Notes under the pieces: model-generated | The model's input: only the letters and a program-made list of their open reading frames with translations | Told to the model about the DNA's origin: nothing | The model's database searches: none | Virus record (IMG/VR): IMGVR_UViG_3300032240_001991 | Coordinates: 186,001 to 250,000 of that record | Length of the DNA: 64,000 nucleotides | Direction: 5' to 3' (one strand) | Part shown: positions 1-64,000 of the stretch, one piece after another | Layout: each line of letters begins with the position of its first letter | How positions within the stretch are numbered: the stretch's first letter is position 1 | Made by a program: the position numbers and the translations under genes

Positions 1-1
1 G

Positions 2-172
2 GCCCTTTGGTCTATGATTATAGTTGCAATAAGCGGATTTATAGGCAGATTCCTTTATCATCGAACAGGCTGGGAAATTCTATTTAAGTGGTGGCACATA
101 GTGCATTTACCTTTTGTAGGGATGCTAGTTTTAACAGCAATCATACATATTTTCTCAACATTCTATTATTAA
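2..172 (+). CDS. C-terminal fragment (runs off window start) of a His-rich inner-membrane protein, cytochrome b-like partner of porin-cytochrome clusters
   Basis: Hand translation of frame 2: ALWSMIIVAISGFIGRFLYHRTGWEILFKWWHIVHLPFVGMLVLTAIIHIFSTFYY*. Two hydrophobic helices, a WHxxHxP motif and a further intramembrane His; directly upstream of the porin and cytochromes. Confidence 0.7.
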   Translation, partial: ALWSMIIVAISGFIGRFLYHRTGWEILFKWWHIVHLPFVGMLVLTAIIHIFSTFYY

Positions 173-188
173 TGTACATATATTATCC

Positions 189-196
189 TATAAATA
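189..196 (+). promoter_or_regulatory. T4-type late promoter motif TATAAATA
   Basis: Exact TATAAATA in the 53-nt gap, 30 nt upstream of the GTG at 226. AT-rich background makes chance matches possible. Confidence 0.45.
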
Positions 197-225
197 GATA
201 AAAATCTGTCTATAGAGGGAATATT

Positions 226-2415
226 GTGACGCCACAGGCTGTAATAGATTCTACAAATTTTAATGATCTATTTGATGATTTAAATTTTACATCTACTCTG
301 AACAGCCTATTGGATAGTGATCTTGGTGTTCAAGATACGCTTAATAAATTAAAAACTCAAAAAGTATTACCTAAAGAAAATCTTAATTCTTTATTAGAAG
401 AAAATAAAGTTATAACAGATAAAACAGTATTTGTTACAAAAAAACCGCAAAAGAAAAGTAAGACTTTATCTAGGTCAATTGCAGTTATATTAGGGTTAAC
501 ATCTTACGCCGGATATTTTAATTTTAATAATACAGAGCTAGTATCTATACCTGTACCTACTCCAGCAGAACAAAAAAAAACTAATCAAATACCTTTTAAG
601 TTTACTAAACCAATTGTAGAAAATACTCGTACAACAACTCATATTGGTCCTAAAGATATTACTTCTATAGAAACAACAGATAATACTCCAGAACTAGTTC
701 AGCCTACGGTCCAAGAAACTCAAGAAGATCAACAACCAAAAATTTTTTTAGATACTCGAGATCCTCAAATATTAATAGACGAAGCTAGAGCATTATTAAT
801 TAGTGGACCTGAAAATTACGAACAAGCAATAACCAATTTACGAAGTGTTATTTTAAGTCAACCGTTAAAAAGTGATTACGCAAAAACTGCACACGAAATG
901 TTAGGATACGCCTACGAAAAATCAAAAAAGTGGGATAAAGCAATGGGAGAGTATTCTAAGTATCTTGCACTTTATCCAGAAGATAACGAAGATAGAACTA
1001 GAGTCAAACAAAGACTAATGGCGCTAGAAATTTTTAAAACTCCTGAAGGGTTTGATATTAATAAAAGCGCAATAAAACAAAAACCAAGAGAAGGCGATAA
1101 ACAGGAACTAAGTGGTTCAATTTCAGAGTATCTTTACTCAGATTCAAACTCAGATGAATTGAAATTCCTGCAATGGAACAATAAACAGATTAATTCGATT
1201 ACTGGAATTAATCTATTATATCAATGGCAACATAATCAATATTCTCTTACATCTAAAATAAGATTAACAGAAGTAAGAGATTTAACCGGTAAGAAAGGAA
1301 ATAGGAATAATTTAGGATTAGCTTATGTTGATTTTGACGATTCTTGGAAAGAGTATAATATAAGAGCAGGAAGACAATCTCCCGAAGCAGGTGCAATAAG
1401 TAAATTTGATGGTCTTTCTACAACAATTTCTTTAAACGATAAAATTAAAATTAAAGCTGCTGCTGGATCCCCTTACGTTGGCCCAGGAAACAACACAAAT
1501 AGAAAATTTATAGGAACAGAAATATCATACGAACGAGGACCATCTTTAACTCTAGGTGGATATTTAAATAGAGGAACTGCAGATGGATTTTTAGAACGAA
1601 TGGCAATTGGCACCGAAGTATGGTATCATAAAGGAGCAAATACAGGAATTCTAAGAACTGAATACGATACCTTATACCACTCATGGAATTCTATAACTTT
1701 TCAAGGAAGTACAGGAGTTAAAGGATATCGTTTATTTGGTGTTTATGAAAAAAGAAGAAGCCCAATGCCATTTGGAGACGTTGGATTAGGAATAGGATTA
1801 TTAAGTCCTGATAAACAGGTATATAATTCAGTAGGAAGTTTGGTCAGTGAATCAGGATTAAGTTCTTCAGAGATCTATCATTACATTTCTGATACAACCC
1901 CAACTGCTTCAGCTTTGGTATTAGGTATTAGTAAGCCTTTAAATGAAGATTGGACCGCTACTTTTAATTGGCAGAAAACAAATTTATCAACTACACCAGG
2001 GTTTGATCTAACTCCAAACTTTGATAGTGTCCCTGTACAGGTAGGACAAAATAATAACTATTCTTATAATTTACATTTAAGAGCGGAAAATTTTAAAATA
2101 GCAGGCAATACATTTGAAATAGTAATGAATCAAACCACTGGACAGATACAAGCTCGATATATTACACTTGCAGACAGTTTTAAATTTAATGGTAAAAAAG
2201 ATATATTTTTTGGTATTTTAAGAGCGGACGAATATGCGCAAAGTTATGGCACAAATAAATCTTTAAGTTTAATCTTAAGAGAAATACATTCTCTAAGTGA
2301 TCAAACCTCAATTGAAACCCAGTACGGTATATCTATAGGTAAAAACATTTATCTAAATCAATCTTTACCTAATACTAATCAAAATTTCTATATTGGAATA
2401 CGTCATGATTTTTAA
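226..2415 (+). CDS. TPR-containing outer-membrane beta-barrel (porin) protein
   Basis: Hydrophobic segment near residues 85-100; TPR-like HEMLGYAYEKSKKWDKAMGEYSKYLALYPE; long C-terminal region of alternating amphipathic strands ending in IGIRHDF (terminal Phe, BAM-type signal). Confidence 0.75.
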   Translation: MTPQAVIDSTNFNDLFDDLNFTSTLNSLLDSDLGVQDTLNKLKTQKVLPKENLNSLLEENKVITDKTVFVTKKPQKKSKTLSRSIAVILGLTSYAGYFNFNNTELVSIPVPTPAEQKKTNQIPFKFTKPIVENTRTTTHIGPKDITSIETTDNTPELVQPTVQETQEDQQPKIFLDTRDPQILIDEARALLISGPENYEQAITNLRSVILSQPLKSDYAKTAHEMLGYAYEKSKKWDKAMGEYSKYLALYPEDNEDRTRVKQRLMALEIFKTPEGFDINKSAIKQKPREGDKQELSGSISEYLYSDSNSDELKFLQWNNKQINSITGINLLYQWQHNQYSLTSKIRLTEVRDLTGKKGNRNNLGLAYVDFDDSWKEYNIRAGRQSPEAGAISKFDGLSTTISLNDKIKIKAAAGSPYVGPGNNTNRKFIGTEISYERGPSLTLGGYLNRGTADGFLERMAIGTEVWYHKGANTGILRTEYDTLYHSWNSITFQGSTGVKGYRLFGVYEKRRSPMPFGDVGLGIGLLSPDKQVYNSVGSLVSESGLSSSEIYHYISDTTPTASALVLGISKPLNEDWTATFNWQKTNLSTTPGFDLTPNFDSVPVQVGQNNNYSYNLHLRAENFKIAGNTFEIVMNQTTGQIQARYITLADSFKFNGKKDIFFGILRADEYAQSYGTNKSLSLILREIHSLSDQTSIETQYGISIGKNIYLNQSLPNTNQNFYIGIRHDF

Positions 2416-2935
2416 AATTTTATCTACAATCTTTCTTTTATTTTTTTCTTATCAAATTTCAGCAGCAGAGTGCACTGCATATGAAAAATTACATCCATTA
2501 TGGCCATTAACCGGAGCTCATTTAAGTACAGGAAAGTGTACGACCTGTGCATATTGCCATATTCCTGCAGGTAACCCTGTATGGATAGGAACTCCAAGAA
2601 TGTGTATTTCCTGTCATAACGGAGATCCTAGATGGACAACAGTAGGAAGGAGCGCCAAACATTTACCTACGTTGTTATTAGATTGCGCAGGTTGTCATAA
2701 TACCTTAGCTTTTAATAACAAAAACGGAATAACTCAGATGATGATACACAATACTGGATACCCTACGGTCATGTGTAAAGGTTGCCATAATGGTATGTAT
2801 ACCAGCTATGGTGCACAAGGAATGTCAAATGATCATCCTAAAACGGTAACTAGGAATGGTGTAAAAATAACCGTAGCTGCTGTTGACTGTAATTATAGTG
2901 GTTGCCATAACCCTAACCGTAATTCATTTAATTAA
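2393..2935 (+). CDS. Secreted multiheme cytochrome c (4 CxxCH + 1 CX4CH)
   Basis: Signal peptide (start may be ATG 2405); motifs CAYCH, CISCH, CAGCH, CKGCH and CNYSGCH. Confidence 0.88.
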   Translation: MEYVMIFKILSTIFLLFFSYQISAAECTAYEKLHPLWPLTGAHLSTGKCTTCAYCHIPAGNPVWIGTPRMCISCHNGDPRWTTVGRSAKHLPTLLLDCAGCHNTLAFNNKNGITQMMIHNTGYPTVMCKGCHNGMYTSYGAQGMSNDHPKTVTRNGVKITVAAVDCNYSGCHNPNRNSFN

Positions 2936-2943
2936 TATAATCT

Positions 2944-2966
2944 ATGTAGATTTTTAAAATCTACAT
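2944..2966. repeat. Perfect 11-bp inverted repeat ATGTAGATTTT-T-AAAATCTACAT
   Basis: Between the two cytochrome genes, 3 nt upstream of TATAAATA; could be an operator or an RNA hairpin. Confidence 0.6.
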
Positions 2967-2969
2967 TTG

Positions 2970-2977
2970 TATAAATA
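2970..2977 (+). promoter_or_regulatory. T4-type late promoter motif TATAAATA
   Basis: Exact match upstream of the GAGGAG RBS (2988-2993) of the heptaheme gene. Confidence 0.45.
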
Positions 2978-3000
2978 ATGTATATTTGAGGAGAAGAATT

Positions 3001-3807
3001 GTGAATAAGTTTAAAAAGTTAATAACTTCAGTCACTGTAATGTTAGGTTTACTTTTTTCTTTTATTAGTGTGCCAACTGTTGTTACAGGAGCATTATTCT
3101 TTTCTCCTTCAGCAGAAGCTGCTGAATGTACGTTATATGAGACTATACACCCTAACTTTCCGTTAACTGGTGCTCACTTATCTACTGGTAAGTGTAGTAC
3201 GTGTGCGAGTTGCCATGCTGGTGGAATATTCCTAGGAACTCCAAAAATCTGTGCAACCTGTCACAACGGAAATCCTAGTGGTCAAATTTCATCTGCTACT
3301 GTAGGGAAATCAGCATTGCATCCTCCAATTGGAACTACAAGTTGCGATTCTTGCCATAATACTACTAGCTTTACTGCTACATGGAAAATGAATCACGCTA
3401 GCGTGAGTGGACAAAGATGCGACAGCTGTCATAACGGTTCCTACACCACTTATGCGGCCATGGGTAAACCAAGAGATCACATTCCAACCACTGCAGACTG
3501 CGGTACTTGCCACGTTACTAAAGACACTAGCTCACACAATAGCGATGCTTGGGGCATGTCGCTTGCTGAAATACATCGTGGTATCACATCAGGCTGTGTT
3601 ACTTGCCATGACGGTGCGCACCATCCAGCACTAGGTAAGATAGACTATGCCCCCGGACATCCTAGCACCAGCGATGCCTGCGAAACTTGCCACAGCATTA
3701 ATAATACTTTCAAATGTGCGTCGTTGATTCATGACAAGATGTTTATGTATTCGTTAAAACAAGGCCTAGCAGGCTTAATTAAAACTTCAGATAAAAATCG
3801 AATATAA
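3001..3807 (+). CDS. Secreted heptaheme cytochrome c
   Basis: GTG start at 3001 follows GAGGAG (ORF track starts 2986). Signal peptide ending AEA-A; seven CxxCH: CASCH, CATCH, CDSCH, CDSCH, CGTCH, CVTCH, CETCH; extra His residues available as distal ligands. Confidence 0.9.
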   Translation: MNKFKKLITSVTVMLGLLFSFISVPTVVTGALFFSPSAEAAECTLYETIHPNFPLTGAHLSTGKCSTCASCHAGGIFLGTPKICATCHNGNPSGQISSATVGKSALHPPIGTTSCDSCHNTTSFTATWKMNHASVSGQRCDSCHNGSYTTYAAMGKPRDHIPTTADCGTCHVTKDTSSHNSDAWGMSLAEIHRGITSGCVTCHDGAHHPALGKIDYAPGHPSTSDACETCHSINNTFKCASLIHDKMFMYSLKQGLAGLIKTSDKNRI

Positions 3808-3821
3808 TCTATCTAATAACG

Positions 3822-3850
3822 GACGCCCCTTTTATGGGGCGTTCTCTTAT
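3822..3850 (+). terminator. Rho-independent terminator
   Basis: GACGCCCC-TTTTAT-GGGGCGTT followed by a T-rich tail, just after the cytochrome genes. Confidence 0.75.
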
Positions 3851-3919
3851 TTCAAATTTTGATTGCTAAAAAGATTGCATCTTTAATAAAATAGTATATA
3901 TTAGCAAAAATAAAAAAAT

Positions 3920-4014
3920 GCCCCTGTAGTTTAATGGTAGAACACCTGTTTTATACACAGGCTTTGGCGCCAGATTAGCGCACAGTGTCGGTTCGAGTCC
4001 GGCCGGGGGTACCA
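3920..4014 (+). tRNA. tRNA-Ile(UAU) with long variable arm
   Basis: Acceptor GCCCCTG/CGGGGGT + A-CCA; anticodon arm CCTGT-TTTATAC-ACAGG; ~25-nt variable region containing a GCGC/GCGC stem; T arm GTCGG-TTCGAGT-CCGGC. Confidence 0.8.
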
Positions 4015-4072
4015 GATTCTTACAATGCTAAAATATTAATTCTTAAATACCAGCACTAGAAAAGGAGTTATC

Positions 4073-4693
4073 ATGCAATCAACTAGATTAACCTGGCAAA
4101 CACAACAAGTTGGTAGGTTTATGTATCCCTATGCCTTTTGGGATAATTTTTTATCAGAAGATGAATTAAAGGCAATTGAACAGTTTTGCCTTACTAAGCC
4201 ATTAATAGATTCTATGACTATTGGCGGAGCAGAACAGGCTAACCTAACAGATGCCAGAAGATCTAAGAGTGTTATCTATGAATTTAATCCAGACATTTTC
4301 TGGATCTTTGATAGAATGAAGAGTATCACTGAGTATGTTAATTCTGAATGTTTTAACTTTGATCTATTAGGCTTTGATTATTTTCAATATGCCGAATATC
4401 AAGGGGAAGGATCACGGTATGAGTTTCATACTGATTTAATCTACGGTAACGATTTACCTCCTTATATGATATTTCCTCGAAAACTATCGTTTACTCTAGT
4501 TCTTAGTGACAATAGCGAATATACTGGTGGGGAATTACAATTTCAACCAGATACTCAAAATCCAGTTACACTTGATCAACGTAGAGGAAGAATTGTAGCA
4601 TTTCCGTCATGGGTACTGCACAGAGTATGTCCGTTAACATCAGGTACTAGAAGATCAATAGTCTGGTGGGCAACTGGACCTAAATTTAGGTAA
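4073..4693 (+). CDS. 2OG-Fe(II) oxygenase (prolyl-hydroxylase/PKHD type)
   Basis: HxD (FHTD), RKLSFTLVL..Y.GGEL, FPSWVLHRV and RRSIVWW..G motifs. Confidence 0.88.
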   Translation: MQSTRLTWQTQQVGRFMYPYAFWDNFLSEDELKAIEQFCLTKPLIDSMTIGGAEQANLTDARRSKSVIYEFNPDIFWIFDRMKSITEYVNSECFNFDLLGFDYFQYAEYQGEGSRYEFHTDLIYGNDLPPYMIFPRKLSFTLVLSDNSEYTGGELQFQPDTQNPVTLDQRRGRIVAFPSWVLHRVCPLTSGTRRSIVWWATGPKFR

Positions 4694-4699
4694 AAAATT

Positions 4700-5212
4700 A
4701 TGAGTAATCTACAGATTTTTAAAAATGTTTTACGACCAGAAACTCTAGCTGCTGTTTTAGAAGAAAGAACAAATTTCTTAGGACAACCAGTTTGGAGATG
4801 TAGCGATCATTTTTGGGGAGAAGAAATTAAAGTTGGCGTCACTGGAGTGGTTACTTCAACGATGTGCAGCCACAGAATAGGTGAAATGGTCAGAAACGAC
4901 ATATTGCACATTATGCCCCCTTGTACTACAATGGCGGTACAACATTATATGTGGCATAAGCATTCCGCAATTAGTAGTCATAATGATTGGGCGTATGCAT
5001 GGGCAGCTACAATTTACTTAAACGAAAACTGGAATTTAGATTGGGGTGGACTGTTCATGTGGCAAGATTCAGATAACGGAGAAATACACGGGCACGTTCC
5101 TGAATACAATAGCATGGCTCTTAATAAAGGCAAGGTTAATCATTTTGTTACTCCACTAAGTCCTTTAGCTCCAGAAAATAGAATTTCCTTACAAATCTGG
5201 GGTAAGGTATAA
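4700..5212 (+). CDS. 2OG-Fe(II) oxygenase
   Basis: HND, TIYLNENWNLDWGGLF, HFVTP and RISLQIW motifs. Confidence 0.8.
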   Translation: MSNLQIFKNVLRPETLAAVLEERTNFLGQPVWRCSDHFWGEEIKVGVTGVVTSTMCSHRIGEMVRNDILHIMPPCTTMAVQHYMWHKHSAISSHNDWAYAWAATIYLNENWNLDWGGLFMWQDSDNGEIHGHVPEYNSMALNKGKVNHFVTPLSPLAPENRISLQIWGKV

Positions 5213-5297
5213 ACTAGTTGACAGTTTAATAGTTTTTTGTTAAAGTACGAGCATGTTAAGACATAGTTAACATGCTCTTTAAAAAGTTTTTATTTTA

Positions 5298-5373
5298 GCT
5301 CCTTTCATCTAGAGGCCTAGGATGTTGCCCTTTCAAGGCAGGAACACGGGTTCGAATCCCGTAAGGAGCGCCA
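5298..5373 (+). tRNA. tRNA-Glu(UUC)
   Basis: Cloverleaf, loop CT-TTC-AA, CCA end. Confidence 0.93.
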
Positions 5374-5380
5374 GTTTATT

Positions 5381-5457
5381 GGCCCGTTAGCTCAATTGGT
5401 TAGAGCACTGGCCTGTCACGTCAGAGGTTACGGGTTCGAGTCCCGTACGGGTCGCCA
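5381..5457 (+). tRNA. tRNA-Asp(GUC)
   Basis: Cloverleaf, loop CT-GTC-AC, G73-CCA. Confidence 0.95.
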
Positions 5458-5463
5458 GTTTGT

Positions 5464-5539
5464 TGGAGTGTAGCTCAGCGGTAGTAGCGTTCGCCTGTTA
5501 AGCGAATGGTCATAGGTTCGAATCCTATCACTCCAGCCA
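5464..5539 (+). tRNA. tRNA-Asn(GUU)
   Basis: Cloverleaf, loop CT-GTT-AA, G73-CCA. Confidence 0.95.
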
Positions 5540-5544
5540 TTTTT

Positions 5545-5620
5545 AGTAGTGTAGCATAGTGGCTAATGCAGCACCTTCATACGGTGTCTATCATCGGTTC
5601 GAGTCCGATCACTACTACCA
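5545..5620 (+). tRNA. tRNA-CAU (elongator Met or lysidine-type Ile2)
   Basis: AGTAGTG/CACTACT acceptor with paired 1-72; loop TT-CAT-AC; CCA. Confidence 0.85.
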
Positions 5621-5625
5621 GTTTT

Positions 5626-5738
5626 AGGATGCCTACAGCAACGTAAATTACTCATGTCAAGAGAGTGGTCGCGGGTTCAATTCCCGCCTAGTCTTAGGAC
5701 TAGTAGCTCAGTTGGTAGAGCACTAAATTGTGTATCCT
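5626..5738 (+). ncRNA. AGGATGC-CTACAGCAA cassette enclosing a circularly permuted tRNA-Asp(GUC) body
   Basis: Outer stem AGGATGC/GTATCCT. Inside, the tRNA 3' half (5651-5694) precedes the 5' half (5697-5724), joined by TA; the rejoined halves give a 72-nt cloverleaf. Confidence 0.8.
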
Positions 5739-5748
5739 GTTTTATTTT

Positions 5749-5826
5749 GCACCGGTGGCGGAGTGGCCCAACGCAAGAGTCTGCAAAACTCTAAAGCCGT
5801 CAGTTCGAATCTGACCCGGTGCTCCA
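5749..5826 (+). tRNA. tRNA-Cys(GCA)
   Basis: Loop CT-GCA-AA, U73-CCA. Confidence 0.93.
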
Positions 5827-5864
5827 TTTCCTTGTATAAGTAATAAAAACTTTTTGAGGAAATT

Positions 5865-7154
5865 ATGAAAGATTATAAAATTCAAGACATTGGGCTAGCC
5901 GCGTGGGGCCATAAAGAAATTGCTATCGCAGAAACTGAAATGCCAGGATTGGTTGCTATTCGAGAAGAATATCGATCACAACAGCCACTAAAAGGTGCTA
6001 GAATTGCAGGGTCATTACATATGACTATTCAGACTGCTGTTTTAATTAAAACTCTAGTAGAACTAGGTGCCAGTGTACGCTGGTCGAGTTGTAATATCTT
6101 TTCAACGCAAGATCATGCAGCAGCCGCAGTTGCAGACTTAGGTATTCCTGTGTTTGCTTGGAAAGGCGAAACAGAAGAAGAATATTGGTGGTGCATTGAA
6201 CAGACGTTAAAAGGACCTGATGGTTGGTCGCCTAACATGATCCTCGACGACGGCCACGACCTTACTTGGTATGTAATGAATAAGTGTCCACAGCTTGTTG
6301 ATAACATTGTAGGAGTTAGTGAAGAGACCACTACAGGAATACATCGTATTATTGAAGCTATTAATAGAGGTGCGTTTCCATTCCGTGCTATTAACGTTAA
6401 CGACAGTGTAACCAAAAGTAAGTTTGATAATTTATACGGTTGTAGAGAAAGCCTAGTTGATGCAATTAAACGCGCAACTGACGTTATGATTGCAGGTAAG
6501 ACCGCAGTCGTATGTGGGTTCGGCGACGTAGGTAAAGGCTCTGCAGAAGCACTACGTGCACTTAGTGCCCAGGTTTGGGTTACTGAAGTTGATCCTATTT
6601 GCGCACTACAAGCAGCAATGGAAGGTTATCGTGTAGTTACTATGGAATATGCTGCTGATAAGGCAGACATTTTTGTAACCGCTACGGGCAATATCAATGT
6701 TATTACACACGACCATATGCAGGCAATGAAAAATAATGCTATTGTTTGCAACATTGGACATTTTGATAACGAAATTGATATTGCTGGATTAAAGAAATAT
6801 ACCTGGGAAAATATTAAACCTCAGGTAGATCATGTCATCTTCCCAAATGGCAAGCGTATTATTATACTTGCTGAAGGTCGATTAGTTAACTTAGGTTGCG
6901 CTACTGGGCACCCTAGTTATGTAATGAGTAACTCATTTACTAATCAAGTATTAGCCCAAGTTGAATTATGGACTAATTCATCTGCTTATGAAAAAGGCAA
7001 ACTTTACATATTGCCAAAACATCTAGATGAAAAGGTAGCTAGGTTGCATTTAGCACAGATAGGTGCTACAATTACTACATTAACTAAGGAACAGGCTGAA
7101 TACATCGGTGTAACAGTTGATGGTCCATTTAAGTCTGATTCTTATAGATATTAA
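5865..7154 (+). CDS. ahcY: S-adenosyl-L-homocysteine hydrolase
   Basis: [67 protein letters not shown] motifs. Confidence 0.97.
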
Positions 7155-7161
7155 AATTTGA

Positions 7162-7244
7162 GCGAGTGTGGTGGAACGGTATACACGACGGTCTTAGAAG
7201 CCGTTGCCTACGGCGTGGAGGTTCAAATCCTCTCACTCGCACCA
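7162..7244 (+). tRNA. tRNA-Leu(UAG)
   Basis: Loop CT-TAG-AA, long V arm, A73-CCA. Confidence 0.93.
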
Positions 7245-7250
7245 AGTTAT

Positions 7251-7324
7251 GCGGAGTTGGCATATGGGTTGTGCTCAAGCCTTCCAAGCTTGCTAAACGG
7301 GTTCGAGTCCCGTACTCCGCTCCA
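7251..7324 (+). tRNA. tRNA-Gly(UCC)
   Basis: Loop CT-TCC-AA, U73-CCA. Confidence 0.92.
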
Positions 7325-7333
7325 GATTTAAAT

Positions 7334-7409
7334 GGCCTCGTAGCTCAGTGGATAGAGCAGTAGCCTTCTAAGCTATTGGTCGCAGGTTCAAATCCTGCCG
7401 AGGTCGCCA
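7334..7409 (+). tRNA. tRNA-Arg(UCU)
   Basis: Loop CT-TCT-AA, CCA. Confidence 0.95.
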
Positions 7410-7423
7410 GTTATAAAAGTTTT

Positions 7424-7479
7424 AGGATGCCTACAGCAAATAAAAAATCAAACTTTGAAATTTGAAAAATGCGCATCCT
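7424..7479 (+). ncRNA. Second AGGATGC-CTACAGCAA cassette, enclosing a Gln(UUG)-anticodon-like hairpin
   Basis: Same 21-nt 5' flank (GTTTTAGGATGCCTACAGCAA) and ATCCTGTTTTATTTT 3' flank as the 5626 copy; outer stem AGGATGC/GCATCCT; inner TCAAA-CTTTGAAA-TTTGA. Confidence 0.7.
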
Positions 7480-7489
7480 GTTTTATTTT

Positions 7490-7563
7490 GCCGGATTGGT
7501 ATAATGGTATTACAGCGGTCTCCAAAACCGTTAACGGGGGTTCAATTCCCTCATCCGGTGCCA
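7490..7563 (+). tRNA. tRNA-Trp(CCA)
   Basis: Loop CT-CCA-AA, G73-CCA. Confidence 0.93.
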
Positions 7564-7583
7564 GACTTAAAAATAAATAATTT

Positions 7584-8288
7584 GTGAATAACATAATTTC
7601 AGAAGGACTAGAATATAACACCAATATTGGATTAAATTATTCTTTCTTATACATGGAAGTTCCTAAGGTATGTTGCACAGTAATTAAAAGAACCCTTCAA
7701 AAAATAGAAGGTTGCGAAAAAGATATAAGCGAAATCCCAATAAAAAGTATGACGACATTAAAAGGAATAAGCAATTCTGGAATGTCTTTTCATGATATAT
7801 TTCATTCTAAAAAATTATTTAAATTTACATTTATCAGGAATCCTTATACACGAATTTTATCTTGCTACCTTGATAAAATTCAATCAAAAAACATTGTGCC
7901 TGATTCGCAACAATATCACGAATATTACGATGCTTTAAATTTAGATTTTAATAAAGAAATTTCTTTTAAAGAATTTTTACTAGCTCTTAAAAAAGACGAA
8001 AATTTAACTAAAAATACGCATTGGACTCCGCAGTTTCTTTTAATTAAAGATTCTAGAATTTCCTATGATTTTATAGGTAGATTTGAAAATTTTGAAAATG
8101 ATTTTAAATTTGTATTAGAACAGATTGGAAAGCCAGACGCAATTATAGCAAATCATTTTCCTGAAAAAATTAGGACTAATGCTAACTTCAGGATAAAAGA
8201 ATTCTACGGAGAGACAGAAAAAGCCTTAGTTTCTGAACTTTACGAATGTGATTTTCGTAGATACAATTATTCAATAGACAGTATTTAA
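7584..8288 (+). CDS. Carbohydrate sulfotransferase (family 2)
   Basis: PAPS-binding-like VPKVCCT, FTFIRNPYTRILSCY, HWTPQ, YDFIGRFENFEND motifs. Confidence 0.85.
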   Translation: MNNIISEGLEYNTNIGLNYSFLYMEVPKVCCTVIKRTLQKIEGCEKDISEIPIKSMTTLKGISNSGMSFHDIFHSKKLFKFTFIRNPYTRILSCYLDKIQSKNIVPDSQQYHEYYDALNLDFNKEISFKEFLLALKKDENLTKNTHWTPQFLLIKDSRISYDFIGRFENFENDFKFVLEQIGKPDAIIANHFPEKIRTNANFRIKEFYGETEKALVSELYECDFRRYNYSIDSI

Positions 8289-8295
8289 AAAGTAC

Positions 8296-8324
8296 TTGAC
8301 TTTTGCATGGTAAAAGAATATAAT
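8296..8324 (+). promoter_or_regulatory. Sigma70-type promoter
   Basis: TTGACT-N17-TATAAT upstream of tRNA-Gln. Confidence 0.75.
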
Positions 8325-8335
8325 AAGTTAACAAT

Positions 8336-8409
8336 TGAGGGTTCGTCTAAAGGTAGGACCGCGGTCTTTGAAGCCGCTTATCGTGGTTCGAATCCACGAC
8401 CCTCAACCA
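8336..8409 (+). tRNA. tRNA-Gln(UUG)
   Basis: U1-A72, loop CT-TTG-AA, CCA. Confidence 0.92.
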
Positions 8410-8432
8410 AATTATTAAATAAATATGTTCAC

Positions 8433-8506
8433 GGGGATGTAAGCTAACGGGAAACTGGCGCGTTTGCATCGCGCACTTGAGGGTTCGATTCCCTCCATCT
8501 CCACCA
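8433..8506 (+). tRNA. tRNA-Ala(UGC)
   Basis: G3:U70 pair, loop TT-TGC-AT, CCA. Confidence 0.93.
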
Positions 8507-8515
8507 ATCAATTGT

Positions 8516-8589
8516 TGCGCGGTAGTAGAACGGCACTACGCTGGGCTCATAATCCGGAGAACTTGGTTCAACTCCAAGCTGCGCTACCA
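8516..8589 (+). tRNA. tRNA-Met(CAU), probably initiator
   Basis: Unpaired U1/U72, GGG run in the anticodon stem, loop CT-CAT-AA. Confidence 0.85.
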
Positions 8590-8597
8590 TTTTAATA

Positions 8598-9512
8598 ATG
8601 AAAATACTTTATACTAGACATATAGATACTAATCAAGAAAAACGAATGCAACAGGACTATCTTTGTGATGTTGTTATTCACGGCTTACGGAGTTTAGGAG
8701 AAGAAGTTATAGATGTACCAAGACTTTGGTACATGTATAAAAATGAGTTTGGTTCTGGAAAGAATAACCTAAACGATCTCTATGGAAGGGGGTTTACTAT
8801 TTTTGCAACCCTAGACGAAGATTTAATAGATCGCACAGATATAGAATTAAAAATTCGTAATCGATATTTTGATCTTATTGTTATTGCTAGAATAGATTAC
8901 GGAACACCTTATCTATCTTTAATTTTAGAAAATTATCCGCCATCAAAAATTATAATACTTGATGGACAGGATTCTGAAAAAATTTACTCTACGTATCTAA
9001 CAACTTGCGGAACTTACTTCAAAAGAGAATTAAGGTTTTCTGATCCGCATATTTTTCCAATTTCTTTTGCTTTTCCTAAAGAAAAAATTCAACAGGTAAA
9101 TTATAATAAATCTAAAATAATTTCTCAAATTAAACCAAACTATAATAGATCTTATCTATTTGATAACGAAAAAGATTATTATAATGAGTATAACGAATCT
9201 CTATTTGCTTATACACAATGTAAAGTAGGTTGGGACGTCATGAGACATTACGAAATCATGGCTTGTAGATCTATTCCTATATTTTATGGTATAGATGTCT
9301 GTCCAGAATATACTTGTACTACATTGCCAAAAAAAGAGTTGTTAGAAATTTTAAATAAACACCTTCAAGATGGGTTTGATTGGTTTACCCAAAATCTAAG
9401 TTACTGTTACGAAATGGAAGAAAAGATACATCAACATTTCTTAAAACATTGCACTACAGAAGTATTAGCAAAATATATCTTAGATACTCATTTTAGTAGA
9501 GTTAAATTATGA
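8598..9512 (+). CDS. Putative glycosyltransferase-like protein (paralog 1)
   Basis: GWDVMRHYEIMACRSIPIF C-terminal motif resembles CgeB/exostosin-like GT folds; strongly similar to the next ORF. Confidence 0.5.
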   Translation: MKILYTRHIDTNQEKRMQQDYLCDVVIHGLRSLGEEVIDVPRLWYMYKNEFGSGKNNLNDLYGRGFTIFATLDEDLIDRTDIELKIRNRYFDLIVIARIDYGTPYLSLILENYPPSKIIILDGQDSEKIYSTYLTTCGTYFKRELRFSDPHIFPISFAFPKEKIQQVNYNKSKIISQIKPNYNRSYLFDNEKDYYNEYNESLFAYTQCKVGWDVMRHYEIMACRSIPIFYGIDVCPEYTCTTLPKKELLEILNKHLQDGFDWFTQNLSYCYEMEEKIHQHFLKHCTTEVLAKYILDTHFSRVKL

Positions 9513-10408
9513 AGATTTTAATTACACGAAACTGGGTTGATCGATACCAAGATTACCTTTCAGATTCAATATTTCATGGGCTTAAAAGTCTAGGTGAAGA
9601 AGTTGTAGATGTACCGCAACTATGGTACATGTATAAAGATGAGTTTACTTCTGGAAAGCGTAGTTTAGTTAACGACGTATATGGCAGAGGATTTACTTTG
9701 TATTCCTCAATAGATTCTGACAATGTTGATCGAACAGACATAGAACATAAAATACGATCTAGCTACTTTGATATCATCATCTGTTCAAGAGCTGAGTTGC
9801 CAGGACCTTATTATTATCAAATGCTAGAGTCATATCCGCACAATAAAATTATAGTTTTAGATGGTACTGATGAAACTCATCTTTGTGATCAAAATCTTTT
9901 AGGGAAAGCAACATATTTTAAAAGAGAAAATGTTCATCCTTATAATAGATCTGTACATCCTATTTCTTTTTCTTTCCCAAAAGAAAAAATTCAAAAACCT
10001 AATTTTAATAAATCAAAAATGATGGCTGCTCCTGATCCTAGAGCAGCTTCTTCTTTTTCTTTTTTTAAAGAAGAAGATTATTACAATGAATATAATAAAT
10101 CTTGCTTTGGAGTAACAATAAAAAAAGGCGGATGGGACTGTATGCGACATTACGAAATTATGGGTTCGAGAGCCATACCTTTATTTTTAGATATAGATCA
10201 TTGCCCTAATAGTATTCTAACTACGTTACCTAAAAAAGAATTATTTGACATTTTAACTGTATGCCGAGAGAAAGGCGGCGATTGGATTAAAGAAAACATG
10301 GATTATTATTATGAAATGGAAGAAAAGATACATCAACATTTCTTAAAACACTGTACTACAGAAGAATCGGCAAAATATATGTTAGATATTCATCTTAAAA
10401 ATCGTTGA
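9509..10408 (+). CDS. Putative glycosyltransferase-like protein (paralog 2)
   Basis: GGWDCMRHYEIMGSRAIPLF; shares YEMEEKIHQHFLKHCTTE with paralog 1. Confidence 0.5.
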   Translation: MKILITRNWVDRYQDYLSDSIFHGLKSLGEEVVDVPQLWYMYKDEFTSGKRSLVNDVYGRGFTLYSSIDSDNVDRTDIEHKIRSSYFDIIICSRAELPGPYYYQMLESYPHNKIIVLDGTDETHLCDQNLLGKATYFKRENVHPYNRSVHPISFSFPKEKIQKPNFNKSKMMAAPDPRAASSFSFFKEEDYYNEYNKSCFGVTIKKGGWDCMRHYEIMGSRAIPLFLDIDHCPNSILTTLPKKELFDILTVCREKGGDWIKENMDYYYEMEEKIHQHFLKHCTTEESAKYMLDIHLKNR

Positions 10409-10432
10409 CATTTTTTTATATGAATATATAAT
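10405..10432 (+). promoter_or_regulatory. Sigma70-type promoter
   Basis: TTGACA-N16-TATAAT upstream of tRNA-Ser. Confidence 0.65.
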
Positions 10433-10450
10433 TGTTAAATAAATTGTTAA

Positions 10451-10539
10451 GGAAGGTTGGCTGAGCGGTTAAAGCAGCAGGTTGCTAACCTGCCGTCCCT
10501 AATAGGGGCGCATAGGTTCGAATCCTATACCTTCCGCCA
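10451..10539 (+). tRNA. tRNA-Ser(GCU)
   Basis: Loop TT-GCT-AA, long V arm, G73-CCA. Confidence 0.94.
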
Positions 10540-10559
10540 TATTTTTTAAAGGAAACTTT

Positions 10560-10745
10560 GTGTACAAACCAACAGCAAGTTATAAAATGTCTTCAGAATC
10601 TAAGCGTCTTCTTTCAAAGATTCAGGACCCGCATGAGAGGGGAGAAACGAAGCGTTTGATTATTCAAGCGGATATGCATTATCAATCTCGTTCTCGAGTT
10701 CGTAGCGGACGAGAAATTAAGTCTGGTGAGACCGACACAGAGTAA
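10560..10745 (+). CDS. Small basic hypothetical protein
   Basis: GTG start after AAGGAA; fills the gap between two tRNAs. Confidence 0.55.
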   Translation: MYKPTASYKMSSESKRLLSKIQDPHERGETKRLIIQADMHYQSRSRVRSGREIKSGETDTE

Positions 10746-10757
10746 ATAAAGATATAT

Positions 10758-10833
10758 GCCCACTTAGCACAGCTGGTAGTGCAACTGATTTGTAATCAGT
10801 AGGTCGGGAGTTCGAATCTCTCAGTGGGCACCA
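10758..10833 (+). tRNA. tRNA-Thr(UGU)
   Basis: Loop TT-TGT-AA, CCA. Confidence 0.95.
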
Positions 10834-10836
10834 ATC

Positions 10837-10963
10837 GCGACGGCTCCAATGTCGTTAATATTGGCGCATTCTTGGATGCGAGAAAAGTCCTTAGAATTTA
10901 AGATTACTTTGTCCTAATTGCCATAGTCAAACAGAAAATTTTGGCAGTAAAGGTCAAGGTAAT
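10837..10963 (+). ncRNA. Candidate structured RNA (H-type pseudoknot plus two hairpins)
   Basis: GCGAC/GTCGT and CCAAT/ATTGG interleaved; CGCAT/ATGCG hairpin; long hairpin ATTACTTTG/CAAGGTAAT with inner CCT/AGG and TTGCCA/TGGCAG. Confidence 0.45.
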
Positions 10964-11011
10964 AGATATAAAAAATTTACAAAGAGAAATAGTTATTTGC
11001 AAAAATACAAA

Positions 11012-11085
11012 GCCTCGTTAGTTTAATGGTAAAACTCTGCTTTTACACGGCAGCTACGGCAGTTCAATTCTGTCACGAGGTACCA
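11012..11085 (+). tRNA. tRNA-Val(UAC)
   Basis: Loop TT-TAC-AC, A73-CCA. Confidence 0.9.
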
Positions 11086-11090
11086 AGATT

Positions 11091-11167
11091 CGGGAAGTAG
11101 CTCAGCTTGGTAGAGCACCTGCTTTGGGAGCAGGGTGTCGCAGGTTCGAATCCTGTCTTCCCGACCA
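11091..11167 (+). tRNA. tRNA-Pro(UGG)
   Basis: C1-G72, loop TT-TGG-GA, CCA. Confidence 0.95.
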
Positions 11168-11183
11168 ATTATAAGGAAACAAT

Positions 11184-11876
11184 ATGTCGTTAGAAAGATT
11201 ACCCGGAGTAAGTTATGTGTGGCACGAAAGAGACATCTTTACTGTAGTTTACAATAATGGACAATGGGGTAACGGAGTTACCCTGCCTAAAAGCGGAATT
11301 GGATCTACCCTTTGGTATACTGAAAATCTCCGTAAAGAATTACCAAATTTATTAGAAAAATATAATTTAAAAAGAATATACGATGCACCATGTGGTGATA
11401 TGACATGGATGCCCCTAGTATTAGAATCTACTCATTATGAGCAATACATAGGAGCAGATATTGTATCAACACTTATCCAAGATATGAGAGATAAGTTTGA
11501 CAACGATAAATGGTCATTTAGAGTTAATAATATCTGCAATGATCGTTTTCCGGACGCAGATGTTTGGTTTTGTAGAGATTGTTTGTTTCACTTAACTAAC
11601 GAGAATATTCTTAAGGCCCTCAAAAATTTTGTTAATTCTTCTATTCCTTACATACTAACAACTTCACATTGTTTTGATACCGTTGGACCAGATAACGTAG
11701 TATTTCAGGAAAATCAAGACGGATTAAACGGCGATTACAGATTGTTAAATCTAACAGCTAGCCCGTGGAATTTTTCAGAACCGTTAGCTAAAATAGACGA
11801 TACGTATGAAGGGTTTTCTAAAAGATACATGGGTCTTTGGACAAGAGAAAGTGTTGCTAAAGCTCTAAATCTATAA
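11184..11876 (+). CDS. Class I SAM-dependent methyltransferase
   Basis: IYDAPCGD motif I, YIGADIV, DVWFCRDCLFHL. Confidence 0.8.
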   Translation: MSLERLPGVSYVWHERDIFTVVYNNGQWGNGVTLPKSGIGSTLWYTENLRKELPNLLEKYNLKRIYDAPCGDMTWMPLVLESTHYEQYIGADIVSTLIQDMRDKFDNDKWSFRVNNICNDRFPDADVWFCRDCLFHLTNENILKALKNFVNSSIPYILTTSHCFDTVGPDNVVFQENQDGLNGDYRLLNLTASPWNFSEPLAKIDDTYEGFSKRYMGLWTRESVAKALNL

Positions 11877-11922
11877 TAAATACTTTAGTGTTAAGTTAAC
11901 ACAAATAAAAAGGAGATTTACA

Positions 11923-12129
11923 ATGGAAACTCTAAAAGGTGCGGTAAAGTCAAAAACAGTTTGGTTAGGTGTATTAGTAGCTGCTCTTTCAGCTCTTCAG
12001 TCTGGACTAAATGGAGTAGGTATTACTCCTGAACAACTAGGTGTTGTTGGCCCGCTTCTAGGTGTTGTAATTGTTTGGTTACGTTCTATAACAACTGGGT
12101 CTTTAGCTGATAAGAACACATCTAAATAA
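11923..12129 (+). CDS. Small two-TM membrane protein (holin-like)
   Basis: KSKTVW start, two hydrophobic helices, basic tail; strong AAGGAG RBS. Confidence 0.5.
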   Translation: METLKGAVKSKTVWLGVLVAALSALQSGLNGVGITPEQLGVVGPLLGVVIVWLRSITTGSLADKNTSK

Positions 12130-12147
12130 TTTGAGTTTACTGCTATT

Positions 12148-12183
12148 AAAGGGTTAGATCGCAAGGTCTAACCCTTTATTTGT
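12148..12183 (+). terminator. Rho-independent terminator
   Basis: AAAGGGTTAGATC-GCAA-GGTCTAACCCTTT followed by T-rich sequence. Confidence 0.8.
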
Positions 12184-12188
12184 TTATT

Positions 12189-12264
12189 GCCCCTGTAACT
12201 TAACGGATAGAGTGCTTGGCTTCGAACCAAGAAGTTGTGGGTTCAAATCCTGCCAGGGGCGCCA
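12189..12264 (+). tRNA. tRNA-Arg(UCG)
   Basis: Loop CT-TCG-AA, CCA. Confidence 0.88.
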
Positions 12265-12274
12265 TAAATACAAG

Positions 12275-12733
12275 ATGCGTATTACAGAAATACTAGAAGG
12301 TAAATTTGATTATTCAGTAAAGGATTATGAAAACGTACCTTTTGATCCTACAGATTCGTCTGGTCGACTAAGTGTGGGAATTAGTTCAAAAAATCCTAAC
12401 TTAGGACCTCACGAAGGCAAGATACTAAACTTAATGCTTAAAGGTATGAAGCCTGCTGCTGTTATTACACAAAAAGAATTAAATCAATATTTTGCTCCTT
12501 ACATACATGCAAAGAAAATTGTTCTAATTGGTCCTTTTCCTATTACTAGAGGAACACAAACAGACTTTATTGTAACTCTGCCTGGAGAGGAATGGAGAGG
12601 CCGCAAATTATCAAAGATTTGGCCAAAATTACACGCTGCTACTGATCCTAAAGAAATTAAATTGATACATGCTAAAATTGGAAAACTCTTAGGCTATCCA
12701 AAAGAATCAATCAGACATTTCATTGATAAATAA
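12275..12733 (+). CDS. Hypothetical protein (MRITEILE N-terminus, possible internal head protein)
   Basis: ORF-track start lies inside tRNA-Arg; ATG 12275 is the likely start. Confidence 0.6.
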   Translation: MRITEILEGKFDYSVKDYENVPFDPTDSSGRLSVGISSKNPNLGPHEGKILNLMLKGMKPAAVITQKELNQYFAPYIHAKKIVLIGPFPITRGTQTDFIVTLPGEEWRGRKLSKIWPKLHAATDPKEIKLIHAKIGKLLGYPKESIRHFIDK

Positions 12734-12855
12734 TCTCGCCATCCAACCTTTCGGTATAGGACAAGTAGTATGACTACGGCGTATGCAGGGATCTAGAGAC
12801 AGTGCGCACTGTTCTACGATTGACGAACCGAACCAACACTTTTAAGGAGACCTAA

Positions 12856-13215
12856 ATGGCTGTTTACTGGGGATATCATTTGATGCTGGATTGCTCGGGT
12901 TGCAACGATAATATAAAAGATCGTGAGCAAATTTATCGTTTTACCAAAGAATTAGTTAAGCGCATCGACATGACTGCTTTTGGCGAACCAATTATTGAAT
13001 TTTTGCTTCCTGGTGATCCAAAAGAAGGTTACAGCTTAATGCAGCTCATTACCACCAGTAATATTTGTGCACATTTTGTTAACCCTGACAATACTGCCTA
13101 CATCGATATTTTTAGTTGCAAAGATTATAATATAGAAGAAGCCAAGGCTGTAGTCTCTGAATTTTTTGCTCCAACTAAAATGAGAACTAATTACATTACC
13201 CGCAATGCTGATTAA
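12856..13215 (+). CDS. speD: S-adenosylmethionine decarboxylase proenzyme-like (pyruvoyl type)
   Basis: GYHLMLDCSGC, GYSLMQLITTSNICAHF (cleavage-site region), YIDIFSCK. Confidence 0.8.
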   Translation: MAVYWGYHLMLDCSGCNDNIKDREQIYRFTKELVKRIDMTAFGEPIIEFLLPGDPKEGYSLMQLITTSNICAHFVNPDNTAYIDIFSCKDYNIEEAKAVVSEFFAPTKMRTNYITRNAD

Positions 13216-13221
13216 CGTATA

Positions 13222-13299
13222 GCTCCTATCGTCTAGACGGGCCCAGGACTTTCGATTCTCAGTCGGATAACACAGGTTCGAATCCTGTTAGGAGCACCA
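13222..13299 (+). tRNA. tRNA-Glu(CUC)
   Basis: GCTCCTA/TAGGAGC acceptor, loop TT-CTC-AG, CCA. Confidence 0.8.
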
Positions 13300-13306
13300 A
13301 AGATAA

Positions 13307-13936
13307 ATGGAAAACAAGTATATACTGTTTGATATAGGAGCAAATACTGGAACCGATAGCTTGGAAAAAACTAAGCTTAATCCTTATGTTGAAACATATG
13401 CTTTTGAACCAACTCCTTATCTAACCCAATACCTAGCATGGCACAGTAAAGAATTCTCTAATAGATACCATATCATTCCGCACGCTGTTAGTAACTTTGA
13501 CGGAATTTCTAAGTTTAATATTGGAATTGACTGGGGTTGCAGTTCTTTAAATGAAATTAGTGATAACATCAACGAAATATGGCCTGGGTGGCCCGGTGGG
13601 CCAGAATTTCGTACAATAGAAATCATTGACGTTGGAGTAATTAGATTAGATACCTGGTTTAGAAGAAATAATTTAAACATTGATAAAATTGATTTCTTTC
13701 ATTGCGACACGCAAGGCAGTGATTTAAAAGTCCTTCAAGGAATGGGAGATTATATAGAGCTTATTCAAGAAGGAGTAGTAGAGTGTGCTAGAGACGAAAA
13801 TTCTAAATTATATAAAGAAAACCATACTGAACAAGAAATGATTGAATTTTTGTTTTCAAAAGGGTTTGACATTCCTAGAAGAGAATGGAATGACCAATAT
13901 GGTTGCGAAATTAATGTATTCTTTAAAAAACGATAA
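13307..13936 (+). CDS. FkbM-family methyltransferase
   Basis: FDIGANTG, YAFEPTP, IRLD, HCDTQGSDLKVLQG. Confidence 0.88.
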   Translation: MENKYILFDIGANTGTDSLEKTKLNPYVETYAFEPTPYLTQYLAWHSKEFSNRYHIIPHAVSNFDGISKFNIGIDWGCSSLNEISDNINEIWPGWPGGPEFRTIEIIDVGVIRLDTWFRRNNLNIDKIDFFHCDTQGSDLKVLQGMGDYIELIQEGVVECARDENSKLYKENHTEQEMIEFLFSKGFDIPRREWNDQYGCEINVFFKKR

Positions 13937-13940
13937 TTTC

Positions 13941-13969
13941 TTGACATAATAGCAAGTATGATATATACT
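13941..13969 (+). promoter_or_regulatory. Sigma70-type promoter
   Basis: TTGACA-N17-TATACT. Confidence 0.75.
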
Positions 13970-13991
13970 ATATACATTCTAAGGAGTTTAA

Positions 13992-14210
13992 ATGAGTAAG
14001 GGAAGTCGAGCAAGGCCACTATCAGTTTCTCAGGCAGAATTTGATAAGAACTGGGAAGAAATTTTTGGAGGAATGGGTTCTTGCCCTTGCGGCCGTAGCC
14101 CAATTAAACAGTGTGTAGGGTGGCACAATCTTAACGAAGAACAACTGGCTAGAGCAAAAGAAAACTGGGATAAAAGAGAAAAGTTACGTAATGACAAGAG
14201 TTGTAGTTAA
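13992..14210 (+). CDS. Small protein with CDGSH-like Fe-S/Zn motif
   Basis: CPCGRSPIKQCVGWH has the spacing of the CDGSH 3Cys-1His site. Confidence 0.55.
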   Translation: MSKGSRARPLSVSQAEFDKNWEEIFGGMGSCPCGRSPIKQCVGWHNLNEEQLARAKENWDKREKLRNDKSCS

Positions 14211-14592
14211 CGGTTGCTTTGACGTATTACACCTAGGACACCTTAATCTTTTAGCATATGCTAGAGGAATTACTAATTCTTACGTGATGGTACTTATAGA
14301 TAGTGATCGGAGAGTTAAAGAACTTAAAGGATCATCTCGTCCTATTAATCCTCAAGGAGAACGTGCTTTGATGTTATCTGCTCTCAGATATGTTGATCAA
14401 GTTCGTATATTTGATAGTGACGAAGAATTAGCAGATATGATCAAACAATTTGCTCCAGATATAATGGTCAAAGGCAGTGACTATAAAAATAAACCTATCA
14501 TAGGTTCAGAATACTGCAAGGAAATAAAATTTTATGAGTACCTCAATGGATATTCAACAACAGAAAAAATACAGAGTATTATTAATAGGTGA
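14191..14592 (+). CDS. rfaE2: Heptose-phosphate adenylyltransferase (HldE/RfaE domain II) cytidylyltransferase family
   Basis: NGCFDVLHLGH (HxGH), DRRVKELKGSSRPI, VKGSDY, GYSTT. Confidence 0.88.
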   Translation: MTRVVVNGCFDVLHLGHLNLLAYARGITNSYVMVLIDSDRRVKELKGSSRPINPQGERALMLSALRYVDQVRIFDSDEELADMIKQFAPDIMVKGSDYKNKPIIGSEYCKEIKFYEYLNGYSTTEKIQSIINR

Positions 14593-15340
14593 TAGCTGTA
14601 TTGATGTTTATCGATACGGTACTGTAGATAGAATCAGTCCTGAGGCTCCTGTTCCTGTTTTTAAATTTAAAAATATGGAAACAAGACAAGGAATGGCAGC
14701 AAATGTTCAAAAAAATTTAGAAGCATTTGGAATTGACGTCACTTCTTACTTTGGCACAGATTCTACTAAAACCAGAATAGTAGATCTCAAAAGTAAACAA
14801 CATATTCTAAGAATTGACGACGATGTCTCTTCTGACCCTTTAATCTTTGGAGATATAAAAGACCGATTAAAGACCTTTGATGCAATAGTGATCAGCGACT
14901 ACGATAAAGGTTGGGTAAGTTATGAATTGGTTGAAAATATTAGTAGAACTTACCAAGGTCCAATTTTTATCGATACAAAGAAAAGAGATTTATCTAGATT
15001 CGGCCAATGCTACGTTAAGGTTAACGAATTAGAATATAACAACAGATATTCTGTAAACGAAACTCTAATTATTACTTTAGGGGAGCGTGGGGCTGTTTAT
15101 CGAACTTATAATCAAGATGATGGTAAAAAAGAAAAATGGTTCCCTACGGAAAAAGTAGAAGTAGTAGATGTTTGCGGCGCAGGGGATACATTTTTGTCCG
15201 CTATGGTTGCAAATTACTTAAATAGTAGTAATATAGAAGATGCAATCATTTTTGCTAATCGTGCTAGCGGAATTGCAGTACAACATAGCGGAGTGTATGT
15301 ATTAACTGAGGAAGACATTAAAAATATTGAGCGGGTATGA
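14534..15340 (+). CDS. rfaE1: Heptose-phosphate kinase (HldE/RfaE domain I), PfkB family
   Basis: IGDSCID.Y.YG.V.RISPEAPVPV, ISDYDKG, DVCGAGDTF, AN.A.GIAV. Confidence 0.88.
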   Translation: MSTSMDIQQQKKYRVLLIGDSCIDVYRYGTVDRISPEAPVPVFKFKNMETRQGMAANVQKNLEAFGIDVTSYFGTDSTKTRIVDLKSKQHILRIDDDVSSDPLIFGDIKDRLKTFDAIVISDYDKGWVSYELVENISRTYQGPIFIDTKKRDLSRFGQCYVKVNELEYNNRYSVNETLIITLGERGAVYRTYNQDDGKKEKWFPTEKVEVVDVCGAGDTFLSAMVANYLNSSNIEDAIIFANRASGIAVQHSGVYVLTEEDIKNIERV

Positions 15341-15404
15341 TGTAGTGGTAGCCTGCAACCTTGCCAAGGTCGACGTACGAGTTCGATTCTCGTTACCCGC
15401 TCCA
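15331..15404 (+). tRNA. tRNA-Gly(GCC), overlapping the last 10 nt of rfaE1
   Basis: GCGGGTA/TACCCGC acceptor, loop TT-GCC-AA, U73-CCA. Confidence 0.88.
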
Positions 15405-15420
15405 ATTTTATAGGTGATTA

Positions 15421-15780
15421 ATGACAAGACTTGAAGGATATGTAGAAAAAGGTTGGGGCCATGAACTTATATGGGCCACTAACGACAAGTATTGTGGCAA
15501 GATGATGAAGTTTAATAAAGATGCTAAATTTAGCATGCACTTCCATAGTGATAAAGATGAAACTTGGTATATACTCGATGGAAAGTTTTTAGTGCGTTGG
15601 ATTGATACCAAAACTGCTAAAGTTCAAGGAAAGGAATTAAATGCCGGAGACACTTGGCATAATCCTCCGTTATTTCCTCATCAGGTATTATGCATGGAAG
15701 CGGGTACTATTATTGAAGTTAGTACGCCTGACTCAGTTGAAGACAACTATCGTGTGATGCCCGGCGACAGTCAAAAATGA
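15421..15780 (+). CDS. Cupin-domain protein (sugar isomerase-like)
   Basis: VEKGWGHE, SMHFH..KDETWY, PH and EVSTPD cupin motifs. Confidence 0.8.
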   Translation: MTRLEGYVEKGWGHELIWATNDKYCGKMMKFNKDAKFSMHFHSDKDETWYILDGKFLVRWIDTKTAKVQGKELNAGDTWHNPPLFPHQVLCMEAGTIIEVSTPDSVEDNYRVMPGDSQK

Positions 15781-16523
15781 AGGTTGCGATTTGTGTATCT
15801 GGACTACCTAGATTTAGTAGATCCACAACACAACTTATTAAAGATGTAGAAGATCAATTTCAAAACTATGAAGTTGATTGGTTCTTTCATCTTTGGAATC
15901 CTGCTGAACCTGACCCTTATATACACAACTCTTGGACAGAGTTAAATGTAATCAATACTGAAAAAAGATTAAGAACTCGATTACCTAAGCATCATAATTT
16001 ATCTGGGTTAGAAGTTGAAAAATTTAACGGAGAATTTTTAGATACATCGTTAATGCTTAAGCCTAACGGTGCTCCTTTATTTTTATCTCAATATAGGGTA
16101 GACCAAATGAGACAAAATAAAGAAAAAGATCAAAACTTTTTATATGATTTTGTAGTCAGACTAAGACCTGATGTAACATTTGAAGGCATAATGCCTACGA
16201 AGATACCAAAAGACAATGTTTTGGTTGTACACATTGAGTCTTGGGATTCAACAGGTCAAATTTGTTGCATTGGTGACACCTTTGCTGCAGGCGGTAGTGA
16301 AGAGATGACGCGATACTCAAGTTTAATTACTTGTTATCAAAACTATAGACCTTATTTTATTGATCCTCCAATTCACAATGAAATAATATTAGCCTGCCAT
16401 TTTTCTGTACAAGGTCTTATTCCTTACAAAGATCCAAATTTTACTGTTCATCTAAGGCTAAACAACGCTATTAACGAGTCGAGAAGCTTTTATCAAGTTG
16501 ATTATACTGGCTGGGAAAACTAA
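15777..16523 (+). CDS. Hypothetical glycan-related protein
   Basis: MKVAICVSGLPR, YDFVVRLRPD, D.FA.G motifs seen in uncharacterised GT-associated proteins. Confidence 0.5.
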   Translation: MKVAICVSGLPRFSRSTTQLIKDVEDQFQNYEVDWFFHLWNPAEPDPYIHNSWTELNVINTEKRLRTRLPKHHNLSGLEVEKFNGEFLDTSLMLKPNGAPLFLSQYRVDQMRQNKEKDQNFLYDFVVRLRPDVTFEGIMPTKIPKDNVLVVHIESWDSTGQICCIGDTFAAGGSEEMTRYSSLITCYQNYRPYFIDPPIHNEIILACHFSVQGLIPYKDPNFTVHLRLNNAINESRSFYQVDYTGWEN

Positions 16524-16563
16524 GCTGTTGACTTTATCATTGTAGTATGCTATAAAATAGCAT

Positions 16564-16665
16564 GTAGCCGTAAGCGAATGGCATAGCTCCAGCGCAGTCC
16601 GGGCTGTGTTTGGGAACGGGAGAATTTAATTCCCCTTGGAGGTTCAAATCCTCCCGGCTACACCA
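16564..16665 (+). ncRNA. Leu-like tRNA-shaped RNA lacking an anticodon loop
   Basis: Acceptor GTAGCCG/CGGCTAC + A-CCA, Leu-type D loop, long V arm and perfect T arm; anticodon arm replaced by AGCGCAGT-CCGG-GCTGTGTT. Confidence 0.7.
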
Positions 16666-16675
16666 GATTAAACTA

Positions 16676-17110
16676 ATGAAAGAAAAATTTATAAAACTTT
16701 ACATAGACTTTGCTAAACGAGTTTCTGAATTAAGTCAGGCTTGTAGGCTAAAGGTTGGAGCTATCATCGTTAAAGAAGATAGAGTAATATCTATTGGATA
16801 TAACGGTATGCCTGCTGGGTGGGAGAACGATTGCGAAATTAAACTTTACCAATCAAATGGGCAGATAAATTTAACTACAAAACCTGAAGTATTACATGCC
16901 GAAAGCAATGCTCTTGCTAAAGTAGCAAGATCCACAGAAAGTAGCGAAGGAGCTACACTGTTTTGCACTCATGCGCCCTGTATTGAGTGTGCAAAATTAA
17001 TTTATCAATCTGGAATTAGCCAAGTTTATTACGAATTAGATTACAGAAGCGCAGACGGAATTGACTTTTTACGCAAATCTAGAGTAAGAGTAATACAATT
17101 AACTGCGTAG
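16676..17110 (+). CDS. dCMP deaminase
   Basis: KVGAIIVKEDRVISIGYNGMP, LHAESNA, THAPCIECAK. True start is ATG 16676; the ORF-track start lies inside the tRNA-like RNA. Confidence 0.92.
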   Translation: MKEKFIKLYIDFAKRVSELSQACRLKVGAIIVKEDRVISIGYNGMPAGWENDCEIKLYQSNGQINLTTKPEVLHAESNALAKVARSTESSEGATLFCTHAPCIECAKLIYQSGISQVYYELDYRSADGIDFLRKSRVRVIQLTA

Positions 17111-17157
17111 TTAACGGCACATTATTTTAAGATAATTACAGAGTACAAGGAATTTTT

Positions 17158-17889
17158 ATGTCCAAAAGACAATATTATGACTGGTCATCCTTGGATAGAG
17201 ATATGCTGGTAAAAATTTTAGGGCCAGCACGTAAAGATATAGTTGAAAAATCAATTAATGGTGAAAAATTTACCAAAATTATTAGAACCTGTATAAGAAA
17301 CGCAGGACTTCCTATAAGTGTTAAAAGTTTTTACAATAAAGATGCACCTTATAATCATACATGGATTGGAGGCGTATACGAAAGTTATAAAGATAAAAAA
17401 AATCAAAAATCTATTACTATTAGTTTACACTACAAGTCTAAAACTGATAAATTATACTTTAGCTACCCAAAATTTAAAAAGACGTCTACTAATATTGCCG
17501 ATACAATTTTGCACGAAGTAATACATGCTAGGCAATATCGTAGAAGAAATTACAAATATATCCCAGGATACGAAAGTACAGCACAATCAAGTAAGCAACG
17601 CTCTGAGCAAGAGTATCTTGGGCATAATGACGAAATTGACGCATACGCATTTAACATTGCATGTGACTTGTCTGATCAATTTGAAAATAACAAAGAAATA
17701 TTAAAACATATTAACAGCGATTTTTCTGATAAAAGACTTAAAGATTCTACATATAGAATGTACATGAAGGCGTTTGATTTTGATCACAATCATAAGGTAA
17801 TTAAAAAGTTAAAAAAGAAAATAATTCATTACTTGCCTTATGTTAGTCTAGGAAAGCCGTATAAAACATCAGATTGGTTAAAATGGTGA
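17158..17889 (+). CDS. HExxH putative Zn-metalloprotease (paralog 1)
   Basis: ILHEVIHARQ ... EQEYLGHNDEIDAYAFNIA. Confidence 0.55.
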   Translation: MSKRQYYDWSSLDRDMLVKILGPARKDIVEKSINGEKFTKIIRTCIRNAGLPISVKSFYNKDAPYNHTWIGGVYESYKDKKNQKSITISLHYKSKTDKLYFSYPKFKKTSTNIADTILHEVIHARQYRRRNYKYIPGYESTAQSSKQRSEQEYLGHNDEIDAYAFNIACDLSDQFENNKEILKHINSDFSDKRLKDSTYRMYMKAFDFDHNHKVIKKLKKKIIHYLPYVSLGKPYKTSDWLKW

Positions 17890-18584
17890 AAAAATTTAAC
17901 TGTTGTCCCAGAACTAAAAAAGACATTTACGTTCCTTCAAGAAAAGATCTTATACCTATTTTAGAAGAACTATCTGAAGAAATTGTTGATGTTATTTTAC
18001 CGTTAGATGAAATGATTGACAAAATTGGTTACTTTATTAGTAGTCGATTTAGGGTCGATGTAATGCATGCGACATCTACAGGCGCTGTTCCAGGAAGCAT
18101 CATAATTAATGCGGAGTACGATCAAGAAAGAGATGAAAGAAATAAAATTTCAATTAGCCTTATTTTAATTACATGGCCATCAGATCGATCTTATCTATGG
18201 GATCGAGAACAATTTGATTCCATTACAAGACAAATAGCAGATACACTTATACACGAATCTGTACACATGAAACAATGTCGTGCGAGAGACTTTGAAGATT
18301 ATTTCTTAGAAAAGGATGAATTTGACTCAGATAAAGAAGAAGCGCAGTATTATTTAGGCAACTCTGACGAGGTAGATGCTTACGCACATAATATTGCCAG
18401 TGAACTATTAGACTGCGGCGATTTTAATACAGCTAACTTTTATCTATCTAACCCTAATCAAGTTACATTAGAAATAAGCGCAAATCTTTGGTCTTATATG
18501 CAGACCTTTGATCGTAACGTTAATCATCCAATCATAAAAAAATTAATTAAAAAGATATATAAACACTTGACACATTTACACTGA
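17874..18584 (+). CDS. HExxH putative Zn-metalloprotease (paralog 2)
   Basis: LIHESVHMKQ ... YYLGNSDEVDAYAHNIA. Confidence 0.55.
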   Translation: MVKMVKKFNCCPRTKKDIYVPSRKDLIPILEELSEEIVDVILPLDEMIDKIGYFISSRFRVDVMHATSTGAVPGSIIINAEYDQERDERNKISISLILITWPSDRSYLWDREQFDSITRQIADTLIHESVHMKQCRARDFEDYFLEKDEFDSDKEEAQYYLGNSDEVDAYAHNIASELLDCGDFNTANFYLSNPNQVTLEISANLWSYMQTFDRNVNHPIIKKLIKKIYKHLTHLH

Positions 18585-18685
18585 GGTGTTACATTGTGTA
18601 ATGTGTGTTAATGACTTTTTATCAAAATTCTTTAACTACGCAGTTAATTTAGATAATTAAGCATACAACACCTATAGAGGAAAAA

Positions 18686-19420
18686 ATGAAAAACAAAGGC
18701 AAATTAAATATTCCAACTAGGCCAGCACCTAAGCCCATGGCCGCACCTGCATCCGCACCAGTAGTACAACCAAACGGACGTCCGCCATCTATTATGATTG
18801 CAGTTCCTGCAATGGAAACTGTACATACAGAATTTACACAGCACTTAACAATGGCCGCTGCTACTATGGTCGCAAACGGTATTAAAATCAACTGTGCTTT
18901 CAATATTGGAAGTGTTGTTACCATTGCACGACGTAACTTAGTTGATATCTTCCTACAGAGTGGGTTTGATTACATTTGGTGGGTTGATAGCGATATGAAG
19001 TTTCCAACCGATACACCGCTTCGCTTGCTTAAGCGAAACAAAGATATCGTAGGCGTTAACTATCGCAGACGTCGTTTTCCAAATCCAAACTTTACTGGTA
19101 TGAGTGGTGCACCTGGAACTTATACAGAATTTGTAACGACTGACAATAGTCCAGCTATGGAAACTATTGATGTTCTACCACATGGATGCGTCTTAGTTAA
19201 ACGAGAAGTATACGAAAAAATTCCTCAGCCTCATTATCTGCAGGAGTTTATTCCAGAACTTAATTTAGAAATTGGTGAGGACATTTACTTCTGTCAACAG
19301 GCACAAAAGGCAGGCTACACTATATGGTGTGACCAAGAGTTGAGCCGAGAAGTTTCTCACATTGGTGTTTTCCACTTTAATTATAACTTAAGTGTACAAT
19401 CAGCCCAGCCACAGGGTTAA
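18686..19420 (+). CDS. GT-A fold (family 2-like) glycosyltransferase
   Basis: IMIAVP, ARRNLV, YIWWVDSDM (DxD), GCVLVKREVYEKI, GEDIYFC. Confidence 0.75.
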   Translation: MKNKGKLNIPTRPAPKPMAAPASAPVVQPNGRPPSIMIAVPAMETVHTEFTQHLTMAAATMVANGIKINCAFNIGSVVTIARRNLVDIFLQSGFDYIWWVDSDMKFPTDTPLRLLKRNKDIVGVNYRRRRFPNPNFTGMSGAPGTYTEFVTTDNSPAMETIDVLPHGCVLVKREVYEKIPQPHYLQEFIPELNLEIGEDIYFCQQAQKAGYTIWCDQELSREVSHIGVFHFNYNLSVQSAQPQG

Positions 19421-19429
19421 GGAAAAAGC

Positions 19430-19597
19430 ATGTTCGACAGTATCGAAATACGTAAAGTAAGAAACGGTGTTATCGTTACTTTACATACGGAAGATGACGA
19501 AGCGATCGAGTACGTATACGATACTGATCGAAAAGCTATTAAATTTATAAAAGATCTGCTTGATTCACAAGCAGACAAAAACAGAAAGACATCATGA
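19430..19597 (+). CDS. Small hypothetical protein (55 aa, not in ORF track)
   Basis: MFDSIEIRKVRNG...; AGGA upstream; TGA overlaps the next ATG. Confidence 0.65.
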   Translation: MFDSIEIRKVRNGVIVTLHTEDDEAIEYVYDTDRKAIKFIKDLLDSQADKNRKTS

Positions 19598-19974
19598 AAC
19601 AATATTATGACATTAAAGACCAAGTTTGGATTCATCTTGGCGAACAATCGTTAGTAGAAGGTCGAGTAGTTGAAATTGTTGATCTAGAGCATCTAAACGA
19701 AGGACATAGTAGAGAACAAGAGCTATATGTAATCGAAATTCCTACTCCTATTGAACCGGTGTACGAAGTTCGCAATTATGATCAAATTAGTCCAGATGCT
19801 GATGGCCCACTTATGATCTATCGCAATTTACAAGGCGTTGTTGCTGCTAATAGACTGTTAAAAAAAGTAGGTGTAAAACTCCCAGACAATGCAGCAACCG
19901 CATCTGCTATTGAAGAAAATCCTGCTCCAAAGAAGAATAAAGGTCGTTACTACAAATTTAAAAAGAGACGTTAA
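19594..19974 (+). CDS. Hypothetical protein
   Basis: Coupled ORF in operon. Confidence 0.65.
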   Translation: MKQYYDIKDQVWIHLGEQSLVEGRVVEIVDLEHLNEGHSREQELYVIEIPTPIEPVYEVRNYDQISPDADGPLMIYRNLQGVVAANRLLKKVGVKLPDNAATASAIEENPAPKKNKGRYYKFKKRR

Positions 19975-20231
19975 TGCCTGAGATCAACGGAATACATAAA
20001 ATAACCGTAGGCGTATTTTATGCAACATCCTTAGACGAATTACACCAATCTGTTGATTTATGGCAAAAAACTCCGCGCGGAGAATTTCTAACTAAAAACG
20101 GCAGAACTTTTACTTATAAAAGATGGGTTCATCACAATACTTCCCAAATAGCTCATAAGTTAATTGTAGAGTTAGAATCAAAAAAATTAACAGAATATTA
20201 CCTAAAATTTGACAAAATCTCTATTAAATAG
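19974..20231 (+). CDS. Hypothetical protein
   Basis: TAATG coupling. Confidence 0.6.
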   Translation: MPEINGIHKITVGVFYATSLDELHQSVDLWQKTPRGEFLTKNGRTFTYKRWVHHNTSQIAHKLIVELESKKLTEYYLKFDKISIK

Positions 20232-20264
20232 TATAGTACACTTCTTTTAATAGGTAATAAGTAT

Positions 20265-21104
20265 ATGGCGTATCATTCTAATTATTGGTCCTGTAGCCGT
20301 TTTGCAGACTGGTTACGTGGAACACCAAAGCCACAATGGGGTACTGACAAAGAATGGAAAGATTGGCATCAAGAAGAAAAATCTCTGCATGGGTTCCGCT
20401 ATTGGCTTGCGGAAGAAGCACTTGATAAGATTCAAGATTTTGTTACATGGCCTGTAAGGAAATTATATGACATTAAATATTATATTAACAATCGTTACGT
20501 GGGCTGTACTCATGCCCTTGTTGCTCATCCTAGCGATCTTAGCCGCGGGACTTGGCATGACGTTGGTGGCCGTTTTCTTCCTTGTTTATTTGGTGAACTC
20601 GTTGACTTCGTTGAAATCGAACTAGCGTGGTGGCACGTTGCTTGGAATGTGGAAGCTCGTAAAAAGTTTAAATCTCCCTTTTGGTCTTATGGATGGTTTA
20701 AATTTGGTGTATGGCGCTGTCCAGAAGCAGGATTAGAAAACCTTAACTGGCAAGCTAACCTACGGTCCACTGAGGATGAGGTTGGACCTGATAGCCCACA
20801 TCTAGGAGAACTTACTCCGCAAGCTGTTGGAGCAAGAGAAATATTGTCTCTTTATAATTGGTGGACTGAAGTTTATCGTAAACGTCCTGATGCAATGGAT
20901 GCTAGTGGATGGAGTGAATTTTGCAATCGTACATTAGATGAAGGCCCAAATTCATGGCTCTCTATGATCAATAGTACGCCTGAATTAGAAAAAGAATCAA
21001 CCGAGATTCATAAAAAACTTCGTGAAATTGAAGAAGCCTACGAAAAAGAAGATGAGGAAATGTTGATCAGACTAGTTAAAGTTCGCCATTATTTGTGGAC
21101 TTAA
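20265..21104 (+). CDS. Trp-rich hypothetical phage protein
   Basis: Long ORF with RBS; no motif recognised. Confidence 0.7.
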   Translation: MAYHSNYWSCSRFADWLRGTPKPQWGTDKEWKDWHQEEKSLHGFRYWLAEEALDKIQDFVTWPVRKLYDIKYYINNRYVGCTHALVAHPSDLSRGTWHDVGGRFLPCLFGELVDFVEIELAWWHVAWNVEARKKFKSPFWSYGWFKFGVWRCPEAGLENLNWQANLRSTEDEVGPDSPHLGELTPQAVGAREILSLYNWWTEVYRKRPDAMDASGWSEFCNRTLDEGPNSWLSMINSTPELEKESTEIHKKLREIEEAYEKEDEEMLIRLVKVRHYLWT

Positions 21105-21114
21105 GGAGATTTTC

Positions 21115-21345
21115 ATGCCCAACAAAAAAATTAAAATTAGATTTGCACCTGGTTGCTTTGATCAGTTTGACGGAGATCAAAAAGAGTTAGATGAGTTGAT
21201 TGCCGAACTTAACAAGATGGCAGAGGATGGCACTCTCCTTGACCAGTTAGAAATAAACTCAAACGAATATCTTTCAGAAGAAGATCTTGATGATTATATA
21301 GACCAAGAGCATGACCGTGTGTTCTATTCTAGGAGACTGCATTGA
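21115..21345 (+). CDS. Small acidic hypothetical protein
   Basis: AAGGAG RBS. Confidence 0.65.
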   Translation: MPNKKIKIRFAPGCFDQFDGDQKELDELIAELNKMAEDGTLLDQLEINSNEYLSEEDLDDYIDQEHDRVFYSRRLH

Positions 21346-21495
21346 TTCCTACTACAGGTCAATTTAAAATTTTTAGATTTTGGGTAATGCGACTATATGA
21401 AGAGAATCAAAAAGAAAGAGAAGAATGCCGTCAACCGGCAATATCTTTTAAAGATTACTGGAACTTATATAAACATTGGTTAAAGGACAAGTATC

Positions 21496-22008
21496 GTGAA
21501 GAAAGATAAGATTTCAAAAAGCCCAGAGCGCGGCAGCTTTCAAAAATCTAAATACATCCAAAGAAGGTTAGAAGCAAAAGAACCAATTAGCGAAGAATAT
21601 CTAAATTGGTTTGATCTTTTTGATAAACAAAAAGAATCTAACGAATCAGATCCTAATTGGCAAAAGAATAATCTTGAATACGATCTAAGATCTACTTTGT
21701 GGATTTTAAATAAAGTTCGCTCTTCTGAGACTTACTCTCAACATTTATATGCTGCGTTGTGTAATAATAACTTTCAAAAACTAGAAGTTATACCAATTTT
21801 AAAAGAAGAAACCTGGAGTTGTTCCTGGAGATATGCTGGTGGAATTATTGCTGATATGAGAGAAGAAGGCGATTATATTAATTGGTATTGCTCCGGAATG
21901 AATGACGATGCTGATAGTAGTAACTATGTCGCAGAAAGTGTAGTTACAGAAGAAATTAAAGAAGATCTTAAAAAACTAGGATGGATTGTTTTAGAGAACA
22001 ATGATTGA
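21496..22008 (+). CDS. Hypothetical phage protein
   Basis: HLYAALCNN and WSCSWRYAGGIIAD motifs; function unknown. Confidence 0.7.
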   Translation: MKKDKISKSPERGSFQKSKYIQRRLEAKEPISEEYLNWFDLFDKQKESNESDPNWQKNNLEYDLRSTLWILNKVRSSETYSQHLYAALCNNNFQKLEVIPILKEETWSCSWRYAGGIIADMREEGDYINWYCSGMNDDADSSNYVAESVVTEEIKEDLKKLGWIVLENND

Positions 22009-22057
22009 CTTTTACCTATTTTTTGTATATAGTATTTTTTTATAGTAGGTAATTTAA

Positions 22058-22651
22058 ATGCGTGAAGAATTAGATAAAAAGCTGTGCGAGAAATATCCTA
22101 AAATTTTTAGAGATCGTAATTCACCTATGACCCACACTGCTATGTGTTGGGGATTTGATCATGGCGACGGTTGGTACAATATTATTGACGGCCTTTGTGC
22201 AGTTATTGAAAATCATATTTGGAACAATCAACGACATGTTGAAAGTGCAACAAAAGATTTAAAGTATCGTGAGATGGCCGCAGCCGGCAACTGGAGTTTT
22301 CTAGACAATCTTTATGGTGAATCTACTAAAGATTGGTTAGCTAAGGATGACAATCTAGAACAAACCAAGCAGCAATATCTTAGAAAACCGTCTAACTGGA
22401 CTCAAAATGTTAAGACAGTTCCGGAAGTTGTTGCAACCCAGGTTAAAGAAAAGTACGGAACTTTACGTTTCTATTACAATGGCGGTGATGAATATATTAG
22501 CGGTGCTGTTTCGATGGCAGAGTATATGAGTGCTCGCACTTGTGAAGTTTGCGGTTCTGCTGGAAAAACATTAGGCGGAGGTTGGATTCGTACACTATGT
22601 AAAACTCACGCTGAAGAAATTGGCTATAGTTGGGACCAAGAAGTAGAATAA
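22058..22651 (+). CDS. Hypothetical phage protein with C-terminal CxxC
   Basis: QVKEKYGTLRFYY and TCEVCG...TLC, a recurrent phage domain. Confidence 0.7.
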   Translation: MREELDKKLCEKYPKIFRDRNSPMTHTAMCWGFDHGDGWYNIIDGLCAVIENHIWNNQRHVESATKDLKYREMAAAGNWSFLDNLYGESTKDWLAKDDNLEQTKQQYLRKPSNWTQNVKTVPEVVATQVKEKYGTLRFYYNGGDEYISGAVSMAEYMSARTCEVCGSAGKTLGGGWIRTLCKTHAEEIGYSWDQEVE

Positions 22652-22653
22652 AA

Positions 22654-22902
22654 ATGACTCTACCTGACGAAAGATATCGTGCTATAAAGGCAGCGGAAGC
22701 ATTTATGGCGGATTTAATGAATCCTAAGAAAACTCCCCGTATACCTAAATCAATAAGAGCTCGAGCTAGGGCTGTTCTTAGACATTATCCTAGTGGCTGG
22801 GATTTAAAACAACTTGAAGTTGCAGCACCTCATATTTTACAAGAAGAAATGGAACCGTTATACAGAATGGTTAAAGAACACGAATTAAAGGAAAACAAAT
22901 GA
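22654..22902 (+). CDS. Hypothetical phage protein
   Basis: MTLPDERYRA...TPRIPKSIR..A...LRHYP; ATG 22654 is the likely start. Confidence 0.65.
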   Translation: MTLPDERYRAIKAAEAFMADLMNPKKTPRIPKSIRARARAVLRHYPSGWDLKQLEVAAPHILQEEMEPLYRMVKEHELKENK

Positions 22903-23312
22903 AAATTGGACTTAGTTTTAGTCGATGTATCCTAGATATCATCGAAGGACGAGTAGAAGAAGAAGATGTTCTGGTTATTATTTCTCGAACAAATTTTGAC
23001 CCTACTAAAGACGAACATTGGTCAGAAATTTGGACGGGATATCTTTTTGGAGGATCTAGTGCTGCTGAATGGTACCGTCATATAAACGATGAAGAAAAGT
23101 TTAGAGAATTAACCGTCAGATTATACAAAGATGGTAAATTACATCAACCTAGACAGTTTGGCGCACACCCGTCTCGTAGAAATGAGTATTGGTTAGAAAC
23201 AGTACTGCCAAGCAGTGAATTAGATCGTAATCCTGCTGCTAAGAAAGCATGGGATCACTTTCAAATGGTTGCAGGATTAACAAACGTAAATCTCGATAAG
23301 GAATATAATTAA
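22899..23312 (+). CDS. Hypothetical protein
   Basis: Coupled ORF. Confidence 0.65.
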
Positions 23313-23313
23313 C

Positions 23314-23913
23314 ATGTATAATACTTTGGTGCCGATGGTTGTAGAAAAAACTGGTCAGGGCGAACGTGCTTTTGATATCTTTTCTAGGCTTTTAAATGAG
23401 CGAATTGTATTTCTAAATGGTCCAGTTGACGACTATAGTGCAAATCTTGTTGTAGCGCAGATTTTACATTTAGAAAGCGTAGATAGCGAAAAGGATATTA
23501 ATTTTTACATTAATAGTCCTGGAGGCGTAATTACTTCTGGTATGGCAATTTATGATGTTATGCAGTTTGTTAAGCCAGATGTAGCTACTTTTGTTATGGG
23601 TCAGGCATGTAGTATGGGTAGTTTTTTAGCTCAGGCAGGAACGCCAGGAAAACGATTTATGCTTCCCAATGCACGACACATGATTCATCAGCCAAGTGGC
23701 GGGGCGCAGGGTATGGCTTCTGATATTGAAATTTCATACAAGGAGATTATGTATCTAAAGAAGCGTCTAACTGAGCTCTACGTTAAGCACAATAGCGCCG
23801 GTAAAACATATGAAGAATTTGAGGAAGATATGGATCGTGATACATTTATGAGTGCTGAAGAGGCTCTAGGATACGGTCTAGTTGATCAAATTTTAGAAAA
23901 GCGCAGCCAGTAA
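23314..23913 (+). CDS. clpP: ATP-dependent Clp protease proteolytic subunit
   Basis: [25 protein letters not shown] (Ser nucleophile), MIHQP, DMDRD.FMSAEEA..YGLVD. Confidence 0.96.
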
Positions 23914-23971
23914 TGATCTGCTAAATAGTAGAAACGCCTATTTTGAGCGTTTCTACTATACGGATCATATC

Positions 23972-24991
23972 ATGGTAAAAGCATTTGTAGTCGAAGGAAG
24001 TTCAATTGTAGGGCCAATCAGTAACTTTTCTAGTACTGGTATTAAGGACCTATCCTCTGTCCAGACAGTAACCGTAACTGACGGTAAACTTACTGTAGAC
24101 AATATTGCAGTTAAAAATCTTGACGGAAATGTAACTGTAAGAGGAGATTTTAAGATCTACGGCGTACTTGATGCAGGGTTTGTACGCACTACAGAATTAG
24201 TTACTAATCAACGTTACGAAAAACAATTTTTAGAATTTTCTAGTCCAGATGGCGATTCTATTGGTACAGGATTTTTATGGCTTGGCGGACGTCCAAGTCG
24301 TCAGTTTGTTTTAAAAGCTGACCCACTTCGCTTTTGGTTAACAGAGCATGTTGACATTCCTGAAGAAAAGTCATTTATGATCGGAACTGCTCCAGTTCTT
24401 TCATTTGATACATTAGGAACAGGAGTTGTAAATAGCAGCCTAAAAAAGGTTGGAACATTACAAAGTCTTACAGTTGACGGCGAGTTTACTTTAGACAATC
24501 ATATATTTTATAGCCCAGATTCTCAAAAATTAGGTATTGGAACTGATCGACCAAACGGAGTGGTCAGTATTTTAGATCATAATACCAGTGTTGAATTTAT
24601 TATAACCGGCGATTTGAGTAACGGTTATGGAAAACTTGGGACCTTTAATACAAAAGGTGTTTCTATCGTTACTGACGATACTCCAAGAATCAGCATAACT
24701 GAAACCGGACATATTACATTAGGCCAAGAATACCGAGATAGCACTATCATACGAGCTTACGGAAAAATGGGAATTGGCGTTAAAAATCCTTCAGAACAAT
24801 TAGAAGTTGCAGGAAATATTAAATTTGGCAACCGTATGTTTGCCAATGGTAACCAAGCGCCAACAGATGGTTCATATCAAGTAGGCGATATTGTTTGGAA
24901 TTCAAAACCTCGTTCTGGTAACTTTGTAGGTTGGGTTTGTATTTCTACAGGATCTCCCGGAAGCTGGCGCGGATTTGGACTAATCGAATAA
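23972..24991 (+). CDS. Putative virion/tail-associated beta-rich protein
   Basis: LGIGTDRP and MGIGVKNP repeats typical of fibre proteins; C-terminal GWVC..TG.PG.W..FG module. Confidence 0.55.
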   Translation: MVKAFVVEGSSIVGPISNFSSTGIKDLSSVQTVTVTDGKLTVDNIAVKNLDGNVTVRGDFKIYGVLDAGFVRTTELVTNQRYEKQFLEFSSPDGDSIGTGFLWLGGRPSRQFVLKADPLRFWLTEHVDIPEEKSFMIGTAPVLSFDTLGTGVVNSSLKKVGTLQSLTVDGEFTLDNHIFYSPDSQKLGIGTDRPNGVVSILDHNTSVEFIITGDLSNGYGKLGTFNTKGVSIVTDDTPRISITETGHITLGQEYRDSTIIRAYGKMGIGVKNPSEQLEVAGNIKFGNRMFANGNQAPTDGSYQVGDIVWNSKPRSGNFVGWVCISTGSPGSWRGFGLIE

Positions 24992-25053
24992 AATAAGATA
25001 ACATAATATCACAGGTCTCTTGAGTAAATAAAATTACTCATGGAGCAGCTATT

Positions 25054-25344
25054 ATGGCAAAAAAATATCTTAATAAAGACCAACTTAAATCATTTAAATT
25101 TCAATCACAAATATGGATATCTCTAGCAGTAGTAATGCTAGTAGTATTAAGTTTAGAAATTAATAAACACGGATTAAACAGTCCTCTTATTTTCTGGTAT
25201 TCTATTACAATTGGAACCAGTTGGTGGAGTTGGACAATGTATGTAATTAACGCATTGATAAACCAACGCATTGCCGAAACGGAATTACTAGACGATCTAA
25301 AAAATGATGTCAAGTTAATAAGAACTGATATTATAGACAAATAA
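25054..25344 (+). CDS. Small membrane protein
   Basis: Two hydrophobic segments. Confidence 0.6.
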   Translation: MAKKYLNKDQLKSFKFQSQIWISLAVVMLVVLSLEINKHGLNSPLIFWYSITIGTSWWSWTMYVINALINQRIAETELLDDLKNDVKLIRTDIIDK

Positions 25345-25370
25345 ATACTGTCCTTAAGTAATTCGGTCTT

Positions 25371-25430
25371 GGCGTCATCCCGGTTGATAAATTCTGCCGC
25401 CTATGCTATTATATACCATAGGAGGTTAAA
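25371..25430 (+). promoter_or_regulatory. Candidate riboswitch-like leader of queD
   Basis: GGCGTCA/TGCCGCC helix overlaps an alternative CCTATG/CATAGG hairpin that covers the AGGAGG RBS. Confidence 0.5.
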
Positions 25431-25961
25431 ATGTATACTAGTACTAAGTTTTTTAAAGAAATTGGACCTTGCGCTTATCGCAATTGGAAGTCAGATACAG
25501 ACTGTTATATGCTTCACGGCTACGATCGTAGCTTTCGATTTGTATTTGGAGCATCTCACCTAGATAAGCAAGGGTTTGTTGTAGATTTTGGTGGCCTAAA
25601 AGCCATCAAGCGTCAACTGGAAGATTGGTTTGATCACACAGTAATCTTACAGGCTGACGATCCTTTGGTTCATACATTCAGACATTTAACCAAGTTAGGC
25701 CACTGCAAACTTCAGACGTTTCCGTTGATTAGTTGCGAAGGGTTGTCTGAGTATGTAGGAGAATACGTAGATCACATGCTTTACGAAGCCAATGGGGGTC
25801 GTAATTGGGTCATTAGCTGTGAAATGATTGAAGCTGAAAAGAATAGTGCTATCTACACTATACAGCATGACAATCCAGATCGCATGCGTTGGCACGATCT
25901 ACAGGCTTTCAACAAAGAGATGGAAGAAGAAGCTGGTAAGATTGAATTTAAGGATCTATGA
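25431..25961 (+). CDS. queD: 6-carboxy-tetrahydropterin synthase (QueD/PTPS family)
   Basis: CAYR..C..LHGYD (QueD-type CxxxHG), [25 protein letters not shown]. Confidence 0.85.
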
Positions 25962-26893
25962 TGAAGAAAATTTTAGTTACCGGCGGTGCTGGATTTCTAG
26001 GTAGTCATTTGTGTGATAAATTAGTAACACAAGGCCATCATGTGCTTTGTGTTGATAATTATTTTACAGGTAGTAAAAAAAACATTGAACCATTACTTCG
26101 TTATCCTAATTTTGAAGTAATTCGTCAGGATGTCTGTTTTCCCCTCTATGTTGAAGTAGATGAAATTTACAATCTCGCTTGTCCTGCAAGTCCTGTTCAC
26201 TATCAGCACGACCCTATTCAAACTACTAAAACCAGTATCTTAGGTGCATATAATCTATTAGGTTTGGCTAAACGCACTGGCGCTAAAATCTTACAAGCAT
26301 CTACTAGCGAAGTGTACGGTGATCCGTTGGAACATCCGCAGCGCGAAGAATACTGGGGAAATGTAAACCCAATTGGAATTCGTAGTTGTTACGACGAAGG
26401 TAAAAGAGCAGCAGAAACTTTGTTCTTTGATTATCACCGTCAGCATAAAGTTCGTATCAAAGTTGCGCGTATTTTTAATACTTATGGTCCTCGTATGGCA
26501 GCAAACGACGGGCGAGTAGTTAGCAACTTTATTGTGCAGGCACTTAAAGATAAAGATATTACTATATACGGAGATGGAACACAAACACGAAGTTTTTGTT
26601 ATGTTGACGATCTAGTATATGGGTTAATGTCGTTAATGAATAGCAAAGATTCTATTACTGGGCCAATTAATTTAGGAAACCCAGGTGAGTTTACTATTTT
26701 AGAATTAGCAGAAAAAGTTATTGAAAAAACTGGATCTTCTAGCAAAATTGTATTCAAACCTCTTCCGGGAGATGATCCAAAACAGCGGCAACCGGATATC
26801 ACAAGGGCGCAGGTATTATTGGATTGGAATCCAGAGATTATTTTAGATAATGGACTTGCAGACACTATTAATTATTTTAAAAATGTTGTATAA
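25958..26893 (+). CDS. UDP-glucuronate decarboxylase (UDP-xylose synthase), SDR family
   Basis: [53 protein letters not shown]. Confidence 0.95.
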
Positions 26894-26901
26894 TTTACCA
26901 C

Positions 26902-27939
26902 ATGACACAACACATTAAACGTATTGGATTTGCTTGTAAGTGGATTGATCGTCCAGATCAATGCGATGGTATTTCTGCTAAGGATGATGCCAAACAATAT
27001 AATACCGCTGGTACCACTGTAGCATGGCTCAATCGACAAAGTCGAGATGTTGCAGAGCAAAAGCTTTGGGACATTATGGTTTACAACATTAATGCAACTA
27101 AACGGCTAGTAGAAAGGGTAGGATCGCTAGATAATCATCTACGTATGGTAAGGTTGTCTAGTGATTTACTGCCAGTGTATACTGAATCAAATTGGTGCTA
27201 CTACTGGCGTAAACCGGATGTGATACAATACTGCGAACAAGGATTTGCAGAGATTGGTAATATTGCTAGGCAATTAGGTGTTCGTCTTAGTTTCCATCCA
27301 GGCCAGTTTACTGTACTAGCTAGCGACAATCCTGATATTGTTAATCGGTCAATAGAAGAATTTGAGTATCATGCAGATATGGTGCGGTGGATGGGTTATG
27401 GTCAACAATTTCAAGACTTTAAGATTAATGTGCATATCGCTGGTCGACTAGGCGCACAAGGTATTCGTGATGTGTACCCTCGGCTAAGTACTGAGGCTCG
27501 TAACACCATCACTATTGAGAACGAGGAGATGGCGCATGGGTTGGATGATTGTCTTGAGTTGGCGGATTTGGTTCCTATCGTGCTTGATATTCATCATCAC
27601 TGGATTCGTGAAGGGGAATACATACGAGCCACTGATCCGCGTGTGGGAATGGTGGTGGACAGCTGGCGTATGGTTAGGCCTGTTATCCATTATAGTGTGT
27701 CTCGTGAGGACATTCTTCTAGATCATTGTAGCGAAACATTGCCTGATCATGCAAGTCTATTAGAATCCGGTCATAAAAAACAAAAGCTCCGTGCCCATAG
27801 TGACTTCTATTGGAATAGATCTGTCAACAAATGGGCATTAAGCTTTTTAGATCAATTTGATCTAATGTGCGAAGCAAAGGGCAAGAATCTTGCTAGCTTT
27901 GCTTTGCACACACAGGCAAAAGAATTAAACCTGCTTTGA
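26902..27939 (+). CDS. uvsE: UV-damage endonuclease (UVDE)
   Basis: RIGFACK, MVRLSSDLLP, RLSFHPGQF..LAS, IENEE, VLDIHHH, RAHSD, MCEAKGK. Confidence 0.93.
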   Translation: MTQHIKRIGFACKWIDRPDQCDGISAKDDAKQYNTAGTTVAWLNRQSRDVAEQKLWDIMVYNINATKRLVERVGSLDNHLRMVRLSSDLLPVYTESNWCYYWRKPDVIQYCEQGFAEIGNIARQLGVRLSFHPGQFTVLASDNPDIVNRSIEEFEYHADMVRWMGYGQQFQDFKINVHIAGRLGAQGIRDVYPRLSTEARNTITIENEEMAHGLDDCLELADLVPIVLDIHHHWIREGEYIRATDPRVGMVVDSWRMVRPVIHYSVSREDILLDHCSETLPDHASLLESGHKKQKLRAHSDFYWNRSVNKWALSFLDQFDLMCEAKGKNLASFALHTQAKELNLL

Positions 27940-28215
27940 AGCTTTACGCTTCTTAGCTTTCTTAACTTTATCAGTTGATGAAACAACTTCGAGTGTAGGT
28001 TTTCTCGGCTTGCGAGTTTTCTTAACTGGAGCAACTTCTACAACTGGTGTTACTTTTACTTTTTCAACTAATGCTGCAGGTGGAGCTTCAACTTCAGGAG
28101 CTAGCACCACTGGTTCATCCTCAACAGATTTTTTACTCCTGCCTGAGAAAGCCCAAACAATTATTCCAAGAAATAATACCACTCCGCCAACAACATATAC
28201 TAATGTTTCGTCCAT
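27925..28215 (-). CDS. Small single-TM protein with basic tail
   Basis: N-terminal TM helix, Pro/Lys-rich tail; GGAG-like RBS on the minus strand. Confidence 0.6.
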   Translation of the reverse strand: MDETLVYVVGGVVLFLGIIVWAFSGRSKKSVEDEPVVLAPEVEAPPAALVEKVKVTPVVEVAPVKKTRKPRKPTLEVVSSTDKVKKAKKRKASKQV

Positions 28216-28309
28216 ATAGGATCTCCTTTATATACCTACATATTTAATCTCAATAAATACCTAGATAAAAAAATGTTGATCTTAAACAAAAAAATAACCA
28301 TAATAAGCA

Positions 28310-29038
28310 ATGCTTAAAATAAAAAATATAACAGCAAAGATAAGAGACAATAACGTATTAGAAAAAATTGATCTAGAGGTTAATAGCGGTGAAATACACG
28401 CTATTTTAGGTCCAAAACATTCTGGTAAATCAAGCCTAGTGCAAGTTATTGCAGGCAATCCTTTGTTAGAAATCAAAGAAGGGTCAGTTCTTTTTAAAAG
28501 AAAAGCAATCCTTAAAAAAACGCCAGATCAACGAAGCGTGACTGGAATTTTCACTGCATTTCAATACCCTCCTGTGTTAGATGGGATAAGCAATTTTGAA
28601 ATGTCTAAAGAAATACTTAAGGCGCATAAAGACACTCGTAACCTTGTTGAAGTTGAAAAGGAATACAAGTCTTTACTTAAAAAATTAGGTTTGAGCTCAA
28701 ATCACGGAAGCAAGTGGGTTAACGACGAAACTGTCACCATTACAGAAAGTAAAAAGAACGAGCTACTACAAATGCTATTGTTAAACCCTGATTTGGTTGT
28801 TCTTGACGAAATTGATCAAGAAGTTGAAACAGAAGAACTTGAGTCAATCGCAGAACATATAAAAAACTTCTTAAGTAAGAAAAATAAAGCTGCTATTGTA
28901 GTTACTCAAAATATAGATTTCTTAAAAATGCTTAATCCAACCCATGTAAATGTAATAGTTGACGGGTCTATTAAGACGCAAGGATCAAAAGAATTAATTA
29001 AAAGGATCGTAAAAGATGGCTATTCACAGTTTTCTTAA
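28310..29038 (+). CDS. sufC: SufC-like ABC ATPase (degenerate signature)
   Basis: GEIHAILGPKHSGKSS Walker A, AFQYP, KKNELLQMLLLNP.LVVLDEID, PTHVNVIVDG.I...G. Confidence 0.8.
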   Translation: MLKIKNITAKIRDNNVLEKIDLEVNSGEIHAILGPKHSGKSSLVQVIAGNPLLEIKEGSVLFKRKAILKKTPDQRSVTGIFTAFQYPPVLDGISNFEMSKEILKAHKDTRNLVEVEKEYKSLLKKLGLSSNHGSKWVNDETVTITESKKNELLQMLLLNPDLVVLDEIDQEVETEELESIAEHIKNFLSKKNKAAIVVTQNIDFLKMLNPTHVNVIVDGSIKTQGSKELIKRIVKDGYSQFS

Positions 29039-29840
29039 AGCCGAAAAAGGTGATCCTGATTGGCAATTTAGCCCCGAAGATTACTTTGGAAAAGAATTTA
29101 AAATCATTGATGCTAATATGATTGAGATTGAAGAAAATCAATCCGAGCGTGTGGTACTACGTCAAAACCCTACTGAGAAAGATTTACTAGCTAAAAGACT
29201 AAACATAGTTCTGCAGAAAAATTCTATTTTAGATTTAATCATCCTCAATGAAGTTGACAGTTGCTTACAGCAGGTATTTCTATACGATGTGCATCTAAAA
29301 CCTGGAGCATCTTTGTCGTTAGGCATGTTTGTTAAAGACGGAAAATTAAATAAGCACATTATACAAGTATACTGTGAAGATAATGCCGTTCTTACAGTAT
29401 ACGGACTAATCTCTAATGATGTAGAAGGTGATTCTGAAATAATCACCAAAGTAATACAAAATGGAGAATCTTCAATTAGCAATCAGCTTGTGCTATCATT
29501 AGCAGGCAATAAAGCACAGACAGTATGTCAAGGAACTGTAATTGCTAACGAGTCTGCAGTTGGCAGTCATATTAATCTTGAAAATTCTAATTTAGTAACT
29601 GGAGAAGGCGGCCGTTGTTTTTCTAAGCCCGAAACTTATCATAGTGCGGAGTATATTACATCAAATATAGGTAATGAAACTAGCACAATAAGTGAAGAAA
29701 AAATTGGATACCTACAGAGTCGAGGGATAAGTGAAAAGATTGCTAGAAATCTTATAATCACTAGTTTTAGAAATCAAGTCATTGATCTAGTAACCCAAGC
29801 ACAAATTAAAGAAGAAATAAAAGAAATGTATGTAGATTAA
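29016..29840 (+). CDS. sufD: SufD/SufBD-superfamily beta-helix protein
   Basis: Follows sufC; YLQSRGISEKIARNLII C-terminal motif. Confidence 0.7.
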   Translation: MAIHSFLKAEKGDPDWQFSPEDYFGKEFKIIDANMIEIEENQSERVVLRQNPTEKDLLAKRLNIVLQKNSILDLIILNEVDSCLQQVFLYDVHLKPGASLSLGMFVKDGKLNKHIIQVYCEDNAVLTVYGLISNDVEGDSEIITKVIQNGESSISNQLVLSLAGNKAQTVCQGTVIANESAVGSHINLENSNLVTGEGGRCFSKPETYHSAEYITSNIGNETSTISEEKIGYLQSRGISEKIARNLIITSFRNQVIDLVTQAQIKEEIKEMYVD

Positions 29841-29932
29841 TCTGTCCAAATTGCTAGGGTGTTTTTTAGGTAAATACCTTAGCAATTATTAAAAGCCAAA
29901 TTTCAGGTAAATATGGCTAATAAGGGACAGCT

Positions 29933-31042
29933 ATGACAACTACTTCCACTTTTTTACCTATCGATATAGGATCGGGACCTAATGACGGAACCGGTGATAA
30001 TATACGCGATGCATTTAATAAGATAAATGCAAACTTTGCGTCTCTCTTTACTGCTGTTGGTTCAACTGGAACCTACGGTATTACTTATACTAGCTTAGTT
30101 GACGGACCTGGTAGTTATAGCACCGGTACCTCTAAAGTAGGAACTGGACCCATATTAGTTGGTGTTAATAATTCTGGAACATTAGTACAAAATTGGCTAG
30201 TTAACGGAATTAACGGAGTAACTGTTACTGCGGATCCACATGTTAATGTTGTGTCTATTAGCGGAACTGGTATCAGTGGATATAACGGAAGTAAAGGCAG
30301 CATTGGTTACTCAGGATCCGTAGGCAGGATTGGTCCATTAGGCTATGTAGGTTCAATAGGCTATGTAGGTAGTTCTTCTGGGTTTACAGGATCAGCAAGC
30401 ACCTATAGAGGGTTTAACGGTAGTCAAGGAGCAACTGGATATACAGGAAGCACCGGAGTAGGATATAACGGTTCTAAAGGCGATATTGGTAGCATTGGAT
30501 ATATAGGAAGTCTAGGAAATCCAGGTTATTTTGGATCAGCTAGTACAATTGGCGGATACACTGGATCGGGTGCTGGATTTACTGGAAGTATAGGGTACAC
30601 CGGCTCGTACGGTACTATAGGAGCGTATGCTTCAGGAACTTACTATCCTACGTTATCATCTGGTGCTGGATCTCTAGCTCTAGTTATAGATACAGCAAAC
30701 TTAACTTATAACGGCGGAACTCTTACCGCACCAACTATCAATGCTTCGTCAGATTTAAGACTTAAAAATGTAGTAGGACCAATTTCTAATGCATTAGAAA
30801 AAGTTAATAATATAAACGGCGTAGAATTCTACTGGAATGACTCTGCTAAATCTAGGGGTATTACTGTTGACAGTTTACAGCTAGGTGTTATTGCACAAGA
30901 AATTAGAGAAATTATACCTGGCGTAGTATCAGAAAATTCTGATGGACAATTAACTGTTAATTATATTCAATTGGTTCCTCTATTAATTGAGGCAGTTAAA
31001 GAGTTAAGCAAGAAGGTTAATGATCTAAGCGGAGTAAATTAA
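29933..31042 (+). CDS. Tail fibre with collagen-like G-X-Y region and C-terminal intramolecular chaperone (peptidase S74)
   Basis: IDIGSGPNDGTGDNIRDAF.KIN.NF N-terminal anchor; GYxGS repeats; SDLRLKN...GVIAQE...VNY..LVPLLIEAVKEL. Confidence 0.85.
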   Translation: MTTTSTFLPIDIGSGPNDGTGDNIRDAFNKINANFASLFTAVGSTGTYGITYTSLVDGPGSYSTGTSKVGTGPILVGVNNSGTLVQNWLVNGINGVTVTADPHVNVVSISGTGISGYNGSKGSIGYSGSVGRIGPLGYVGSIGYVGSSSGFTGSASTYRGFNGSQGATGYTGSTGVGYNGSKGDIGSIGYIGSLGNPGYFGSASTIGGYTGSGAGFTGSIGYTGSYGTIGAYASGTYYPTLSSGAGSLALVIDTANLTYNGGTLTAPTINASSDLRLKNVVGPISNALEKVNNINGVEFYWNDSAKSRGITVDSLQLGVIAQEIREIIPGVVSENSDGQLTVNYIQLVPLLIEAVKELSKKVNDLSGVN

Positions 31043-32139
31043 TGGACGCTCCGGTATGGCAGACATCAGCAGGATTTTTAGGCACTGTTACAGAAAGAAC
31101 ATTGTCTACCTTTACGCTTTCAGCTGAAAATGCCAATTCTTTTCTAGTAATAAGTGGAGAGTTGCCAACTGGTCTAACTATTTCAAACGATGGCGTAATT
31201 TCTGGAATTACAGCAAGTATTGGTGGAATATTACGTAAACAATTTGTTGTAAGAGCATCTAACACTACAGGTATAACAGACAGAACATTTATTATAGATG
31301 TTACTGGATTGAGTTCTTTATCTTGGGTTACTCCAGGAACAGAAAATACATCTACAAACGGATTTTTACAAGTAGGCAGAGGAAATGAATTTTACGTAAT
31401 TAATAGAGAATATGTTGATTTTCAGTTTGAAGCTAACTTAGGTGAAGTAGAAGTAGGTCTATCTAGTCCATCTCCTGCTAAAAAAAGTAAAATCTATGTT
31501 AGCACGTTAACAAATGTAGATATGGGACAGCCTGGTACTTGGAGGATTGTTTCTGCTAATGGTCTACAACTAGGCACAACTATTACCGGCATTTCTACTG
31601 TTTTTAATCCAACCTATTTAGGATATGGAGTGAGCATAAGTTTGCCTACAACATCCTTAGTAACCGGTCCTATTACACTTTATGATCCTTTGCCGTTTGG
31701 ACAAGAAATTGTATACTACATTGAAAGCGGCGCTGGACAACTCCCGCCTGGACTAACGTTGAACAAGCATGGCAAATTATACGGTTATCTTATGGACAAT
31801 CTTGGAATTGATACTAGAGTGTCTACCGGTGGGTATGACTCAGATCAGTTCTCTGGATACCCGTATGATCATGGAACATTAGTAGACGGACAGTATGTTA
31901 CTTCACTTACAAAATTTGTTCCTAAAATTTATCAATTCATTGTTACTGCATATAATGGAGTTAATACTGCAAAGAGAACATTTAAAATACTAGTTGTTGA
32001 CCCATCAAATTTAACTACAGACATCAACCAGTCGTATGCATCAGGTCCTTTATCGGTAGAGTCGTCATACTTGGTAACACCAACATGGTTAAAGCCAGTG
32101 TGGTTTGGATTTACATCAACAATAGGAATCGTATACTAA
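31042..32139 (+). CDS. Putative baseplate/structural protein with Ig-like repeats
   Basis: ISGELPTGLTIS.DGVISG and GQLPPGLTL..HGKLYG repeats. Confidence 0.65.
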   Translation: MDAPVWQTSAGFLGTVTERTLSTFTLSAENANSFLVISGELPTGLTISNDGVISGITASIGGILRKQFVVRASNTTGITDRTFIIDVTGLSSLSWVTPGTENTSTNGFLQVGRGNEFYVINREYVDFQFEANLGEVEVGLSSPSPAKKSKIYVSTLTNVDMGQPGTWRIVSANGLQLGTTITGISTVFNPTYLGYGVSISLPTTSLVTGPITLYDPLPFGQEIVYYIESGAGQLPPGLTLNKHGKLYGYLMDNLGIDTRVSTGGYDSDQFSGYPYDHGTLVDGQYVTSLTKFVPKIYQFIVTAYNGVNTAKRTFKILVVDPSNLTTDINQSYASGPLSVESSYLVTPTWLKPVWFGFTSTIGIVY

Positions 32140-32140
32140 A

Positions 32141-33856
32141 ATGTCAATCATTGATCTAGGTGCGATAAGAGCATCCGACAAACACATAATACAATTAAAC
32201 AGTTACGATCCTTATCCAACAACTGGTCCTTCATATTATAGATTTACCGCTGACAATATTTGGAGACCGTTTACTAACTACAACGAAGGGGATTGGGTAG
32301 TTTACTTTCCTTCATCGGCCGGTGGAGTTTTTTATGGCGGTCAATGGAGTGCTGCAAGTAATACACCAACTTTAGCAGACGGGATGTCTCTTCAAAGTGG
32401 CACTTTTTATACAGTAAATGCTACAGCTACTCTTAGTTTAGGATCTGGTTTAATTACTTTTGAAATTGGAGATATCGTAGTCTACAACGGTGCTACATGG
32501 AGTAAGGTAGCCGGTAAAGACGTTACACGCATATGCTTAACTTCCCACTATTCTGGAAATAGTTACAATCCAGCACTTTGGACTAATAATGCTCTTCCTC
32601 CTTATTACAACCTTGATGCAAGTTCTGGAGCACTATACGCAGACCTGCCTTATCTTCCTTTTTATAGTCAAACATATAATTTTACTATTAGAATAGATAA
32701 ACATGATGCATTAACAGCACAGATTGCATACGTTAATCAGCAATTTAAGTTAGTTATTAAAGGTCAAATTGATAATGCAATTAGTTTTATCACACCATCT
32801 AACTTAGGCTCTTTAAACACGGGATACCTAAGTGAACTAGCTGTAGTTGCTACCCATCAATACGATACGCTTTCAATTACATATACTATTATTGCCGGCG
32901 AACTACCACCAGGATTATCATTAGGGTTTGACGGATCAATTATTGGAAGAGTTGACTACGGAGCCGACTTAGGTCAATACAACTTTAGTGTAAGAGCTAC
33001 TGACTTATATAACCAAATTATAGAAAAAGATTTTTATATCAATGTAACTAAGTATGACGATTTAACATATACACAAATTTACGTAAGACCGTTTTTATTA
33101 AAAGATTCTAGATACGACTATTCGGTTTTTATCACAGATCCGTCAATCTTTGAATCTTCAAAAATGTATCGACCAGCTGATCCAAATTTTGGTGTACAAA
33201 GAGAAATAAAAATGTATCTTGAATATGGGATACAAAGAGTTAGACTATCAGATTATGTTGAAGCAATGGTCAAGTGCTTTACAAAAAAGAAAGTATTTTT
33301 TGGAGAAGTTAAAACTGTACCTGCTCAAGACGAATATGGAGATTATGTATACGATGTTGTTTACGTTGAGATTATTGATCCTTTAGAAAATGCTAACGGA
33401 GACTTTGTGGAAAGCTTCGTAGAAGCAAACACATTAGTATACCCTAACAGCATCGGAAACATGAGAAGAGCACTAGAATTAATTGAAATAGATGGAGCAA
33501 TTGTTAAAACTGATGAATATCAGTTACCAAAATGGATGAGAACTCCGCAATCTTCTGGCGTACCATTAAATTATGTAACTGCTGTTGTATTATGTTATAC
33601 ATCACCTAATATGGGATCGGCAATTGTGAAGAACATTAGAGATAGCGGGTTTAGTTTTAACACCATTAACTTTGACATTGATCGATTAGTTATTGAGGAT
33701 AATCTTAGTGTTAGTGGTGTAAGATATATGCCATTCTTTGAAACTGCTAGTACACAAGTTAACTTAGCAACATCAAACCAAGACGTACTAACAACGTTTG
33801 TACTAGGAACTGCTGGACCACTTACTGGAGACGACGGATCTCCAATTACAATATAA
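32141..33856 (+). CDS. Putative baseplate wedge/structural protein with Ig-like repeats
   Basis: AGELPPGLSLGFDGSIIG, YRPADPNFGVQ, YPNSIGNMR, LPKWMRTPQ, FDIDRLVI. Confidence 0.65.
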   Translation: MSIIDLGAIRASDKHIIQLNSYDPYPTTGPSYYRFTADNIWRPFTNYNEGDWVVYFPSSAGGVFYGGQWSAASNTPTLADGMSLQSGTFYTVNATATLSLGSGLITFEIGDIVVYNGATWSKVAGKDVTRICLTSHYSGNSYNPALWTNNALPPYYNLDASSGALYADLPYLPFYSQTYNFTIRIDKHDALTAQIAYVNQQFKLVIKGQIDNAISFITPSNLGSLNTGYLSELAVVATHQYDTLSITYTIIAGELPPGLSLGFDGSIIGRVDYGADLGQYNFSVRATDLYNQIIEKDFYINVTKYDDLTYTQIYVRPFLLKDSRYDYSVFITDPSIFESSKMYRPADPNFGVQREIKMYLEYGIQRVRLSDYVEAMVKCFTKKKVFFGEVKTVPAQDEYGDYVYDVVYVEIIDPLENANGDFVESFVEANTLVYPNSIGNMRRALELIEIDGAIVKTDEYQLPKWMRTPQSSGVPLNYVTAVVLCYTSPNMGSAIVKNIRDSGFSFNTINFDIDRLVIEDNLSVSGVRYMPFFETASTQVNLATSNQDVLTTFVLGTAGPLTGDDGSPITI

Positions 33857-33868
33857 TAGGAAATTAAC

Positions 33869-35557
33869 ATGCCAACAATTAACGACTTACCTAGAGTTTC
33901 AACTACTACAGATCTTTCGGCGGTTTTAATTCCAGTTCAAGAAATAGTTGGAGGTGTTCCTGTAACTAAAAGTGCAGTTGCATCTTATCTTTTTGGAAAA
34001 GGATACATGGGAAGTCAAGGACCATCAGGTTCGATTGGGTACGTAGGTAGTTTTGGTGTTGCAGGCTATACCGGTAGTAGCGGTGGGGGCGGCGGGGGAG
34101 GTGGCGGATACACTGGGTCAACTGGTTACATAGGAAGCGGAGGATTTTCAGGCTATAATGGAAGTCAAGGCGTTATCGGTTACATTGGTAGCAGAGGGAA
34201 TGCTGGTCCAGCAGGAGGATATACCGGCAGTGCAAGTACAGCAGCCGGCTATACAGGTAGTACTGGCGGAGGGATTAATCCGACCGTTCCAACTGTAGAC
34301 CAATCTATTGCATATTGGGTAGGAACTGACGGCAGTTCACTTAATAACGCCGGAAATATATTAGTAGCGGTGGATGGAAATAACTTAACAATTTCAGGAG
34401 CAACATTTGGGGTTGGCCAAACTCCGGGAAATCTTAATGTTGCGGTCGGATTTCAGGCCTTAACAGTTGCAGGACTTGCTGAAGTTAGCAGCCTAGAAAA
34501 TGTTGCAGTCGGCGCCGGAGCAATGTACAATAATGGGACCAGCTCATATTGTGTTGCTGTAGGATCCGGAGCAATGTCTAATTCTTACACAGGCAACGGA
34601 AACGTTGCAGTCGGAGCAAATAGTCTTGCTAACAACCAAGGTGCAAATAATGTTGCAGTTGGTAGTAACGGGTTGATTTATAATGTAACTGGTAACAGCA
34701 ACATTTCATTAGGAACCTATTCTTTACAGAACAACATCAACGGATCTAATAACGTTGGTATCGGATACGGCGCATTAATAGCTAACGTTGGGAGACTGGG
34801 CGGGCTAAACTATTACGGAAGCGATAACATTGCTATTGGACATTCGGCATTAAATTCGTCTGTACACGGCGACGGACATATAGCAATTGGAGCAAGTTCA
34901 TTATACACTAATACTGCAATCCCTGATCCTAATGGTTATTACGGCGACCCAACATTTGGAAATGTAGGTATTGGACTTCAATCGTTGTATAATGTTACTA
35001 CCGGAACAAGTAATATTGGTATTGGAGCATTTGCCGGATATAGCCTAGTTGATACAGGTAATAACATTATTATTGGTAATAATGCCGATGTTTCTGCTCC
35101 TGGTACAACTTCTGAAATTGTTATTGGAAACTGGGCATACGGAATGGGGGCATCTACTGCATTTATCGATGGTGTTAGCGGAGTTTATAATGGTGCTAAT
35201 TCTGCAAATTGGACGGTAGTTTCGGATTTAAGAATTAAGAAAAATATTGTAGACAGTACTAAAGGCCTCGATGTAGTTAAATTGTTAAATGTAAAGAACT
35301 TTAATTATAAGTCTGATTTTGAAATACCAACCGACAGTAACGGTAAATCTTTAATTACTAGACTTAATACTACTACAACAGTTACCGGGGTTATTGCACA
35401 AGATGTACAGTCTGCGATTCCCGAGGCGATTAATGTAGGAACAAATGGTCTTTTATCAGTCAATGCAGATCCAATCTTTTGGGCAATGCTAAATGCAATT
35501 AAAGAACTATCTGCTAAAGTGGATGCGCTCGAGGCAATAGTTAATCCCAAGGTTTAA
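33869..35557 (+). CDS. Tail fibre/adhesin with collagen-like and NxAxG repeats and S74 chaperone
   Basis: GYxGS repeats, tandem N.AVG...L..N repeats (trimeric adhesin-head like), SDLRIKKNI...GVIAQDV...LNAIKEL. Confidence 0.85.
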   Translation: MPTINDLPRVSTTTDLSAVLIPVQEIVGGVPVTKSAVASYLFGKGYMGSQGPSGSIGYVGSFGVAGYTGSSGGGGGGGGGYTGSTGYIGSGGFSGYNGSQGVIGYIGSRGNAGPAGGYTGSASTAAGYTGSTGGGINPTVPTVDQSIAYWVGTDGSSLNNAGNILVAVDGNNLTISGATFGVGQTPGNLNVAVGFQALTVAGLAEVSSLENVAVGAGAMYNNGTSSYCVAVGSGAMSNSYTGNGNVAVGANSLANNQGANNVAVGSNGLIYNVTGNSNISLGTYSLQNNINGSNNVGIGYGALIANVGRLGGLNYYGSDNIAIGHSALNSSVHGDGHIAIGASSLYTNTAIPDPNGYYGDPTFGNVGIGLQSLYNVTTGTSNIGIGAFAGYSLVDTGNNIIIGNNADVSAPGTTSEIVIGNWAYGMGASTAFIDGVSGVYNGANSANWTVVSDLRIKKNIVDSTKGLDVVKLLNVKNFNYKSDFEIPTDSNGKSLITRLNTTTTVTGVIAQDVQSAIPEAINVGTNGLLSVNADPIFWAMLNAIKELSAKVDALEAIVNPKV

Positions 35558-35588
35558 TAGGTATATAAATAAAATAAAGAGATAAAAT

Positions 35589-36170
35589 ATGGCAAGCACA
35601 GTTACAAATTATAGCAGTAAAATTGATACCGGATACCCAAAGGCTGGGCAAAACAACGATAGCCAAGGTTTTAGAACTAATTTTTCTAATATTCAAAATG
35701 CATTAAGTGTTGCAGCAAATGAAATTAGTACATTACAAGTTAACGGTGTTAATCTTAATAAACCTACAAACGACCTTGGATGGGCTAGTGTTTTAACTAG
35801 AACACAGTTACAGAATAGCGGACTAGTTGCATATTCAGCATCGAGTGCTACTAATATTAATAATAATATTGAAATTGACTTTACACAGGGTTCTTACCAA
35901 GATGTTTCTGTTTCTACTGCTACTTCAATCTTTAAAGTAACAAATTGGGCGCCAACTGGCGTATATGGTTCGTTGCGTCTTGCTGTGAATTCTCTTGTTA
36001 CAGGTACTATTAGCTTTAACGCCGGAGACGGTAATATCCTGAGTGTTAGAGACGAACTTCCGCTAACAGGATATGAGACAACAACCACTGCTGTAACTGT
36101 ATGGGATCTTTGGTCTGCAGACGGCGGAGCTAATGTCTACGTTAAATTTGCTGGTGGTCCGTTTGTTTAA
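35589..36170 (+). CDS. Putative structural protein
   Basis: YPKAGQNNDSQGFRTNF motif; TATAAATA at 35564-35571 upstream. Confidence 0.6.
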   Translation: MASTVTNYSSKIDTGYPKAGQNNDSQGFRTNFSNIQNALSVAANEISTLQVNGVNLNKPTNDLGWASVLTRTQLQNSGLVAYSASSATNINNNIEIDFTQGSYQDVSVSTATSIFKVTNWAPTGVYGSLRLAVNSLVTGTISFNAGDGNILSVRDELPLTGYETTTTAVTVWDLWSADGGANVYVKFAGGPFV

Positions 36171-36412
36171 TGTTTAATCCATTGTTACCTGATCTAACTC
36201 AAATTAAAGATCAAGATCTAGAAACTACTATTTCTGATCTAACACGTAAATATTTTATTGCGGCTAGATCTGGATATGGCAGTGTATGTGATCAAATCTC
36301 AGTTACATTAGAACAGTATAGAGATGAGCAAAAGCGTAGATTAATAGAAAAATCAAGAGCCACTTTAAAAAGTCAGAACAAAGGCTTAGACGATCTAATC
36401 AATATTTCTTGA
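36170..36412 (+). CDS. Hypothetical protein
   Basis: TAATG-coupled ORF. Confidence 0.6.
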   Translation: MFNPLLPDLTQIKDQDLETTISDLTRKYFIAARSGYGSVCDQISVTLEQYRDEQKRRLIEKSRATLKSQNKGLDDLINIS

Positions 36413-36444
36413 CTTTTTCTAAAATATCTTTATAATCACAGTTT

Positions 36445-37008
36445 ATGAAGATTAACGAATATAGTGAAGTCATCTTAAATGGTAAGGATATAATAAACGG
36501 GCTATATTCTGAAAAAATTAAATCACTCAAATACATAAATTTTGAAGATAACAACTTAGTAGAACAGTTTAATAAAAGCATAGAACTAAACGCTGATAAC
36601 ATTGAACTAGCATCAACATACGTACAGCCGACATGTACTGTAGAAGAGTTTGATAAAATAAATCAATCTCAGTGGTTTATTCCAGAATTTTATAAAAAAT
36701 TTGATATTGCAGATTGGTTATTAAGCCAATGTAAAACTCAAATTGAAACAGATCGAGTAGTAGAAGAACTAGAATTATTTGTTCAATACGAAATGATTGA
36801 TGTTCTTGTATGTCTTAAATACTTAGTTGACTTTATGAGAGAAAACAAAATAGTTTGGGGACTTGGTAGAGGAAGTTCAGTTGCGAGCTATTGTCTGTTT
36901 TTAATTGGAGTACATAAAATTGATTCATTGAAATTCTCTTTAGATATTAGAGAGTTTCTTAAAGGAGATAAAAATGAGCAAGAAAGTTTACAGATCGATG
37001 CAGGGTAG
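36445..37008 (+). CDS. Stand-alone fragment homologous to DNA polymerase III alpha (DnaE)
   Basis: RVVEELELF ... IVWGLGRGSSVASYCLFLIGVHKID matches the DnaE GRGS region; the protein ends before the catalytic DxD. Confidence 0.75.
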   Translation: MKINEYSEVILNGKDIINGLYSEKIKSLKYINFEDNNLVEQFNKSIELNADNIELASTYVQPTCTVEEFDKINQSQWFIPEFYKKFDIADWLLSQCKTQIETDRVVEELELFVQYEMIDVLVCLKYLVDFMRENKIVWGLGRGSSVASYCLFLIGVHKIDSLKFSLDIREFLKGDKNEQESLQIDAG

Positions 37009-37246
37009 AGAAGTTGACCTTGATGCATTAAGAATGAAAAACGAGCTAACTGTTGCTGTAGGAAATGCTGACATGAATGCCCGTGGTGATAAAATTGGCC
37101 AAGGTGGTAAAATTCTTAAAAAGAGAGAAGAAGCGGTAGCGGAATATTATGAAGGAAATCCTAACGCCAAGCCAAGAGAAAATGCTATCTCTGAAGTTGC
37201 ACCAAAAGTAACAGCAACAACTAAATCTGAAGGTAAGAAAAAGTAA
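36974..37246 (+). CDS. Hypothetical phage protein
   Basis: YRSMQGREVD...AVGNADMNARGDKIG.GG motif. Confidence 0.65.
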   Translation: MSKKVYRSMQGREVDLDALRMKNELTVAVGNADMNARGDKIGQGGKILKKREEAVAEYYEGNPNAKPRENAISEVAPKVTATTKSEGKKK

Positions 37247-37629
37247 TGAATATTGTAGAAGGAAACCTAAGACCGTTACATGACAATATAATTGTCACTG
37301 ACATGGAATTTGGATTAGAAAAAACTGCGGCTGGAATCTTACTTCGATCAGATGACGGTAAAAGCTCAGGAGTGCACCCTCGCTGGGCAAAAGTGTATGC
37401 GCTTGGACCGGAACAAAATTCAGTTGAAATTGGAGAATGGATTTTACTTGAACACGGTCGATGGGGAAGAGGTATTAAACACATTGATGCAAACGGCGAA
37501 GAAAAAGTTATACATCTAGCCGATAAAAATGCTATACTAATGGTCAGCGATGAGAAGCCAGCCGATGTATTAAGATCTGATACAGTAGGCGCAGGTAGTA
37601 ACGTAAATTTTAATATCCCAGGTGCTTAA
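37246..37629 (+). CDS. groES: GroES-like co-chaperonin
   Basis: LRPLHDNIIV, KTAAGILL mobile loop, V.A.GPE, VEIGEWILL. Confidence 0.75.
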   Translation: MNIVEGNLRPLHDNIIVTDMEFGLEKTAAGILLRSDDGKSSGVHPRWAKVYALGPEQNSVEIGEWILLEHGRWGRGIKHIDANGEEKVIHLADKNAILMVSDEKPADVLRSDTVGAGSNVNFNIPGA

Positions 37630-38000
37630 TGACAAATCCATTCCGTGATCAAGAAAAGTTTATGAAAGCTTGTGATCAGTCAGTTAACGAGTATAATGAT
37701 AAACAGTACGCCATGTATCGTACATTAATTGAAGAAGAGATAGATGAGTTGTTTCATGCTGTTGCAAACAATGATCAAGTTGAACAATTAGATGCTTTAA
37801 TAGATATCTTAGTTGTTACTATTGGTGCAATACATAGTATGGGGGCAGATGCTGAAGGCGCATGGAAAGAAGTTATGCGCACTAACTTTGCTAAAATTGA
37901 TAAAGAAACTGGAAAAGTACGTAAACGAGAAGATGGTAAAGTTCTCAAGCCCGTTGGCTGGAGCCCACCTAATTTAAAAAATTACATTAATGGAGTATAA
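37629..38000 (+). CDS. MazG-like all-alpha NTP pyrophosphohydrolase
   Basis: LIEEEIDE, DALIDILVV, EVMRTNFAK, REDGKVLKP.GW.PP. Confidence 0.85.
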   Translation: MTNPFRDQEKFMKACDQSVNEYNDKQYAMYRTLIEEEIDELFHAVANNDQVEQLDALIDILVVTIGAIHSMGADAEGAWKEVMRTNFAKIDKETGKVRKREDGKVLKPVGWSPPNLKNYINGV

Positions 38001-38001
38001 C

Positions 38002-38166
38002 ATGGACCAACACACGCCAGATCCAAAAGCACACAAGCAAATTAGTCTTATCAAAAGTGGAATTCGTATTTTAGCAGGTATTGCATTCTGCTTTGGTGGA
38101 ATTTCAATTGGAGGATTTTTGCTCATTATTGCTGAAGCAGCAGGAATTGCCGAAGAACTTGTATGA
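38002..38166 (+). CDS. Small membrane protein (54 aa, not in ORF track)
   Basis: MDQHTPDPKAHKQISLIKSGIRILAG...LIIAEAAGIAEELV*; GGAG RBS. Confidence 0.65.
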   Translation: MDQHTPDPKAHKQISLIKSGIRILAGIAFCFGGISIGGFLLIIAEAAGIAEELV

Positions 38167-38633
38167 TTTTTAACAAAGTTAGAGATCTTAAAGAAAAAGG
38201 TCTCAAGATTGGTATCACATTTAGCACATTTGATATTCTTCATGCTGGACATATTGCTATGTTAGCAGAAGCTAAAAATCATTGCGATTACTTAATTGCT
38301 GCTCTACAAACAGATCCAACTATTGATCGACCTGATACTAAAAATAAACCAGTACAGACAATTGTAGAACGGCAAATACAATTGGCCGCAACTCGTTATG
38401 TAGACGAAGTTGTTGTTTATCAAACAGAAAAAGACCTTGAAGACCTATTGCTTATACTACCAATTGATGTTAGAATACTAGGTATTGAGTATAAAGATCA
38501 TGCCTTTACAGGAAAGGAAATTTGTGCTAAAAGGAATATTGAAATTATTTATAACTCTAGGGATCATAGCTTTAGCAGTTCTACTTTGCGTAAACGTGTG
38601 GCGGAAGCAGAACGAGTTAAGGTAAAAAAATGA
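38163..38633 (+). CDS. Cytidylyltransferase (TagD-like)
   Basis: FSTFDILHAGH, KNKPVQTIVER, LGIEY, SFSSSTLR. Confidence 0.88.
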   Translation: MIFNKVRDLKEKGLKIGITFSTFDILHAGHIAMLAEAKNHCDYLIAALQTDPTIDRPDTKNKPVQTIVERQIQLAATRYVDEVVVYQTEKDLEDLLLILPIDVRILGIEYKDHAFTGKEICAKRNIEIIYNSRDHSFSSSTLRKRVAEAERVKVKK

Positions 38634-38920
38634 AATTCATTAAACGTTGGATTTATAATATAGTTAAGTCTTACGAAACTAAAGCAAGATCTCCCATCTC
38701 AGTTCTTAACGGCGGAGTATCAGTTGACGCTGATCACTTAGATAGCCAATCAGCTCTAAACTTTAGAGTACATTTTGCCGCTGGCGGCAGAGTAGTGCAA
38801 ATAAATCATTACGATCATAAAATAGATCGCAACTTTCAAAGATTATACATTATTACCGAAGATAAAAACTTTGGTGAAGAGTTAGACAAAATTATTACCT
38901 TAGAAGGAATTCGTCGATGA
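38630..38920 (+). CDS. Hypothetical protein
   Basis: Coupled ORF. Confidence 0.6.
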   Translation: MKFIKRWIYNIVKSYETKARSPISVLNGGVSVDADHLDSQSALNFRVHFAAGGRVVQINHYDHKIDRNFQRLYIITEDKNFGEELDKIITLEGIRR

Positions 38921-39843
38921 GCAAACAGTTGTGGGTCGAAAAGTATAGACCAACTACTCTTGACGGTTACGTATTTCGTGATGAGAATCAACGTAAACAA
39001 ATTCAGAACTGGATCAAAGAAAAATCAATCCCTCATCTATTGTTAAGCGGTAGTCCGGGCATAGGTAAAACAACACTTGCAAAAGTTCTACTGAATGAAA
39101 TTGGAATTGAAGAGTATGATATACTAGAACTCAATGCTAGTCGTAATAACGGTGTTGATGTTCTTAAAGACACTATTGTTAACTTTATCAGTATGATTCC
39201 TTTTGGACCTTTTAAAGTTGTACTACTGGACGAGGCTGATTATCTAACCCATACTGCACAGGCTGTAATGCGCGGTGTTATGGAAGAATATCATGAAACT
39301 GCAAGATTTATCTTAACTTGTAATTTGCCTAACCGCATTATGCCAGCGATACATAGTCGTTGTCAGGCATTCCATATTTTAAAAACTGATCCTGTAGAAT
39401 ATACTGCTCGCGTAGCTACTATTTTAGTTAGTGAGAACGTAGAATTTGATCTAGATACGCTAGATACATTTGTGAAGGCATGTTATCCAGATTTACGCAA
39501 ATGTATCAATATGGTACAACAGAATATTGTTGACGGACATCTAGTAGCACCTAACGTAGCAGATACAGGGTCTATGGATTATAAAATTGAAATGGTTGAA
39601 CTGTTTAAGAAAGGTCGAATTGTAGAAGCAAGGAAGCTGTTGTGTTCGTCAGCTCGCCCTGAAGAAATTGAAGAAATTTATCGATGGATGTACGATAATT
39701 TAGATCTTTTTGGGCAAGATGACGAAACAAAAGATTCTGCGTTATTGATTATTAAGCAGGGACTTGTAGATCATGCAATCATTGCTGATCCAGAAATTAA
39801 TCTTGCTGCGGTACTTGTTAAACTAGCTAGACTTCAAAAATAG
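38917..39843 (+). CDS. Clamp-loader AAA+ subunit (RFC small / T4 gp44-like)
   Basis: LWVEKYRP, GSPGIGKTT, LELNAS, VVLLDEAD, FILTCN, IHSRC. Confidence 0.93.
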   Translation: MSKQLWVEKYRPTTLDGYVFRDENQRKQIQNWIKEKSIPHLLLSGSPGIGKTTLAKVLLNEIGIEEYDILELNASRNNGVDVLKDTIVNFISMIPFGPFKVVLLDEADYLTHTAQAVMRGVMEEYHETARFILTCNLPNRIMPAIHSRCQAFHILKTDPVEYTARVATILVSENVEFDLDTLDTFVKACYPDLRKCINMVQQNIVDGHLVAPNVADTGSMDYKIEMVELFKKGRIVEARKLLCSSARPEEIEEIYRWMYDNLDLFGQDDETKDSALLIIKQGLVDHAIIADPEINLAAVLVKLARLQK

Positions 39844-39878
39844 GCGACGTGTCATTGTGCAGGTGTATACGTCGCCTA
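39841..39878. terminator. Hairpin between convergent genes
   Basis: TAGGCGACGT/ACGTCGCCTA 10-bp stem. Confidence 0.6.
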
Positions 39879-39892
39879 CTCTTTAATCAATA

Positions 39893-40645
39893 TTAATCAA
39901 AATCTTTATAAATCGATAAAATCTCCTTGACAACTGGATGTCTTTCAATGTCTTGTGTTTCAAACCAAACCATATCAACTAATTTATGGCTTTCTACTCC
40001 GTCGTATAGTTCTACGAAATCTAATAAACCATTTTCTCTTGGCCTATCTGCCTGATTTAAGTCTCCGGTTACAACCATTCTGCTATTTTCTCCAAGTCTA
40101 GTAAGTAGCATCTTCATTTGACTCGGTGTTGCATTTTGCATCTCGTCTGCTACTACAAATGCATTTTTGAAAGTACGACCACGCATGTATGCCAAAGGAC
40201 TGATTTCTATAATACCGTCATCTAACATCGATGCAATTTCTTTTGGATGATAATACTCTTCAAATACATCCATAATAGGACGGGTCCACGGTTCCATCTT
40301 TTGATTTAATGTACCAGGCAAAAACCCATGTTCTTCGTCTACACTTACTGCTGGCCTTGTGATAACAATCTTGCTAACCACCCCTTCTTTATATAATTTA
40401 ATGGCCATCTGTACACCTAACATAGTTTTACCTGTGCCCGCAGGCCCAATAGCAAAAACAATGTATTTTTTAGGATTTTTTAATAGTTCTAAGTAATTTT
40501 CTTGACTTATATTACGAGGAATTATCTGTACTTGTGTTTTTTTACGATACTTTTGCTTAAACTCTAGCAAATTCTGATTATCTTGTGAAAAACGAGGATC
40601 ATGATTTAAGTGGACTACTCGGTCTCTTCTCTTTGCTTTAGGCAA
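39893..40645 (-). CDS. phoH: PhoH-family ATPase
   Basis: GPAGTGKT, ITRPAV, GFLPG, LAYMRGRTF, DEMQN, TGDLNQ.D, IERHP.V. Confidence 0.95.
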   Translation of the reverse strand: MPKAKRRDRVVHLNHDPRFSQDNQNLLEFKQKYRKKTQVQIIPRNISQENYLELLKNPKKYIVFAIGPAGTGKTMLGVQMAIKLYKEGVVSKIVITRPAVSVDEEHGFLPGTLNQKMEPWTRPIMDVFEEYYHPKEIASMLDDGIIEISPLAYMRGRTFKNAFVVADEMQNATPSQMKMLLTRLGENSRMVVTGDLNQADRPRENGLLDFVELYDGVESHKLVDMVWFETQDIERHPVVKEILSIYKDFD

Positions 40646-40766
40646 ATTTATTCTCCTTAACGTTGGTTAATAAACACACCTGCATGAATATTTACATGAT
40701 ATTTCAAAAAACCTATTCAAACAGGTTTATTTTACTTCGTATAAATATGTAAGAGAGAAACATAAT

Positions 40767-41315
40767 ATGCACGATATAATCGATCTTATTAAAAACCTGC
40801 AAACGTTAACAGTTAACGACTCTGCCTTTAAAATTCTAAAGGATTTTGAGCGTGTTTTTGACGAACTTGACCTATATGTCTATGAAAACTGGCTTGATGG
40901 TGAGCTATTTGCAGGCCCAGAAGTTGGAAGATACGGAGTTACATGTAAATTTGTTTGGCCTTCTAAAAAAATGCCAAATCCGGCAGGAGCAGCAATGCTC
41001 ACTGATTATGGATGTGAAGTATCGTATCAACGTTCATATCTAATGATTCCTCGAAAGGTTCATAAGCCTAGCGACTTTCGACCAGGTACCAAAAAAGGAA
41101 AAATTGACGCGCATCCTATTTGGATTGTGAGCGTTAAGATGCCTAAGAAACTAATGCAAGACATTTATCAAGGGTACAAAGAAAAAGACAGTAATCGCAT
41201 GGCAAATCTTATGAAGTATGATAAGTCTAGTATGGACACAGGTCAAGTTGCAACAGAAGCAGGATTAGAGGCAGAAACAAATGCTCCACCACCAGCACCA
41301 GAACAACCAGTCTAA
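40767..41315 (+). CDS. Conserved hypothetical jumbo-phage protein
   Basis: Preceded by TATAAATA (40740-40747). Confidence 0.65.
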   Translation: MHDIIDLIKNLQTLTVNDSAFKILKDFERVFDELDLYVYENWLDGELFAGPEVGRYGVTCKFVWPSKKMPNPAGAAMLTDYGCEVSYQRSYLMIPRKVHKPSDFRPGTKKGKIDAHPIWIVSVKMPKKLMQDIYQGYKEKDSNRMANLMKYDKSSMDTGQVATEAGLEAETNAPPPAPEQPV

Positions 41316-42048
41316 TTTGTCTGAAGGGCTGCGTAGCGGCGATCTTCAAGGATTCATTCTGGAAAAATTTACTATTGATCAGTTTAAAAGCAAAATGGGT
41401 GCTGATGACGAAGTCATTGTAGTAGCTTTCAAGGTTAAAGAAAAATATCCTGCAGTTGATGCTGTAGAATTTATTGAAAAAAATTATACATTTGTACTTG
41501 ATGCAGACATGAGTACCGGAGAAGAAAGCGACGGGAAATATTCGCTATTTGTAGAATTTGAAAGAAATAATAAATTTCCGTATCATCTAGAACAGATGCT
41601 AGATGGATTAAGCAAACTATGCGATTCTGAAACATGGAAATTTAAATATTTTAAAGATGCTGAAAGTCATACAGTTTCAACAGAAGCACTGGAACAATTT
41701 GTACCTCTTACAGCAGAAGAATATCGATTAAGAGTCAAAGAACAAAAAATAAATGATGTTTCTGAAATTCTTAATCAAGGCCCAACAGAAATAATCGATG
41801 TAGACGAAAGTAATAATTTCACTATTGGAAAACCATTTGGCGGAAATCTTGTATTAAACGTAGAAAGCATTGGCTTTTATGATGAAATAATTGATACATT
41901 ACCAGGCGCGATACAATTAGACGAAGCGTCAAACGGTGAGATACTATTTTTAGAAAAGTATCTTGGTAATTACGAAATACATAAAATTGACAATAGATTT
42001 ATAATCAGAAATGGTGACAAGGCTATAATAGTCAAAAGGAGGGAATAA
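41281..42048 (+). CDS. Conserved hypothetical jumbo-phage protein
   Basis: IDQFKSKMG.D.E.IVVAF motif. Confidence 0.65.
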   Translation: MLHHQHQNNQSNLSEGLRSGDLQGFILEKFTIDQFKSKMGADDEVIVVAFKVKEKYPAVDAVEFIEKNYTFVLDADMSTGEESDGKYSLFVEFERNNKFPYHLEQMLDGLSKLCDSETWKFKYFKDAESHTVSTEALEQFVPLTAEEYRLRVKEQKINDVSEILNQGPTEIIDVDESNNFTIGKPFGGNLVLNVESIGFYDEIIDTLPGAIQLDEASNGEILFLEKYLGNYEIHKIDNRFIIRNGDKAIIVKRRE

Positions 42049-42050
42049 CT

Positions 42051-42713
42051 ATGTGGGGATGGATACTACACTTTACCCCGGAAAAAATATTATCCCTGCT
42101 TGTATTTGGAATTTTTAGTTTAGGAATTTTACTAACAGTTGTTGGCTTCTTAGGAAAAAAAATTCCATTCTTATCAGCATTAATCCCTGGCGGTTCTATG
42201 GGTGTGTTAGCCGCTAAAATTTTAGGAATATTACTTTTATTTGGCGGTTCTTGGTTTAAAGGCTGTTTTGATGTAGAGATGGTTTGGCGAGATCAAGCAG
42301 CCAAAATAGAAGCAAAATTAAAAATTGCTGAATTAAAAAGTAAAGAAAAAAATATTGAGATACAAAAAGAATACATTCATGATACACAGATAGTGCATGA
42401 TGTAAAAATTGTAGTACAAGAAAAAATTAAAGAAGTTGAAAAAATTATAGATGGTAAATGCACTGTAGATCAGTCTGCTATAGATATATTAAACCAATCA
42501 GCACTTAATCTTCCACCAGATCGATCAAGCGAAGTAACGGTTCCTAAAATTTCATCAATTGAAAAATTAGAAATGCCTAATTTACCTAAAGAAAAGATTG
42601 TAGCAACTGTAGAAAATAAGATAATTACAAGACCAAAAGTAGAACCTATTTTGTTTAGAGACGAATCAGGTCCAGGTTGGGCTCGCGGAAATATAGACAG
42701 AAATAAGAGTTAA
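42051..42713 (+). CDS. Probable inner-membrane spanin (Rz-like)
   Basis: N-terminal TM helices followed by a coiled coil with Cys; adjacent to a lipoprotein gene. Confidence 0.6.
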   Translation: MWGWILHFTPEKILSLLVFGIFSLGILLTVVGFLGKKIPFLSALIPGGSMGVLAAKILGILLLFGGSWFKGCFDVEMVWRDQAAKIEAKLKIAELKSKEKNIEIQKEYIHDTQIVHDVKIVVQEKIKEVEKIIDGKCTVDQSAIDILNQSALNLPPDRSSEVTVPKISSIEKLEMPNLPKEKIVATVENKIITRPKVEPILFRDESGPGWARGNIDRNKS

Positions 42714-42716
42714 TTT

Positions 42717-42983
42717 ATGAAAATCTTAACGTTAATTCCATTAATACTTTTAACTGGGTGCGTTGCTACGCCAGTGCCTCAAAAATTTCCAGAGGCTGTT
42801 CCGGAATTAGTAGAGCCATGTCCAGAACAACTACACCAGCACCCTAACAGTGAAAAATTAAGCGATCAACTTAAAGTAGTAACTGAAAATTATGCTGAAT
42901 ATCACACCTGTAAAAATAAAGTTAAAGGCTGGATTAAATGGTATAACGAACAAAAAAAGATATTTGACGAATCTAATAAATGA
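42717..42983 (+). CDS. Probable outer-membrane spanin lipoprotein (Rz1-like)
   Basis: Lipobox LLTG-C, Pro-rich segment, NYAEYHTC. Confidence 0.75.
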   Translation: MKILTLIPLILLTGCVATPVPQKFPEAVPELVEPCPEQLHQHPNSEKLSDQLKVVTENYAEYHTCKNKVKGWIKWYNEQKKIFDESNK

Positions 42984-43025
42984 TTCTTCTTTACATCTTT
43001 AGATAGGTATGGTATAATACCACTA

Positions 43026-43838
43026 ATGAGTGACCATTATAAAACTTTAGGCATTGACCGCACAGCTACCGCAGATGATATCAAAAAAGCTTATCGCAAA
43101 TTAGCGATGAAGTACCATCCTGACCGTGGCGGGGATCAGGCAGAATTTCAAAAAATTCAAGAAGCCTATTCTGTGTTAAGTGATCTTGAAAAAAAGAATC
43201 AATACGATAATCCTCAACAGTTCCATGGTCCTCCTCCAGGCTTTGAAGAAATGTTTAGAAATTTCTCGTTTAATGGTGGCATTAATATTGACGAACTGTT
43301 TGGCAGAGCAAGAACTGTTAGAAATCGAAATATTAATTTGCAAACTACAATATCTTTAGAAGACGCTTTTGCAGGAAAAGAACTTGTTGCAAATGTACAA
43401 CTTCCAAACAGTAAAGAGCACATTATTAATGTAAAGATTCCTGCTGGAATACAAGACGGAATGACATTGAGATTGAGAGGTATTGGCGATAGTACATTTG
43501 CAAATGTTCCGCCAGGTGATGTTCATTTAACTGTATCAGTAATGCCGCATCCTGAATTTCAAAGAAACGGTGACAATCTTTTTAAAGAAGTGCAAATTTC
43601 TGCATTTGATGCTATACTAGGTACAAGTTTATTAATTTCTACAATAGATAACAAAACCCTTAATGTAACTATACCTCCAGGTACTCAACCAGGAACAACA
43701 TTAAAGATTCATGGCTATGGCATGCCAAACGTTAATGATCCAAGATTTAAAGGACAATTACTGTTATCAGTAAAGGTTGTTATTCCAACAAACTTAACTG
43801 AAGAACAAAAAGTTACAATACAAAAATTAAGAACGTAA
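43026..43838 (+). CDS. dnaJ: DnaJ/CbpA-type co-chaperone (no Zn finger)
   Basis: YKTLG...IKKAYRKLAMKYHPDRGG J-domain; C-terminal IPPGTQPGT.L.I.G.GMP. Confidence 0.93.
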   Translation: MSDHYKTLGIDRTATADDIKKAYRKLAMKYHPDRGGDQAEFQKIQEAYSVLSDLEKKNQYDNPQQFHGPPPGFEEMFRNFSFNGGINIDELFGRARTVRNRNINLQTTISLEDAFAGKELVANVQLPNSKEHIINVKIPAGIQDGMTLRLRGIGDSTFANVPPGDVHLTVSVMPHPEFQRNGDNLFKEVQISAFDAILGTSLLISTIDNKTLNVTIPPGTQPGTTLKIHGYGMPNVNDPRFKGQLLLSVKVVIPTNLTEEQKVTIQKLRT

Positions 43839-43864
43839 ATATCTGAGAGTTAAAAGGAAATAGA

Positions 43865-46138
43865 ATGTTAGAACCAGATAAAGAATTGTCAAGCATGTTT
43901 GAACATGCAATACATACAGCAATTGAATATAATCACGAATACATTACATTGGAACATTTTCTTTACGGAATGATTTCTAACGATTCGTTTAGCGAAATGC
44001 TTACACAGTACGGTGCAGACGTACCAGGATTAAAAAATAATTTAGAAAATTATATCGATACTAATTTAGCGTCAATTGCAACTTTGCAAAAAAACGAAAG
44101 GCCACAAAAAACAAATACTGTAGAAAGAATGCTTAACAGAGCATTTACACAGGTACTATTCAGTGGGCGTCAGCAAATCTCTCCTATAGATTGTTTGATT
44201 AGTTTTTTCTCAGAAAAGAACAGTCATGCAAACTTTTTTATGAGAAAGGCTAAGATTGAAAAAGAAACATTTTTGGAATTTGCTATGAATAATAGTTCTT
44301 CGTCTGAAGAAAAAGAACAGTCTACAGTAAACGAAAAACAGATCGAAAAGTTTTTAATTCAGTACTGTGCTAATCTAACAGAAAAAGCCAAAAACAAAAA
44401 AATTGACCCGGTAATTGGTCGAGAAAAAGAAATTGAGGATTTAATATTGATCCTTGCTCGTCGTAATAAGAGCAATGTTATGCTTATTGGCGACCCGGGT
44501 GTAGGCAAAACAGCTATTGCTGAAGGAGTTGCTCGTAAAATTGTTGAAGGCGACGTTCCTACTTTTATACAGAATCATAGTGTATATTCACTGGATATCA
44601 GTGCAATGTTGGCGGGTAGTAAGTACCGCGGTGATTTTGAAGAGCGTTTGAAAAATGTTCTTACCGCATTAGAAAAGAAAAAGAATTGCATTCTTTTTAT
44701 TGATGAAGCTCACATGATGAGCGGTGCTGGAGCGGTCAATGGCAATAGTAACGATATGAGTAATATGCTCAAACCTGCACTTGCTAAAGGTAGCATTAAA
44801 GTTATAGCTAGCACAACCTGGGAAGATTTCCGCAAGAACTTTGAAAAAGATCGTGCACTTATGCGGCGATTCCAGCGAGTTATGGTCAACGAACCAAATG
44901 AAGAAACTGCTATTAAGATCGTTAAGGGTGTAAAAAAGTATTACGAAAAGCATCACAAGGTAAAGATTACTAATCAAGCAGTGATTGACAGCGTAAAATA
45001 CAGTATTAAGTATATTTCAGATAAAAAATTACCTGATAAGGCATTGGATCTTATTGATTGTGCTAGTGCAAGATTTAAATTGCGTGACGAAGACGGGGGC
45101 GTTGTTGACCACGACGAAATTGTTTTTGAAGTTGCAAAGATTACAGGGTTGCCACTAGATCAAATTGCTGCCAAAGAAAGCAATAATCTTAAGGATCTTG
45201 AAAAAAACATGCGGGCAAAAGTGTATGGTCAAGATAAAGCCATCGAAGCATTGCTTGATAAGATCTTTATTGCACAGGCGGGGCTAAAATCAGTCAATCG
45301 TCCAATTGGTAATTTCTTGTTTGTTGGCCCAACTGGTGTTGGAAAAACTGAAGCGGCGAAACAACTTGCAGCCAACATGGGAGTAAAGTTGATTCGATTT
45401 GATATGAGTGAATATCAAGAACAACATTCAGTAGCTAAATTTATTGGTAGCCCCCCAGGATATGTTGGGTTTGATGATAATGCAGGACAGTTGATTACAC
45501 GTCTACAGGAAAATCCAAACGGAATCTTACTGTTTGATGAAGTTGAAAAGGCACACCCTAGTGTGTTAACTATTCTACTTCAGTTAATGGATAATGGATT
45601 TGTTACTGGTAGTAATGGAAAAACTGCAGACGGTCGTAATGCTATCATTATCATGACTAGTAACTTAGGTGCAGCAGATTCTGAAAAGAATTCAGTTGGA
45701 TTTGGTAGTTTAGAACGAGATAGTGATCCTAAGGATGCTGTTAACAAGTTCTTTGCACCAGAATTTCGTAATCGTTTAGACGGAACTATTAAGTTTGATC
45801 GACTAGATCATAGTACTATGGCATTAATTGTTAAGAAATTTATCGACGATCTTAACGGTTTGGTCAAAGATCGAAATGTACATGTTCGGTTAAGTACCGA
45901 AGCTGTTGAACATTTGATCAAAAAAGGATTTGATCGAAAGATGGGAGCTCGTCCGCTACAGCGTACAATTGATGAACACATAAAAAAGCCGTTAAGTAAG
46001 GAAATACTATTTGGTAATCTTATTAACGGAGGTATTGTTGAAATTACCATTGTAGATGACGCGCTTACCTTTAAATTTGTAGATGTATTGCCAATTAAAG
46101 AAATAAAAGAAAATGAGCATCAAAGTTCTAGCAACTAA
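43865..46138 (+). CDS. clpA: ClpA-type double AAA+ unfoldase
   Basis: HEYITLEH, DPVIGRE.E, GDPGVGKTAIAEG, GSKYRGDFEER, LPDKALDLID, GPTGVGKTE, IGSPPGYVGFD, VGFG ClpP-docking loop, MGARP. Confidence 0.95.
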   Translation: MLEPDKELSSMFEHAIHTAIEYNHEYITLEHFLYGMISNDSFSEMLTQYGADVPGLKNNLENYIDTNLASIATLQKNERPQKTNTVERMLNRAFTQVLFSGRQQISPIDCLISFFSEKNSHANFFMRKAKIEKETFLEFAMNNSSSSEEKEQSTVNEKQIEKFLIQYCANLTEKAKNKKIDPVIGREKEIEDLILILARRNKSNVMLIGDPGVGKTAIAEGVARKIVEGDVPTFIQNHSVYSLDISAMLAGSKYRGDFEERLKNVLTALEKKKNCILFIDEAHMMSGAGAVNGNSNDMSNMLKPALAKGSIKVIASTTWEDFRKNFEKDRALMRRFQRVMVNEPNEETAIKIVKGVKKYYEKHHKVKITNQAVIDSVKYSIKYISDKKLPDKALDLIDCASARFKLRDEDGGVVDHDEIVFEVAKITGLPLDQIAAKESNNLKDLEKNMRAKVYGQDKAIEALLDKIFIAQAGLKSVNRPIGNFLFVGPTGVGKTEAAKQLAANMGVKLIRFDMSEYQEQHSVAKFIGSPPGYVGFDDNAGQLITRLQENPNGILLFDEVEKAHPSVLTILLQLMDNGFVTGSNGKTADGRNAIIIMTSNLGAADSEKNSVGFGSLERDSDPKDAVNKFFAPEFRNRLDGTIKFDRLDHSTMALIVKKFIDDLNGLVKDRNVHVRLSTEAVEHLIKKGFDRKMGARPLQRTIDEHIKKPLSKEILFGNLINGGIVEITIVDDALTFKFVDVLPIKEIKENEHQSSSN

Positions 46139-46757
46139 TAAACTTTACTATAGAAAATGGATTTATAAAGTTGAATGCGTAGTTGAAGCTCGCGTTTATT
46201 CTTTAAAATATCATTGGTATAAATCATTTGCCGAGCTTGGCCCTGCCCTTAAAGCATTTGCAAAAGATATAGAATTTCTTGAAGGACAAGATATACAAAC
46301 ACGGGTAGAAAATCGTACATATACTATTTTTTGTAGAGATGAGAATCTTTTAAAAGAGATTGTAACTAGATTAGAAAAATGGATCTATGCTATATACCGT
46401 CCAGAAAGCGAAGCTGAAAAACAGTTTCTTTTAGAAAAAGGACATACAAAAATACTACGCGATGAGTACTTTAAAGGTACTTATCGCTATCGTGTGTACA
46501 TTAATAATCGGTTAGACTTTGATAACAGGCATCGTTTTTGGGAATGGTTACAAAAATACGACGAATCTTTAATATATCTAAACGGAAGTACAAAAACATG
46601 GCTTTCAGGAACTTTGCCGTATCTTTATAGTCCCTTTATCTATATTGCTGATCCGTCAATGCTTTCAATGGTTTATCTATATTTAGGAAATAATATCAAA
46701 TCAACAGACGAATTTATACTAAAGGATAATATAAATAACATATCATGTCAGCCCTAA
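46113..46757 (+). CDS. Hypothetical protein
   Basis: Long ORF overlapping the clpA end. Confidence 0.6.
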   Translation: MSIKVLATNKLYYRKWIYKVECVVEARVYSLKYHWYKSFAELGPALKAFAKDIEFLEGQDIQTRVENRTYTIFCRDENLLKEIVTRLEKWIYAIYRPESEAEKQFLLEKGHTKILRDEYFKGTYRYRVYINNRLDFDNRHRFWEWLQKYDESLIYLNGSTKTWLSGTLPYLYSPFIYIADPSMLSMVYLYLGNNIKSTDEFILKDNINNISCQP

Positions 46758-47164
46758 GCAGTCAATTTTTATTCGCACTTGGTACAGGAACACTAACAGC
46801 TACTTCTGTAGCTATTCCTTCAGCAGCAGTAGCTCCAGATGGCTCTGCTGATTTTAAATCAGTTCCGCAGCAAGGAGACGGATACTACGGCACCGCCGAC
46901 GGATTACATACTGTAACATATACAGTTACACCTAATTTTGCCGGCAACCTTTGCATGGAAGCAACACTTGCTAGCAACCCTGTTGAAAGTGACTGGTTTA
47001 CTGCAACTAATTCTACCGTAACATACACATTTCCAGTTGTTCCAGCATCTACAACCACAAACTATGTTAACTTTACAGGTAACTTTGTATGGGTTCGAGC
47101 TCGTGTAAGAAGAACGCCCGATCAACCAAACGGGTCTGTACTGTTTATCAACTACAATCACTAA
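46745..47164 (+). CDS. Putative structural protein
   Basis: GDGYYGTADGLHTV and FTGNFVWVRA motifs; TATAAATA at 46730-46737. Confidence 0.6.
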   Translation: MSALSSQFLFALGTGTLTATSVAIPSAAVAPDGSADFKSVPQQGDGYYGTADGLHTVTYTVTPNFAGNLCMEATLASNPVESDWFTATNSTVTYTFPVVPASTTTNYVNFTGNFVWVRARVRRTPDQPNGSVLFINYNH

Positions 47165-47205
47165 TAAAAATTACATAAATACTACACAATTAGTGGAGTA
47201 TTTTT

Positions 47206-48018
47206 ATGCGAATTACTGAGATCATAACTGAGGCTAAAGCAACTAAAACACGCTTAGACCCTAAATGTTGGAAGGGTAAAAAGATTGGTAACCCTAAGAC
47301 TAAAGTTAAGGGCGGAGTTCGCGTAAACAATTGTGTACCTAAAGAAAGCGTAGCAGAAGGTGACGTATTCTTCATTGAAGCAGGCGATACACTAATTGAA
47401 ACTACAGTAGTATATGAATCAAATGGTAGAATTATCATTGATCTAGACGATACTGCATTAAAAATTATCGAATCTGCTGCCCAAATTAACGAAGTAAGTG
47501 CAGGAAAAGCAGCGGCCGCAGCAGGTAAGAGAGCATTACAAGCTGTGGGTAACGTAGCTAAAGTACCAATTGGAGCTGCACTATCTGGCACAGCAGCAGT
47601 AGCTGCTGGCCTGCAACCAAGTCGAGAAAAAGGCGCAGAATGGTTAAAGCGTTCAGATTATGCAAGAGATAAAACCCTTGGTCTAGTAAAGAAAGCTGGT
47701 AAACGTGCTGGACAGGCTGCTACTAATCTAGGCCGTGCAGTAACAAAGGGGCTAGGCGAAGATGCTTCTAGCTTAGAAGAAGCCAAATATCACGGCAAAG
47801 AAGTTCCACTAGGCAAAAGACTTCCGGGCGATGTTAAGAAATCAAAAGTCTATGTACGCAAGCCAAACGGAAAAATTGTCAAAGTAAATTTTGGCGATAA
47901 AAATATGCGTATTAAAAAATCTAATCCTAAGCGTCGTAAATCATTTAGAGCTAGACATAACTGCAAAAATCCAGGTCCTCGTTGGAAAGCACGTTACTGG
48001 TCTTGCAGAGCGTGGTAA
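47206..48018 (+). CDS. Basic mosaic protein, probable internal head protein
   Basis: MRITEIITEA N-terminus; CWKG..NCVP and VNFGD..MRIKK.NP.RRKSFRARHNC modules. Confidence 0.6.
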   Translation: MRITEIITEAKATKTRLDPKCWKGKKIGNPKTKVKGGVRVNNCVPKESVAEGDVFFIEAGDTLIETTVVYESNGRIIIDLDDTALKIIESAAQINEVSAGKAAAAAGKRALQAVGNVAKVPIGAALSGTAAVAAGLQPSREKGAEWLKRSDYARDKTLGLVKKAGKRAGQAATNLGRAVTKGLGEDASSLEEAKYHGKEVPLGKRLPGDVKKSKVYVRKPNGKIVKVNFGDKNMRIKKSNPKRRKSFRARHNCKNPGPRWKARYWSCRAW

Positions 48019-48021
48019 ACT

Positions 48022-48420
48022 ATGAAATTATTTGAATTTTTTGGAAAGACTGTTCTAGATCTCAATGGCGAGAAAAAAGAAGATCAGCTATCAGAGAAAC
48101 ATAAACCGTCAGATCAAGAGCTAGCGGATGAAGTTTATTGGTTTATATTAGACCACGATCGATTGCACAAAGAATGTTTTATGCCTATAGCAAGAGAAAT
48201 TTATGTTGGGCATAAAAAGAAAGGATTTGATAAAGGAAAATACACAAAGAAATGGATGCCAATGGTAAACAAAGGTTGTTTAGAATTCTATAAAAATAAA
48301 AAGATGTCAGGCGATCCTGCAGATATTTTTACTAAGGAAATGAGACGAGACCTTTGCCACAGACTTTCAGAACAAAATTACGAAGATATTGTCAAAGGCG
48401 AGTACCGGTTAGGGGATTAA
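48022..48420 (+). CDS. Hypothetical protein (MKLFEF N-terminus)
   Basis: Coupled ORF in the late-type block. Confidence 0.6.
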   Translation: MKLFEFFGKTVLDLNGEKKEDQLSEKHKPSDQELADEVYWFILDHDRLHKECFMPIAREIYVGHKKKGFDKGKYTKKWMPMVNKGCLEFYKNKKMSGDPADIFTKEMRRDLCHRLSEQNYEDIVKGEYRLGD

Positions 48421-48422
48421 CA

Positions 48423-48743
48423 ATGTCCAATATATTATCTTTTGCAAACGGACATCCAAACGAAATTAAGCTTCTAAAAATTAGAATACGTCAGATCTTA
48501 TACGATCGCAAAATATCTGGAACAAAAAGCAACGAGACCGAATTACGGTTATTAAAGAAAAGATTAAAAGAACTAGAGCCAACGGCTGAAACTGGCCAAT
48601 CACAAATGGCAGGACCATCTGGTCCTGCATATGACACTACTGGTAACCAAAGATTAGAAAGTAAGTACGTTAAAGTAGGTGAAGCTTGGGAATCTGAAAT
48701 TGCCAAGCTGGTAAAACTTTTGGAAAACAATAATAATAAATAA
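48423..48743 (+). CDS. Hypothetical protein
   Basis: ATG 48423 after GGGGA; ORF track starts 48354. Confidence 0.55.
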   Translation: MSNILSFANGHPNEIKLLKIRIRQILYDRKISGTKSNETELRLLKKRLKELEPTAETGQSQMAGPSGPAYDTTGNQRLESKYVKVGEAWESEIAKLVKLLENNNNK

Positions 48744-48749
48744 CATATC

Positions 48750-49199
48750 ATGGAAAAACTAGTTAACGCAGCAAAAATAGGACTCGCTAGCTCTTTTAGT
48801 TTCTATCTAAAGGCGCAGCACTTTCACTGGAACGTTGAGGGTCCAGACTTTTTAGAATATCACGATTTGTTTGGTAAAATTTACGACGAAGTTTATGGTA
48901 GCATTGATTCATATGCCGAAAAAATTCGAGCATTGGGTGGGTACGCTCCGTCTAGCTTAAGTGAATTTGCCAAAATAACACAAATTGAAGATCAGTTAGA
49001 AGTATTACCTAAAGAACAAATGGTACTAGTTCTGCTAGAAGATAATAGAAAAATGCTAAAGATATTTAAAATAGTTTATGATTTTGCTGAAGCTGAAGGT
49101 GAACATGGGTTTAGCAACTTTTTAGCAGAACGAATGGATGCACATCGCAAGCACGGATGGATGTTATCTGCTAGCATGAAAGGCCAAGGGCAGCTATGA
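48750..49199 (+). CDS. dps: Dps ferritin-like DNA-protection protein
   Basis: FYLKAQHFHWNVEGPDF..YH.LF, D..AEKIRALG, H.KH.WML.A. Confidence 0.93.
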   Translation: MEKLVNAAKIGLASSFSFYLKAQHFHWNVEGPDFLEYHDLFGKIYDEVYGSIDSYAEKIRALGGYAPSSLSEFAKITQIEDQLEVLPKEQMVLVLLEDNRKMLKIFKIVYDFAEAEGEHGFSNFLAERMDAHRKHGWMLSASMKGQGQL

Positions 49200-49825
49200 G
49201 AGCTAGAGAATTCATGCGAGAAGCCAGGGACGCTGCTGCTGATTTAAGCCGCGCTGCTCCAGACGTTGATGCTGCTATTAGAGGAGCTCTAAGTATTCCT
49301 GATATCAGTCAAAATAAAGCTAACGGCAGTTCATACCTACAATATCGATTTGGTATAGCAATGGCGGGTGCTCCAGATTATCCTACCAAAGCCGCAGGTG
49401 CTATGGCAGGAGATCCTTTGTTAACATGTTATACAGATGCTGAATTACAGATTATTAATGCCGCTGCTCAAATGGTAGGCGCAGGTACTGTAAAGAAATT
49501 AAGCAGTAATCGTAGCGAAGAATTAAGTAATACCAATACAACTAGCCCAGTTAATGACTGGAATAAGCATACTGTTAAGAAAAAGAAGAAAAAAGTAAAG
49601 GAAGCTGCGACGGCCGGCGCAACCAGCTCGGCCAATATTGGCGTTGTTCCTAATCCTCATTTAAGTCCCGGTAAAGCTAGAGGTAAAAAGTCCTACACTG
49701 GTACACCAGGACATAGCGGATGGAAATCTCCGCCGCAGCCAAAGCCTAAAAAACAAAAACCAACCGATAATGCTTTAAATAAAAAAGGCGTAAGTTTATT
49801 TGGTGGTCCAGCAATTAAGAGATAA
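49196..49825 (+). CDS. Hypothetical protein, probable internal head protein
   Basis: MRAREFMREA N-terminus; KEAATAGATSS.NI module; basic tail. Confidence 0.55.
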   Translation: MRAREFMREARDAAADLSRAAPDVDAAIRGALSIPDISQNKANGSSYLQYRFGIAMAGAPDYPTKAAGAMAGDPLLTCYTDAELQIINAAAQMVGAGTVKKLSSNRSEELSNTNTTSPVNDWNKHTVKKKKKKVKEAATAGATSSANIGVVPNPHLSPGKARGKKSYTGTPGHSGWKSPPQPKPKKQKPTDNALNKKGVSLFGGPAIKR

Positions 49826-49827
49826 TC

Positions 49828-50457
49828 ATGAAAAAGAAAGTAAACGAAATCAGTCTTAGCGCCGACAGAGCTAAAAAGATAGCCAATATGCGCAGGTTAC
49901 AAGCTGGAGTGTCAACGTTAAAAGGCGTTGCCTCACCACACGGTGACGATGTTCGTCGTCATGCAGATGATGCTACACGCTATGAAAAGAAGGCAGCGTT
50001 AGCTTCTCGTTACGCCAATAGAAAAAGAGAAAAAGAAAAAGGACAGAATGTAGTCCCGTTTAGAGAAGAATTTGATGGTGGGGAAGAATATAACGACGAA
50101 GTAGGAATGGTTAAAAATAACCTACATACATTGATGCGTGCTACTAAAGGCCTACATAATATGTTAGAGCCTAACGAAAATATGCCGGAATGGGTACAAG
50201 AAAAAATTGCTGCTGCAAAAGGCATGCTAGTTGCTGCTTGGGATTACATGTTGAGTCAGCATGAAGAAGGTAATGTCTATACCAACGAAGCAGCAAAAAC
50301 ACCAGCAAAAACCCATCCGTGGAGAGGTTCTAAAGCTATTGCAGATAAAAATCGAGCAAAAACTGAAAAAAAGAAATCGCCTCCAGTTAGCGAATCAACA
50401 CGTAGAATAGAAAAAAGCTTAATGGAAGATCTCCAAAACTTTAAGAAAAATACTTGA
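49828..50457 (+). CDS. Hypothetical protein, probable internal head protein
   Basis: Repeated VNE/TNE/VSE putative protease sites; MPEWVQEKI module. Confidence 0.55.
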   Translation: MKKKVNEISLSADRAKKIANMRRLQAGVSTLKGVASPHGDDVRRHADDATRYEKKAALASRYANRKREKEKGQNVVPFREEFDGGEEYNDEVGMVKNNLHTLMRATKGLHNMLEPNENMPEWVQEKIAAAKGMLVAAWDYMLSQHEEGNVYTNEAAKTPAKTHPWRGSKAIADKNRAKTEKKKSPPVSESTRRIEKSLMEDLQNFKKNT

Positions 50458-50502
50458 TTATTATTTTATTCTGTGTATAATTGATAGACACAGGAGAATA
50501 AT

Positions 50503-50772
50503 ATGAGTAAAGTATTTGGTGATCCAGAAAAGGCAAAGATTCGTCAAATCGTTTCCGAAGGTGTAACTGTAATGCAAGAAATTACAGATTTGACCGAAGG
50601 TCTTAACGATACAATCAAAGCTGTAGCCGAAGAATTGGAAGTTAAGCCTGGTGTTATTAAGAAAGCAATTCGTATTGCTCTTAAGGACCAGTGGGATCAG
50701 GTATTCCGTGAGTTTGATGATCTAGAAACAATCGTTGATATCAGCGGCCATGCTAATCGCAGGGAAGACTAA
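50503..50772 (+). CDS. Small helical DNA-binding protein (T4 DsbA/GapR-like)
   Basis: Size, helical pattern IKAVAEELEVKPGVIKKAIRIA and position before the polymerase. Confidence 0.5.
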   Translation: MSKVFGDPEKAKIRQIVSEGVTVMQEITDLTEGLNDTIKAVAEELEVKPGVIKKAIRIALKDQWDQVFREFDDLETIVDISGHANRRED

Positions 50773-50790
50773 GGACCTCCTTAGTCTTTC
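50766..50790 (+). terminator. Terminator hairpin
   Basis: AGACTAAGG-ACCT-CCTTAGTCT followed by TTC. Confidence 0.65.
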
Positions 50791-50806
50791 TATAAATAAT
50801 AAAAAT

Positions 50807-50861
50807 AAGGTTAGACCAGCCATAAATGGTCATGTAAAGGTTAGTGAGCCACAAATCACTA
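50807..50861 (+). promoter_or_regulatory. Tandem hairpin operator in the DNA polymerase leader
   Basis: AAGGTTA-GACCA-GCCATAAA-TGGTC and AAGGT-TAGTGA-GCCACAAA-TCACTA; the second abuts the AGGAG RBS. Confidence 0.65.
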
Positions 50862-50871
50862 GGAGACGAGT

Positions 50872-53559
50872 ATGAGTTACGTTGATGCCATCTGGGATCG
50901 CGACGACGATGTTATTAGAGTCGTTGAAAGAGATCCAAAAAAAGGTCGTATATTCCACGACTATCCCGCAAAATATATTTTTTATTACCCTGACCAAAAG
51001 GGCAAGTATAGAAGTATTTTCAGTGAAACCCTTACAAAGGTAACTTCTAAAAGTTTTAAAGAACATCAAAAAGAACAAAGAATACACAGCGGTCATCGAC
51101 TCTACGAAAGCGATATCAATCCTATATTTCGTTGTCTAGAAGAAAACTATCTTGGCCAAGATTCGCCCAAATTAAACGTAGCATTTTTTGACATCGAAGT
51201 GGACTTTGATCCAGAAAGAGGATATGCAAGTCCAGATGATGCGTTTATGCCTATTACTGCTATTGCGGTACATTTACAGTGGCTTGATACTCTAGTATGT
51301 TTGGCTATTCCTCCAAAATCTCTTTCTATGAGTCAGGCACAGGAATTAGTTAAAGATATACCTAATACAGTACTGTTTGAAACAGAGCACGAACTGTTAG
51401 ATACGTTTCTTAATCTAATTGAAGATGCAGATGTTCTAAGCGGCTGGAACAGTGAAGGTTTTGACGTTCCTTATACTGTTAATCGAGTTACTAAAGTCCT
51501 TAGCAAAGAAGACACTAAGAGATTTTGTCTTTGGAATCAATTACCAAAAAAGAGAGAATACGAAAAATATGGTAAGCAGGCAGTAACATACGACTTTGTT
51601 GGTCGTGTACATTTGGACAGTCTTGAACTATATCGAAAATATACCTATGAAGAGCGACACAGCTACCGACTTGACGCGATAGGCGAAATGGAGATTGGTG
51701 AAACTAAGACTGTTTATGAAGGTACCCTAGATCAGTTATACAACAGCGATTTTCGTAAATTTGTTGAGTACAACAGACAAGACTGTGCCCTATTGGACAA
51801 GTTAGATAAAAAGTTAAAATTTCTTGACCTAGCTAGTACTATTGCTCACGAAAATACAGTTCTACTTAAAACTGTTATGGGAGCTGTAGCAGTTACTGAG
51901 CAGGCTATTGTAAATGAAGCACATCGTTTAGGTATGATAGTTCCTAGTCGTAAACGCAGAAGCGACAGTGACGATCCTGAAGATGAAAACGACGATAAGG
52001 CAGCAGGTGCATATGTAGCATATCCTAAAAAAGGATTGCATGATTGGATTGGTTCGATGGACATTAATAGTCTGTATCCGTCTGTTATTCGTGCACTAAA
52101 CATGGGACCCGAAACTATCATTGGACAATTACGCCCAGACTATACCAAAGCAGAAATTGACAGTAAGATAGCTAAAAAGATGAGCTTTGCAGGTGCATGG
52201 GAAGGTAAGTTTGGCAGTAACGAATATGAAATGGTTATTAACAAAGATCGTGTTCGTGAAATTACTGTTGATTGGGAAGATGGACGCAATGATGTATTGA
52301 GCGGAGCGCAACTGTATGAATTGATTTACGAAAGTAATCATCCATGGATGCTCAGTGCTAACGGTACTATTTTTACCTACGAAAAAGAAGGAATTATTCC
52401 TGGACTTCTAGCTCGATGGTACAAGGAACGCAAAGAGCTACAAAAGAAACTTAAAGAAGCAATTGACGCAGGTAATAAAACTGATGAAGAATATTGGGAT
52501 AAGCGGCAGCTAGTTAAGAAAATTAATCTAAACAGCTTGTACGGTGCTATTCTTAACGCTGGTTGTAGATTCTTTGACAATCGAATTGGACAATCAACTA
52601 CGCTAACTGGGCGTCGTATTGCTAAACATATGGCTAGTAAAATTAACGAAATTATTACTGGGGAATACAACCATTTAGGTAAAGCAATTATTTACGGCGA
52701 TACTGACAGTGCATACTTCAGTGCTTACACTACGTTAAAGAACGAAATTGAAAAAGGTCTTATCCCTTGGGACAAAGAAACAGTAATTCAACTTTATAAT
52801 ACTGTAGCAGAAGAAGTTAATAGTACATTTCCTCAAATGATGTTAGATGAATTTCATTGTCCAAAGAAGAGAGGGGATGTTATTCGCGCAGGACGAGAGA
52901 TTGTAGCCAGTAAAGGCTTGTTTATTACTAAAAAGCGTTATGCGGTGTTGTATTACGACAAAGAAAACAAGCGACAAGATATTAACGGCAAGCCCGGTAA
53001 GATCAAGGCAATGGGTCTAGATCTAAAACGCAGCGATACTCCAGAATTTATGCAGGACTTCTTAAGTGAAATTCTAAATAGCGTACTAACTGGTTCTCAA
53101 GAAAAAGAAATTCTTGATCGTATTACAGAATTTCGTACTGAGTTTAAGTCTCGAGCAGGATGGGAAAAGGGTACACCTAAGCGTGTTAACAATCTTACAG
53201 AATATCAAGCTAAGGAAGAAAAGCAAGGTAAAGCTAATATGCCCGGACATGTTCGTGCGTCAATTAATTGGAATACATTACGTCGTATGAATGGCGACAA
53301 ATATTCTATGCAAATTGTAGACGGAATGAAAGTAATTGTTTGCAAAGTAAAAGATAATCCGTTAGGGTTTACTAGTGTTGCCTACCCAACAGACGAGTTA
53401 CGACTTCCCAAATGGTTTCAAGATTTGCCATTTGATCACGACGAAATGGAAGCTGTTATTATTAACAATAAGGTAGAAAATCTTATCGGTGTTCTTGAAT
53501 ATGATCTAGAATCAACAGTTCGAGATACAACATTTAACAAACTATTCAGCTTTGAATAA
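50872..53559 (+). CDS. polB: Family B DNA polymerase (T4 gp43-like)
   Basis: Exo FFDIEVD, GWNSEGFDVPY, YN.QDC; Pol SMDINSLYPS, KINLNSLYG, YGDTDS, KKRY. Confidence 0.97.
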   Translation: MSYVDAIWDRDDDVIRVVERDPKKGRIFHDYPAKYIFYYPDQKGKYRSIFSETLTKVTSKSFKEHQKEQRIHSGHRLYESDINPIFRCLEENYLGQDSPKLNVAFFDIEVDFDPERGYASPDDAFMPITAIAVHLQWLDTLVCLAIPPKSLSMSQAQELVKDIPNTVLFETEHELLDTFLNLIEDADVLSGWNSEGFDVPYTVNRVTKVLSKEDTKRFCLWNQLPKKREYEKYGKQAVTYDFVGRVHLDSLELYRKYTYEERHSYRLDAIGEMEIGETKTVYEGTLDQLYNSDFRKFVEYNRQDCALLDKLDKKLKFLDLASTIAHENTVLLKTVMGAVAVTEQAIVNEAHRLGMIVPSRKRRSDSDDPEDENDDKAAGAYVAYPKKGLHDWIGSMDINSLYPSVIRALNMGPETIIGQLRPDYTKAEIDSKIAKKMSFAGAWEGKFGSNEYEMVINKDRVREITVDWEDGRNDVLSGAQLYELIYESNHPWMLSANGTIFTYEKEGIIPGLLARWYKERKELQKKLKEAIDAGNKTDEEYWDKRQLVKKINLNSLYGAILNAGCRFFDNRIGQSTTLTGRRIAKHMASKINEIITGEYNHLGKAIIYGDTDSAYFSAYTTLKNEIEKGLIPWDKETVIQLYNTVAEEVNSTFPQMMLDEFHCPKKRGDVIRAGREIVASKGLFITKKRYAVLYYDKENKRQDINGKPGKIKAMGLDLKRSDTPEFMQDFLSEILNSVLTGSQEKEILDRITEFRTEFKSRAGWEKGTPKRVNNLTEYQAKEEKQGKANMPGHVRASINWNTLRRMNGDKYSMQIVDGMKVIVCKVKDNPLGFTSVAYPTDELRLPKWFQDLPFDHDEMEAVIINNKVENLIGVLEYDLESTVRDTTFNKLFSFE

Positions 53560-53567
53560 AAATTTAT

Positions 53568-53596
53568 TTGACTATTTGTATTTTTCTAAATATAAT
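53568..53596 (+). promoter_or_regulatory. Sigma70-type promoter
   Basis: TTGACT-N17-TATAAT. Confidence 0.7.
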
Positions 53597-53614
53597 CACT
53601 AAAAGGAAACTAAA

Positions 53615-54349
53615 ATGAAAGAAATTCTCAAAGACATTGTAAGTCATACGTATAACCTAGGCTTTCTCAATATTGTTAAGGTTACCGGCGAAGAAACATC
53701 AACTAAAATTGACTCTATGAGTGATGACCGTTCAGTTATTATGTACGGCGAAACCGCTAACCCATATCCAGATATGATTGGTGTATTTGGCATGCCGCAA
53801 CTTAACAAACTTAAGTATCTAGTTGAAGGTAATGAATACAAGGAAGATGCGACTATTGATATTGTTAAAGCAGAAATTAATGGCGTAACTGTTCCAGTTG
53901 GTATTCACTTTGAAAATGCAAGCGGTGACTTTAAAAACGATTATCGTTTTATGAATACTGCAATCATTAACGAAAAACTTAAGACTGTAAAATTCCGTGG
54001 TGCAAGTTGGGATGTTGAAGTTACTCCAAGCCTACAGGCTGTACAGAGATTTGGGTTCCAAGCTGGTGCTAACAGCGAACATACTACCTTCCTTGTTAAG
54101 ACTGAAGGCGGAAACCTAAAGTTTATCTTTGGCGATCAAAGTACTCACGGTGGTGAATTTGTGTTTGCTACTAATGTTACTGGCAAGCTAACTCGTTCAC
54201 ATACTTGGCCAGTTGCTTCTATTCTCAGCATTTTAAAAATTGCTGATGTTAACAACTGCAAATTGAGTATTAGCGATGCTGGTGCATTGCAGATTACTAT
54301 GGATAGCGGATTAGCCACATACAAGTATATTATTCCAGCGCAGGCTTAA
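53615..54349 (+). CDS. DNA sliding clamp (gp45/PCNA-like)
   Basis: Size about 245 aa, position after the polymerase, C-terminal ..G.LQI..DSGLATYKYIIPA. Confidence 0.65.
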   Translation: MKEILKDIVSHTYNLGFLNIVKVTGEETSTKIDSMSDDRSVIMYGETANPYPDMIGVFGMPQLNKLKYLVEGNEYKEDATIDIVKAEINGVTVPVGIHFENASGDFKNDYRFMNTAIINEKLKTVKFRGASWDVEVTPSLQAVQRFGFQAGANSEHTTFLVKTEGGNLKFIFGDQSTHGGEFVFATNVTGKLTRSHTWPVASILSILKIADVNNCKLSISDAGALQITMDSGLATYKYIIPAQA

Positions 54350-54354
54350 TTATA

Positions 54355-55983
54355 ATGAAATCATCAGTTAATTTAACTCCTTTGCAGAAAGACTATGCGG
54401 TATATCTTCCAGCTATATCCTCTTTCTATAGCACCTATGTTGCTAAACAAAGACTAGAAGAATTTGTACCTGCTGATCGTATTCCTAAAGGATTTGATCG
54501 AGGTATTGAAGGTATGAACTTCTTAGATCCTGAACAAGGCTATTTTAGCTACAAATACGCCTTGTATTCTGCAGGTCATGCACAGCTAGATCTTAATAAA
54601 AGTCTAGTACAGGAATCTATGATTCAACAGCGAGATCGAGCTAATACTATGATACTTGGTGACTCTGGTGGTTACCAGATTGGTAAGGGTGTCTTAAAAT
54701 TTGACTGGTTAGACTTTGAAGGTGCTAGTGCAAATAAAACTCGTCAGCAGATCTTAGAATGGCTCGAACTTACTGCTGATTGGAGCATGTTCCTTGACGT
54801 TCCAACCTGGGCATGCGATCATATACATAGTCCAAAGACAGGTTTAAAAACATTTGATGACTGTTTGAATAAAACTAAGTTCAACAACGAATATTTCCTA
54901 AAGAATCGATTAGGGCAAACTAAATTCCTAAACGTACTACAGGGCAGCGATTGGGATACTGCTGAAAAGTGGTATAACGGCGTTAAGGAATTTAGTGATT
55001 CTAAAGTATGGGGAGATAAGGCTGCAGAAGGATGGGCGTTTGGTGGCGCTAACATGTGTAAAATGGATATTACACTAAAGCGTCTAATGACCATGCGCGA
55101 TGACAACATGCTCAAAGGTAAGGATTGGATTCACTTCCTAGGCACAGCACAGCTAGACTGGAGTTGTTATCTAACGTCAATACAGCGTCAGATTCGTAAA
55201 CATATTAACGAAAATCTTACTATTAGCTTTGACTGTGCAAGTCCATTTATTGCTACTGCACACGGATTGGTTTACACAAATGCACAGCATAATCCAAAGC
55301 GTTGGTCAGTTATCATGGATAAGGCGCCAGATAATAAAGCACTCGCAGGAAGCGATATTCCATTTCCGTTTGAGTCAGAAATTGGTAGACGCTTAACGAT
55401 GGGCGATATTGCTTACTACAATATTGGAGTTCCTAAAACTCAAGAAGAATTGGGTGCTAGCGTTAAATTTGATCATTTAAATCCAGATCATTATAATGAG
55501 GTTCCTAAACTTAACAAATTAGGAAAAATTCCTAATAAAACTTCTTGGGATAGTTTTAGCTACGCATTAATGATGGGTCATAATGTCTATTGTCATATTG
55601 TTGCAGTACAAAGAGCGCAGCATTTAATGGACATTGAATGTGCTAAATTTAAACCAGATTGGCGTATGTGGGGACTAGAAGGAAAGAAAGAACGCGAATT
55701 GAGCGATTGGGTTCCAAGAAAGATCTTGTACTTTGATAGATTTATCAAAGAACTATTTGAAACCTCAACGAAGAAAGAAGCATTTGAAATGATCGATGCT
55801 GCTCGAGATAATGGTTTCCTTAAGAATCTTGAAGGCGCTCGATTACAAGGTGGTCCGGCTCAAAATCAATTTGGTACTTTCTTTGAGATAGAACAGGAAT
55901 CTTTCAAACAAGAAGAAATTGATCTAGCAAATCCAGATGACGATGAACTAAGAGCACTAGAAGAAAGTGTTGACAAAACCTAA
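54355..55983 (+). CDS. dpdA: TGT-superfamily 7-deazaguanine DNA transglycosylase (DpdA-like)
   Basis: ILGDSGGYQ, MFLDVP, LNVLQG, GWAFGG, IHFLG, SFDCASPF motifs; adjacent to folE/queE. Confidence 0.7.
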   Translation: MKSSVNLTPLQKDYAVYLPAISSFYSTYVAKQRLEEFVPADRIPKGFDRGIEGMNFLDPEQGYFSYKYALYSAGHAQLDLNKSLVQESMIQQRDRANTMILGDSGGYQIGKGVLKFDWLDFEGASANKTRQQILEWLELTADWSMFLDVPTWACDHIHSPKTGLKTFDDCLNKTKFNNEYFLKNRLGQTKFLNVLQGSDWDTAEKWYNGVKEFSDSKVWGDKAAEGWAFGGANMCKMDITLKRLMTMRDDNMLKGKDWIHFLGTAQLDWSCYLTSIQRQIRKHINENLTISFDCASPFIATAHGLVYTNAQHNPKRWSVIMDKAPDNKALAGSDIPFPFESEIGRRLTMGDIAYYNIGVPKTQEELGASVKFDHLNPDHYNEVPKLNKLGKIPNKTSWDSFSYALMMGHNVYCHIVAVQRAQHLMDIECAKFKPDWRMWGLEGKKERELSDWVPRKILYFDRFIKELFETSTKKEAFEMIDAARDNGFLKNLEGARLQGGPAQNQFGTFFEIEQESFKQEEIDLANPDDDELRALEESVDKT

Positions 55984-55998
55984 AAACTGTGTTAGAGT
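55970..55998 (+). promoter_or_regulatory. Sigma70-type promoter
   Basis: TTGACA-N17-TAGAGT with an upstream TG. Confidence 0.55.
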
Positions 55999-56004
55999 TA
56001 ATTC

Positions 56005-56541
56005 ATGAATAGAGATTACACAACTGGCAAAGCTGAAAACGTTACATTCTTCCTAGGCAAGGAGGTCGAAAAGACCCCTGCCTACGGAATGAAGACATTG
56101 TTTGTAACAGGATTGCAACCTGTTGAAGAAATTGAAAAAGTTCTTAACGATTCTTTTACTAACATTAATGAGCCAGTTAATCATATCTTCTTTGGTGCAA
56201 ATCACAGTTTTAAACCAGAAGAATATGACGAATGGCTTTCTTGGGATGAAATGATTCTTTTTTTCTTAGAAAAGGATTATTTTTGTAGTTTAGATATTCC
56301 TCTTAGTCATGCAGACGACTTTTTAGAGAGTGGGCTTTGCGAAAAAGAAAACTTTATTCCTCAAATTCGTGTACCAATTCCGTATACTAAATTATGGAAT
56401 TACAATACAATGATTAAGATTGATGATAAGGGATTTAAGGCAACCAATCCTGGCGTATGGTGCCACAGTTTACACGATCTAATGGATCGCGATAAGTTTA
56501 CAGATTGGTCACAATACAAAAACGATACGGTGATTAAATGA
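56005..56541 (+). CDS. Hypothetical protein in the deazaguanine cluster
   Basis: GKEVEKTPAYGMKTLFV, HIFFGANHSF, TNPGVWCH. Confidence 0.65.
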   Translation: MNRDYTTGKAENVTFFLGKEVEKTPAYGMKTLFVTGLQPVEEIEKVLNDSFTNINEPVNHIFFGANHSFKPEEYDEWLSWDEMILFFLEKDYFCSLDIPLSHADDFLESGLCEKENFIPQIRVPIPYTKLWNYNTMIKIDDKGFKATNPGVWCHSLHDLMDRDKFTDWSQYKNDTVIK

Positions 56542-56909
56542 ACACTGAGAAATCAATGATTTGGGTTACTTTTCAAAAGGAAGGAATTCATTGTTATCCT
56601 GCAGCGGCCTCTGATCCAAAATTAGCAGATGTCAGCTTTTTAGGTACACCTCATCGACACATTTTTCATTTTAAAGTCTATATTGAAGTATTTCACGATG
56701 ACCGTGATTTAGAATTTATTCAGTTTAAGCGTTGGCTTGAGCAGTGCTACAACAATGGTACTCTTGAGCTAAACCACAAATCCTGCGAAATGATTGCAAG
56801 AGATTTACATGCAACCATTATAGCAAGATATCCAATCCGCGAGGTTTGGATTGACGTTAGTGAAGACAACGAGAACGGTTGCTTCATTAAATTTCCAACA
56901 ACACTTTGA
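56538..56909 (+). CDS. dpdL: QueD-like T-fold protein with LxxxHRHxF motif (DpdL-like, proposed CDG decarboxylase)
   Basis: FLGTPHRHIF, RDLEFI, SCEMIA, VSEDNENG. Confidence 0.65.
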   Translation: MNTEKSMIWVTFQKEGIHCYPAAASDPKLADVSFLGTPHRHIFHFKVYIEVFHDDRDLEFIQFKRWLEQCYNNGTLELNHKSCEMIARDLHATIIARYPIREVWIDVSEDNENGCFIKFPTTL

Positions 56910-56928
56910 TTTAAAGGTATATTAGATA

Positions 56929-57135
56929 ATGGCTAATTTTAAAATTCGTTCTATGAAGCCCGAAGTTATTCGGATCTTTGACGACCTTGAAGCTTGGTTG
57001 AACCACTGTCGGTTTAATCTTCTTCCGTTTGATCCAGCTGACCTTTATAGGTCGCGCGAATGGCGAGAGTTTGCCGGAAAAGGCAACGATCGCAGGCATT
57101 ATAAGAGAGATCGTGCATCAAGGAATCGAGGATGA
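56929..57135 (+). CDS. Small hypothetical protein
   Basis: TGA overlaps the next ATG. Confidence 0.6.
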   Translation: MANFKIRSMKPEVIRIFDDLEAWLNHCRFNLLPFDPADLYRSREWREFAGKGNDRRHYKRDRASRNRG

Positions 57136-58229
57136 CAGTATACCTCATAGATCTTGAGGCAGTTGAAACCCGGTACACTGGCCAATGGAAGGCCAGTGTA
57201 CCTTCTTTGTTAAGGAGTAAAGGGCACGATGTTAACGTTATTAGCGGTCCTGCTGATATTCCCGCTGCTACCACACCTGGTGCTTTTCTTAACTTTGGTG
57301 GTACAAACATATATAAGTCAGCGCAAGTTGAAGAAATAGCTCGACTGTTTACCGCAGGAAAAATTCAGACCGGAGATCATTTTCTGTTTACTGACGCTTG
57401 GCACCCAGGTATTCTTAATTTAAAGTATATGAGTGAGTTATTGCAGATACCAGTGACGATTCACGCGCTCTGGCATGCAGGTAGTTACGATCCGCAGGAT
57501 TTTTTAGGTCGATTAATTGGCGCTAAAGGTTGGGTTCGACATGCTGAAAAAAGTTTCTTTCATGCGATCGATCACAATTATTTTGCTACAGACTTTCATA
57601 TCGAGATGTTTAATAATAACTTGTTAAATGATGGTGTATTTGAAAATCCGTGGAAAGAAATAGATCTAGAAGATTTCAAGAATGAAGGAAAAATTGTAAG
57701 AACTGGATGGCCGATGGAATATATGGAGGACACTCTTCTTCCGTATAAAAACATGGAAAAACGTAACCTTATCGTATTTCCGCATCGTATTGCTCCGGAA
57801 AAACAAGTTGGTATATTCCGTAGTTTAAAAGATCATTTGCCTCAGTACGAATTTGTAGTTTGTCAAGATCAGCAATTAACTAAGAACGAGTATCACAACT
57901 TATTGGGCGAGGCTAAAATAGTATTCAGTGCTAATTTGCAAGAAACATTAGGCATTAGCTGTTATGAAGGCGCATTACTTGATGCTATTCCAATGGTGCC
58001 GGATAGATTAAGCTATTCTGAAATGTATCATGAGGTCTTTAAGTATCCTAGTAAATGGGCTGAGAGTTGGGAATTACATGAACAATATCTGCCAGAACTA
58101 ATGCATACCATTATCATGCATATGGAAAATTACGATGATCGTATTCTGGAGATTAGAAAACAAACAAACTTTCTAAAAAGTAACTTCTTTAACGCAGATA
58201 ATCTACTAAAAAATATCAGGCAAGGTTGA
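57132..58229 (+). CDS. GT-B fold glycosyltransferase
   Basis: FPHRIAPEKQ, EYHNLLGEAKIVFSANLQETLGIS.YEG, PMVPDRLSYSEM resemble the GT-B nucleotide-sugar-binding half. Confidence 0.75.
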   Translation: MTVYLIDLEAVETRYTGQWKASVPSLLRSKGHDVNVISGPADIPAATTPGAFLNFGGTNIYKSAQVEEIARLFTAGKIQTGDHFLFTDAWHPGILNLKYMSELLQIPVTIHALWHAGSYDPQDFLGRLIGAKGWVRHAEKSFFHAIDHNYFATDFHIEMFNNNLLNDGVFENPWKEIDLEDFKNEGKIVRTGWPMEYMEDTLLPYKNMEKRNLIVFPHRIAPEKQVGIFRSLKDHLPQYEFVVCQDQQLTKNEYHNLLGEAKIVFSANLQETLGISCYEGALLDAIPMVPDRLSYSEMYHEVFKYPSKWAESWELHEQYLPELMHTIIMHMENYDDRILEIRKQTNFLKSNFFNADNLLKNIRQG

Positions 58230-58296
58230 TATTGCCTAAATAAAGTTGTACAATATGTACATGTCATCCACGACAATAACTCGGAGAATTAAAATA

Positions 58297-59139
58297 ATGA
58301 ATGATAAAACTTGGACACTCCCTGTAGAAGAAGATCCCGCTACTGGAGACAGCATTATCATCTTCCCACCTGATCTTCTTGAGGAAACCGGATGGAAAGA
58401 AGGAGATACATTAAACTGGATCGAAAATAACGACGGATCATTTACACTACAAAGGAAAGACATGAAACCAATAAGTTCTCAAATTAGAGAAAGATTAGAA
58501 CAAGCTAAACATCGTTATCACAGCAATGATAACATTTCTGCTTTTATAAACGACGGCGAACTTGAACAACTGCAAGAAGAAGTTGCTCTTAAATTAGAAG
58601 ATGTACTACAAAGTCTTGTAATTGATACAGTTCACGATCACAATACACAAGATACTGCAAATCGAGTAGCTAAGATGTTTATTAAGGAAACATTTAGCGG
58701 GCGTTACCGTCCAGTTCCTAAGGTTACAGCATTTCCTAACATGGGCTATAAGAGTCTTTATACTACAGGTCCAATTAGTATTCGTAGCACCTGTGCTCAT
58801 CACTTTCAAAATATTGTAGGACGTTGTTGGGTAGGCATTGTTCCTGAAGGCGAAGTAATTGGTCTTAGTAAGTTTAATCGAATCGTTCATCATATTTGCG
58901 AACGTCCGCAGATTCAAGAAGAGATGACTACGCAGATTGCAGAGGCACTTAAGGAATACGCTAAAACTGAGCATATCGCCGTTGTAGTCAAAGCAGAGCA
59001 TCATTGTATGACCATGCGCGGTGTACGTGAGCACGAAAGTGATATGACTACTGCAATTATGCTGGGCGCATTTAGTACAGATCCTGCACTAAAGCAAGAA
59101 TTCTATGATATTTGTCTTTCAATGAAGGGTCATCGGTAA
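58297..59139 (+). CDS. folE: GTP cyclohydrolase I with in-frame N-terminal AbrB/MazE-like domain
   Basis: TANRVAKMF, IRSTCAHHF, IGLSKFNRIV, RPQIQEEMT, AEHHCMTMRGV; N-terminal IIIFPPDLLEETGWKEGDTLNW. Likely start ATG 58297 (GGAG), internal ATG 58462 (AAGGA). Confidence 0.93.
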   Translation: MNDKTWTLPVEEDPATGDSIIIFPPDLLEETGWKEGDTLNWIENNDGSFTLQRKDMKPISSQIRERLEQAKHRYHSNDNISAFINDGELEQLQEEVALKLEDVLQSLVIDTVHDHNTQDTANRVAKMFIKETFSGRYRPVPKVTAFPNMGYKSLYTTGPISIRSTCAHHFQNIVGRCWVGIVPEGEVIGLSKFNRIVHHICERPQIQEEMTTQIAEALKEYAKTEHIAVVVKAEHHCMTMRGVREHESDMTTAIMLGAFSTDPALKQEFYDICLSMKGHR

Positions 59140-59140
59140 T

Positions 59141-59701
59141 ATGAAAAAATTAACAATCAATGATCGTATGCTTAAGAATCTAGTGGCTAAGATCTGTAGA
59201 GATATTACTAATAGTGGATGGCGTCCTGAATATGTTGTTGGTATTAGTCGTGGAGGGCTATTGCCTGCGATTATGATCAGTCATTATTTTAATGTGCCTA
59301 TGAAACCGTTAACGGTTAGCTTAAGAGACGGCGGAGAATGTGTTAGTGACTTAGGAATGGCTGAAGATGCATACGGGCACTGCGATCGAACTATTGATAT
59401 TTTAGAAGAAGATCCAATGGATTTAATCAATGAAGGCATGCCTGCTGATATTTTGATTGTTGACGACATTAATGATACTGGCGCTACATTTAACTGGATC
59501 ATGAAAGACTGGCCAGCAGGATGCTATCCGTCAGATCCTGTTTGGAATGAAGTTTGGGGCAATACTGTACGATTCGCTGTTCTTGTAGATAATCTTGCCA
59601 GCAAGTGCGATATAGGAATGTATTATCACGGAATGGAAATTAACAAAGAAGAAGAAGATGTTTGGGTTGAGTTCCCTTGGGAGAATTGGTGGCAAGAATG
59701 A
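59141..59701 (+). CDS. Type I purine phosphoribosyltransferase
   Basis: VVGISRGGLLPA..ISH, LIVDDINDTGATF PRPP loop, WVEFPWE. Confidence 0.88.
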   Translation: MKKLTINDRMLKNLVAKICRDITNSGWRPEYVVGISRGGLLPAIMISHYFNVPMKPLTVSLRDGGECVSDLGMAEDAYGHCDRTIDILEEDPMDLINEGMPADILIVDDINDTGATFNWIMKDWPAGCYPSDPVWNEVWGNTVRFAVLVDNLASKCDIGMYYHGMEINKEEEDVWVEFPWENWWQE

Positions 59702-60150
59702 TTTTAAAACTCTTAGAAAAACTAGGACGAAAACGCATTATAATGGATAGGATTAATAATAAACCCTATTTAGAGCGTTATTATCTTTTTTTAAAAGAAC
59801 GAAAAAAATTTCCCTTTAACATCTTTCTACATAAATTCTTAAAAGGAGACCCTGACGATGTACACGATCATCCCTGGCCTTATGCAACGCTTATACTTAA
59901 AGGTGGCTATTATGAATGGATTCCCCAATTTCGTCAAGACGGTACAAAATCTTGTGAAGTTCGCTACTGGCGTGGGCCCGGACATTTTCGCATTTGCAGC
60001 CCTAATAGCTACCATCGAATTGAACTAAAAGAAGGCGTCACCTGTTGGACATTGTTTATGCCTGGACCTCATCGCAGAGATTGGGGATTCCTTGTTAAAG
60101 ATCAATGGGTGCAGCATGAAAAATATCTTATATCAAGGGCTAAAGCATGA
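59698..60150 (+). CDS. Cupin-like protein
   Basis: [39 protein letters not shown]. Confidence 0.7.
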
Positions 60151-61169
60151 GAATTGAAACAGATATTAAATTAGATTTCAAAGACGTATTAATCCGTCCT
60201 AAGCGTAGTACATTGGCTAGCCGAAAAGATGTAAGTTTATATAGGAATTACACTTTCAAATGGAGCCAAAAAGAATGGGGCGGTGTCCCTATTATGGCTG
60301 CAAATATGGACGGCGTTGGAACATTTGCAATGGGCAATGCTTTGCATGAATATGAGATGTTTACCTGCCTTGTAAAGAGTTACGAAAAAGAAGACTGGGA
60401 TAGCTATTACGACCCCAGTCTGACTGCTGTAAGTACCGGTATTAGTTCTTGGGATTACGTCAAACTACAAAATATTTTAGAAAATTTTGAATTAGATTTT
60501 ATCTGCATTGACGTTGCTAATGGATACAGCGAACACTTTGGTGATTTTGTTGCTAAGGTTAGAAAAGAGTATCCAACAAAAACTATTATTGCAGGTAATG
60601 TTGTTACCGCAGACATGACACAGGAGTTAATCTTACGTGGGGCAGACATTGTTAAAGTTGGCATTGGTCCCGGTAGTGTATGTACTACTCGTATTCAAAC
60701 CGGCGTTGGATATCCTCAGCTCTCAGCCATCATCGAATGTGCAGACGCTGCTCATGGCCTTGGCGGTCATATTATTGCAGATGGGGGATGTACTTGCCCA
60801 GGTGATGTCGCTAAGGCATTTGGGGGCGGTGCTGATTTTGTAATGCTAGGAGGAATGCTGGCTGGACACGACGAAGGCGGAGGAGAAATTAAAGACGGAA
60901 TGGTCACCTTTTATGGTATGAGTTCTAATACCGCAATGGAAAAAAATAATGGTAGTGTTGCAGAATATCGTAGTAGTGAAGGGCGCACAGTTCAAGTTCT
61001 GTACCGCGGACCTGTAAAGAATACGGTCAATGACCTGCTAGGCGGATTACGTAGTGCCTGTACGTATGTAGGAGCACCATCTCTTAAACAGTTAAGTAAA
61101 TGCACTACATTTATTAGAGTGAATGACACGCATAATCGTGTTTACGAATCAAATACTGTAAGGAAATAA
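60147..61169 (+). CDS. guaC: GMP reductase
   Basis: [72 protein letters not shown]. Confidence 0.95.
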
Positions 61170-61171
61170 TT

Positions 61172-61561
61172 ATGGATAATATTTTTAATGGACCAGATAC
61201 ATTGTCAGCTGCAGATGTTCCTTGGACAAACCCTATAAAAGAAGACTTTCAAATAAAAGTATTTCAAGATAAATTTCCAGTTACTTCAGGTCACTTGCTT
61301 TTTGTACCAAAGTATAATAGTATTCCAGTATTAATGGAAGCTATCGAGGATGCAATTCGACATGGTAAAAATATGGTCCTTAATCATGAATATGATGGAT
61401 TCAACATTGGAATTAATTATGGAGAGGCCGCTGGTCAAACTATTCAATGGCCTCATGTCCATCTCATTCCACGAAGACTAGGCGATGTTCCGGATCCTAC
61501 CGGAGGAGTAAGGCATGTTATTCCAGGTAAAGGAAATTATCGCGATCCAAATTTTAGGTAA
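61172..61561 (+). CDS. HIT-family nucleotide hydrolase
   Basis: FPVTSGHLLFVPK, GFNIGIN.GEAAGQT..WPHVHLIPRR.GD. Confidence 0.9.
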   Translation: MDNIFNGPDTLSAADVPWTNPIKEDFQIKVFQDKFPVTSGHLLFVPKYNSIPVLMEAIEDAIRHGKNMVLNHEYDGFNIGINYGEAAGQTIQWPHVHLIPRRLGDVPDPTGGVRHVIPGKGNYRDPNFR

Positions 61562-61566
61562 ACATT

Positions 61567-62421
61567 ATGAGTAAAATTAAAATAGCAGAATTGTTTTATA
61601 GCATTCAAGGAGAAGGAAGGTACATGGGTGTCCCTTCTATTTTCTTGCGTACATTTGGATGTAATTTCCAATGTGCAGGATTTGGAATGCCCAAAGGTGA
61701 ACGCAGCACAGAAGCTGTTGATATAGACCCTAGCAAGTATAAGTCTTATGGCGAATTGCCTCTAGTTAGTACAGGTTGTGACAGCTATGCTAGTTGGGAT
61801 ACTAGATTTAAAAATCTTAGTCCTATGATGACTACTGATAATCTTGCAGAACAGATTGTTAGTCTATTACCGTACGGTGAATGGCGAGATGAGCATTTGG
61901 TTATTACTGGTGGCGAACCACTACTAGGATGGCAACGTGCTTATCCGGATTTGCTAGAACATCCTAAGATGCAGGGATTAAAGGAGATTACGTTTGAAAC
62001 AAACGGTACTCAAGAACTGCACACAGATTTTAAGCAATATCTAAAAAAATGGAATCAGTCTCAATGGCCACATGGGGGGTTTGGAGAAATTACATTTAGT
62101 GTCAGCGCAAAACTAAGTTGCAGTGGAGAAAGCAGAGAAGATGCAATTAAGCCAGACATTGTCTGTGAATATGAAGATGTAGGGTTTACATATCTTAAGT
62201 TTGTTGTGGCAAGCGAAGAAGATGCACAAGAAGCAATTGAAACTGTAAAAGTCTATCGAGATGCTGGATTTCAAGGTCCAGTATATCTCATGCCTGTGGG
62301 CGGTGTAGAAAGTGTGTATTCACTAAATAATCGCCGTGTTGCTGAATTAGCAATGCGTAACGGACTAAGATATAGCGATAGATTGCAGGTACCGTTATTC
62401 AAGAACGCATGGGGAACATGA
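61567..62421 (+). CDS. queE: 7-carboxy-7-deazaguanine synthase (radical SAM)
   Basis: ELFYSIQGEG, FLRTFGCNFQC...GCDSY, ITGGEPL, FETNGT, RLQV. Confidence 0.9.
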   Translation: MSKIKIAELFYSIQGEGRYMGVPSIFLRTFGCNFQCAGFGMPKGERSTEAVDIDPSKYKSYGELPLVSTGCDSYASWDTRFKNLSPMMTTDNLAEQIVSLLPYGEWRDEHLVITGGEPLLGWQRAYPDLLEHPKMQGLKEITFETNGTQELHTDFKQYLKKWNQSQWPHGGFGEITFSVSAKLSCSGESREDAIKPDIVCEYEDVGFTYLKFVVASEEDAQEAIETVKVYRDAGFQGPVYLMPVGGVESVYSLNNRRVAELAMRNGLRYSDRLQVPLFKNAWGT

Positions 62422-62422
62422 T

Positions 62423-62935
62423 ATGAACAAATGGATTAAAAAGTTACTAGGGGTTGATAAAATTGAAGCCGATGTTGCTGCTGCAATTAAAGCCAAGACT
62501 GAGTCTGAACAAGCGGCAAAAGAGGCACAAGAACTAGCTGCACAAGCTAGAGCTCTTGCTGAACAAGCTGTAAAAGAATCAGCGGAAGTTGCTGAAACTG
62601 CCAAAGCCGCACAGCAGCAAGCTAAAGAATATGCAAAGATGTTGCCTAAAGAAAGAGCAACAGCTAATAAAGAACCTTACGTAGCTGTGCTCGAAACGCA
62701 TGTTAATGATCAAAATCCTCGCAACGGATTCTTTGAACTAGATTGGAATGAATATTTTATTATCCAATTAAAGGCCGAAGGATACTTTGGAGAAACAGAC
62801 GAAGAAATCATTGACAAATGGTGGCGAGAGATTTGTCGTAATGTTGCAGCAGAAGAAGGAGTTAACATGGATCGACGGGGAAGCGGCTATATTAATGTTA
62901 ACGATCTTGGAAACGGAAAATCTGAGATAAGCTAA
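62423..62935 (+). CDS. Hypothetical protein with Ala/Glu-rich coiled coil
   Basis: NGFFELDWNEYFI motif. Confidence 0.65.
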   Translation: MNKWIKKLLGVDKIEADVAAAIKAKTESEQAAKEAQELAAQARALAEQAVKESAEVAETAKAAQQQAKEYAKMLPKERATANKEPYVAVLETHVNDQNPRNGFFELDWNEYFIIQLKAEGYFGETDEEIIDKWWREICRNVAAEEGVNMDRRGSGYINVNDLGNGKSEIS

Positions 62936-63657
62936 TGAACAATTACCATACATATCTAAAATCAAAAGGGCTAGCATCAGATAAAGGACCAGAGCAAGAT
63001 TTAATTACATATCTTAGCTTTTTAAAAAATCAAGGTTTACAAATTGACGTTGTTTATGATATTGGCGCTTGGATGGGCTACTGGAGTCCGCTAATTAAAC
63101 ACAGTGTTTTGCACGATGCAAAGTTTATTATGTTTGAAGCAAACAGCAAATATATTCCCTCTTTGTCTGCATCTGGATTTCCGTTTTTCAATCTTCTTTT
63201 AAGCAACCCTGGAAGAGAATACGTTGAGTTTTATAACGGAACGAATTCGGGCGATAGCTACTATAAAGAAACTACTACTATATATGACAACCAAACAAGT
63301 ATTAAATTACCTTGCACAACACTAGATGAAGTTATTAGGAAGTTTCAGCTCCCATATCCTAATTTCATTAAAATTGATACCCAGGGTTCTGAACTGGACA
63401 TTCTTGCAGGAGCAACTTCAGTACTAGGGTATGTTGATTTAATATATGTAGAATGCCCAATATTAAATTATAATTCAGGTGCGCCCAAAATCCAAGATTA
63501 TCTTGAATTTTTTAAGAAACACGAATTTTTACCAGTTCAACTAATTGAACAACATGTTTCAGAAGATATGTTGATTCAGGTTGACATAATGTTCATGAGA
63601 AAGCAAACTAAGGATCGTATATTGCAGCCTAACGCTACGATTAGACCTTGGGGATAA
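62935..63657 (+). CDS. FkbM-family methyltransferase
   Basis: YDIGAWMG, FEAN, TTLDE, FIKIDTQGSELDILAGA. Confidence 0.88.
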   Translation: MNNYHTYLKSKGLASDKGPEQDLITYLSFLKNQGLQIDVVYDIGAWMGYWSPLIKHSVLHDAKFIMFEANSKYIPSLSASGFPFFNLLLSNPGREYVEFYNGTNSGDSYYKETTTIYDNQTSIKLPCTTLDEVIRKFQLPYPNFIKIDTQGSELDILAGATSVLGYVDLIYVECPILNYNSGAPKIQDYLEFFKKHEFLPVQLIEQHVSEDMLIQVDIMFMRKQTKDRILQPNATIRPWG

Positions 63658-63658
63658 A

Positions 63659-64000
63659 ATGACATACATCTTAGTTGATACTGCGAACACATTTTTTAGA
63701 GCTCGTCACGTTGTTCGAGGAGAACTTAACGATAAGATTGGTATGAGTATTCATACTGTGTTAAGCAGCATCCGTAAAGCATGGAAAGATTTTGACGGTA
63801 AGCATATTGTTTTTTGCCTTGAAGGACGCAGTTGGCGTAAGGATATATATGCACCTTATAAACGACAACGGGCAGAATCTCAAGCAGCTCTGTCTCCTAA
63901 AGAAGCAGAAGAAGAAAGAGTGTTTTGGGAAACCTTTGATGAATTTAAGAATTTTATCAAAGATAAAACTAACTGCACAGTACTCCAGCATCCTCGACTT
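63659..64000 (+). CDS. rnh: T4 RNase H / 5'-3' exonuclease (partial, runs off window end)
   Basis: Hand translation MTYILVDTANTFFRARHV...FCLEGRSWRKDIYAPYKRQR. Confidence 0.85.
   Translation, partial: MTYILVDTANTFFRARHVVRGELNDKIGMSIHTVLSSIRKAWKDFDGKHIVFCLEGRSWRKDIYAPYKRQRAESQAALSPKEAEEERVFWETFDEFKNFIKDKTNCTVLQHPRL

What the first reader, a model, noticed from the sequence alone, without database searches (positions are those of the whole stretch)
2..3807. Phage-encoded porin-multiheme cytochrome electron conduit
Seen: four consecutive + strand genes closed by one terminator, namely a His-rich inner-membrane protein tail (WHIVHLP...IIHI), a 729-aa TPR + beta-barrel ending in Phe, and two signal-peptide cytochromes with 4(+1) and 7 CxxCH motifs. 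Established: an inner-membrane cytochrome b-like protein, periplasmic/extracellular multiheme cytochromes and a porin together form the porin-cytochrome complexes (MtrAB/MtoAB/PCC3-type) that metal-oxidising and metal-reducing Proteobacteria use for extracellular electron transfer. Inference: a jumbo phage carries a whole trans-envelope electron wire as an auxiliary metabolic module. It could let the infected cell dump or harvest electrons on minerals under O2 limitation. No heme-attachment (Ccm) genes are in this window, so the host system would be needed. I know of no described phage with such a conduit.
Basis: partly seen in the sequence, partly recalled or inferred. Interest (0 to 1): 0.93.

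Follow-up and report, generated by a model that had tools for sequence, protein, structure and literature searches.

The report
Jumbo phage carries miniature porin-cytochrome conduit
A 327-kb freshwater phage, and more than twenty other large phage contigs, carry a shrunken copy of the bacterial "PCC3" gene cluster thought to wire the cell interior to outside minerals, so infection may make the host electrically connected to its surroundings.

Summary
Four co-directional genes end at one strong terminator. They encode the tail of a 158-aa five-helix inner-membrane protein (IMP), a 729-aa TPR plus 22-strand beta-barrel, a 5-haem cytochrome c (cytA) and a 7-haem cytochrome c (cytB).

The window is the interior (about 186-250 kb) of a 326,658-bp IMG/VR phage contig with polB, tail fibres and 20 tRNAs, so misassembly is excluded.

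The module is a miniature relative of the bacterial PCC3 cluster (He et al. 2017).
- The barrel aligns end to end with PCC3 porins (hhalign 100%, E 5e-53).
- The IMP keeps the diagnostic SGXXG and two WX3HX13H motifs.
- cytB matches the N-terminus and repeats of the giant outer PCC3 cytochrome.
- It differs in haem number (5 and 7, against about 21 and 10-85), in lacking the 21-haem periplasmic cytochrome, in gene order and in a truncated IMP.

The miniature form occurs on at least 22 viral contigs (GC 34-56%) and is under purifying selection (dN/dS 0.04-0.21). It forms its own clade; the only cellular member found is in a Methylophilaceae MAG.

It is absent from 50,697 GenBank phages, and I found no paper describing it. 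Haem loading, surface exposure and electron flow are untested.

The parts
2..172 (+). 3' end (last 56 codons) of the gene for a 158-aa, five-helix inner-membrane protein (IMP). It is a PCC3-type putative di-haem-b protein. This piece holds the second WX3HX13H motif (WHIVH...13...H).
   Evidence: Full gene at L001:1712-2188, identical DNA. It is 38-45% identical to bacterial PCC3 IMPs, with W72, H76, H90, S113, G114, G117, W133, H137 and H151 invariant. The AF2 model has 5 helices, pLDDT 81.
226..2415 (+). Gene for the 729-aa outer-membrane protein: variable N-terminal tether, TPR domain and 22-strand beta-barrel (PCC3-type porin).
   Evidence: hhalign against 12 canonical PCC3 porins: probability 100%, E 4.6e-53, 528 columns running from the TPR to the C-terminal GxRxDF. 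AF2 model; fold matches are all OM barrels; 1222 family members in the 1.84-billion-protein library.
226..741 (+). N-terminal 172 residues of the barrel protein, predicted disordered, with one hydrophobic helix (aa 81-94, nt 466-507). Either a long signal sequence or an inner-membrane tether.
   Evidence: pLDDT below 50 over residues 1-172, helix at 81-94. In homologues this region is replaced by a plain signal peptide, a zinc ribbon plus hydrophobic helix, an AMIN domain or (canonical PCC3) a SPOR domain.
763..1035 (+). TPR domain (aa 180-270), expected to face the periplasm.
   Evidence: Pfam TPR_2/TPR_16 and NCBIfam BamD-like hits; five helices in the model; conserved LGYAYEK...YLALYPE...DRTRVRQRLM block.
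1096..2409 (+). 22-strand beta-barrel (aa 291-728) with a helical insert at aa 536-557 and a C-terminal aromatic beta-signal (...FYIGIRHDF).
   Evidence: DSSP on the AF2 model. Foldseek PDB hits: MOMP, FimD/PapC ushers, OccD, AlgE, E down to 2e-12. Amphipathic period-2 pattern in the alignment.
2405..2935 (+). cytA: Sec-exported pentahaem cytochrome c (176 aa; 4 CxxCH + CX4CH; 5 further conserved His). A paralogue of the N-terminal half of cytB.
   Evidence: Cytochrome_C7 hit at 3e-5. 48% identical to cytB residues 32-169. 67-80% identical among phages. dN/dS 0.04-0.13. Start overlaps the barrel stop.
3001..3807 (+). cytB: Sec-exported heptahaem cytochrome c (268 aa; 7 CxxCH + 7 conserved distal His; about 33 residues per haem) with a conserved 30-aa C-terminal tail.
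   Evidence: Cytochrome_C7 8.6e-10, Paired_CXXCH 5e-7. All motifs invariant in 14 homologues. 34-35% identical to the N-terminus and the repeats of a 43-haem PCC3 outer cytochrome. dN/dS 0.04-0.13.
3821..3854 (+). Intrinsic-terminator-like hairpin plus T-rich tail that closes the operon.
   Evidence: 9-bp stem with 7 G-C pairs and a 6-nt loop, then TCTTATTTCA. It is the only + strand terminator-like site in 1-4200.

Best explanation
The phage encodes a compact, self-contained version of the PCC3-type porin-cytochrome system. It most likely builds a trans-envelope electron conduit in the infected cell.

Shown:
- The genes are phage-borne.
- Three of the four proteins are homologous to PCC3 parts, and the fourth (cytA) is a paralogue of cytB.
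- The haem motifs and ligands are conserved.
- The barrel fold is predicted with confidence.
- The genes are under purifying selection and recur in many phages.

Inferred mechanism:
1. The five-helix IMP binds two b haems through its two HX13H pairs, as in ferric-reductase and cytochrome-b domains. It exchanges electrons with the quinone pool and passes them to the periplasmic face.
2. The soluble pentahaem cytA carries the electrons across the periplasm.
3. The heptahaem cytB, the equivalent of the first module of the giant outer PCC3 cytochrome, sits in or through the 22-strand barrel. The barrel's periplasmic TPR domain and N-terminal tether hold the assembly in place.
4. Host Sec, the host cytochrome c maturation system and host BAM do the export, haem attachment and barrel insertion.

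I favour outward flow to Fe(III), humic substances or other extracellular acceptors. That would keep respiration and ATP supply going in oxygen-poor lake water through a long jumbo-phage infection. The direction is not established.
For: Phage identity:
- polB phrog_262 (1e-193), tail-fibre and baseplate hits, 20 tRNAs.
- polB is 47-51% identical to the Atu_ph07 and Phosso jumbo phages.
- 326,658-bp IMG/VR contig.

PCC3 homology:
- About 25 proteobacterial loci show the published PCC3 order: IMP, then an 18-24-haem cytochrome, then a 13-76-haem cytochrome, then the porin. Each part is hit by the phage profiles. This matches the description in PMC5566968.
- Barrel hhalign E 4.6e-53 over TPR and barrel.
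- IMP motifs WFDIH-X13-H, SGFIG and WHIVH-X13-H are present.
- cytB aligns to the N-terminus and repeats of the outer cytochrome.

Wire-like cytochromes: about 31-33 residues per haem, and all haems have a conserved second His.

Coupling: the barrel and cytA genes overlap, and one terminator closes the operon.

Recurrence and constraint:
- At least 22 IMG/VR contigs plus ENA contigs of 197-330 kb, with unrelated flanking genes.
- The IMP is linked in three different positions.
- dN/dS 0.04-0.21.
- The phage barrels form one clade with 100% support.

Ecological fit: putative porin-cytochrome genes occur in Methylotenera and Methylobacter of anoxic humic lake water (PMC6344600).
Against: - No experiment exists for PCC3 itself, let alone for this version.
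- The 21-haem periplasm-spanning cytochrome is absent. Twelve c haems (roughly 110-120 A if laid end to end; my estimate) cannot bridge both membranes as a rigid wire, so a diffusing step must be assumed.
- The phage IMP lacks the roughly 125-aa cytoplasmic loop of bacterial IMPs. Its fold matches to NOX, cytochrome b561 and b6 are not significant (E 0.5 or worse).
- Neither cytochrome has a lipobox or any proven surface location.
- The barrel protein has an odd 80-aa N-terminal extension before its hydrophobic segment, and how it is exported is unexplained.
- No complex model was run, so threading of cytB through the barrel is untested.
- The host is unknown.
Confidence: 0.6

Rival explanations
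1. The same hardware runs inward. The conduit takes electrons from extracellular Fe(II), reduced humics or minerals into the quinone pool, giving the infected cell an extra energy source.
For: PCC3 was found in, and proposed for, neutrophilic Fe(II) oxidisers, with electron flow drawn from outside to the quinone pool (PMC5566968; PMC9900912). Other freshwater jumbo phages carry donor-side genes such as amoC.
Against: PCC3 is spread widely among bacteria not known to oxidise iron. All 12 c haems appear bis-His ligated. From general knowledge of c7- and c3-type cytochromes, that usually means low potentials, better suited to export. Nothing in the sequence fixes the direction.
Confidence: 0.25
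2. The conduit serves iron supply, not energy. It reduces extracellular or periplasmic Fe(III) to soluble Fe(II) to feed iron-dependent phage enzymes.
For: The IMP carries the ferric-reductase-domain haem motif. Two 2OG-Fe(II) oxygenases follow the module directly. A FecR-domain gene and an Asp/Arg hydroxylase lie upstream. L100 also has a 2OG-Fe(II) oxygenase next to its module.
Against: The neighbours are not conserved across module-bearing phages. No Fe(II) transporter is linked. 2OG oxygenases are common phage genes in any case.
Confidence: 0.12
3. The cytochromes work only in the periplasm, as a redox buffer, detoxifier or partner of a host reductase. The barrel is a separate channel for a small redox-active solute, not a sheath for a cytochrome.
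For: No lipobox and no proven surface exposure. A helical insert at aa 536-557 and low-confidence loops could plug the lumen. The fold matches are to substrate channels and ushers, not to MtrB.
Against: Barrel and cytochrome genes are adjacent in every one of more than 30 phage loci and about 25 bacterial loci, and they overlap here. A 22-strand barrel is far wider than a solute channel needs to be.
Confidence: 0.12
4. The TPR-barrel is an exopolysaccharide or fibre export pore of the BcsC/PgaA/AlgE kind, tied to the CsgG/CsgF-like genes upstream. Its place beside the cytochromes is incidental.
For: TPR plus barrel is the architecture of those exporters. AlgE is among the fold matches. CsgF- and CsgG-like genes lie 7-8 kb upstream.
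Against: The profile search of PDB sequences found only generic TPR matches; no solved barrel sequence of any kind matched. No synthase is linked. The linkage to cytochromes is universal, and full-length homology to PCC3 porins is strong. The CsgG and CsgF genes are absent from the other module loci.
Confidence: 0.03
5. Artefact: bacterial DNA wrongly joined to a phage contig, or decaying passenger genes.
For: The module lies at the window edge, and GC over 1-2000 is slightly low (0.32).
Against: Three assemblies agree. The module is interior to the 327-kb contig. Many independent phage contigs carry it. Purifying selection is strong. All haem motifs are intact.
Confidence: 0.01

Closest known systems
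PCC3 porin-cytochrome cluster of Proteobacteria (He, Barco, Emerson & Roden 2017, PMC5566968; Gallionellaceae survey PMC9900912)
   Same: The porin is homologous over TPR and barrel (E 4.6e-53). The IMP is homologous, with 5 helices, SGXXG and two WX3HX13H motifs. cytB is homologous to the N-terminus and repeat units of the outer multihaem cytochrome. All genes are clustered and co-directional.
   Different: The cytochromes have 5 and 7 haems instead of about 21 (periplasmic) and 10-85 (outer). The 21-haem cytochrome is absent. The gene order is IMP-porin-cytA-cytB instead of IMP-cytochrome-cytochrome-porin. The IMP lacks the roughly 125-aa cytoplasmic loop. The porin lacks the SPOR domain. 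The genes are carried by phages and form a separate, well-supported clade.
Three-gene cluster in a Methylophilaceae MAG (GCA_013141125.1, contig JABFRO010000001.1; L019/L024)
   Same: The same miniature format: a 7-haem cytochrome (53% identical to cytB), a 573-aa TPR-barrel (30% identical, E 2e-65) and a 5-haem cytochrome (50% identical to cytA). It is sister to the phage clade (support 87).
   Different: It is chromosomal, beside an IS200-type transposase and toxin-antitoxin genes. The order is cytB-barrel-cytA. No IMP lies within 8 kb. The barrel has a plain signal peptide.
MtrCAB / MtoAB / PioAB porin-cytochrome complexes
   Same: The same design logic: a multihaem cytochrome sheathed by an outer-membrane barrel, fed from the inner membrane.
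   Different: No sequence relationship was detected: no PF11854 or decahaem-family hit, and no MtrB or MtrA chain in the PDB sequence searches. 22 predicted strands against the 26 I recall for MtrB. 5 and 7 haems against 10. A TPR domain is present.
Multihaem cytochromes on other mobile elements: the NapC/NirT cytochrome of freshwater amoC jumbo phages (bioRxiv 10.64898/2026.06.18.733297) and cytochromes plus Ccm on Methanoperedens jumbo extrachromosomal elements (PMC13444090)
   Same: They set the precedent that large mobile elements carry c-type multihaem cytochromes to alter host electron flow.
   Different: Those are single quinol-dehydrogenase-type or archaeal cytochromes. None comes with its own outer-membrane barrel and inner-membrane partner, and none is related to PCC3.

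Membership tests
PCC3 porin-cytochrome cluster | Outer-membrane beta-barrel porin of the PCC3 family encoded next to multihaem cytochrome genes | tested here: met
   The phage barrel profile hits the porins of about 25 PCC3-organised bacterial loci (E 1e-19 to 1e-55). hhalign gives 100%, E 4.6e-53, 528 columns. 22-strand model.
PCC3 porin-cytochrome cluster | Conserved inner-membrane protein with 5 helices, SGXXG on helix 4 and WX3HX13H on helices 3 and 5 | tested here: met
   WFDIH-X13-H, SGFIG and WHIVH-X13-H are present. 38-45% identical to PCC3 IMPs, with all four His invariant. 5 helices in the model. It is shorter (158 aa against about 300) because the cytoplasmic loop is missing.
PCC3 porin-cytochrome cluster | Outer ('extracellular') repeat-rich cytochrome with very many haems (10-85, median 34) | tested here: not met
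   cytB is homologous to the N-terminus and repeats of such cytochromes but has only 7 haems. cytA, with 5, is its paralogue.
PCC3 porin-cytochrome cluster | Periplasmic cytochrome with about 21 (18-27) haems | tested here: not met
   Absent from all phage loci. cytB matches that protein only weakly (E 4e-9 over single motifs).
PCC3 porin-cytochrome cluster | Gene order IMP, periplasmic cytochrome, outer cytochrome, porin | tested here: not met
   Here the order is IMP, porin, cytA, cytB. In other phages the IMP lies after cytB or is missing.
PCC3 porin-cytochrome cluster | Carries electrons across the envelope | not testable with these tools
   Never shown for any PCC3. It needs expression, haem staining and electrochemistry.
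MtrAB/MtoAB/PioAB | MtrB/PioB-family porin (PF11854; 26 strands, as I recall it) | tested here: not met
   No Pfam or NCBIfam hit. No MtrB chain at E up to 10 in the PDB profile search. 22 strands predicted, and MtrB is not among the top 50 fold matches.
MtrAB/MtoAB/PioAB | MtrA/DmsE-family decahaem periplasmic cytochrome | tested here: not met
   5 and 7 haems. The only hits are c7/c3-type domains.
Geobacter OmbB-OmaB-OmcB type complex | Outer cytochrome is a lipoprotein; octahaem periplasmic partner | tested here: not met
   There is no lipobox: both mature proteins begin A|AEC after an Ala-X-Ala-type site. Haem counts are 5 and 7. Sequence homology to OmbB, OmaB and OmcB was not tested, because no reference sequences were at hand.
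Cyc2 fused cytochrome-porin | One polypeptide with an N-terminal monohaem domain fused to a barrel | tested here: not met
   The barrel protein has no CxxCH, and the cytochromes are separate genes.
TPR-porin exopolysaccharide exporters (BcsC, PgaA, AlgK/AlgE) | TPR plus a 16-18-strand barrel encoded with a polymer synthase | tested here: not met
   The architecture looks alike, and AlgE appears as a generic fold match. But only generic TPR sequences matched in the PDB sequence search, no synthase is linked, and 22 strands are predicted.
Tailed jumbo phage (over 200 kb) | Phage replication and virion genes on one contig over 200 kb | tested here: met
   polB, clamp loader, tail fibre and baseplate hits and PhoH. 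20 tRNAs. Contig of 326,658 bp. polB nearest to Phosso, Atu_ph07 and Rak2-like phages.

The most novel reading that the evidence does not exclude
Large freshwater phages have evolved and spread their own minimal trans-envelope electron conduit: about 1,330 residues, two b haems and twelve c haems in four small genes. Nearly all known copies are phage-borne. Viral infection could therefore switch extracellular electron transfer on in bacteria that lack it, or rewire it in those that have it. That would make phages direct players in iron and humic redox cycling. It would also provide the smallest natural porin-cytochrome system for bioelectrochemical engineering.
Probability: 0.45. Interest if true: 0.92.

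Novelty: new variant of a known kind. Interest (0 to 1): 0.86.

Why it matters
Extracellular electron transfer has been treated as a cellular trait, and auxiliary phage genes as single enzymes. Here a complete-looking, multi-compartment respiratory device travels on phage genomes, conserved and diversified across many lineages.

If it works, three things follow:
1. Virus-infected cells become a distinct class of electroactive particle in stratified, humic or iron-rich lakes.
2. PCC3, a widespread system that has never been tested, gains a small and tractable model. Cytochromes of 5 and 7 haems are far easier to express and to solve than ones of 21-85 haems.
3. Phages would prove able to carry outer-membrane, periplasmic and inner-membrane parts that must be assembled by host Sec, Ccm and BAM machinery within one infection cycle.

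Tried and rejected
- DNA similarity of 1-3900 to GenBank phages: none.
- PHROGs for the four proteins: no family.
- Genome scan with barrel peptide patterns: 10 pattern hits, none confirmed. Broader barrel alignments were too divergent for the pattern tool. The scan worked only with the cytochrome alignment.
- PDB sequence search with the barrel profile: only generic TPR matches.
- IMP fold search: the top hits are di-haem-b membrane proteins (NOX5, SpNOX, cytochrome b561, b6), but none is significant, so I count it as inconclusive.
- BFVD viral fold library: only generic phage porins.
- Host inference from the AdoHcyase gene: hundreds of 80-85% identical metagenomic homologues, none with an organism name. 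The host stays unresolved. Methylophilaceae is only the nearest cellular relative of the module, not a host call.
- Conserved neighbours: the upstream genes (coiled-coil protein, DUF4329, CHASE2 cyclase) and the downstream 2OG oxygenases have no homologues in the other module-bearing loci, so I left them out of the module.
- CcmF tblastn against the window: nothing.
- Plasmids: one weak cytochrome c3 hit only.
- No complex prediction was possible with the tools.

Full report
**What is there**

The first 3.85 kb of the window hold four + strand ORFs.

ORF 2..172 is the end of a gene cut by the window edge. Two other assemblies of the same DNA give the whole 158-aa protein, which I call the IMP: a Logan contig (L001) and the IMG/VR contig (L005).

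ORF 226..2415 encodes 729 aa. Pfam and NCBIfam see only a TPR stretch at residues 197-255.

The next two ORFs are c-type cytochromes. The first, cytA, most likely starts at ATG 2405, which overlaps the barrel stop codon by 11 nt. It has four CxxCH motifs plus CNYSGCH. The second, cytB, most likely starts at GTG 3001, behind a GAGGAG Shine-Dalgarno. It has seven CxxCH motifs.

A hairpin with a 9-bp stem, 7 G-C pairs and a T-rich tail lies at 3821-3844, 14 nt after the cytB stop.

No other ORF of 50 aa or more in any frame of the 64-kb window contains a CxxCH. The cluster of eleven motifs is therefore not chance.

**It is phage DNA, not a chimera**

The window has a T4-type polB (phrog_262, 1e-193), tail-fibre and baseplate proteins, a clamp loader, PhoH, DnaJ, a ClpB-like protein and 20 tRNA genes. 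Nearly everything is on one strand, at GC 32-41%.

Its polB is 51% identical to that of Sinorhizobium phage Phosso, 47% to Agrobacterium phage Atu_ph07 and 43% to Rak2-like jumbo phages.

The barrel gene maps to position 186,226 of IMGVR_UViG_3300032240_001991, a contig of 326,658 bp. The window is therefore the interior of a jumbo-phage contig.

The stretch across the suspected junction is also present in an ENA assembly and a Logan assembly.

**The module recurs in many phages**

Homologues of the barrel (40-53% identical) are all metagenomic. On the long contigs they are always followed by the cytochromes, in unrelated phage contexts:
- a 330-kb contig, beside a GH19 lysozyme-like gene and a ribonucleotide reductase;
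- a 197-kb contig, beside dCMP deaminase, a T7-type kinase and a ligase.

Two scans of IMG/VR found the module on 22 viral contigs of up to 369 kb, with local GC from 34 to 56%.

The core is the barrel plus cytB. cytA is usually present. The IMP is linked in three different arrangements: upstream here, and after cytB in L014/L082 and in L075.

cytA is a paralogue of the first half of cytB (48% identical). Its fifth haem site varies from CX2CH to CX6CH among phages.

All seven CxxCH motifs and seven further His of cytB are invariant in 14 homologues. cytA likewise has five extra His. Both have about 31-33 residues per haem.

Pairwise dN/dS among phages is 0.13-0.21 for the barrel and 0.04-0.13 for the cytochromes in unsaturated pairs. 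The genes are therefore maintained by selection.

**What family it belongs to**

A scan of 185,579 species genomes with the cytB alignment returned 49 proteobacterial loci. I searched their ORFs with profiles of the phage proteins.

About 25 loci showed one fixed order:
1. an inner-membrane protein of 270-420 aa, hit by the phage IMP (E 1e-21 to 1e-35);
2. a cytochrome of about 520 aa with 18-24 haems, usually 21;
3. a giant cytochrome with 13-76 haems, hit very strongly by the cytB profile;
4. a protein of 720-860 aa, hit by the phage barrel profile (E 1e-19 to 1e-55).

This is the "PCC3" cluster that He et al. defined by comparative genomics (PMC5566968). They describe a porin, an outer cytochrome (median 34 haems), a periplasmic cytochrome (median 21) and an IMP of about 300 aa. 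That IMP has five helices, SGXXG on helix 4 and WX3HX13H on helices 3 and 5.

The phage IMP has all three motifs: WFDIH-X13-H, SGFIG and WHIVH-X13-H. It aligns at 38-45% identity, with all four His invariant, but lacks the roughly 125-aa cytoplasmic loop.

Profile-profile comparison of the phage barrel family with 12 canonical PCC3 porins gives probability 100% and E 4.6e-53. It covers 528 columns, from the TPR to the C-terminal GxRxDF.

cytB aligns at 34-35% with the N-terminus (residues 21-199) and with the successive repeats of a 43-haem PCC3 outer cytochrome. It aligns only weakly with the 21-haem one.

Canonical PCC3 porins carry SPOR, TPR and barrel. That explains the SPOR-, AMIN- or SH3-bearing distant members among the 1222 hits of the exhaustive profile search.

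**Structure**

The AlphaFold2 model of the 729-aa protein has four regions:
- a disordered N-terminal 172 residues with one hydrophobic helix (81-94);
- five TPR helices (180-270);
- 22 beta strands (291-728), with pLDDT mostly 85-93;
- a short helical insert (536-557).

Every top PDB fold match is an outer-membrane barrel: MOMP, FimD/PapC ushers, OccD/OprD and AlgE, with E down to 2e-12 and low TM-scores. The fold class is therefore clear, but there is no close solved relative, and MtrB is not among the top 50.

The IMP models as five helices with pLDDT 81. Its best fold matches are NOX5, SpNOX, cytochrome b561 and cytochrome b6. None is significant.

**Evolution**

In a maximum-likelihood tree of 77 barrels, the canonical bacterial PCC3 porins form one clade (support 100) and the miniature forms another (support 100).

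Within the miniature clade, all barrels close to the window's form a tight group (support 100, long stem). That group is sister (support 87) to the one cellular example: a Methylophilaceae MAG.

That MAG has cytB-like (53% identical), barrel (30%, E 2e-65) and cytA-like (50%) genes next to an IS200-type transposase.

I looked up four deeper members of the miniature clade. All sit in phage-like contexts, with GP38, Phage_gp49_66, NUMOD3, NUDIX and HNH genes and many small ORFs. The small format therefore looks mainly phage-borne.

**How it most likely works**

Shown: homology, motifs, fold and linkage.

Inferred, in four steps:
1. The IMP binds two b haems and links the quinone pool to the periplasmic face.
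2. cytA shuttles electrons across the periplasm.
3. cytB occupies the barrel.
4. The TPR domain and the N-terminal tether position the complex.

Host Sec, host cytochrome maturation and host BAM would be needed. No Ccm or haem-synthesis gene was seen in the ORFs I scanned.

The direction of flow is not determined. I lean to export, to Fe(III) or humic acceptors in oxygen-poor water. The reason is that every c haem appears bis-His ligated, and such haems usually have low potentials; that rests on general knowledge, not on a test. Putative porin-cytochrome genes have been reported in Methylotenera and Methylobacter of anoxic humic lake water (PMC6344600).

Weak points:
- The 21-haem cytochrome is missing.
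- The IMP is truncated.
- The N-terminal extension of the barrel protein is unexplained.
- There is no evidence on surface exposure.
- The host is unknown.
- PCC3 itself has never been tested.

**Novelty**

Neither the barrel nor cytB has any tblastn match in 50,697 GenBank phage records.

Eight full-text searches found no description of a phage-borne porin-cytochrome module.

The nearest precedents are a NapC/NirT cytochrome in freshwater amoC jumbo phages and cytochromes plus Ccm on archaeal Methanoperedens elements.

I file it as a new variant of a known, still hypothetical, kind. It is PCC3-related, but it fails three of the five structural criteria for PCC3 membership: the haem count of the outer cytochrome, the presence of the 21-haem cytochrome and the gene order. 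It is also carried by phages.

Noticed in passing
window 3920-4014: tRNA-Ile (anticodon TAT) is 95 nt long, well above normal tRNA length. It is the first of 20 tRNA genes packed into 3.9-15.4 kb. It may hold an intron, or the call may be off.
   Followed up: no
upstream of the window on the same phage contig (ENA listing; L005:1-5947): An envelope and signalling gene block precedes the module: Asp/Arg hydroxylase, CsgF-like and CsgG-like curli-secretion genes, a FecR-domain protein and a CHASE2-guanylate/adenylate cyclase. A DUF4329 lipoprotein gene follows, and its stop overlaps the IMP start. None has a homologue in the other module-bearing loci.
   Followed up: partly
window 4073-5212 and 5865-7154: Two 2OG-Fe(II) oxygenases follow the module directly. 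After them comes an S-adenosylhomocysteine hydrolase with hundreds of 80-85% identical homologues on unnamed metagenomic contigs, some over 300 kb.
   Followed up: partly
window 58246-62421: GTP cyclohydrolase I, a phrog_9582 dehydrogenase and a radical-SAM protein lie together. This may be a 7-deazaguanine (queuosine-type) base-modification cluster.
   Followed up: no
window 2944-2966: A perfect AT-only 10-bp inverted repeat (ATGTAGATTT / AAATCTACAT, 3-nt loop) sits between cytA and cytB. It may be an attenuator or an RNA-processing site.
   Followed up: no
window 3001-3807 and homologues (alignment A5): Three cysteines outside the haem motifs are invariant in the cytB family: AEC at the mature N-terminus, GKC three residues before haem 1, and FKC near the C-terminus. 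A conserved C-terminal tail of about 30 aa follows the last haem.
   Followed up: no
L045, L048, L052: Nearly identical canonical PCC3 clusters sit on contigs binned as Candidatus Planktophila lacus (Actinomycetota), Janthinobacterium lividum and an uncultured proteobacterium. The actinobacterial label is probably a binning error.
   Followed up: no
window 39893-40645 (- strand); 43026-46138: PhoH is the only large gene on the minus strand. A DnaJ and a 757-aa ClpB-like AAA+ protein (phrog_4871, 4.5e-252) lie side by side, so the phage carries its own chaperone pair.
   Followed up: no
barrel homologues P0006, P0008, P0014, P0016, P0020; L092:2872-5253: The N-terminal module in front of the TPR-barrel is swapped among relatives: a plain signal peptide, an acidic extension plus hydrophobic helix, a zinc ribbon (PF13717/PF13719) plus helix, AMIN, or SPOR. 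The region may work as an interchangeable envelope anchor.
   Followed up: partly

What the first reader, a model, noticed from the sequence alone, without database searches (positions are those of the whole stretch)
5626..5738. Circularly permuted tRNA-Asp(GUC) inside an RNA cassette
Seen: 5651-5694 is a tRNA 3' half (CTC-ATGTCAA-GAGAG-TGGTC-GCGGG-TTCAATT-CCCGC-CTAGTCT). It is followed, after only TA, by the 5' half 5697-5724 (GGACTAG-TA-GCTC-AGTTGGTA-GAGC-A-CT). Rejoining CT|CTC gives a perfect CTCTC/GAGAG anticodon stem and exactly 72 nt, and the acceptor strands are complementary, so both halves belong to one tRNA. Both break-point ends are flanked by AAATT, and the whole is clamped by AGGATGC/GTATCCT. 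There is no CCA and the acceptor end is closed by a tiny loop. Established: permuted tRNA genes are known from a few algae and an archaeon (BHB-spliced); I know none from phages or bacteria. Inference: it is either a precursor that is ligated to a circle and then opened, or a non-chargeable, end-less tRNA mimic (decoy for Asp/Q-anticodon nucleases or tRNA sensors). U at position 73 rather than the Asp determinant G73 favours the mimic.
Basis: partly seen in the sequence, partly recalled or inferred. Interest (0 to 1): 0.9.

Follow-up and report, generated by a model that had tools for sequence, protein, structure and literature searches.

The report
Phage Y RNA shaped like tRNA
The "permuted tRNA-Asp" is real as a structure, but it is a phage copy of a known class of tRNA-mimicking small RNAs (YrlA-type Y RNAs), here in an apparently undescribed variant that sits in tRNA gene clusters and seems to pair with a Ro60-like protein of the DUF2828 family.

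Summary
Window 5626-5738 folds as a basal stem carrying a complete tRNA-shaped module: a T arm, a capped acceptor stem, a D arm, a 5-nt variable loop, and an anticodon-like arm whose 5' strand is interrupted at tRNA positions 28|29.

It is not a new kind of gene. Rfam's YrlA model matches at 49.9 bits (E 1e-10), below its 69-bit cut-off. The YrlA literature already describes these RNAs as resembling circularly permuted tRNAs with closed acceptor stems.

It is not a tRNA-Asp. A sister phage contig carries the same RNA with GCU in place of GUC, and about 140 relatives carry more than 20 different loop triplets.

The window RNA belongs to a subfamily of 43 distinct viral sequences with a 5' UACAGCAA motif and a 3' CUGUU motif.
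- Covariation is strong: 92.7% of cells paired, against 63% in shuffles.
- 23 of 38 copies lie beside tRNA genes.
- Within 3 kb, the neighbouring ring protein is DUF2828+DUF7788 in 12 cases and canonical TROVE in 1. Other YrlA-like RNAs show 0 and 82 (p = 2e-14).

The window's own 326-kb contig encodes such a DUF2828 protein about 53 kb away, and its predicted fold best matches the three solved Ro60 structures.

Best reading: a Y-RNA-type tether or decoy working with a Ro60-like ring protein. No function was tested. I rate it a new variant of a known kind, of moderate interest.

The parts
5218..5246 (+). Promoter-like site (TTGACA, 17-nt spacer, TAAAGT, with TG) upstream of the tRNA-Glu/Asp/Asn/Met - Y RNA - tRNA-Cys cluster. 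This is weak evidence only.
   Evidence: Consensus scan. The region holds 27 promoter-like sites against 15.5 expected, so this one is no more than suggestive.
5545..5620 (+). tRNA-Met(CAT), ending 5 nt before the basal stem. Its 3' processing would define the 5' end of the Y RNA (inferred).
   Evidence: ARAGORN; Rfam.
5626..5632 (+). Basal stem, 5' strand (AGGATGC). Pairs with 5732-5738.
   Evidence: In the 31-sequence alignment the five outer pairs are 95.5% paired, each with changes on both sides. In the sister contig G5631 is A, turning a G.U pair into A-U.
5634..5641 (+). UACAGCAA motif directly after the basal stem. Proposed to be part of the docking site for the DUF2828-type Ro60-like protein.
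   Evidence: The motif defines the 43-sequence subfamily. Near-identical motifs (UACUGCA, UUCAGCAA, UACAGCA) occur in RNAs found independently, directly upstream of DUF2828 genes. Motif against neighbouring protein family: p = 2.4e-14.
5642..5650 (+). A/U-rich spacer (CGTAAATTA), probably single-stranded.
   Evidence: Length and sequence vary among relatives. The AATT/AATT pairing with 5725-5729 is not kept in the sister contig.
5651..5663 (+). Anticodon-like hairpin: CTC (tRNA positions 29-31), a 7-nt loop ATGTCAA (32-38), then GAG (39-41).
   Evidence: Pair statistics in the subfamily: 29-41 70%, 30-40 93%, 31-39 98%. Loop: U33 93%, A37 and A38 91%, and 20 different 34-36 triplets. Chen 2014 calls this hairpin 'V'.
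5664..5665 (+). AG (positions 42-43), pairing with CT at 5723-5724 (positions 28-27). With the hairpin this makes a 5-bp anticodon stem nicked at 28|29.
   Evidence: 27-43: CG 16, AU 8, GC 5. 28-42: GC 22, UA 5, CG 2, AU 1. Together 96.8% paired. The alternative partner, the base 5' of position 29, pairs in only 28% of sequences.
5666..5670 (+). Five-base variable loop TGGTC. C48 can form the Levitt pair with G15.
   Evidence: NGGTC is the commonest form in the family.
5671..5687 (+). T arm (GCGGG-TTCAATT-CCCGC).
   Evidence: Rfam YrlA alignment. 100% paired in the alignment. Two double compensatory changes against the sister contig.
5688..5703 (+). Capped acceptor stem: CTAGTC, UUAG cap, GACTAG. 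It has no free 3' end and no CCA.
   Evidence: 98.1% paired, and all five counted pairs show changes on both sides. Caps across the family are enriched for GNRA/UNCG.
5704..5722 (+). U8-A9, the D arm (GCTC-AGTTGGTA-GAGC) and A26.
   Evidence: Rfam YrlA alignment. The D stem is invariant in the alignment.
5723..5724 (+). CT (positions 27-28), partner of 5664-5665.
5725..5731 (+). A-rich 3' spacer (AAATTGT).
   Evidence: variable among relatives.
5732..5741 (+). Basal stem 3' strand (GTATCCT, 5732-5738), overlapping the conserved CUGUU tail (5737-5741).
   Evidence: RNAs next to DUF2828 genes end in ...AUCCUGUU.
5749..5826 (+). tRNA-Cys(GCA). RNase P cleavage at its 5' end would release the 3' end of the Y RNA (inferred).
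   Evidence: ARAGORN.

Best explanation
Window 5626-5738 encodes a phage Y RNA of the YrlA type, a small non-coding RNA that is a closed, non-chargeable tRNA mimic.

Shown:
- It has the YrlA core: T arm, capped acceptor stem, D arm and the tRNA tertiary-pair nucleotides.
- It also has an anticodon-like arm. The RNA chain enters and leaves at tRNA positions 28|29 and runs into a basal stem.
- The whole structure is kept by covariation in dozens of phage relatives.
- The RNA belongs to a subfamily whose basal module (stem, 5' UACAGCAA, 3' CUGUU) co-occurs with genes for DUF2828+DUF7788 proteins. These are homologous to TROVE/Ro60 and are predicted to have the Ro60 fold.
- The same phage contig encodes one such protein.

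Inferred:
- The RNA is co-transcribed with the tRNA cluster. It is released when the tRNA-processing enzymes cut out tRNA-Met on one side and tRNA-Cys on the other.
- Its basal module docks on the phage's Ro60-like ring protein.
- Its tRNA-shaped module engages a tRNA-recognising partner such as a nuclease, a repair enzyme or a modification enzyme. This is how Y RNAs tether Ro60 to PNPase in Deinococcus, Salmonella and Thermus phage phiLo.
- In a phage with 20 or more tRNA genes the likely job is surveillance, repair or protection of tRNAs during infection.
For: Identity:
- Rfam YrlA (RF02553) scores 49.9 bits, E 1.3e-10, with the T arm, acceptor hairpin and D arm aligned.
- The literature describes YrlA as a permuted-tRNA-like Ro60 partner, present in phages.

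Structure:
- 92.7% of pair cells are standard pairs against 63.1% in shuffles. The covariation score is 0.769 against 0.187. The split helix is 96.8% paired.
- Anchor-based counts on 98 other YrlA-like RNAs give 27-43 90% and 28-42 95% paired.

Not a tRNA-Asp:
- The sister contig has GCU in the loop together with compensatory T-stem changes.

Subfamily and context:
- 43 distinct sequences were found in viral contigs.
- 23 of 38 have a tRNA gene within 400 nt, against 3 of 50 for the canonical type.

Protein partner:
- Within 3 kb, UACNGCAA RNAs have DUF2828 in 12 cases and TROVE in 1. Other YrlA-like RNAs have 0 and 82. Fisher p = 2.4e-14.
- Starting from the protein instead, strong RNA matches lie directly upstream of DUF2828 genes in 12 of 79 other loci.
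- Profile comparison of DUF2828 against TROVE: 98.7% probability, E 2.3e-16, 395 columns.
- The window's own contig encodes an intact 466-aa DUF2828+DUF7788 protein (L352). Its model (pLDDT 83) has Ro60 structures 9KOP, 1YVP and 2NVO as its three best PDB matches.
- The cultured Sinorhizobium phage phiM12 has the same RNA type 1.3 kb upstream of a DUF2828 gene.
Against: - No expression, binding or function was tested here.
- The element misses Rfam's gathering score (49.9 against 69).
- It lacks the GNCGAA Ro60-binding motif.
- It is not next to its presumed protein. The DUF2828 gene is about 53 kb away, and no Y RNA match lies beside that gene.
- Only 12 of 38 subfamily RNAs have DUF2828 within 3 kb. 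Only about 15% of the DUF2828 loci fetched have a strong RNA match. The link is therefore statistical, and many loci are too short to judge.
- The UACNGCAA motif was part of the search pattern, so its invariance in the alignment is partly by construction. The protein-first search is the more independent check.
- The partner of the tRNA-like module is unknown even for canonical YrlA.
Confidence: 0.75

Rival explanations
1. A free-standing tRNA decoy or sponge that works without any Ro60-like protein. The capped, full tRNA shape with an anticodon-like loop would soak up a host tRNA-targeting factor, such as an anticodon nuclease, a tRNA sensor or a modification enzyme, and so protect the phage's real tRNAs.
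For: - The anticodon-like loop keeps U33 and A37/A38 while the 34-36 triplet varies freely. That pattern would suit decoys tuned to different nucleases.
- The RNA sits inside tRNA clusters.
- The closed ends would resist exonucleases.
- 25 of 38 subfamily RNAs have no ring-protein gene within 3 kb.
- Phage tRNAs are discussed in the literature as counter-measures to anticodon nucleases (PMC7824862).
Against: - The basal stem and its flanking motifs are conserved and track the DUF2828 family. A pure decoy would not need that.
- The window's phage does encode the protein.
- No nuclease target can be named.
- Close sister phages differ in the triplet, GUC against GCU.
Confidence: 0.15
2. A true permuted tRNA gene. 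The transcript would be joined at 28|29 into a circle, then opened at the acceptor cap by RNase P/Z and given CCA, producing a working tRNA-Asp.
For: - The 3' half lies before the 5' half and rejoining gives exactly 72 nt.
- A 7-position acceptor helix is present.
- M. smegmatis YrlA, which has a 7-bp acceptor stem, is cut by RNase P and receives CCA in vivo (Chen 2014).
Against: - No bulge-helix-bulge at the ends. The 4-bp AATT/AATT helix has single-base mismatches rather than 3-nt bulges, and it is lost in the sister contig.
- No splicing endonuclease or RNA ligase was found among about 60 window ORFs scanned.
- The sister contig has GCU with the same acceptor stem and a short variable loop, which fits neither Asp nor Ser identity.
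- U73 in place of the G73 that I recall as the tRNA-Asp discriminator. The base is read from the sequence; the identity rule is from memory.
- Acceptor caps across the family are stable GNRA/UNCG tetraloops.
- The phage already has a normal tRNA-Asp(GTC) at 5381-5457.
Confidence: 0.04
3. A scar of tandem tRNA duplication and deletion: the 3' half of one tRNA-Asp fused to the 5' half of the next, with no function.
For: - The element lies in a tRNA array that contains a tRNA-Asp(GTC).
- Wang 2018 cite a model in which YrlA arose long ago from dimeric tRNA transcripts.
Against: - The same architecture recurs in more than 130 distinct viral sequences, with compensatory changes in every helix, including the basal stem and the split anticodon stem.
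- The window's tRNAs all encode CCA, but the element has none.
- The sister contig shows double compensatory changes.
Confidence: 0.01

Closest known systems
YrlA (Y RNA-like A; Rfam RF02553) of Salmonella Typhimurium, Mycobacterium smegmatis and mycobacteriophages (Chen et al. 2014, PMC4201824; Wang et al. 2018, bioRxiv 10.1101/312249, PDB 6CU1)
   Same: - Conserved T and D arms with the tRNA tertiary nucleotides.
- An acceptor-like stem closed by a loop.
- 5' and 3' ends leaving through the anticodon-stem side into a basal stem.
- A hairpin upstream of the T arm (their 'V').
- Presence in phages.
- Mycobacteriophage Myrna has a close relative (81% identity over 77 nt, loop CUGUCAA) inside its tRNA array.
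   Different: - The 5' motif is UACAGCAA rather than GNCGAA(N)G.
- The associated ring protein is DUF2828+DUF7788 rather than a Pfam-TROVE Ro60.
- The RNA is about 53 kb from that gene rather than within 4 kb.
- It scores below Rfam's cut-off.
- My pair counts say the 'V' hairpin stacks on pairs 27-43 and 28-42 to form a 5-bp anticodon stem with a 7-nt U33...A37A38 loop. The papers read here do not say this. They state that Salmonella YrlA lacks an anticodon loop.
Ro60-Y RNA RNPs: Deinococcus radiodurans Rsr-Yrn1-PNPase (RYPER) and Thermus phage phiLo Ro60-Yrl1/Yrl2 (PMC12135203, PDB 9KOP, 9L5Y)
   Same: - A ring protein built of HEAT repeats plus a vWA domain, together with a small RNA whose stem docks on it.
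- Encoded by a phage.
- The window phage's DUF2828 protein model matches 9KOP, 1YVP and 2NVO best.
   Different: - The protein here is a distant paralogue: 14-17% identity to the solved Ro60 structures and 18% in the profile comparison with phage TROVE proteins. Pfam files it as two DUFs.
- The phiLo RNAs were identified by a CGAA bulge.
- No PNPase link was seen here.
Circularly permuted tRNA genes of Cyanidioschyzon merolae, other algae and Thermofilum pendens (Soma et al. 2007 and others, as cited by Wang 2018)
   Same: The gene order is 3' half then 5' half. The acceptor end is initially closed. The termini pair next to the anticodon stem.
   Different: - Those precursors carry a bulge-helix-bulge, are cut and ligated by the splicing machinery, and become real, chargeable tRNAs with fixed identity.
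- Here no BHB is present, the 'anticodon' drifts between sister phages, and the cap looks selected to stay closed.
Other tRNA mimics: the tmRNA tRNA-like domain and the TYMV 3' tRNA-like structure
   Same: An L-shaped tRNA-like fold used for something other than decoding.
   Different: Those have a free CCA end and are aminoacylated (Wang 2018). This RNA has no free acceptor end.

Membership tests
YrlA / bacterial Y RNA (RF02553) | Conserved T arm and D arm carrying the tRNA tertiary-interaction nucleotides | tested here: met
   The cmscan alignment matches GCGGGUUCAAUUCCCGC and UAGCUCAGUUGGUAGAGC. U8, A14, G15-C48, G18G19, U54U55C56 and A58 are all present. The D stem is invariant and the T stem 100% paired in relatives.
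YrlA / bacterial Y RNA (RF02553) | Acceptor-like stem between the T and D arms closed by a loop, with no free CCA | tested here: met
   5688-5703 forms a 6-bp stem with a UUAG cap. 98.1% paired with covariation.
YrlA / bacterial Y RNA (RF02553) | 5' and 3' ends pair into a stem that leaves from the anticodon-stem side | tested here: met
   Basal stem 5626-5632 / 5732-5738. Its outer five pairs are 95.5% paired, each with changes on both sides.
YrlA / bacterial Y RNA (RF02553) | GNCGAA(N0-1)G motif near the 5' end (the proposed Ro60 contact) | tested here: not met
   Absent from 5621-5650. UACAGCAA stands there instead.
YrlA / bacterial Y RNA (RF02553) | Conserved YUAY just 5' of the V region | tested here: inconclusive
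   CUAC at 5633-5636 overlaps the UACAGCAA motif, and UUAC at 5648-5651 abuts the hairpin. Which of the two, if either, is homologous cannot be decided.
YrlA / bacterial Y RNA (RF02553) | Encoded within about 4 kb of a Ro60 (TROVE) gene on the same strand | tested here: not met
   No TROVE or DUF2828 ORF is present in the 64-kb window (hmmsearch E > 0.25). The contig's DUF2828 gene is about 53 kb away.
YrlA / bacterial Y RNA (RF02553) | Reaches Rfam's gathering score | tested here: not met
   49.9 bits against 69. Not listed in the gathering-threshold scan.
YrlA / bacterial Y RNA (RF02553) | Bound by the Ro60 orthologue in vivo | not testable with these tools
   Needs RIP or gel-shift assays.
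Circularly permuted tRNA gene (BHB-processed) | 3' half encoded upstream of the 5' half of one tRNA | tested here: met
Circularly permuted tRNA gene (BHB-processed) | Bulge-helix-bulge (3-nt bulge, 4-bp helix, 3-nt bulge) formed by leader and trailer at the junction | tested here: not met
   Only an A.A mismatch followed by a 4-bp AATT/AATT helix is possible. That helix is not kept in the sister contig, which has AAAAT.
Circularly permuted tRNA gene (BHB-processed) | Conserved tRNA identity (anticodon and identity elements) of the mature product | tested here: not met
   GUC in the window against GCU in the sister contig, with an identical acceptor stem. Twenty or more triplets across the subfamily.
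Circularly permuted tRNA gene (BHB-processed) | Circular intermediate and a mature tRNA with CCA | not testable with these tools
   Needs RNA-seq or RT-PCR across the junction.
Ro60 / TROVE family (the presumed protein partner, L352:5953-7353) | Match to the Pfam TROVE domain (PF05731) | tested here: not met
   Pfam gives DUF2828 (1.1e-33) and DUF7788 (1.7e-53) and no TROVE hit.
Ro60 / TROVE family (the presumed protein partner, L352:5953-7353) | Homology to TROVE proteins, and a HEAT-repeat ring plus a vWA domain with DxSGS | tested here: met
   hhalign 98.7% probability, E 2.3e-16 over 395 columns, with the DVSGSM motif aligned. The three best Foldseek matches are Ro60 structures 9KOP, 1YVP and 2NVO, TM 0.45-0.61.

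The most novel reading that the evidence does not exclude
DUF2828+DUF7788 proteins and UACAGCAA-type RNAs form a second, so far undescribed Ro60/Y-RNA-like ribonucleoprotein system of large phages.
- Its RNA would be a complete, closed tRNA replica, anticodon arm included.
- The RNA is usually wired into the phage tRNA cluster rather than placed beside its protein.
- The system would act on the tRNA pool during infection, through surveillance or repair of cleaved tRNAs or by decoying host anticodon nucleases. The freely varying 'anticodon' triplet would then reflect the target.
Probability: 0.4. Interest if true: 0.65.

Novelty: new variant of a known kind. Interest (0 to 1): 0.45.

Why it matters
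The headline claim, a permuted tRNA in a phage, is already known biology. It is YrlA, first reported in 2014.

Three results here go beyond the papers I could read.
- A distinct subfamily of these tRNA mimics is common in uncultured large phages and sits inside tRNA clusters. Standard annotation misses it or mislabels it. Myrna's copy is annotated 'tRNA-Asp'.
- Its docking module tracks a different ring protein, DUF2828+DUF7788. This gives a large 'domain of unknown function' family a concrete, testable role as a Ro60 paralogue with an RNA partner. Chen et al. searched only genomes annotated with TROVE, so they would have missed it. A full-text search for DUF2828 found no paper linking it to Y RNAs.
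- The hairpin called the 'variable arm' behaves as an anticodon arm, so the mimicry is more complete than described.

What YrlA's tRNA-like domain binds is an open question. Phage phiM12 in Sinorhizobium meliloti, a cultured phage-host pair, offers a system in which to ask it.

Tried and rejected
- **tRNA callers.** ARAGORN and Rfam at gathering thresholds do not call the element. It appears only in E-value mode.
- **Ro60 in the window.** HMMs built from phage TROVE and DUF2828 proteins found nothing in six-frame ORFs of the window (E > 0.25). Pfam on about 60 window ORFs found no TROVE, RNA ligase, splicing endonuclease or CCA-adding enzyme.
- **Bulge-helix-bulge at the 28|29 junction.** Not present. 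The AAATT/AAATT symmetry and an alternative GCAA/UUGU helix are both broken by one substitution in the sister contig, so these spacers are probably unpaired.
- **Exoribonuclease link.** An Rv2179c-like 3'-5' exoribonuclease lies 1 kb upstream of the DUF2828 gene in L352, but in only 3 of 80 DUF2828 loci. It is not a general partner.
- **Sequence search of the DUF2828 profile against PDB.** Only weak vWA hits and no Ro60. Profile-profile comparison and fold comparison were needed.
- **First viral scan.** A pattern spanning the T loop to the D arm returned mostly ordinary tandem tRNAs. Closed-acceptor filtering and two refined patterns were needed.
- **Queuosine (TGT) signal.** I estimated by hand, from the counts, whether the loops are enriched for the UGU signal. 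The result was about 0.3 observed against about 0.2 expected from column frequencies, which is too weak to claim.
- **Literature.** Two Wolin-lab reviews (PMC10870794, PMC6047535) are not held, so I cannot exclude that they mention the anticodon-arm reading or tRNA-array placement.
- **MAFFT register.** The alignment of the inner two basal-stem pairs is mis-registered (48% paired, helix 2). This is an alignment artefact of variable spacers, not evidence against the stem.
Full report
**1. Observation**

The window is part of a large T4-like phage contig of about 36% GC. It carries 20 tRNA genes, phage tail and baseplate-type proteins, and a family B DNA polymerase. The element lies between tRNA-Met (5545-5620) and tRNA-Cys (5749-5826).

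- A tRNA 3' half occupies 5651-5694, TA follows, and a 5' half occupies 5697-5724. Together they make 72 nt.
- CT at 5723-5724 completes a CTCTC/GAGAG stem. The acceptor strands are complementary. There is no CCA.
- The clamp AGGATGC/GTATCCT is at 5626-5632 and 5732-5738.

The minimum-energy fold reproduces the T arm, the acceptor hairpin, the D arm and the clamp (z = -2.86). ARAGORN and Rfam at gathering thresholds do not report the element.

**2. What it matches**

With Rfam's E-value thresholds the region matches YrlA (RF02553, 'Y RNA-like') at 49.9 bits, E 1.3e-10. That is below the 69-bit cut-off. The T arm, closed acceptor hairpin and D arm align well. The outer part aligns badly.

YrlA RNAs are partners of the bacterial Ro60 protein. 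Chen et al. 2014 found them next to Ro60 genes in 254 bacterial species and 22 phages, and showed that they mimic tRNA. Wang et al. 2018 solved the Salmonella tRNA-like domain.

**3. Relatives**

Pattern scans of viral contigs, filtered for a closed acceptor hairpin, gave about 100 distinct YrlA-like RNAs.
- 83 of 103 had a TROVE/Ro60 ORF in the fetched locus, mostly within 500 nt.
- Ten of ten checked with Pfam were TROVE, seven of them with a vWA-type domain as well.
- The window's own contig, IMGVR_UViG_3300032240_001991 (326,658 bp), was among the hits but without such a gene nearby.

Several RNAs lacking a TROVE neighbour shared the window's unusual 5' part: a stem followed directly by UAC-N-GCAA. 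A third scan for that motif gave 43 distinct sequences. One is a sister contig of 328 kb (L269).

**4. Structure by covariation**

On a 31-sequence alignment of the subfamily, 92.7% of pair cells are standard pairs. The value is 63.1% in shuffles and 28-42% when partners are slid. The covariation score is 0.769 against 0.187.

The key point is the split helix.
- Bases 27-28, just after the D arm, pair with 42-43. This helix is 96.8% paired, with CG/AU/GC and GC/UA/CG/AU variants.
- The 3-bp hairpin upstream supplies pairs 29-31/39-41.
- The alternative, in which the hairpin extends by itself, is paired in only 28% of sequences.
- The loop is 7 nt, with U33 in 93% and A37 and A38 in 91%.
- The same pattern holds in 98 other YrlA-like RNAs, most of them TROVE-linked (27-43 90%, 28-42 95%).

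So the hairpin that Chen et al. call 'V' behaves as an anticodon arm, with the chain entering and leaving at 28|29.

**5. Not a tRNA-Asp and not a precursor**

The sister contig differs at 10 positions inside the element.
- The loop triplet is GCU in place of GUC.
- Two T-stem pairs have changed on both sides.
- One basal-stem G.U pair has become A-U.
- One change destroys the AAATT symmetry.
- The acceptor stem is unchanged.

Other evidence points the same way.
- Across relatives the triplet takes more than 20 values.
- Of 99 four-base acceptor caps, 57 are GNRA or UNCG tetraloops (p = 4e-49 against chance). That speaks for a cap selected to stay closed.
- No bulge-helix-bulge can be drawn.
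- No splicing endonuclease or RNA ligase was found among about 60 window ORFs.
- The phage has an ordinary tRNA-Asp(GTC) at 5381-5457.

One caveat remains. M. smegmatis YrlA, which has a 7-bp acceptor stem, is opened by RNase P and receives CCA. Cleavage at the cap therefore cannot be excluded for the window RNA.

**6. The protein partner**

Weak TROVE-HMM hits next to some subfamily RNAs turned out to be DUF2828 (PF11443) plus DUF7788 (PF25043) proteins.

Association with the RNA:
- Within 3 kb, UACNGCAA-type RNAs have DUF2828 in 12 cases, TROVE in 1 and neither in 25.
- All other YrlA-like RNAs have TROVE in 82 cases, DUF2828 in 0 and neither in 17. Fisher p = 2.4e-14.
- Starting from the protein, 80 DUF2828 loci were fetched. 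A covariance model of the RNA (R1) found strong matches directly upstream of the gene in 12 of the 79 loci other than the seed's own.
- Those RNAs share ...UUAGGAU-n3-UACAGCAA at the 5' end and AUCCUGUU at the 3' end, very like the window RNA.

Relationship to Ro60:
- The DUF2828 family is homologous to TROVE proteins. hhalign gives 98.7% probability, E 2.3e-16, over 395 columns including the vWA DxSGS motif.

In the window's own phage:
- One of the 80 loci (L352) is the window's own contig, at 131,383-144,720. It encodes an intact 466-aa DUF2828+DUF7788 protein.
- Its AlphaFold model has pLDDT 83 and pTM 0.78.
- The three best PDB matches are the three Ro60 structures: Thermus phage 9KOP, Xenopus 1YVP and Deinococcus 2NVO, with E 3e-10 to 8e-8.
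- The window's AdoHcy hydrolase gene maps to position 191,865 of the same record. The RNA therefore lies about 53 kb from this gene.

**7. Context**
- Subfamily RNAs lie within 400 nt of a tRNA gene in 23 of 38 cases. The figure is 3 of 50 for the canonical GNCGAA type.
- Mycobacteriophage Myrna has a close relative inside its tRNA array. Its 5' part is annotated 'tRNA-Asp'.
- The cultured Sinorhizobium phage phiM12 has the RNA (R1 77 bits, loop AUGUCAA), then a Macro-domain gene, then a DUF2828 gene 1.3 kb downstream.
- A scan of one genome for each of 185,579 bacterial and archaeal species found only 10 matches, all in metagenome-assembled genomes. The subfamily is essentially viral.

**8. 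Mechanism**

Shown: the fold, its conservation, and the statistical link to a Ro60-like protein that this phage encodes.

Inferred:
- The RNA is co-transcribed with the tRNA cluster. A promoter-like site lies at 5218-5246, which is weak evidence.
- It is released by tRNA processing on both sides.
- The basal module docks on the ring protein.
- The tRNA-shaped module recruits or distracts a tRNA-recognising factor. This follows the way known Y RNAs tether Ro60 to PNPase.

The actual partner and benefit are unknown. A Ro-independent decoy role is the main rival.

**9. Novelty and score**

The element is a new variant of a known kind.

Three things appear to be new, as far as I could check.
- The UACAGCAA subfamily.
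- Its preference for tRNA clusters.
- Its pairing with DUF2828/DUF7788 proteins.

The checks behind this are limited. Chen et al. searched only TROVE-annotated genomes. No paper found by full-text search links DUF2828 to Y RNAs. Two reviews could not be read.

Interest: 0.45.

Noticed in passing
L272:3473-3599 (Mycobacterium phage Myrna, NC_011273 about 95,149-95,275): Gene 166, annotated 'tRNA-Asp' (record 95,152-95,223), is really the 5' two-thirds of a YrlA-like RNA with loop CUGUCAA. ARAGORN finds no tRNA there, and model R1 scores the site at 63 bits. This looks like a database misannotation.
   Followed up: partly
L364:2966-3086 and 3089-5794 (Sinorhizobium phage phiM12, KF381361): A cultured phage has the same RNA type, unannotated. 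It is followed by a Macro-domain (Appr-1''-p processing) gene and then a DUF2828 gene. The Macro domain hints at an RNA-repair context.
   Followed up: partly
L352:4427-4960, 11158-11700 and 11678-12367 (window's own contig, about 53 kb upstream of the window): An Rv2179c-like 3'-5' exoribonuclease lies 1 kb upstream of the DUF2828 gene, but this holds in only 3 of 80 DUF2828 loci. The same locus carries heme oxygenase and ferredoxin-dependent bilin reductase genes, which I recall as typical cyanophage auxiliary genes.
   Followed up: partly
L262:6903-7150; L282:1521-1851; L347:1118-2186; L362:1880-2330; L321:5995-6106 and 10306-10427: Several phage contigs carry two copies of the Y RNA, some in tandem. 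This recalls the YrlA/YrlB pairs of bacteria.
   Followed up: no
L297:5561-5735; L339:5746-5929: Two DUF2828-adjacent RNAs are 175-184 nt long and align to model R1 end to end. By eye, the extra roughly 60 nt lies in the acceptor-cap region.
   Followed up: no
window 3920-4014: tRNA-Ile(TAT) is called at 95 nt, about 20 nt longer than normal. It may contain an insertion or an unusually long arm.
   Followed up: no
window 2393-3807: Two adjacent ORFs match multi-haem cytochrome c7/c3 families. This seems an unusual cargo for a phage.
   Followed up: no
window 4073-8288 and 11184-15340: Metabolic genes are interleaved with the tRNA genes: two 2OG-Fe(II) oxygenases, S-adenosylhomocysteine hydrolase, a sulfotransferase, methyltransferases (one of FkbM type) and a PfkB-family kinase.
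   Followed up: no
window 25431-25961, 58246-59139 and 61567-62421: A PTPS/QueD-like ORF, a GTP cyclohydrolase I and a weak radical-SAM ORF are present. These may be parts of a pterin or 7-deazaguanine pathway. The Y RNA loop has U33-G34-U35, the TGT recognition triplet, but the sister contig does not.
   Followed up: partly
window 23314-23913, 28310-29840 and 43026-46138: Chaperone, protease and Fe-S genes are present: ClpP, an ABC ATPase plus SufBD, DnaJ and a ClpB-like double AAA+ protein. A ClpX-like gene lies in L352.
   Followed up: no

What the first reader, a model, noticed from the sequence alone, without database searches (positions are those of the whole stretch)
7419..7489. Repeated CTACAGCAA cassette presents anticodon-loop mimics: a modular tRNA-decoy or repair scaffold
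Seen: two copies about 1.8 kb apart share GTTTTAGGATGCCTACAGCAA and ATCCTGTTTTATTTT, each sitting in a tRNA slot of the array directly before the next tRNA, but the passengers differ. Copy 2 holds TCAAA-CTTTGAAA-TTTGA, whose loop begins with the same CTTTGAA as the phage tRNA-Gln(UUG) loop at 8336; copy 1 holds the permuted tRNA-Asp. Established: hosts defend against phages with anticodon nucleases (PrrC, RloC, VapC-type toxins, colicin E5/D-type enzymes) that cut specific loops, and T4 counters with RNA repair. Inference: a conserved closing stem plus an unpaired CUACAGCAA motif (protein-binding or catalytic) displays swappable anticodon arms as nuclease decoys or donor pieces. I cannot assign it to a named RNA family.
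Basis: partly seen in the sequence, partly recalled or inferred. Interest (0 to 1): 0.85.

Follow-up and report, generated by a model that had tools for sequence, protein, structure and literature searches.

The report
Phage Y-like RNAs displaying tRNA mimics
The two repeated cassettes in this phage's tRNA array belong to a large, apparently undescribed family of small RNAs that pair a conserved protein-binding handle with swappable tRNA-like inserts, sit next to a Ro60-like phage protein, and share their handle with the enigmatic Class I RNAs of social amoebae.

Summary
The two cassettes are real. Exact 21-nt and 15-nt boxes lie at 5621-5641/5734-5748 and 7419-7439/7475-7489, each between two tRNA genes. 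They belong to a large RNA family absent from Rfam: a 7-bp terminal stem, an unpaired NW-ACAGCAA box beside its 5' strand, a variable insert, and a 3' CUGU end.

In 80 related loci, 161 of 482 [AU]CAGCAA sites carry the in-register stem, against 23 in an out-of-register control, and the stems covary. 76 of 80 loci encoding a DUF2828/DUF7788 protein (PHROG 850) hold 1-4 such RNAs; the nearest ends about 14 nt before the start codon. The window's own phage encodes this protein elsewhere, with two more RNAs upstream. Its AlphaFold model matches Ro60/TROVE rings.

I read them as Y-RNA-like partners of a Ro60-like protein. Inserts range from anticodon-arm-like hairpins (13/79, 0.4 expected) to a whole permuted tRNA-like body (copy 1, sub-threshold YrlA hit). 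Neighbouring kinase and phosphatase genes suggest tRNA repair or counter-defence, but this is inferred.

The handle nearly matches Dictyostelium Class I RNAs (RF01414, 27-36 bits), which were thought unique to dictyostelids.

The parts
5545..5620 (+). tRNA-Met(CAU), upstream neighbour of copy 1. Its 3' processing would define the 5' side of the RNA.
   Evidence: ARAGORN; Rfam tRNA 64.1 bits
5621..5625 (+). GUUUU 5' flank shared by both copies. Many relatives have a similar (A/G)UUUU.
5626..5632 (+). Copy 1, handle helix P1, 5' strand AGGAUGC
   Evidence: Pairs with 5732-5738 (one G-U pair); MFE fold; stem covaries across the family
5633..5641 (+). Copy 1, unpaired conserved box CU-ACAGCAA
   Evidence: Exact in both copies; [AU]CAGCAA is kept in about 170 distinct relatives, though it was the search seed
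5651..5665 (+). Copy 1, anticodon-arm mimic CUC-AUGUCAA-GAGAG. The loop has GUC (Asp) at the anticodon position. 5664-5665 can pair with C27 U28 at 5723-5724.
   Evidence: Sequence; re-joined halves are called tRNA-Asp(gtc)
5666..5687 (+). Copy 1, variable loop UGGUC and T arm GCGGG-UUCAAUU-CCCGC
   Evidence: YrlA alignment; tmRNA/tRNA T-arm hits
5688..5703 (+). Copy 1, acceptor-like helix closed by a UUAG loop (CUAGUC-UUAG-GACUAG). No CCA and no free ends.
5704..5724 (+). Copy 1, U8 A9, D arm GCUC-AGUUGGUA-GAGC, A26, C27 U28
   Evidence: YrlA alignment; canonical G18 G19 read from the sequence
5732..5740 (+). Copy 1, P1 3' strand GUAUCCU plus conserved GU (the 3' ...CCUGU end)
5741..5748 (+). 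U-rich trailer UUUAUUUU running up to tRNA-Cys(GCA) at 5749-5826. RNase P cleavage of that tRNA would release the RNA's 3' side (inferred).
   Evidence: not scored as an intrinsic terminator
7334..7409 (+). tRNA-Arg(UCU), upstream neighbour of copy 2
7419..7423 (+). GUUUU 5' flank of copy 2
7424..7430 (+). Copy 2, P1 5' strand AGGAUGC
   Evidence: Pairs with 7473-7479
7431..7439 (+). Copy 2, unpaired box CU-ACAGCAA
   Evidence: aligned to CUUACAGCAA of RF01414
7448..7465 (+). Copy 2, inner hairpin UCAAA-CUUUGAAA-UUUGA. It is anticodon-arm-like with UUG in an 8-nt loop. The related phage locus L019 has the same stem with the loop AUGUCAA.
7473..7481 (+). Copy 2, P1 3' strand GCAUCCU plus GU
   Evidence: 63.3 bits, whole model
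7482..7489 (+). U-rich trailer up to tRNA-Trp(CCA) at 7490-7563

Best explanation
Both cassettes are genes for small stable RNAs of one modular family. They work like the Y RNAs of Ro60.

**The constant module.** It consists of a 7-bp terminal helix with a near-invariant G2-C pair, an unpaired NW-ACAGCAA box directly after the 5' strand, and a 3' CUGU end. I infer that this handle binds a Ro60-like ring protein, DUF2828 + DUF7788 (PHROG 850). The same phage encodes that protein about 137 kb into its 327-kb contig, behind two more RNAs of the family.

**The variable module.** It is a mimic of tRNA. Copy 2 carries only an anticodon-arm-like hairpin. Copy 1 carries a complete tRNA-Asp-like L-shape whose acceptor end is closed by a loop and whose chain ends leave through the anticodon stem. 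This is the circular permutation seen in YrlA.

**Processing (inferred).** The RNAs are transcribed with the tRNAs. RNase P cleavage at the next tRNA, cleavage after the preceding CCA, and trimming back to the helix would release them.

**Function (inferred).** The RNP would present a tRNA or anticodon-arm look-alike to tRNA-directed enzymes. These could be the phage's own RNA end-healing enzymes: a P-loop kinase, a metallophosphoesterase and a DSP-type phosphatase are encoded beside the protein in most relatives. They could also be host exonucleases or anticodon nucleases. In this way the RNP would take part in tRNA repair, quality control or counter-defence during infection.

**Shown:** the family, its structure, its linkage to the protein gene, and the protein's Ro60-like fold.
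**Inferred:** physical binding, processing, and the repair or counter-defence role.
For: - **Family and structure.** A 16-mer scan of viral contigs found about 20 true relatives, each with the closing stem. In 80 loci fetched through the protein, 161 of 482 [AT]CAGCAA sites have a 7/7 in-register stem followed by G, against 23 with the 5' strand shifted by 10 nt. 160 of the 161 lie on the protein's strand. All 7 stem pairs show double changes: 49 cells, against 8.4 in shuffles.
- **Linkage to the protein.** 76 of 80 DUF2828 loci have 1-4 RNAs within 1.5 kb. Three of the other four lack upstream DNA. The nearest RNA ends a median of 14 nt before the start codon. The reverse also holds: 9 of the loci found through the RNA encode the protein.
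- **The window's own phage.** The contig has the gene at L114:4001-5401. A promoter precedes it, followed by RNAs at L114:3811-3913 and 3927-3988.
- **Protein fold.** The AlphaFold model has pLDDT 87.5 and pTM 0.86. Its four best PDB matches are Ro60/TROVE proteins (9kop, 9l5y, 2nvo, 1yvr), with E 4e-9 to 5e-8 over about 500 columns. A sequence-profile search also hits TROVE chains. GenBank annotators call the mycobacteriophage members 'Ro-like RNA binding protein'.
- **tRNA mimicry.** YrlA hit of 49.9 bits, E 9e-11. ARAGORN calls the re-joined halves tRNA-Asp. Anticodon-like loops are enriched among small members. Other members are permuted or normal-order tRNA-like RNAs.
- **Repair context.** Metallophosphoesterase occurs in 52, DSP/PTP phosphatase in 51 and AAA_33 kinase in 43 of 84 loci. 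In the window phage's locus there is an Rv2179c-like 3'-5' exoribonuclease and a metallophosphoesterase.
- **Precedent.** Ro60 genes have Y RNAs within 4 kb on the same strand, and YrlA mimics tRNA (PMC4201824). Phage phiLo Ro60 binds two RNAs encoded upstream of its gene (PMC12135203).
Against: - There is no expression, processing or binding data for any member. The partnership rests on gene neighbourhood and analogy.
- The two copies in the window are far from the protein gene.
- The handle lacks the bulged helix and GNCGAA/CGAA motif through which canonical Y RNAs bind Ro60. Binding, if real, must therefore use a different mode.
- The RNA nearest the gene abuts its ribosome-binding site. 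It could be mainly a translational operator.
- Anticodon-like loops occur in only about one in six small members, and copy 2's loop has 8 nt.
- The stem statistics come from sequences chosen for having a stem. One search is the unbiased test.
Confidence: 0.7

Rival explanations
1. The motif is mainly a cis-acting leader, that is, a translational operator or autoregulatory site of the DUF2828 mRNA. The copies in tRNA arrays would then be titrating or vestigial duplicates, not trans-acting RNAs.
For: The proximal element ends a median of 14 nt before the start codon, directly before the Shine-Dalgarno sequence. It is always on the gene's strand.
Against: Loci usually hold 2-4 tandem copies, and some lie downstream of the gene. 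Copies sit inside tRNA arrays far from the gene, as in the window. Inserts are elaborate tRNA-like bodies that an operator would not need. Ro60 and Y RNA genes show the same arrangement, and there the RNA acts in trans (PMC4201824, PMC12135203). The two roles are not exclusive.
Confidence: 0.12
2. The cassettes are free-standing decoys or donor pieces. They display anticodon loops to host anticodon nucleases by themselves, and CUACAGCAA is a catalytic or nuclease-binding element without a dedicated phage protein.
For: Anticodon-like loops are enriched. The displayed triplets include GUC, GUU, GUA, UUU and UUG. From memory, these are anticodons targeted by colicin E5, PrrC/PARIS-type and gamma-toxin-type nucleases. 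The location in tRNA arrays also fits.
Against: The handle co-occurs almost perfectly with one protein family. Many members lack any anticodon-like loop. No known ribozyme matched.
Confidence: 0.1
3. Copy 1 is a true circularly permuted tRNA gene that matures into a working tRNA-Asp. Copy 2 is a decayed relic of such a gene.
For: The 3' half precedes the 5' half, and the re-joined halves score as tRNA-Asp(gtc). Relatives L020, L023 and L134 encode NCCA plus a linker between the halves.
Against: In copy 1 the acceptor helix is closed by 4 nt, with no discriminator or CCA. The break lies inside the anticodon stem and continues into a conserved handle shared with non-tRNA inserts. The phage already has a normal tRNA-Asp(GUC) at 5381-5457. 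No bulge-helix-bulge motif is evident by eye, though none was formally searched for. From memory, bacteria lack the splicing endonuclease that matures permuted tRNAs.
Confidence: 0.03
4. The repeat is punctuation of the tRNA operon: a processing site, weak terminator or spacer hairpin. Alternatively it is a miniature mobile element with 7-bp inverted ends.
For: The stem is followed by a U-rich tract in the window. The two copies have identical ends.
Against: The terminator scan does not call it, and tRNAs follow with no promoter in between. Relatives have different 3' flanks. The stems covary rather than being conserved in sequence, and orientation is fixed relative to a protein gene. No target-site duplications were noted.
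Confidence: 0.03

Closest known systems
Bacterial and phage Y RNAs of Ro60/Rsr, especially YrlA (Rfam RF02553; Chen et al. 2014, PMC4201824; phiLo Yrl1/2, PMC12135203)
   Same: - They are small RNAs encoded next to a ring-shaped TROVE+vWA protein, on the same strand and often in tandem.
- Both are modular: a terminal helix that serves as the protein handle, plus an effector module that mimics tRNA.
- Copy 1 has the YrlA topology (T arm, closed acceptor hairpin, D arm) and aligns to RF02553 over the full model.
- The genomic context is RNA repair and exonuclease genes.
   Different: - The handle is a perfect 7-bp helix plus a single-stranded ACAGCAA box and a CUGU end. It is not a bulged helix with GNCGAA/CGAA.
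- The protein belongs to Pfam DUF2828/DUF7788, not Pfam TROVE. Sequence identity to Ro60 is 13-17% in the structural alignment.
- The YrlA score is below Rfam's threshold (49.9 against 69 bits).
- Most members have no tRNA-like body at all.
Class I RNAs of Dictyostelia (Rfam RF01414; Kjellin et al. 2021, PMC7919456)
   Same: - Length is about 42-65 nt.
- A short covarying helix joins the 5' and 3' ends, with a conserved 5' G paired to the C of a conserved 3' CUGU.
- An unpaired (C)CUUACAGCAA box lies directly after the 5' strand, where the phage RNAs have NW-ACAGCAA.
- The interior is variable and A/U-rich, with an A-rich run before the 3' strand.
- RF01414 aligns end to end to seven phage RNAs at 26.7-36.0 bits.
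- A giant-virus contig carries the exact CCUUACAGCAA.
   Different: - The scores are below Rfam's gathering score of 41.5 bits.
- The spacing between helix and ACAGCAA is 2 nt in phages and 3 nt in Dictyostelium.
- Class I RNAs have their own DUSE promoter and are nuclear-encoded.
- Their known direct binder is the RRM protein Rnp1A/CIBP, and no tRNA-like inserts are reported.
- I could not establish whether dictyostelids have a DUF2828 protein.
Circularly permuted tRNA genes (red alga Cyanidioschyzon merolae, Thermofilum; from memory, not tested)
   Same: The 3' half of a tRNA is encoded before the 5' half. In some relatives (L020, L023, L134) an encoded CCA and a linker lie between the halves.
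   Different: In the window copy the acceptor end is sealed. The break continues into a conserved non-tRNA handle. Nothing indicates maturation into a decoding tRNA.
Stable RNAs C and D (species 1 and 2) of the phage T4 tRNA cluster (from memory, not tested)
   Same: They are small stable RNAs of unknown function, encoded among phage tRNA genes and released by tRNA-processing enzymes.
   Different: No sequence comparison was made here. T4 did not appear among the listed DUF2828-bearing phages.

Membership tests
YrlA / bacterial Y RNA (RF02553) | Score at or above Rfam's gathering threshold (69 bits) | tested here: not met
   Copy 1 scores 49.9 bits, E 9e-11, over the full-length model. Copy 2 has no hit. 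There is no hit at gathering level in the window.
YrlA / bacterial Y RNA (RF02553) | tRNA-like module in the order T arm, closed acceptor-like hairpin, D arm | tested here: met
   Met for copy 1 only: 5671-5687, 5688-5703 and 5706-5721. Copy 2 has only a hairpin.
YrlA / bacterial Y RNA (RF02553) | Ro60-binding handle: a bulged helix with the GNCGAA(N)G / GGUCCGA-type motif | tested here: not met
   The handle is AGGAUGC/G(C/U)AUCCU with unpaired CUACAGCAA and no GNCGAA. The YrlA model's outer helices align with non-standard pairs.
YrlA / bacterial Y RNA (RF02553) | Encoded near a Ro60 (Pfam TROVE) gene on the same strand | tested here: inconclusive
   Relatives lie next to a DUF2828/DUF7788 gene on the same strand. 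That protein has a Ro60-like fold but is not a Pfam TROVE member. The window copies themselves are distant from the gene.
Dictyostelium Class I RNA (RF01414) | Score at or above Rfam's gathering threshold (41.5 bits) | tested here: not met
   Copy 2 scores 27.5 bits. Relatives score 26.7-36.0 bits, all over the full-length model.
Dictyostelium Class I RNA (RF01414) | A 42-65 nt RNA whose ends form a short covarying helix, with a 5' G paired to the C of a 3' CUGU | tested here: met
   Copy 2 core is 7425-7481, 57 nt, G...CUGU. Covariation is shown.
Dictyostelium Class I RNA (RF01414) | The 11-nt CCUUACAGCAA motif adjacent to the 5' strand of the helix | tested here: inconclusive
   The window has CCU-ACAGCAA, one U short. 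The positions C6, C9, A10 and A11 that Kjellin et al. find invariant are kept. Exact CUUACAGCAA occurs in L087 and L022, and exact CCUUACAGCAA in the giant-virus locus L056.
Dictyostelium Class I RNA (RF01414) | DUSE promoter about 60 nt upstream; dictyostelid nuclear gene; binds Rnp1A/CIBP | not testable with these tools
   Here the context is a phage with sigma-70-type promoters and a tRNA operon. Protein binding was not assayed.
Circularly permuted tRNA gene | 3' half before 5' half, with ends that can be processed to a mature acceptor stem with CCA | tested here: not met
   The order is permuted. However, the acceptor helix is closed by UUAG, with no discriminator or CCA.
Intrinsic terminator / processing hairpin | A short G+C-rich hairpin with a 3-8 nt loop followed directly by a U tract | tested here: not met
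   Not reported by the terminator scan of 5100-8700. The stem encloses 42-99 nt.

The most novel reading that the evidence does not exclude
The phage and giant-virus RNAs and the Class I RNAs of Dictyostelium may be one RNA family, or two that converged on one protein fold. The shared handle would be the binding site for DUF2828-type Ro60-like proteins. If so, Class I RNAs are not an invention of social amoebae tied to multicellularity. They would be the amoebal branch of a second, widespread 'Y RNA world'. Their unexplained pull-down partner DDB_G0281243, or another dictyostelid protein, would be predicted to be a DUF2828 protein. In phages the same handle would carry exchangeable tRNA or anticodon-arm mimics.
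Probability: 0.45. Interest if true: 0.92.

Novelty: new variant of a known kind. Interest (0 to 1): 0.85.

Why it matters
- **It gives a function to a common phage protein.** The protein family (PHROG 850 / DUF2828) occurs in at least 709 sequenced phages. These include phages of E. coli, Salmonella, Listeria, Staphylococcus, Enterococcus, Campylobacter, Vibrio and Mycobacterium, and more than 580 metagenomic viral contigs. It is annotated only as 'hypothetical' or 'RNA-binding'. An RNA partner with a defined handle would explain what it binds.
- **It would explain unannotated gaps in phage tRNA arrays.** Some of the genes there appear to be misannotated, such as the 'tRNA-Asn' of mycobacteriophage Wilder and a 'hypothetical protein' of phiSUSP1.
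- **It extends the Ro60-Y RNA principle.** A ring protein plus a modular RNA adaptor that mimics tRNA would now cover a second protein family with a different recognition code.
- **It makes phage tRNA repair and anticodon-nuclease counter-defence testable** in model phages that grow on E. coli MG1655 or M. smegmatis.
- **It bears on a 20-year-old puzzle.** The near-identity of the handle with Dictyostelium Class I RNAs offers the first lead outside dictyostelids on what those abundant RNAs bind and do.

Tried and rejected
- **Rfam at gathering thresholds** found only tRNAs in the window. In 15 related loci it found only tRNAs, a tmRNA and a Polynucleobacter-1 RNA. The family is therefore not in Rfam 15.
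- **BLASTN of 5200-8600 against 50,697 phage records** found only tRNA and ahcY similarity and no close relative.
- **Terminator reading:** rejected.
- **ACAG of the box pairing with the 3' CUGU.** I inspected the sequences listed. Members with UCAGCAA mostly keep CUGU, and members ending CUGA mostly keep ACAGCAA. There is no covariation, so I dropped the idea.
- **Identifying DDB_G0281243 or any dictyostelid DUF2828 protein.** I tried a text search, the preprint text, a homology search seeded with the giant-virus protein, cluster look-ups and two searches of the paper's supplements. None gave organism names or the sequence, so this stays unresolved.
- **Avesson et al. 2011 and Burroughs & Aravind 2016** are not held in the library. 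I could not check whether the latter discusses this protein family.
- **Scan of bacterial and archaeal genomes.** With the 5-sequence alignment it found only 22 loci, mostly MAG contigs. This fits a mainly viral distribution, but the peptide patterns reach only close relatives.
- **Joint alignment with Dictyostelium sequences.** I did not type them into an alignment or model, to respect the rule on pasted sequence. The comparison rests on RF01414 scores and on reading.
Full report
**1.

The window is part of a tRNA-rich jumbo-phage contig, IMGVR_UViG_3300032240_001991, 326,658 bp. It carries 20 tRNA genes that encode their CCA ends.

The two cassettes share exact boxes:
- GTTTTAGGATGCCTACAGCAA at 5621-5641 and 7419-7439
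- ATCCTGTTTTATTTT at 5734-5748 and 7475-7489

No further copy appears even with three mismatches allowed. Copy 1 fills the gap between tRNA-Met and tRNA-Cys. Copy 2 fills the gap between tRNA-Arg and tRNA-Trp.

In both copies AGGAUGC pairs with G(U/C)AUCCU to close the element. Copy 2 encloses a 5-bp hairpin with the loop CUUUGAAA. Copy 1 encloses, in order:
- an anticodon-arm-like hairpin with loop AUGUCAA
- a canonical T arm
- an acceptor-like helix sealed by UUAG
- U8 A9 and a canonical D arm with G18 G19

Re-joining the two halves gives a sequence that ARAGORN calls tRNA-Asp(gtc).

**2. It is a large family with a covarying handle**

An exact-word scan of 2.9 million viral contigs returned 83 hits. 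About 20 of them had the matching 3' strand within 200 nt. The rest were coding-sequence coincidences.

All true hits share this plan: a 7-bp helix, CU, ACAGCAA, a variable insert, the 3' strand, then GU. Four of them sit directly before an ORF that Pfam assigns to DUF2828 + DUF7788. tblastn found that protein in nine of the RNA-derived loci.

I then fetched 80 loci through the protein and scanned them for the box plus an in-register helix. The scan found the RNA with many different helices: AGGAUCG/CGAUCCU, AGAAUGU/ACAUUCU, AGGUUAU/AUAACCU, AGUUUAG/CUAAACU, UGUAUAC/GUAUACA and others.

An ascertainment-free test gave a clear result. Of 482 [AT]CAGCAA sites in these loci, 161 have a perfect 7-bp partner followed by G in the right register. 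Only 23 do when the 5' strand is taken 10 nt upstream. 160 of the 161 are on the protein's strand.

In an alignment of 34 small members, all seven pairs show double changes: 49 cells, against 8.4 in shuffles. Slid registers collapse to 34-44% pairing. Because these 34 sequences were chosen for having a stem, one search is the fair test.

The box varies only at its first position (A or U) and rarely at the third. The G2-C pair and the G after the helix are nearly constant. The end usually reads CUGU.

**3. The partner is a Ro60-like protein, and the window's phage has it**

76 of 80 protein loci carry 1-4 RNAs within 1.5 kb: 143 upstream and 20 downstream. Three of the four exceptions have no upstream DNA in the contig. 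The proximal RNA ends a median of 14 nt before the start codon.

One fetched locus, L114, comes from the window's own contig at 133,335-142,729. Reading along it:
- a TTGACA/TATACT promoter
- an RNA at 3811-3913 (AGGAUAG GU UCAGCAA ... CUAUCCU GU)
- a second RNA at 3927-3988 (AGGUUAA GU UCCGCAA ... UUAACCU GU)
- AAGGAG, then the ATG of the DUF2828/DUF7788 gene at 4001

The 64-kb window itself does not encode the protein.

An AlphaFold2 model of this protein, built from a 44-sequence alignment, has pLDDT 87.5 and pTM 0.86. Its four best PDB matches are the only Ro60/TROVE structures in the list: Thermus phage phiLo Ro60 (9kop, 9l5y), Deinococcus Rsr (2nvo) and Xenopus Ro (1yvr). E-values are 4e-9 to 5e-8, about 500 columns are aligned, and TM-scores are 0.45-0.61. 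Next come isolated vWA domains. A sequence-profile search also touches the TROVE chains.

PHROGs files the family as PHROG 850, 'RNA-binding protein'. GenBank annotators of mycobacteriophages call it 'Ro-like RNA binding protein'.

The neighbours of the gene are RNA-end enzymes. Calcineurin-like metallophosphoesterase is present in 52 of 84 loci, a DSP/PTP-type phosphatase in 51, and an AAA_33 P-loop kinase in 43. In the window phage's locus there is an Rv2179c-like 3'-5' exoribonuclease two genes upstream and a metallophosphoesterase downstream.

**4. What the inserts are**

Of 79 small members (72 nt or less):
- 60 have an inner hairpin of at least 4 bp (shuffles 28 ± 4)
- 13 have a 7-nt loop of the anticodon pattern N-U-NNN-R-N (shuffles 0.37)
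- 10 have Y-U-NNN-A-A (shuffles 0.035)

Examples are CUGUAAA, CUUGUAA, CUCGUAA, CUUUUAA, CUGUUAA, CUCAUAA and AUGUCAA. The last is the copy-2 counterpart in the related jumbo phage L019. It keeps the window's stem but changes the loop.

Among 93 larger members, a motif screen found both a T loop and a D loop in nine. Six are in the permuted T-before-D order of copy 1. Three are in normal order, one of which (L022:7094-7307) merely spans a real tRNA-Leu. In the other two the handle replaces the acceptor stem.

More tRNA-like members turned up in bacterial MAG contigs, in E. coli phage phiSUSP1 and in mycobacteriophage Wilder. Some relatives (L020, L023, L134) encode NCCA and a 7-55 nt linker between the halves instead of a sealed loop.

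The most common large class, about 160 nt, has no recognisable tRNA features and no Rfam hit.

**5. Comparison with known families**

*YrlA.* Rfam's YrlA model aligns to copy 1 over all 114 positions (49.9 bits, E 9e-11, threshold 69). The T arm, closed acceptor hairpin and D arm match. The outer Ro60-binding helices do not. Chen et al. define the YrlA handle by GNCGAA(N)G and searched only genomes with annotated TROVE proteins. The phiLo study used a CGAA motif. Neither mentions ACAGCAA or DUF2828. The term DUF2828 occurs in only five unrelated papers.

*Dictyostelium Class I RNA.* Rfam's model aligns end to end to copy 2 at 27.5 bits. It also aligns to six relatives at 26.7-36.0 bits. The printed E-values are already multiplied by 4227 families. 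Every one of these hits coincides with an independently defined element.

The published description fits point by point (and the sequences):
- length 42-65 nt
- a short covarying helix joining the ends
- an invariant 5' G paired with the C of a conserved 3' CUGU
- the unpaired CCUUACAGCAA directly after the 5' strand, with C6, C9, A10 and A11 most conserved
- a variable interior

The differences are one nucleotide of spacing, the promoter, and the host. [quoted passage not shown]

A contig from a giant-virus MAG (L056) offers a bridge. It has a DUF2828/DUF7788 gene of anomalous G+C. It also has at least four tandem handle RNAs, one with the exact CCUUACAGCAA. Its other genes include a family-11 fucosyltransferase and a Nab2-type zinc-finger protein.

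The DdR-21 pull-down recovered Rnp1A/CIBP, GuaB, NdkC and DDB_G0281243, a protein of unknown function. I could not find out what DDB_G0281243 is.

**6. Mechanism**

*Shown:*
- a conserved, covarying handle
- modular inserts biased towards tRNA and anticodon-arm mimicry
- tight linkage to a Ro60-fold protein and to RNA end-healing genes
- residence in tRNA operons

*Inferred by analogy with Rsr-YrlA and phiLo Ro60-Yrl:*
- The RNAs are cut out with the tRNAs.
- They bind the ring protein through the handle.
- They use the tRNA-like module to engage tRNA-directed enzymes.

I favour a role in tRNA repair, surveillance or counter-defence during infection. A pure decoy role and an additional autoregulatory role for the RBS-proximal copy both remain open.

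The terminator, mobile-element and true permuted-tRNA readings fit poorly (section 2; the sealed acceptor helix; the normal tRNA-Asp at 5381-5457).

**7. Distribution and tractable models**

The protein occurs in more than 583 viral contigs and in 709 GenBank phage records. These include Ounavirinae of E. coli and Salmonella, and phages of Listeria, Staphylococcus, Enterococcus, Campylobacter, Vibrio, Aeromonas, Sinorhizobium, Synechococcus and Mycobacterium.

In phiSUSP1 (host E. coli MG1655) four handle RNAs lie among the tRNAs just downstream of the gene. Their helix is AGACCNN/NNGGUCU, and one is tRNA-like.

In mycobacteriophage Wilder three RNAs follow the 'Ro-like' gene. The middle one is a permuted tRNA-like RNA that GenBank annotates as tRNA-Asn, although ARAGORN finds no tRNA there.

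**8. Verdict**

It lacks the key facts, namely the Ro60-like partner and the kinship with YrlA-type and Class I RNAs.

I found no prior description of this RNA family or of its link to DUF2828 in Rfam 15 or in the searchable literature. Two relevant papers could not be read.

Noticed in passing
window 3920-4014; also L015:3629-3719 (-), L020:11309-11404, L052:1547-1640: The phage tRNA-Ile(UAU) is 91-96 nt long because of a long extra arm. The stem of that arm covaries between phages and its loop keeps AGAU. This is unusual for tRNA-Ile, which normally has a short variable loop.
   Followed up: partly
L187:4033-4158 (Mycobacterium phage Wilder, KX580962.1 about 42058-42183): The GenBank feature 'tRNA-Asn' (SEA_WILDER_56) lies inside a permuted tRNA-like handle RNA (UGGACUC CU ACAGCAA ... 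GAGUCCA GU). ARAGORN finds no tRNA there, so the annotation is probably wrong.
   Followed up: partly
L186:4829-4999 (Escherichia phage phiSUSP1, protein ALH47023.1): An annotated 'hypothetical protein' CDS overlaps a handle RNA at L186:4876-4934 in the tRNA array. It is probably not a protein gene.
   Followed up: no
L061:256-2657, with the inserted ORF at L061:1457-2179 (+): The DUF2828 gene of this phage is split into two pieces by about 900 bp. The insert carries, on the opposite strand, an ORF whose N-terminal sequence looks GIY-YIG-like by eye; no domain search was run. It may be a homing endonuclease or intron-type insertion.
   Followed up: no
e.g. L108:3552-3715, L109:905-1069, L157:3770-3925: The most common large class of handle RNAs, about 155-166 nt, has a conserved structured insert with no tRNA motifs and no Rfam match. 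What it mimics is unknown.
   Followed up: no
L056:8423-8772 (-) and L056:6482-8203 (+): A giant-virus MAG contig carries at least four tandem handle RNAs next to a DUF2828/DUF7788 gene. The gene's G+C is 0.50-0.63 in a background of 0.35, which suggests recent acquisition.
   Followed up: partly
L020:389-512, L023:3867-4003, L134:3506-3675: In these relatives the permuted tRNA-like insert has an encoded NCCA and a 7-55 nt linker instead of a sealed acceptor loop. If RNase P and a 3' nuclease cut there, the result would be a two-piece tRNA-like RNA with a free CCA end, held together by the handle.
   Followed up: no
L022:4687-4748: A sub-threshold match to the freshwater-1 RNA motif (59 bits, threshold 72) lies inside another phage tRNA array.
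   Followed up: no
window 5865-7154, 12856-13215, 4073-5212, 7584-8288: The tRNA blocks are interleaved with auxiliary metabolic genes. These are S-adenosylhomocysteine hydrolase (identified by eye from the translation and from annotated ahcY BLASTN hits), and, by Pfam, SAM decarboxylase, two 2OG-Fe(II) oxygenases, a sulfotransferase and methyltransferases.
   Followed up: partly
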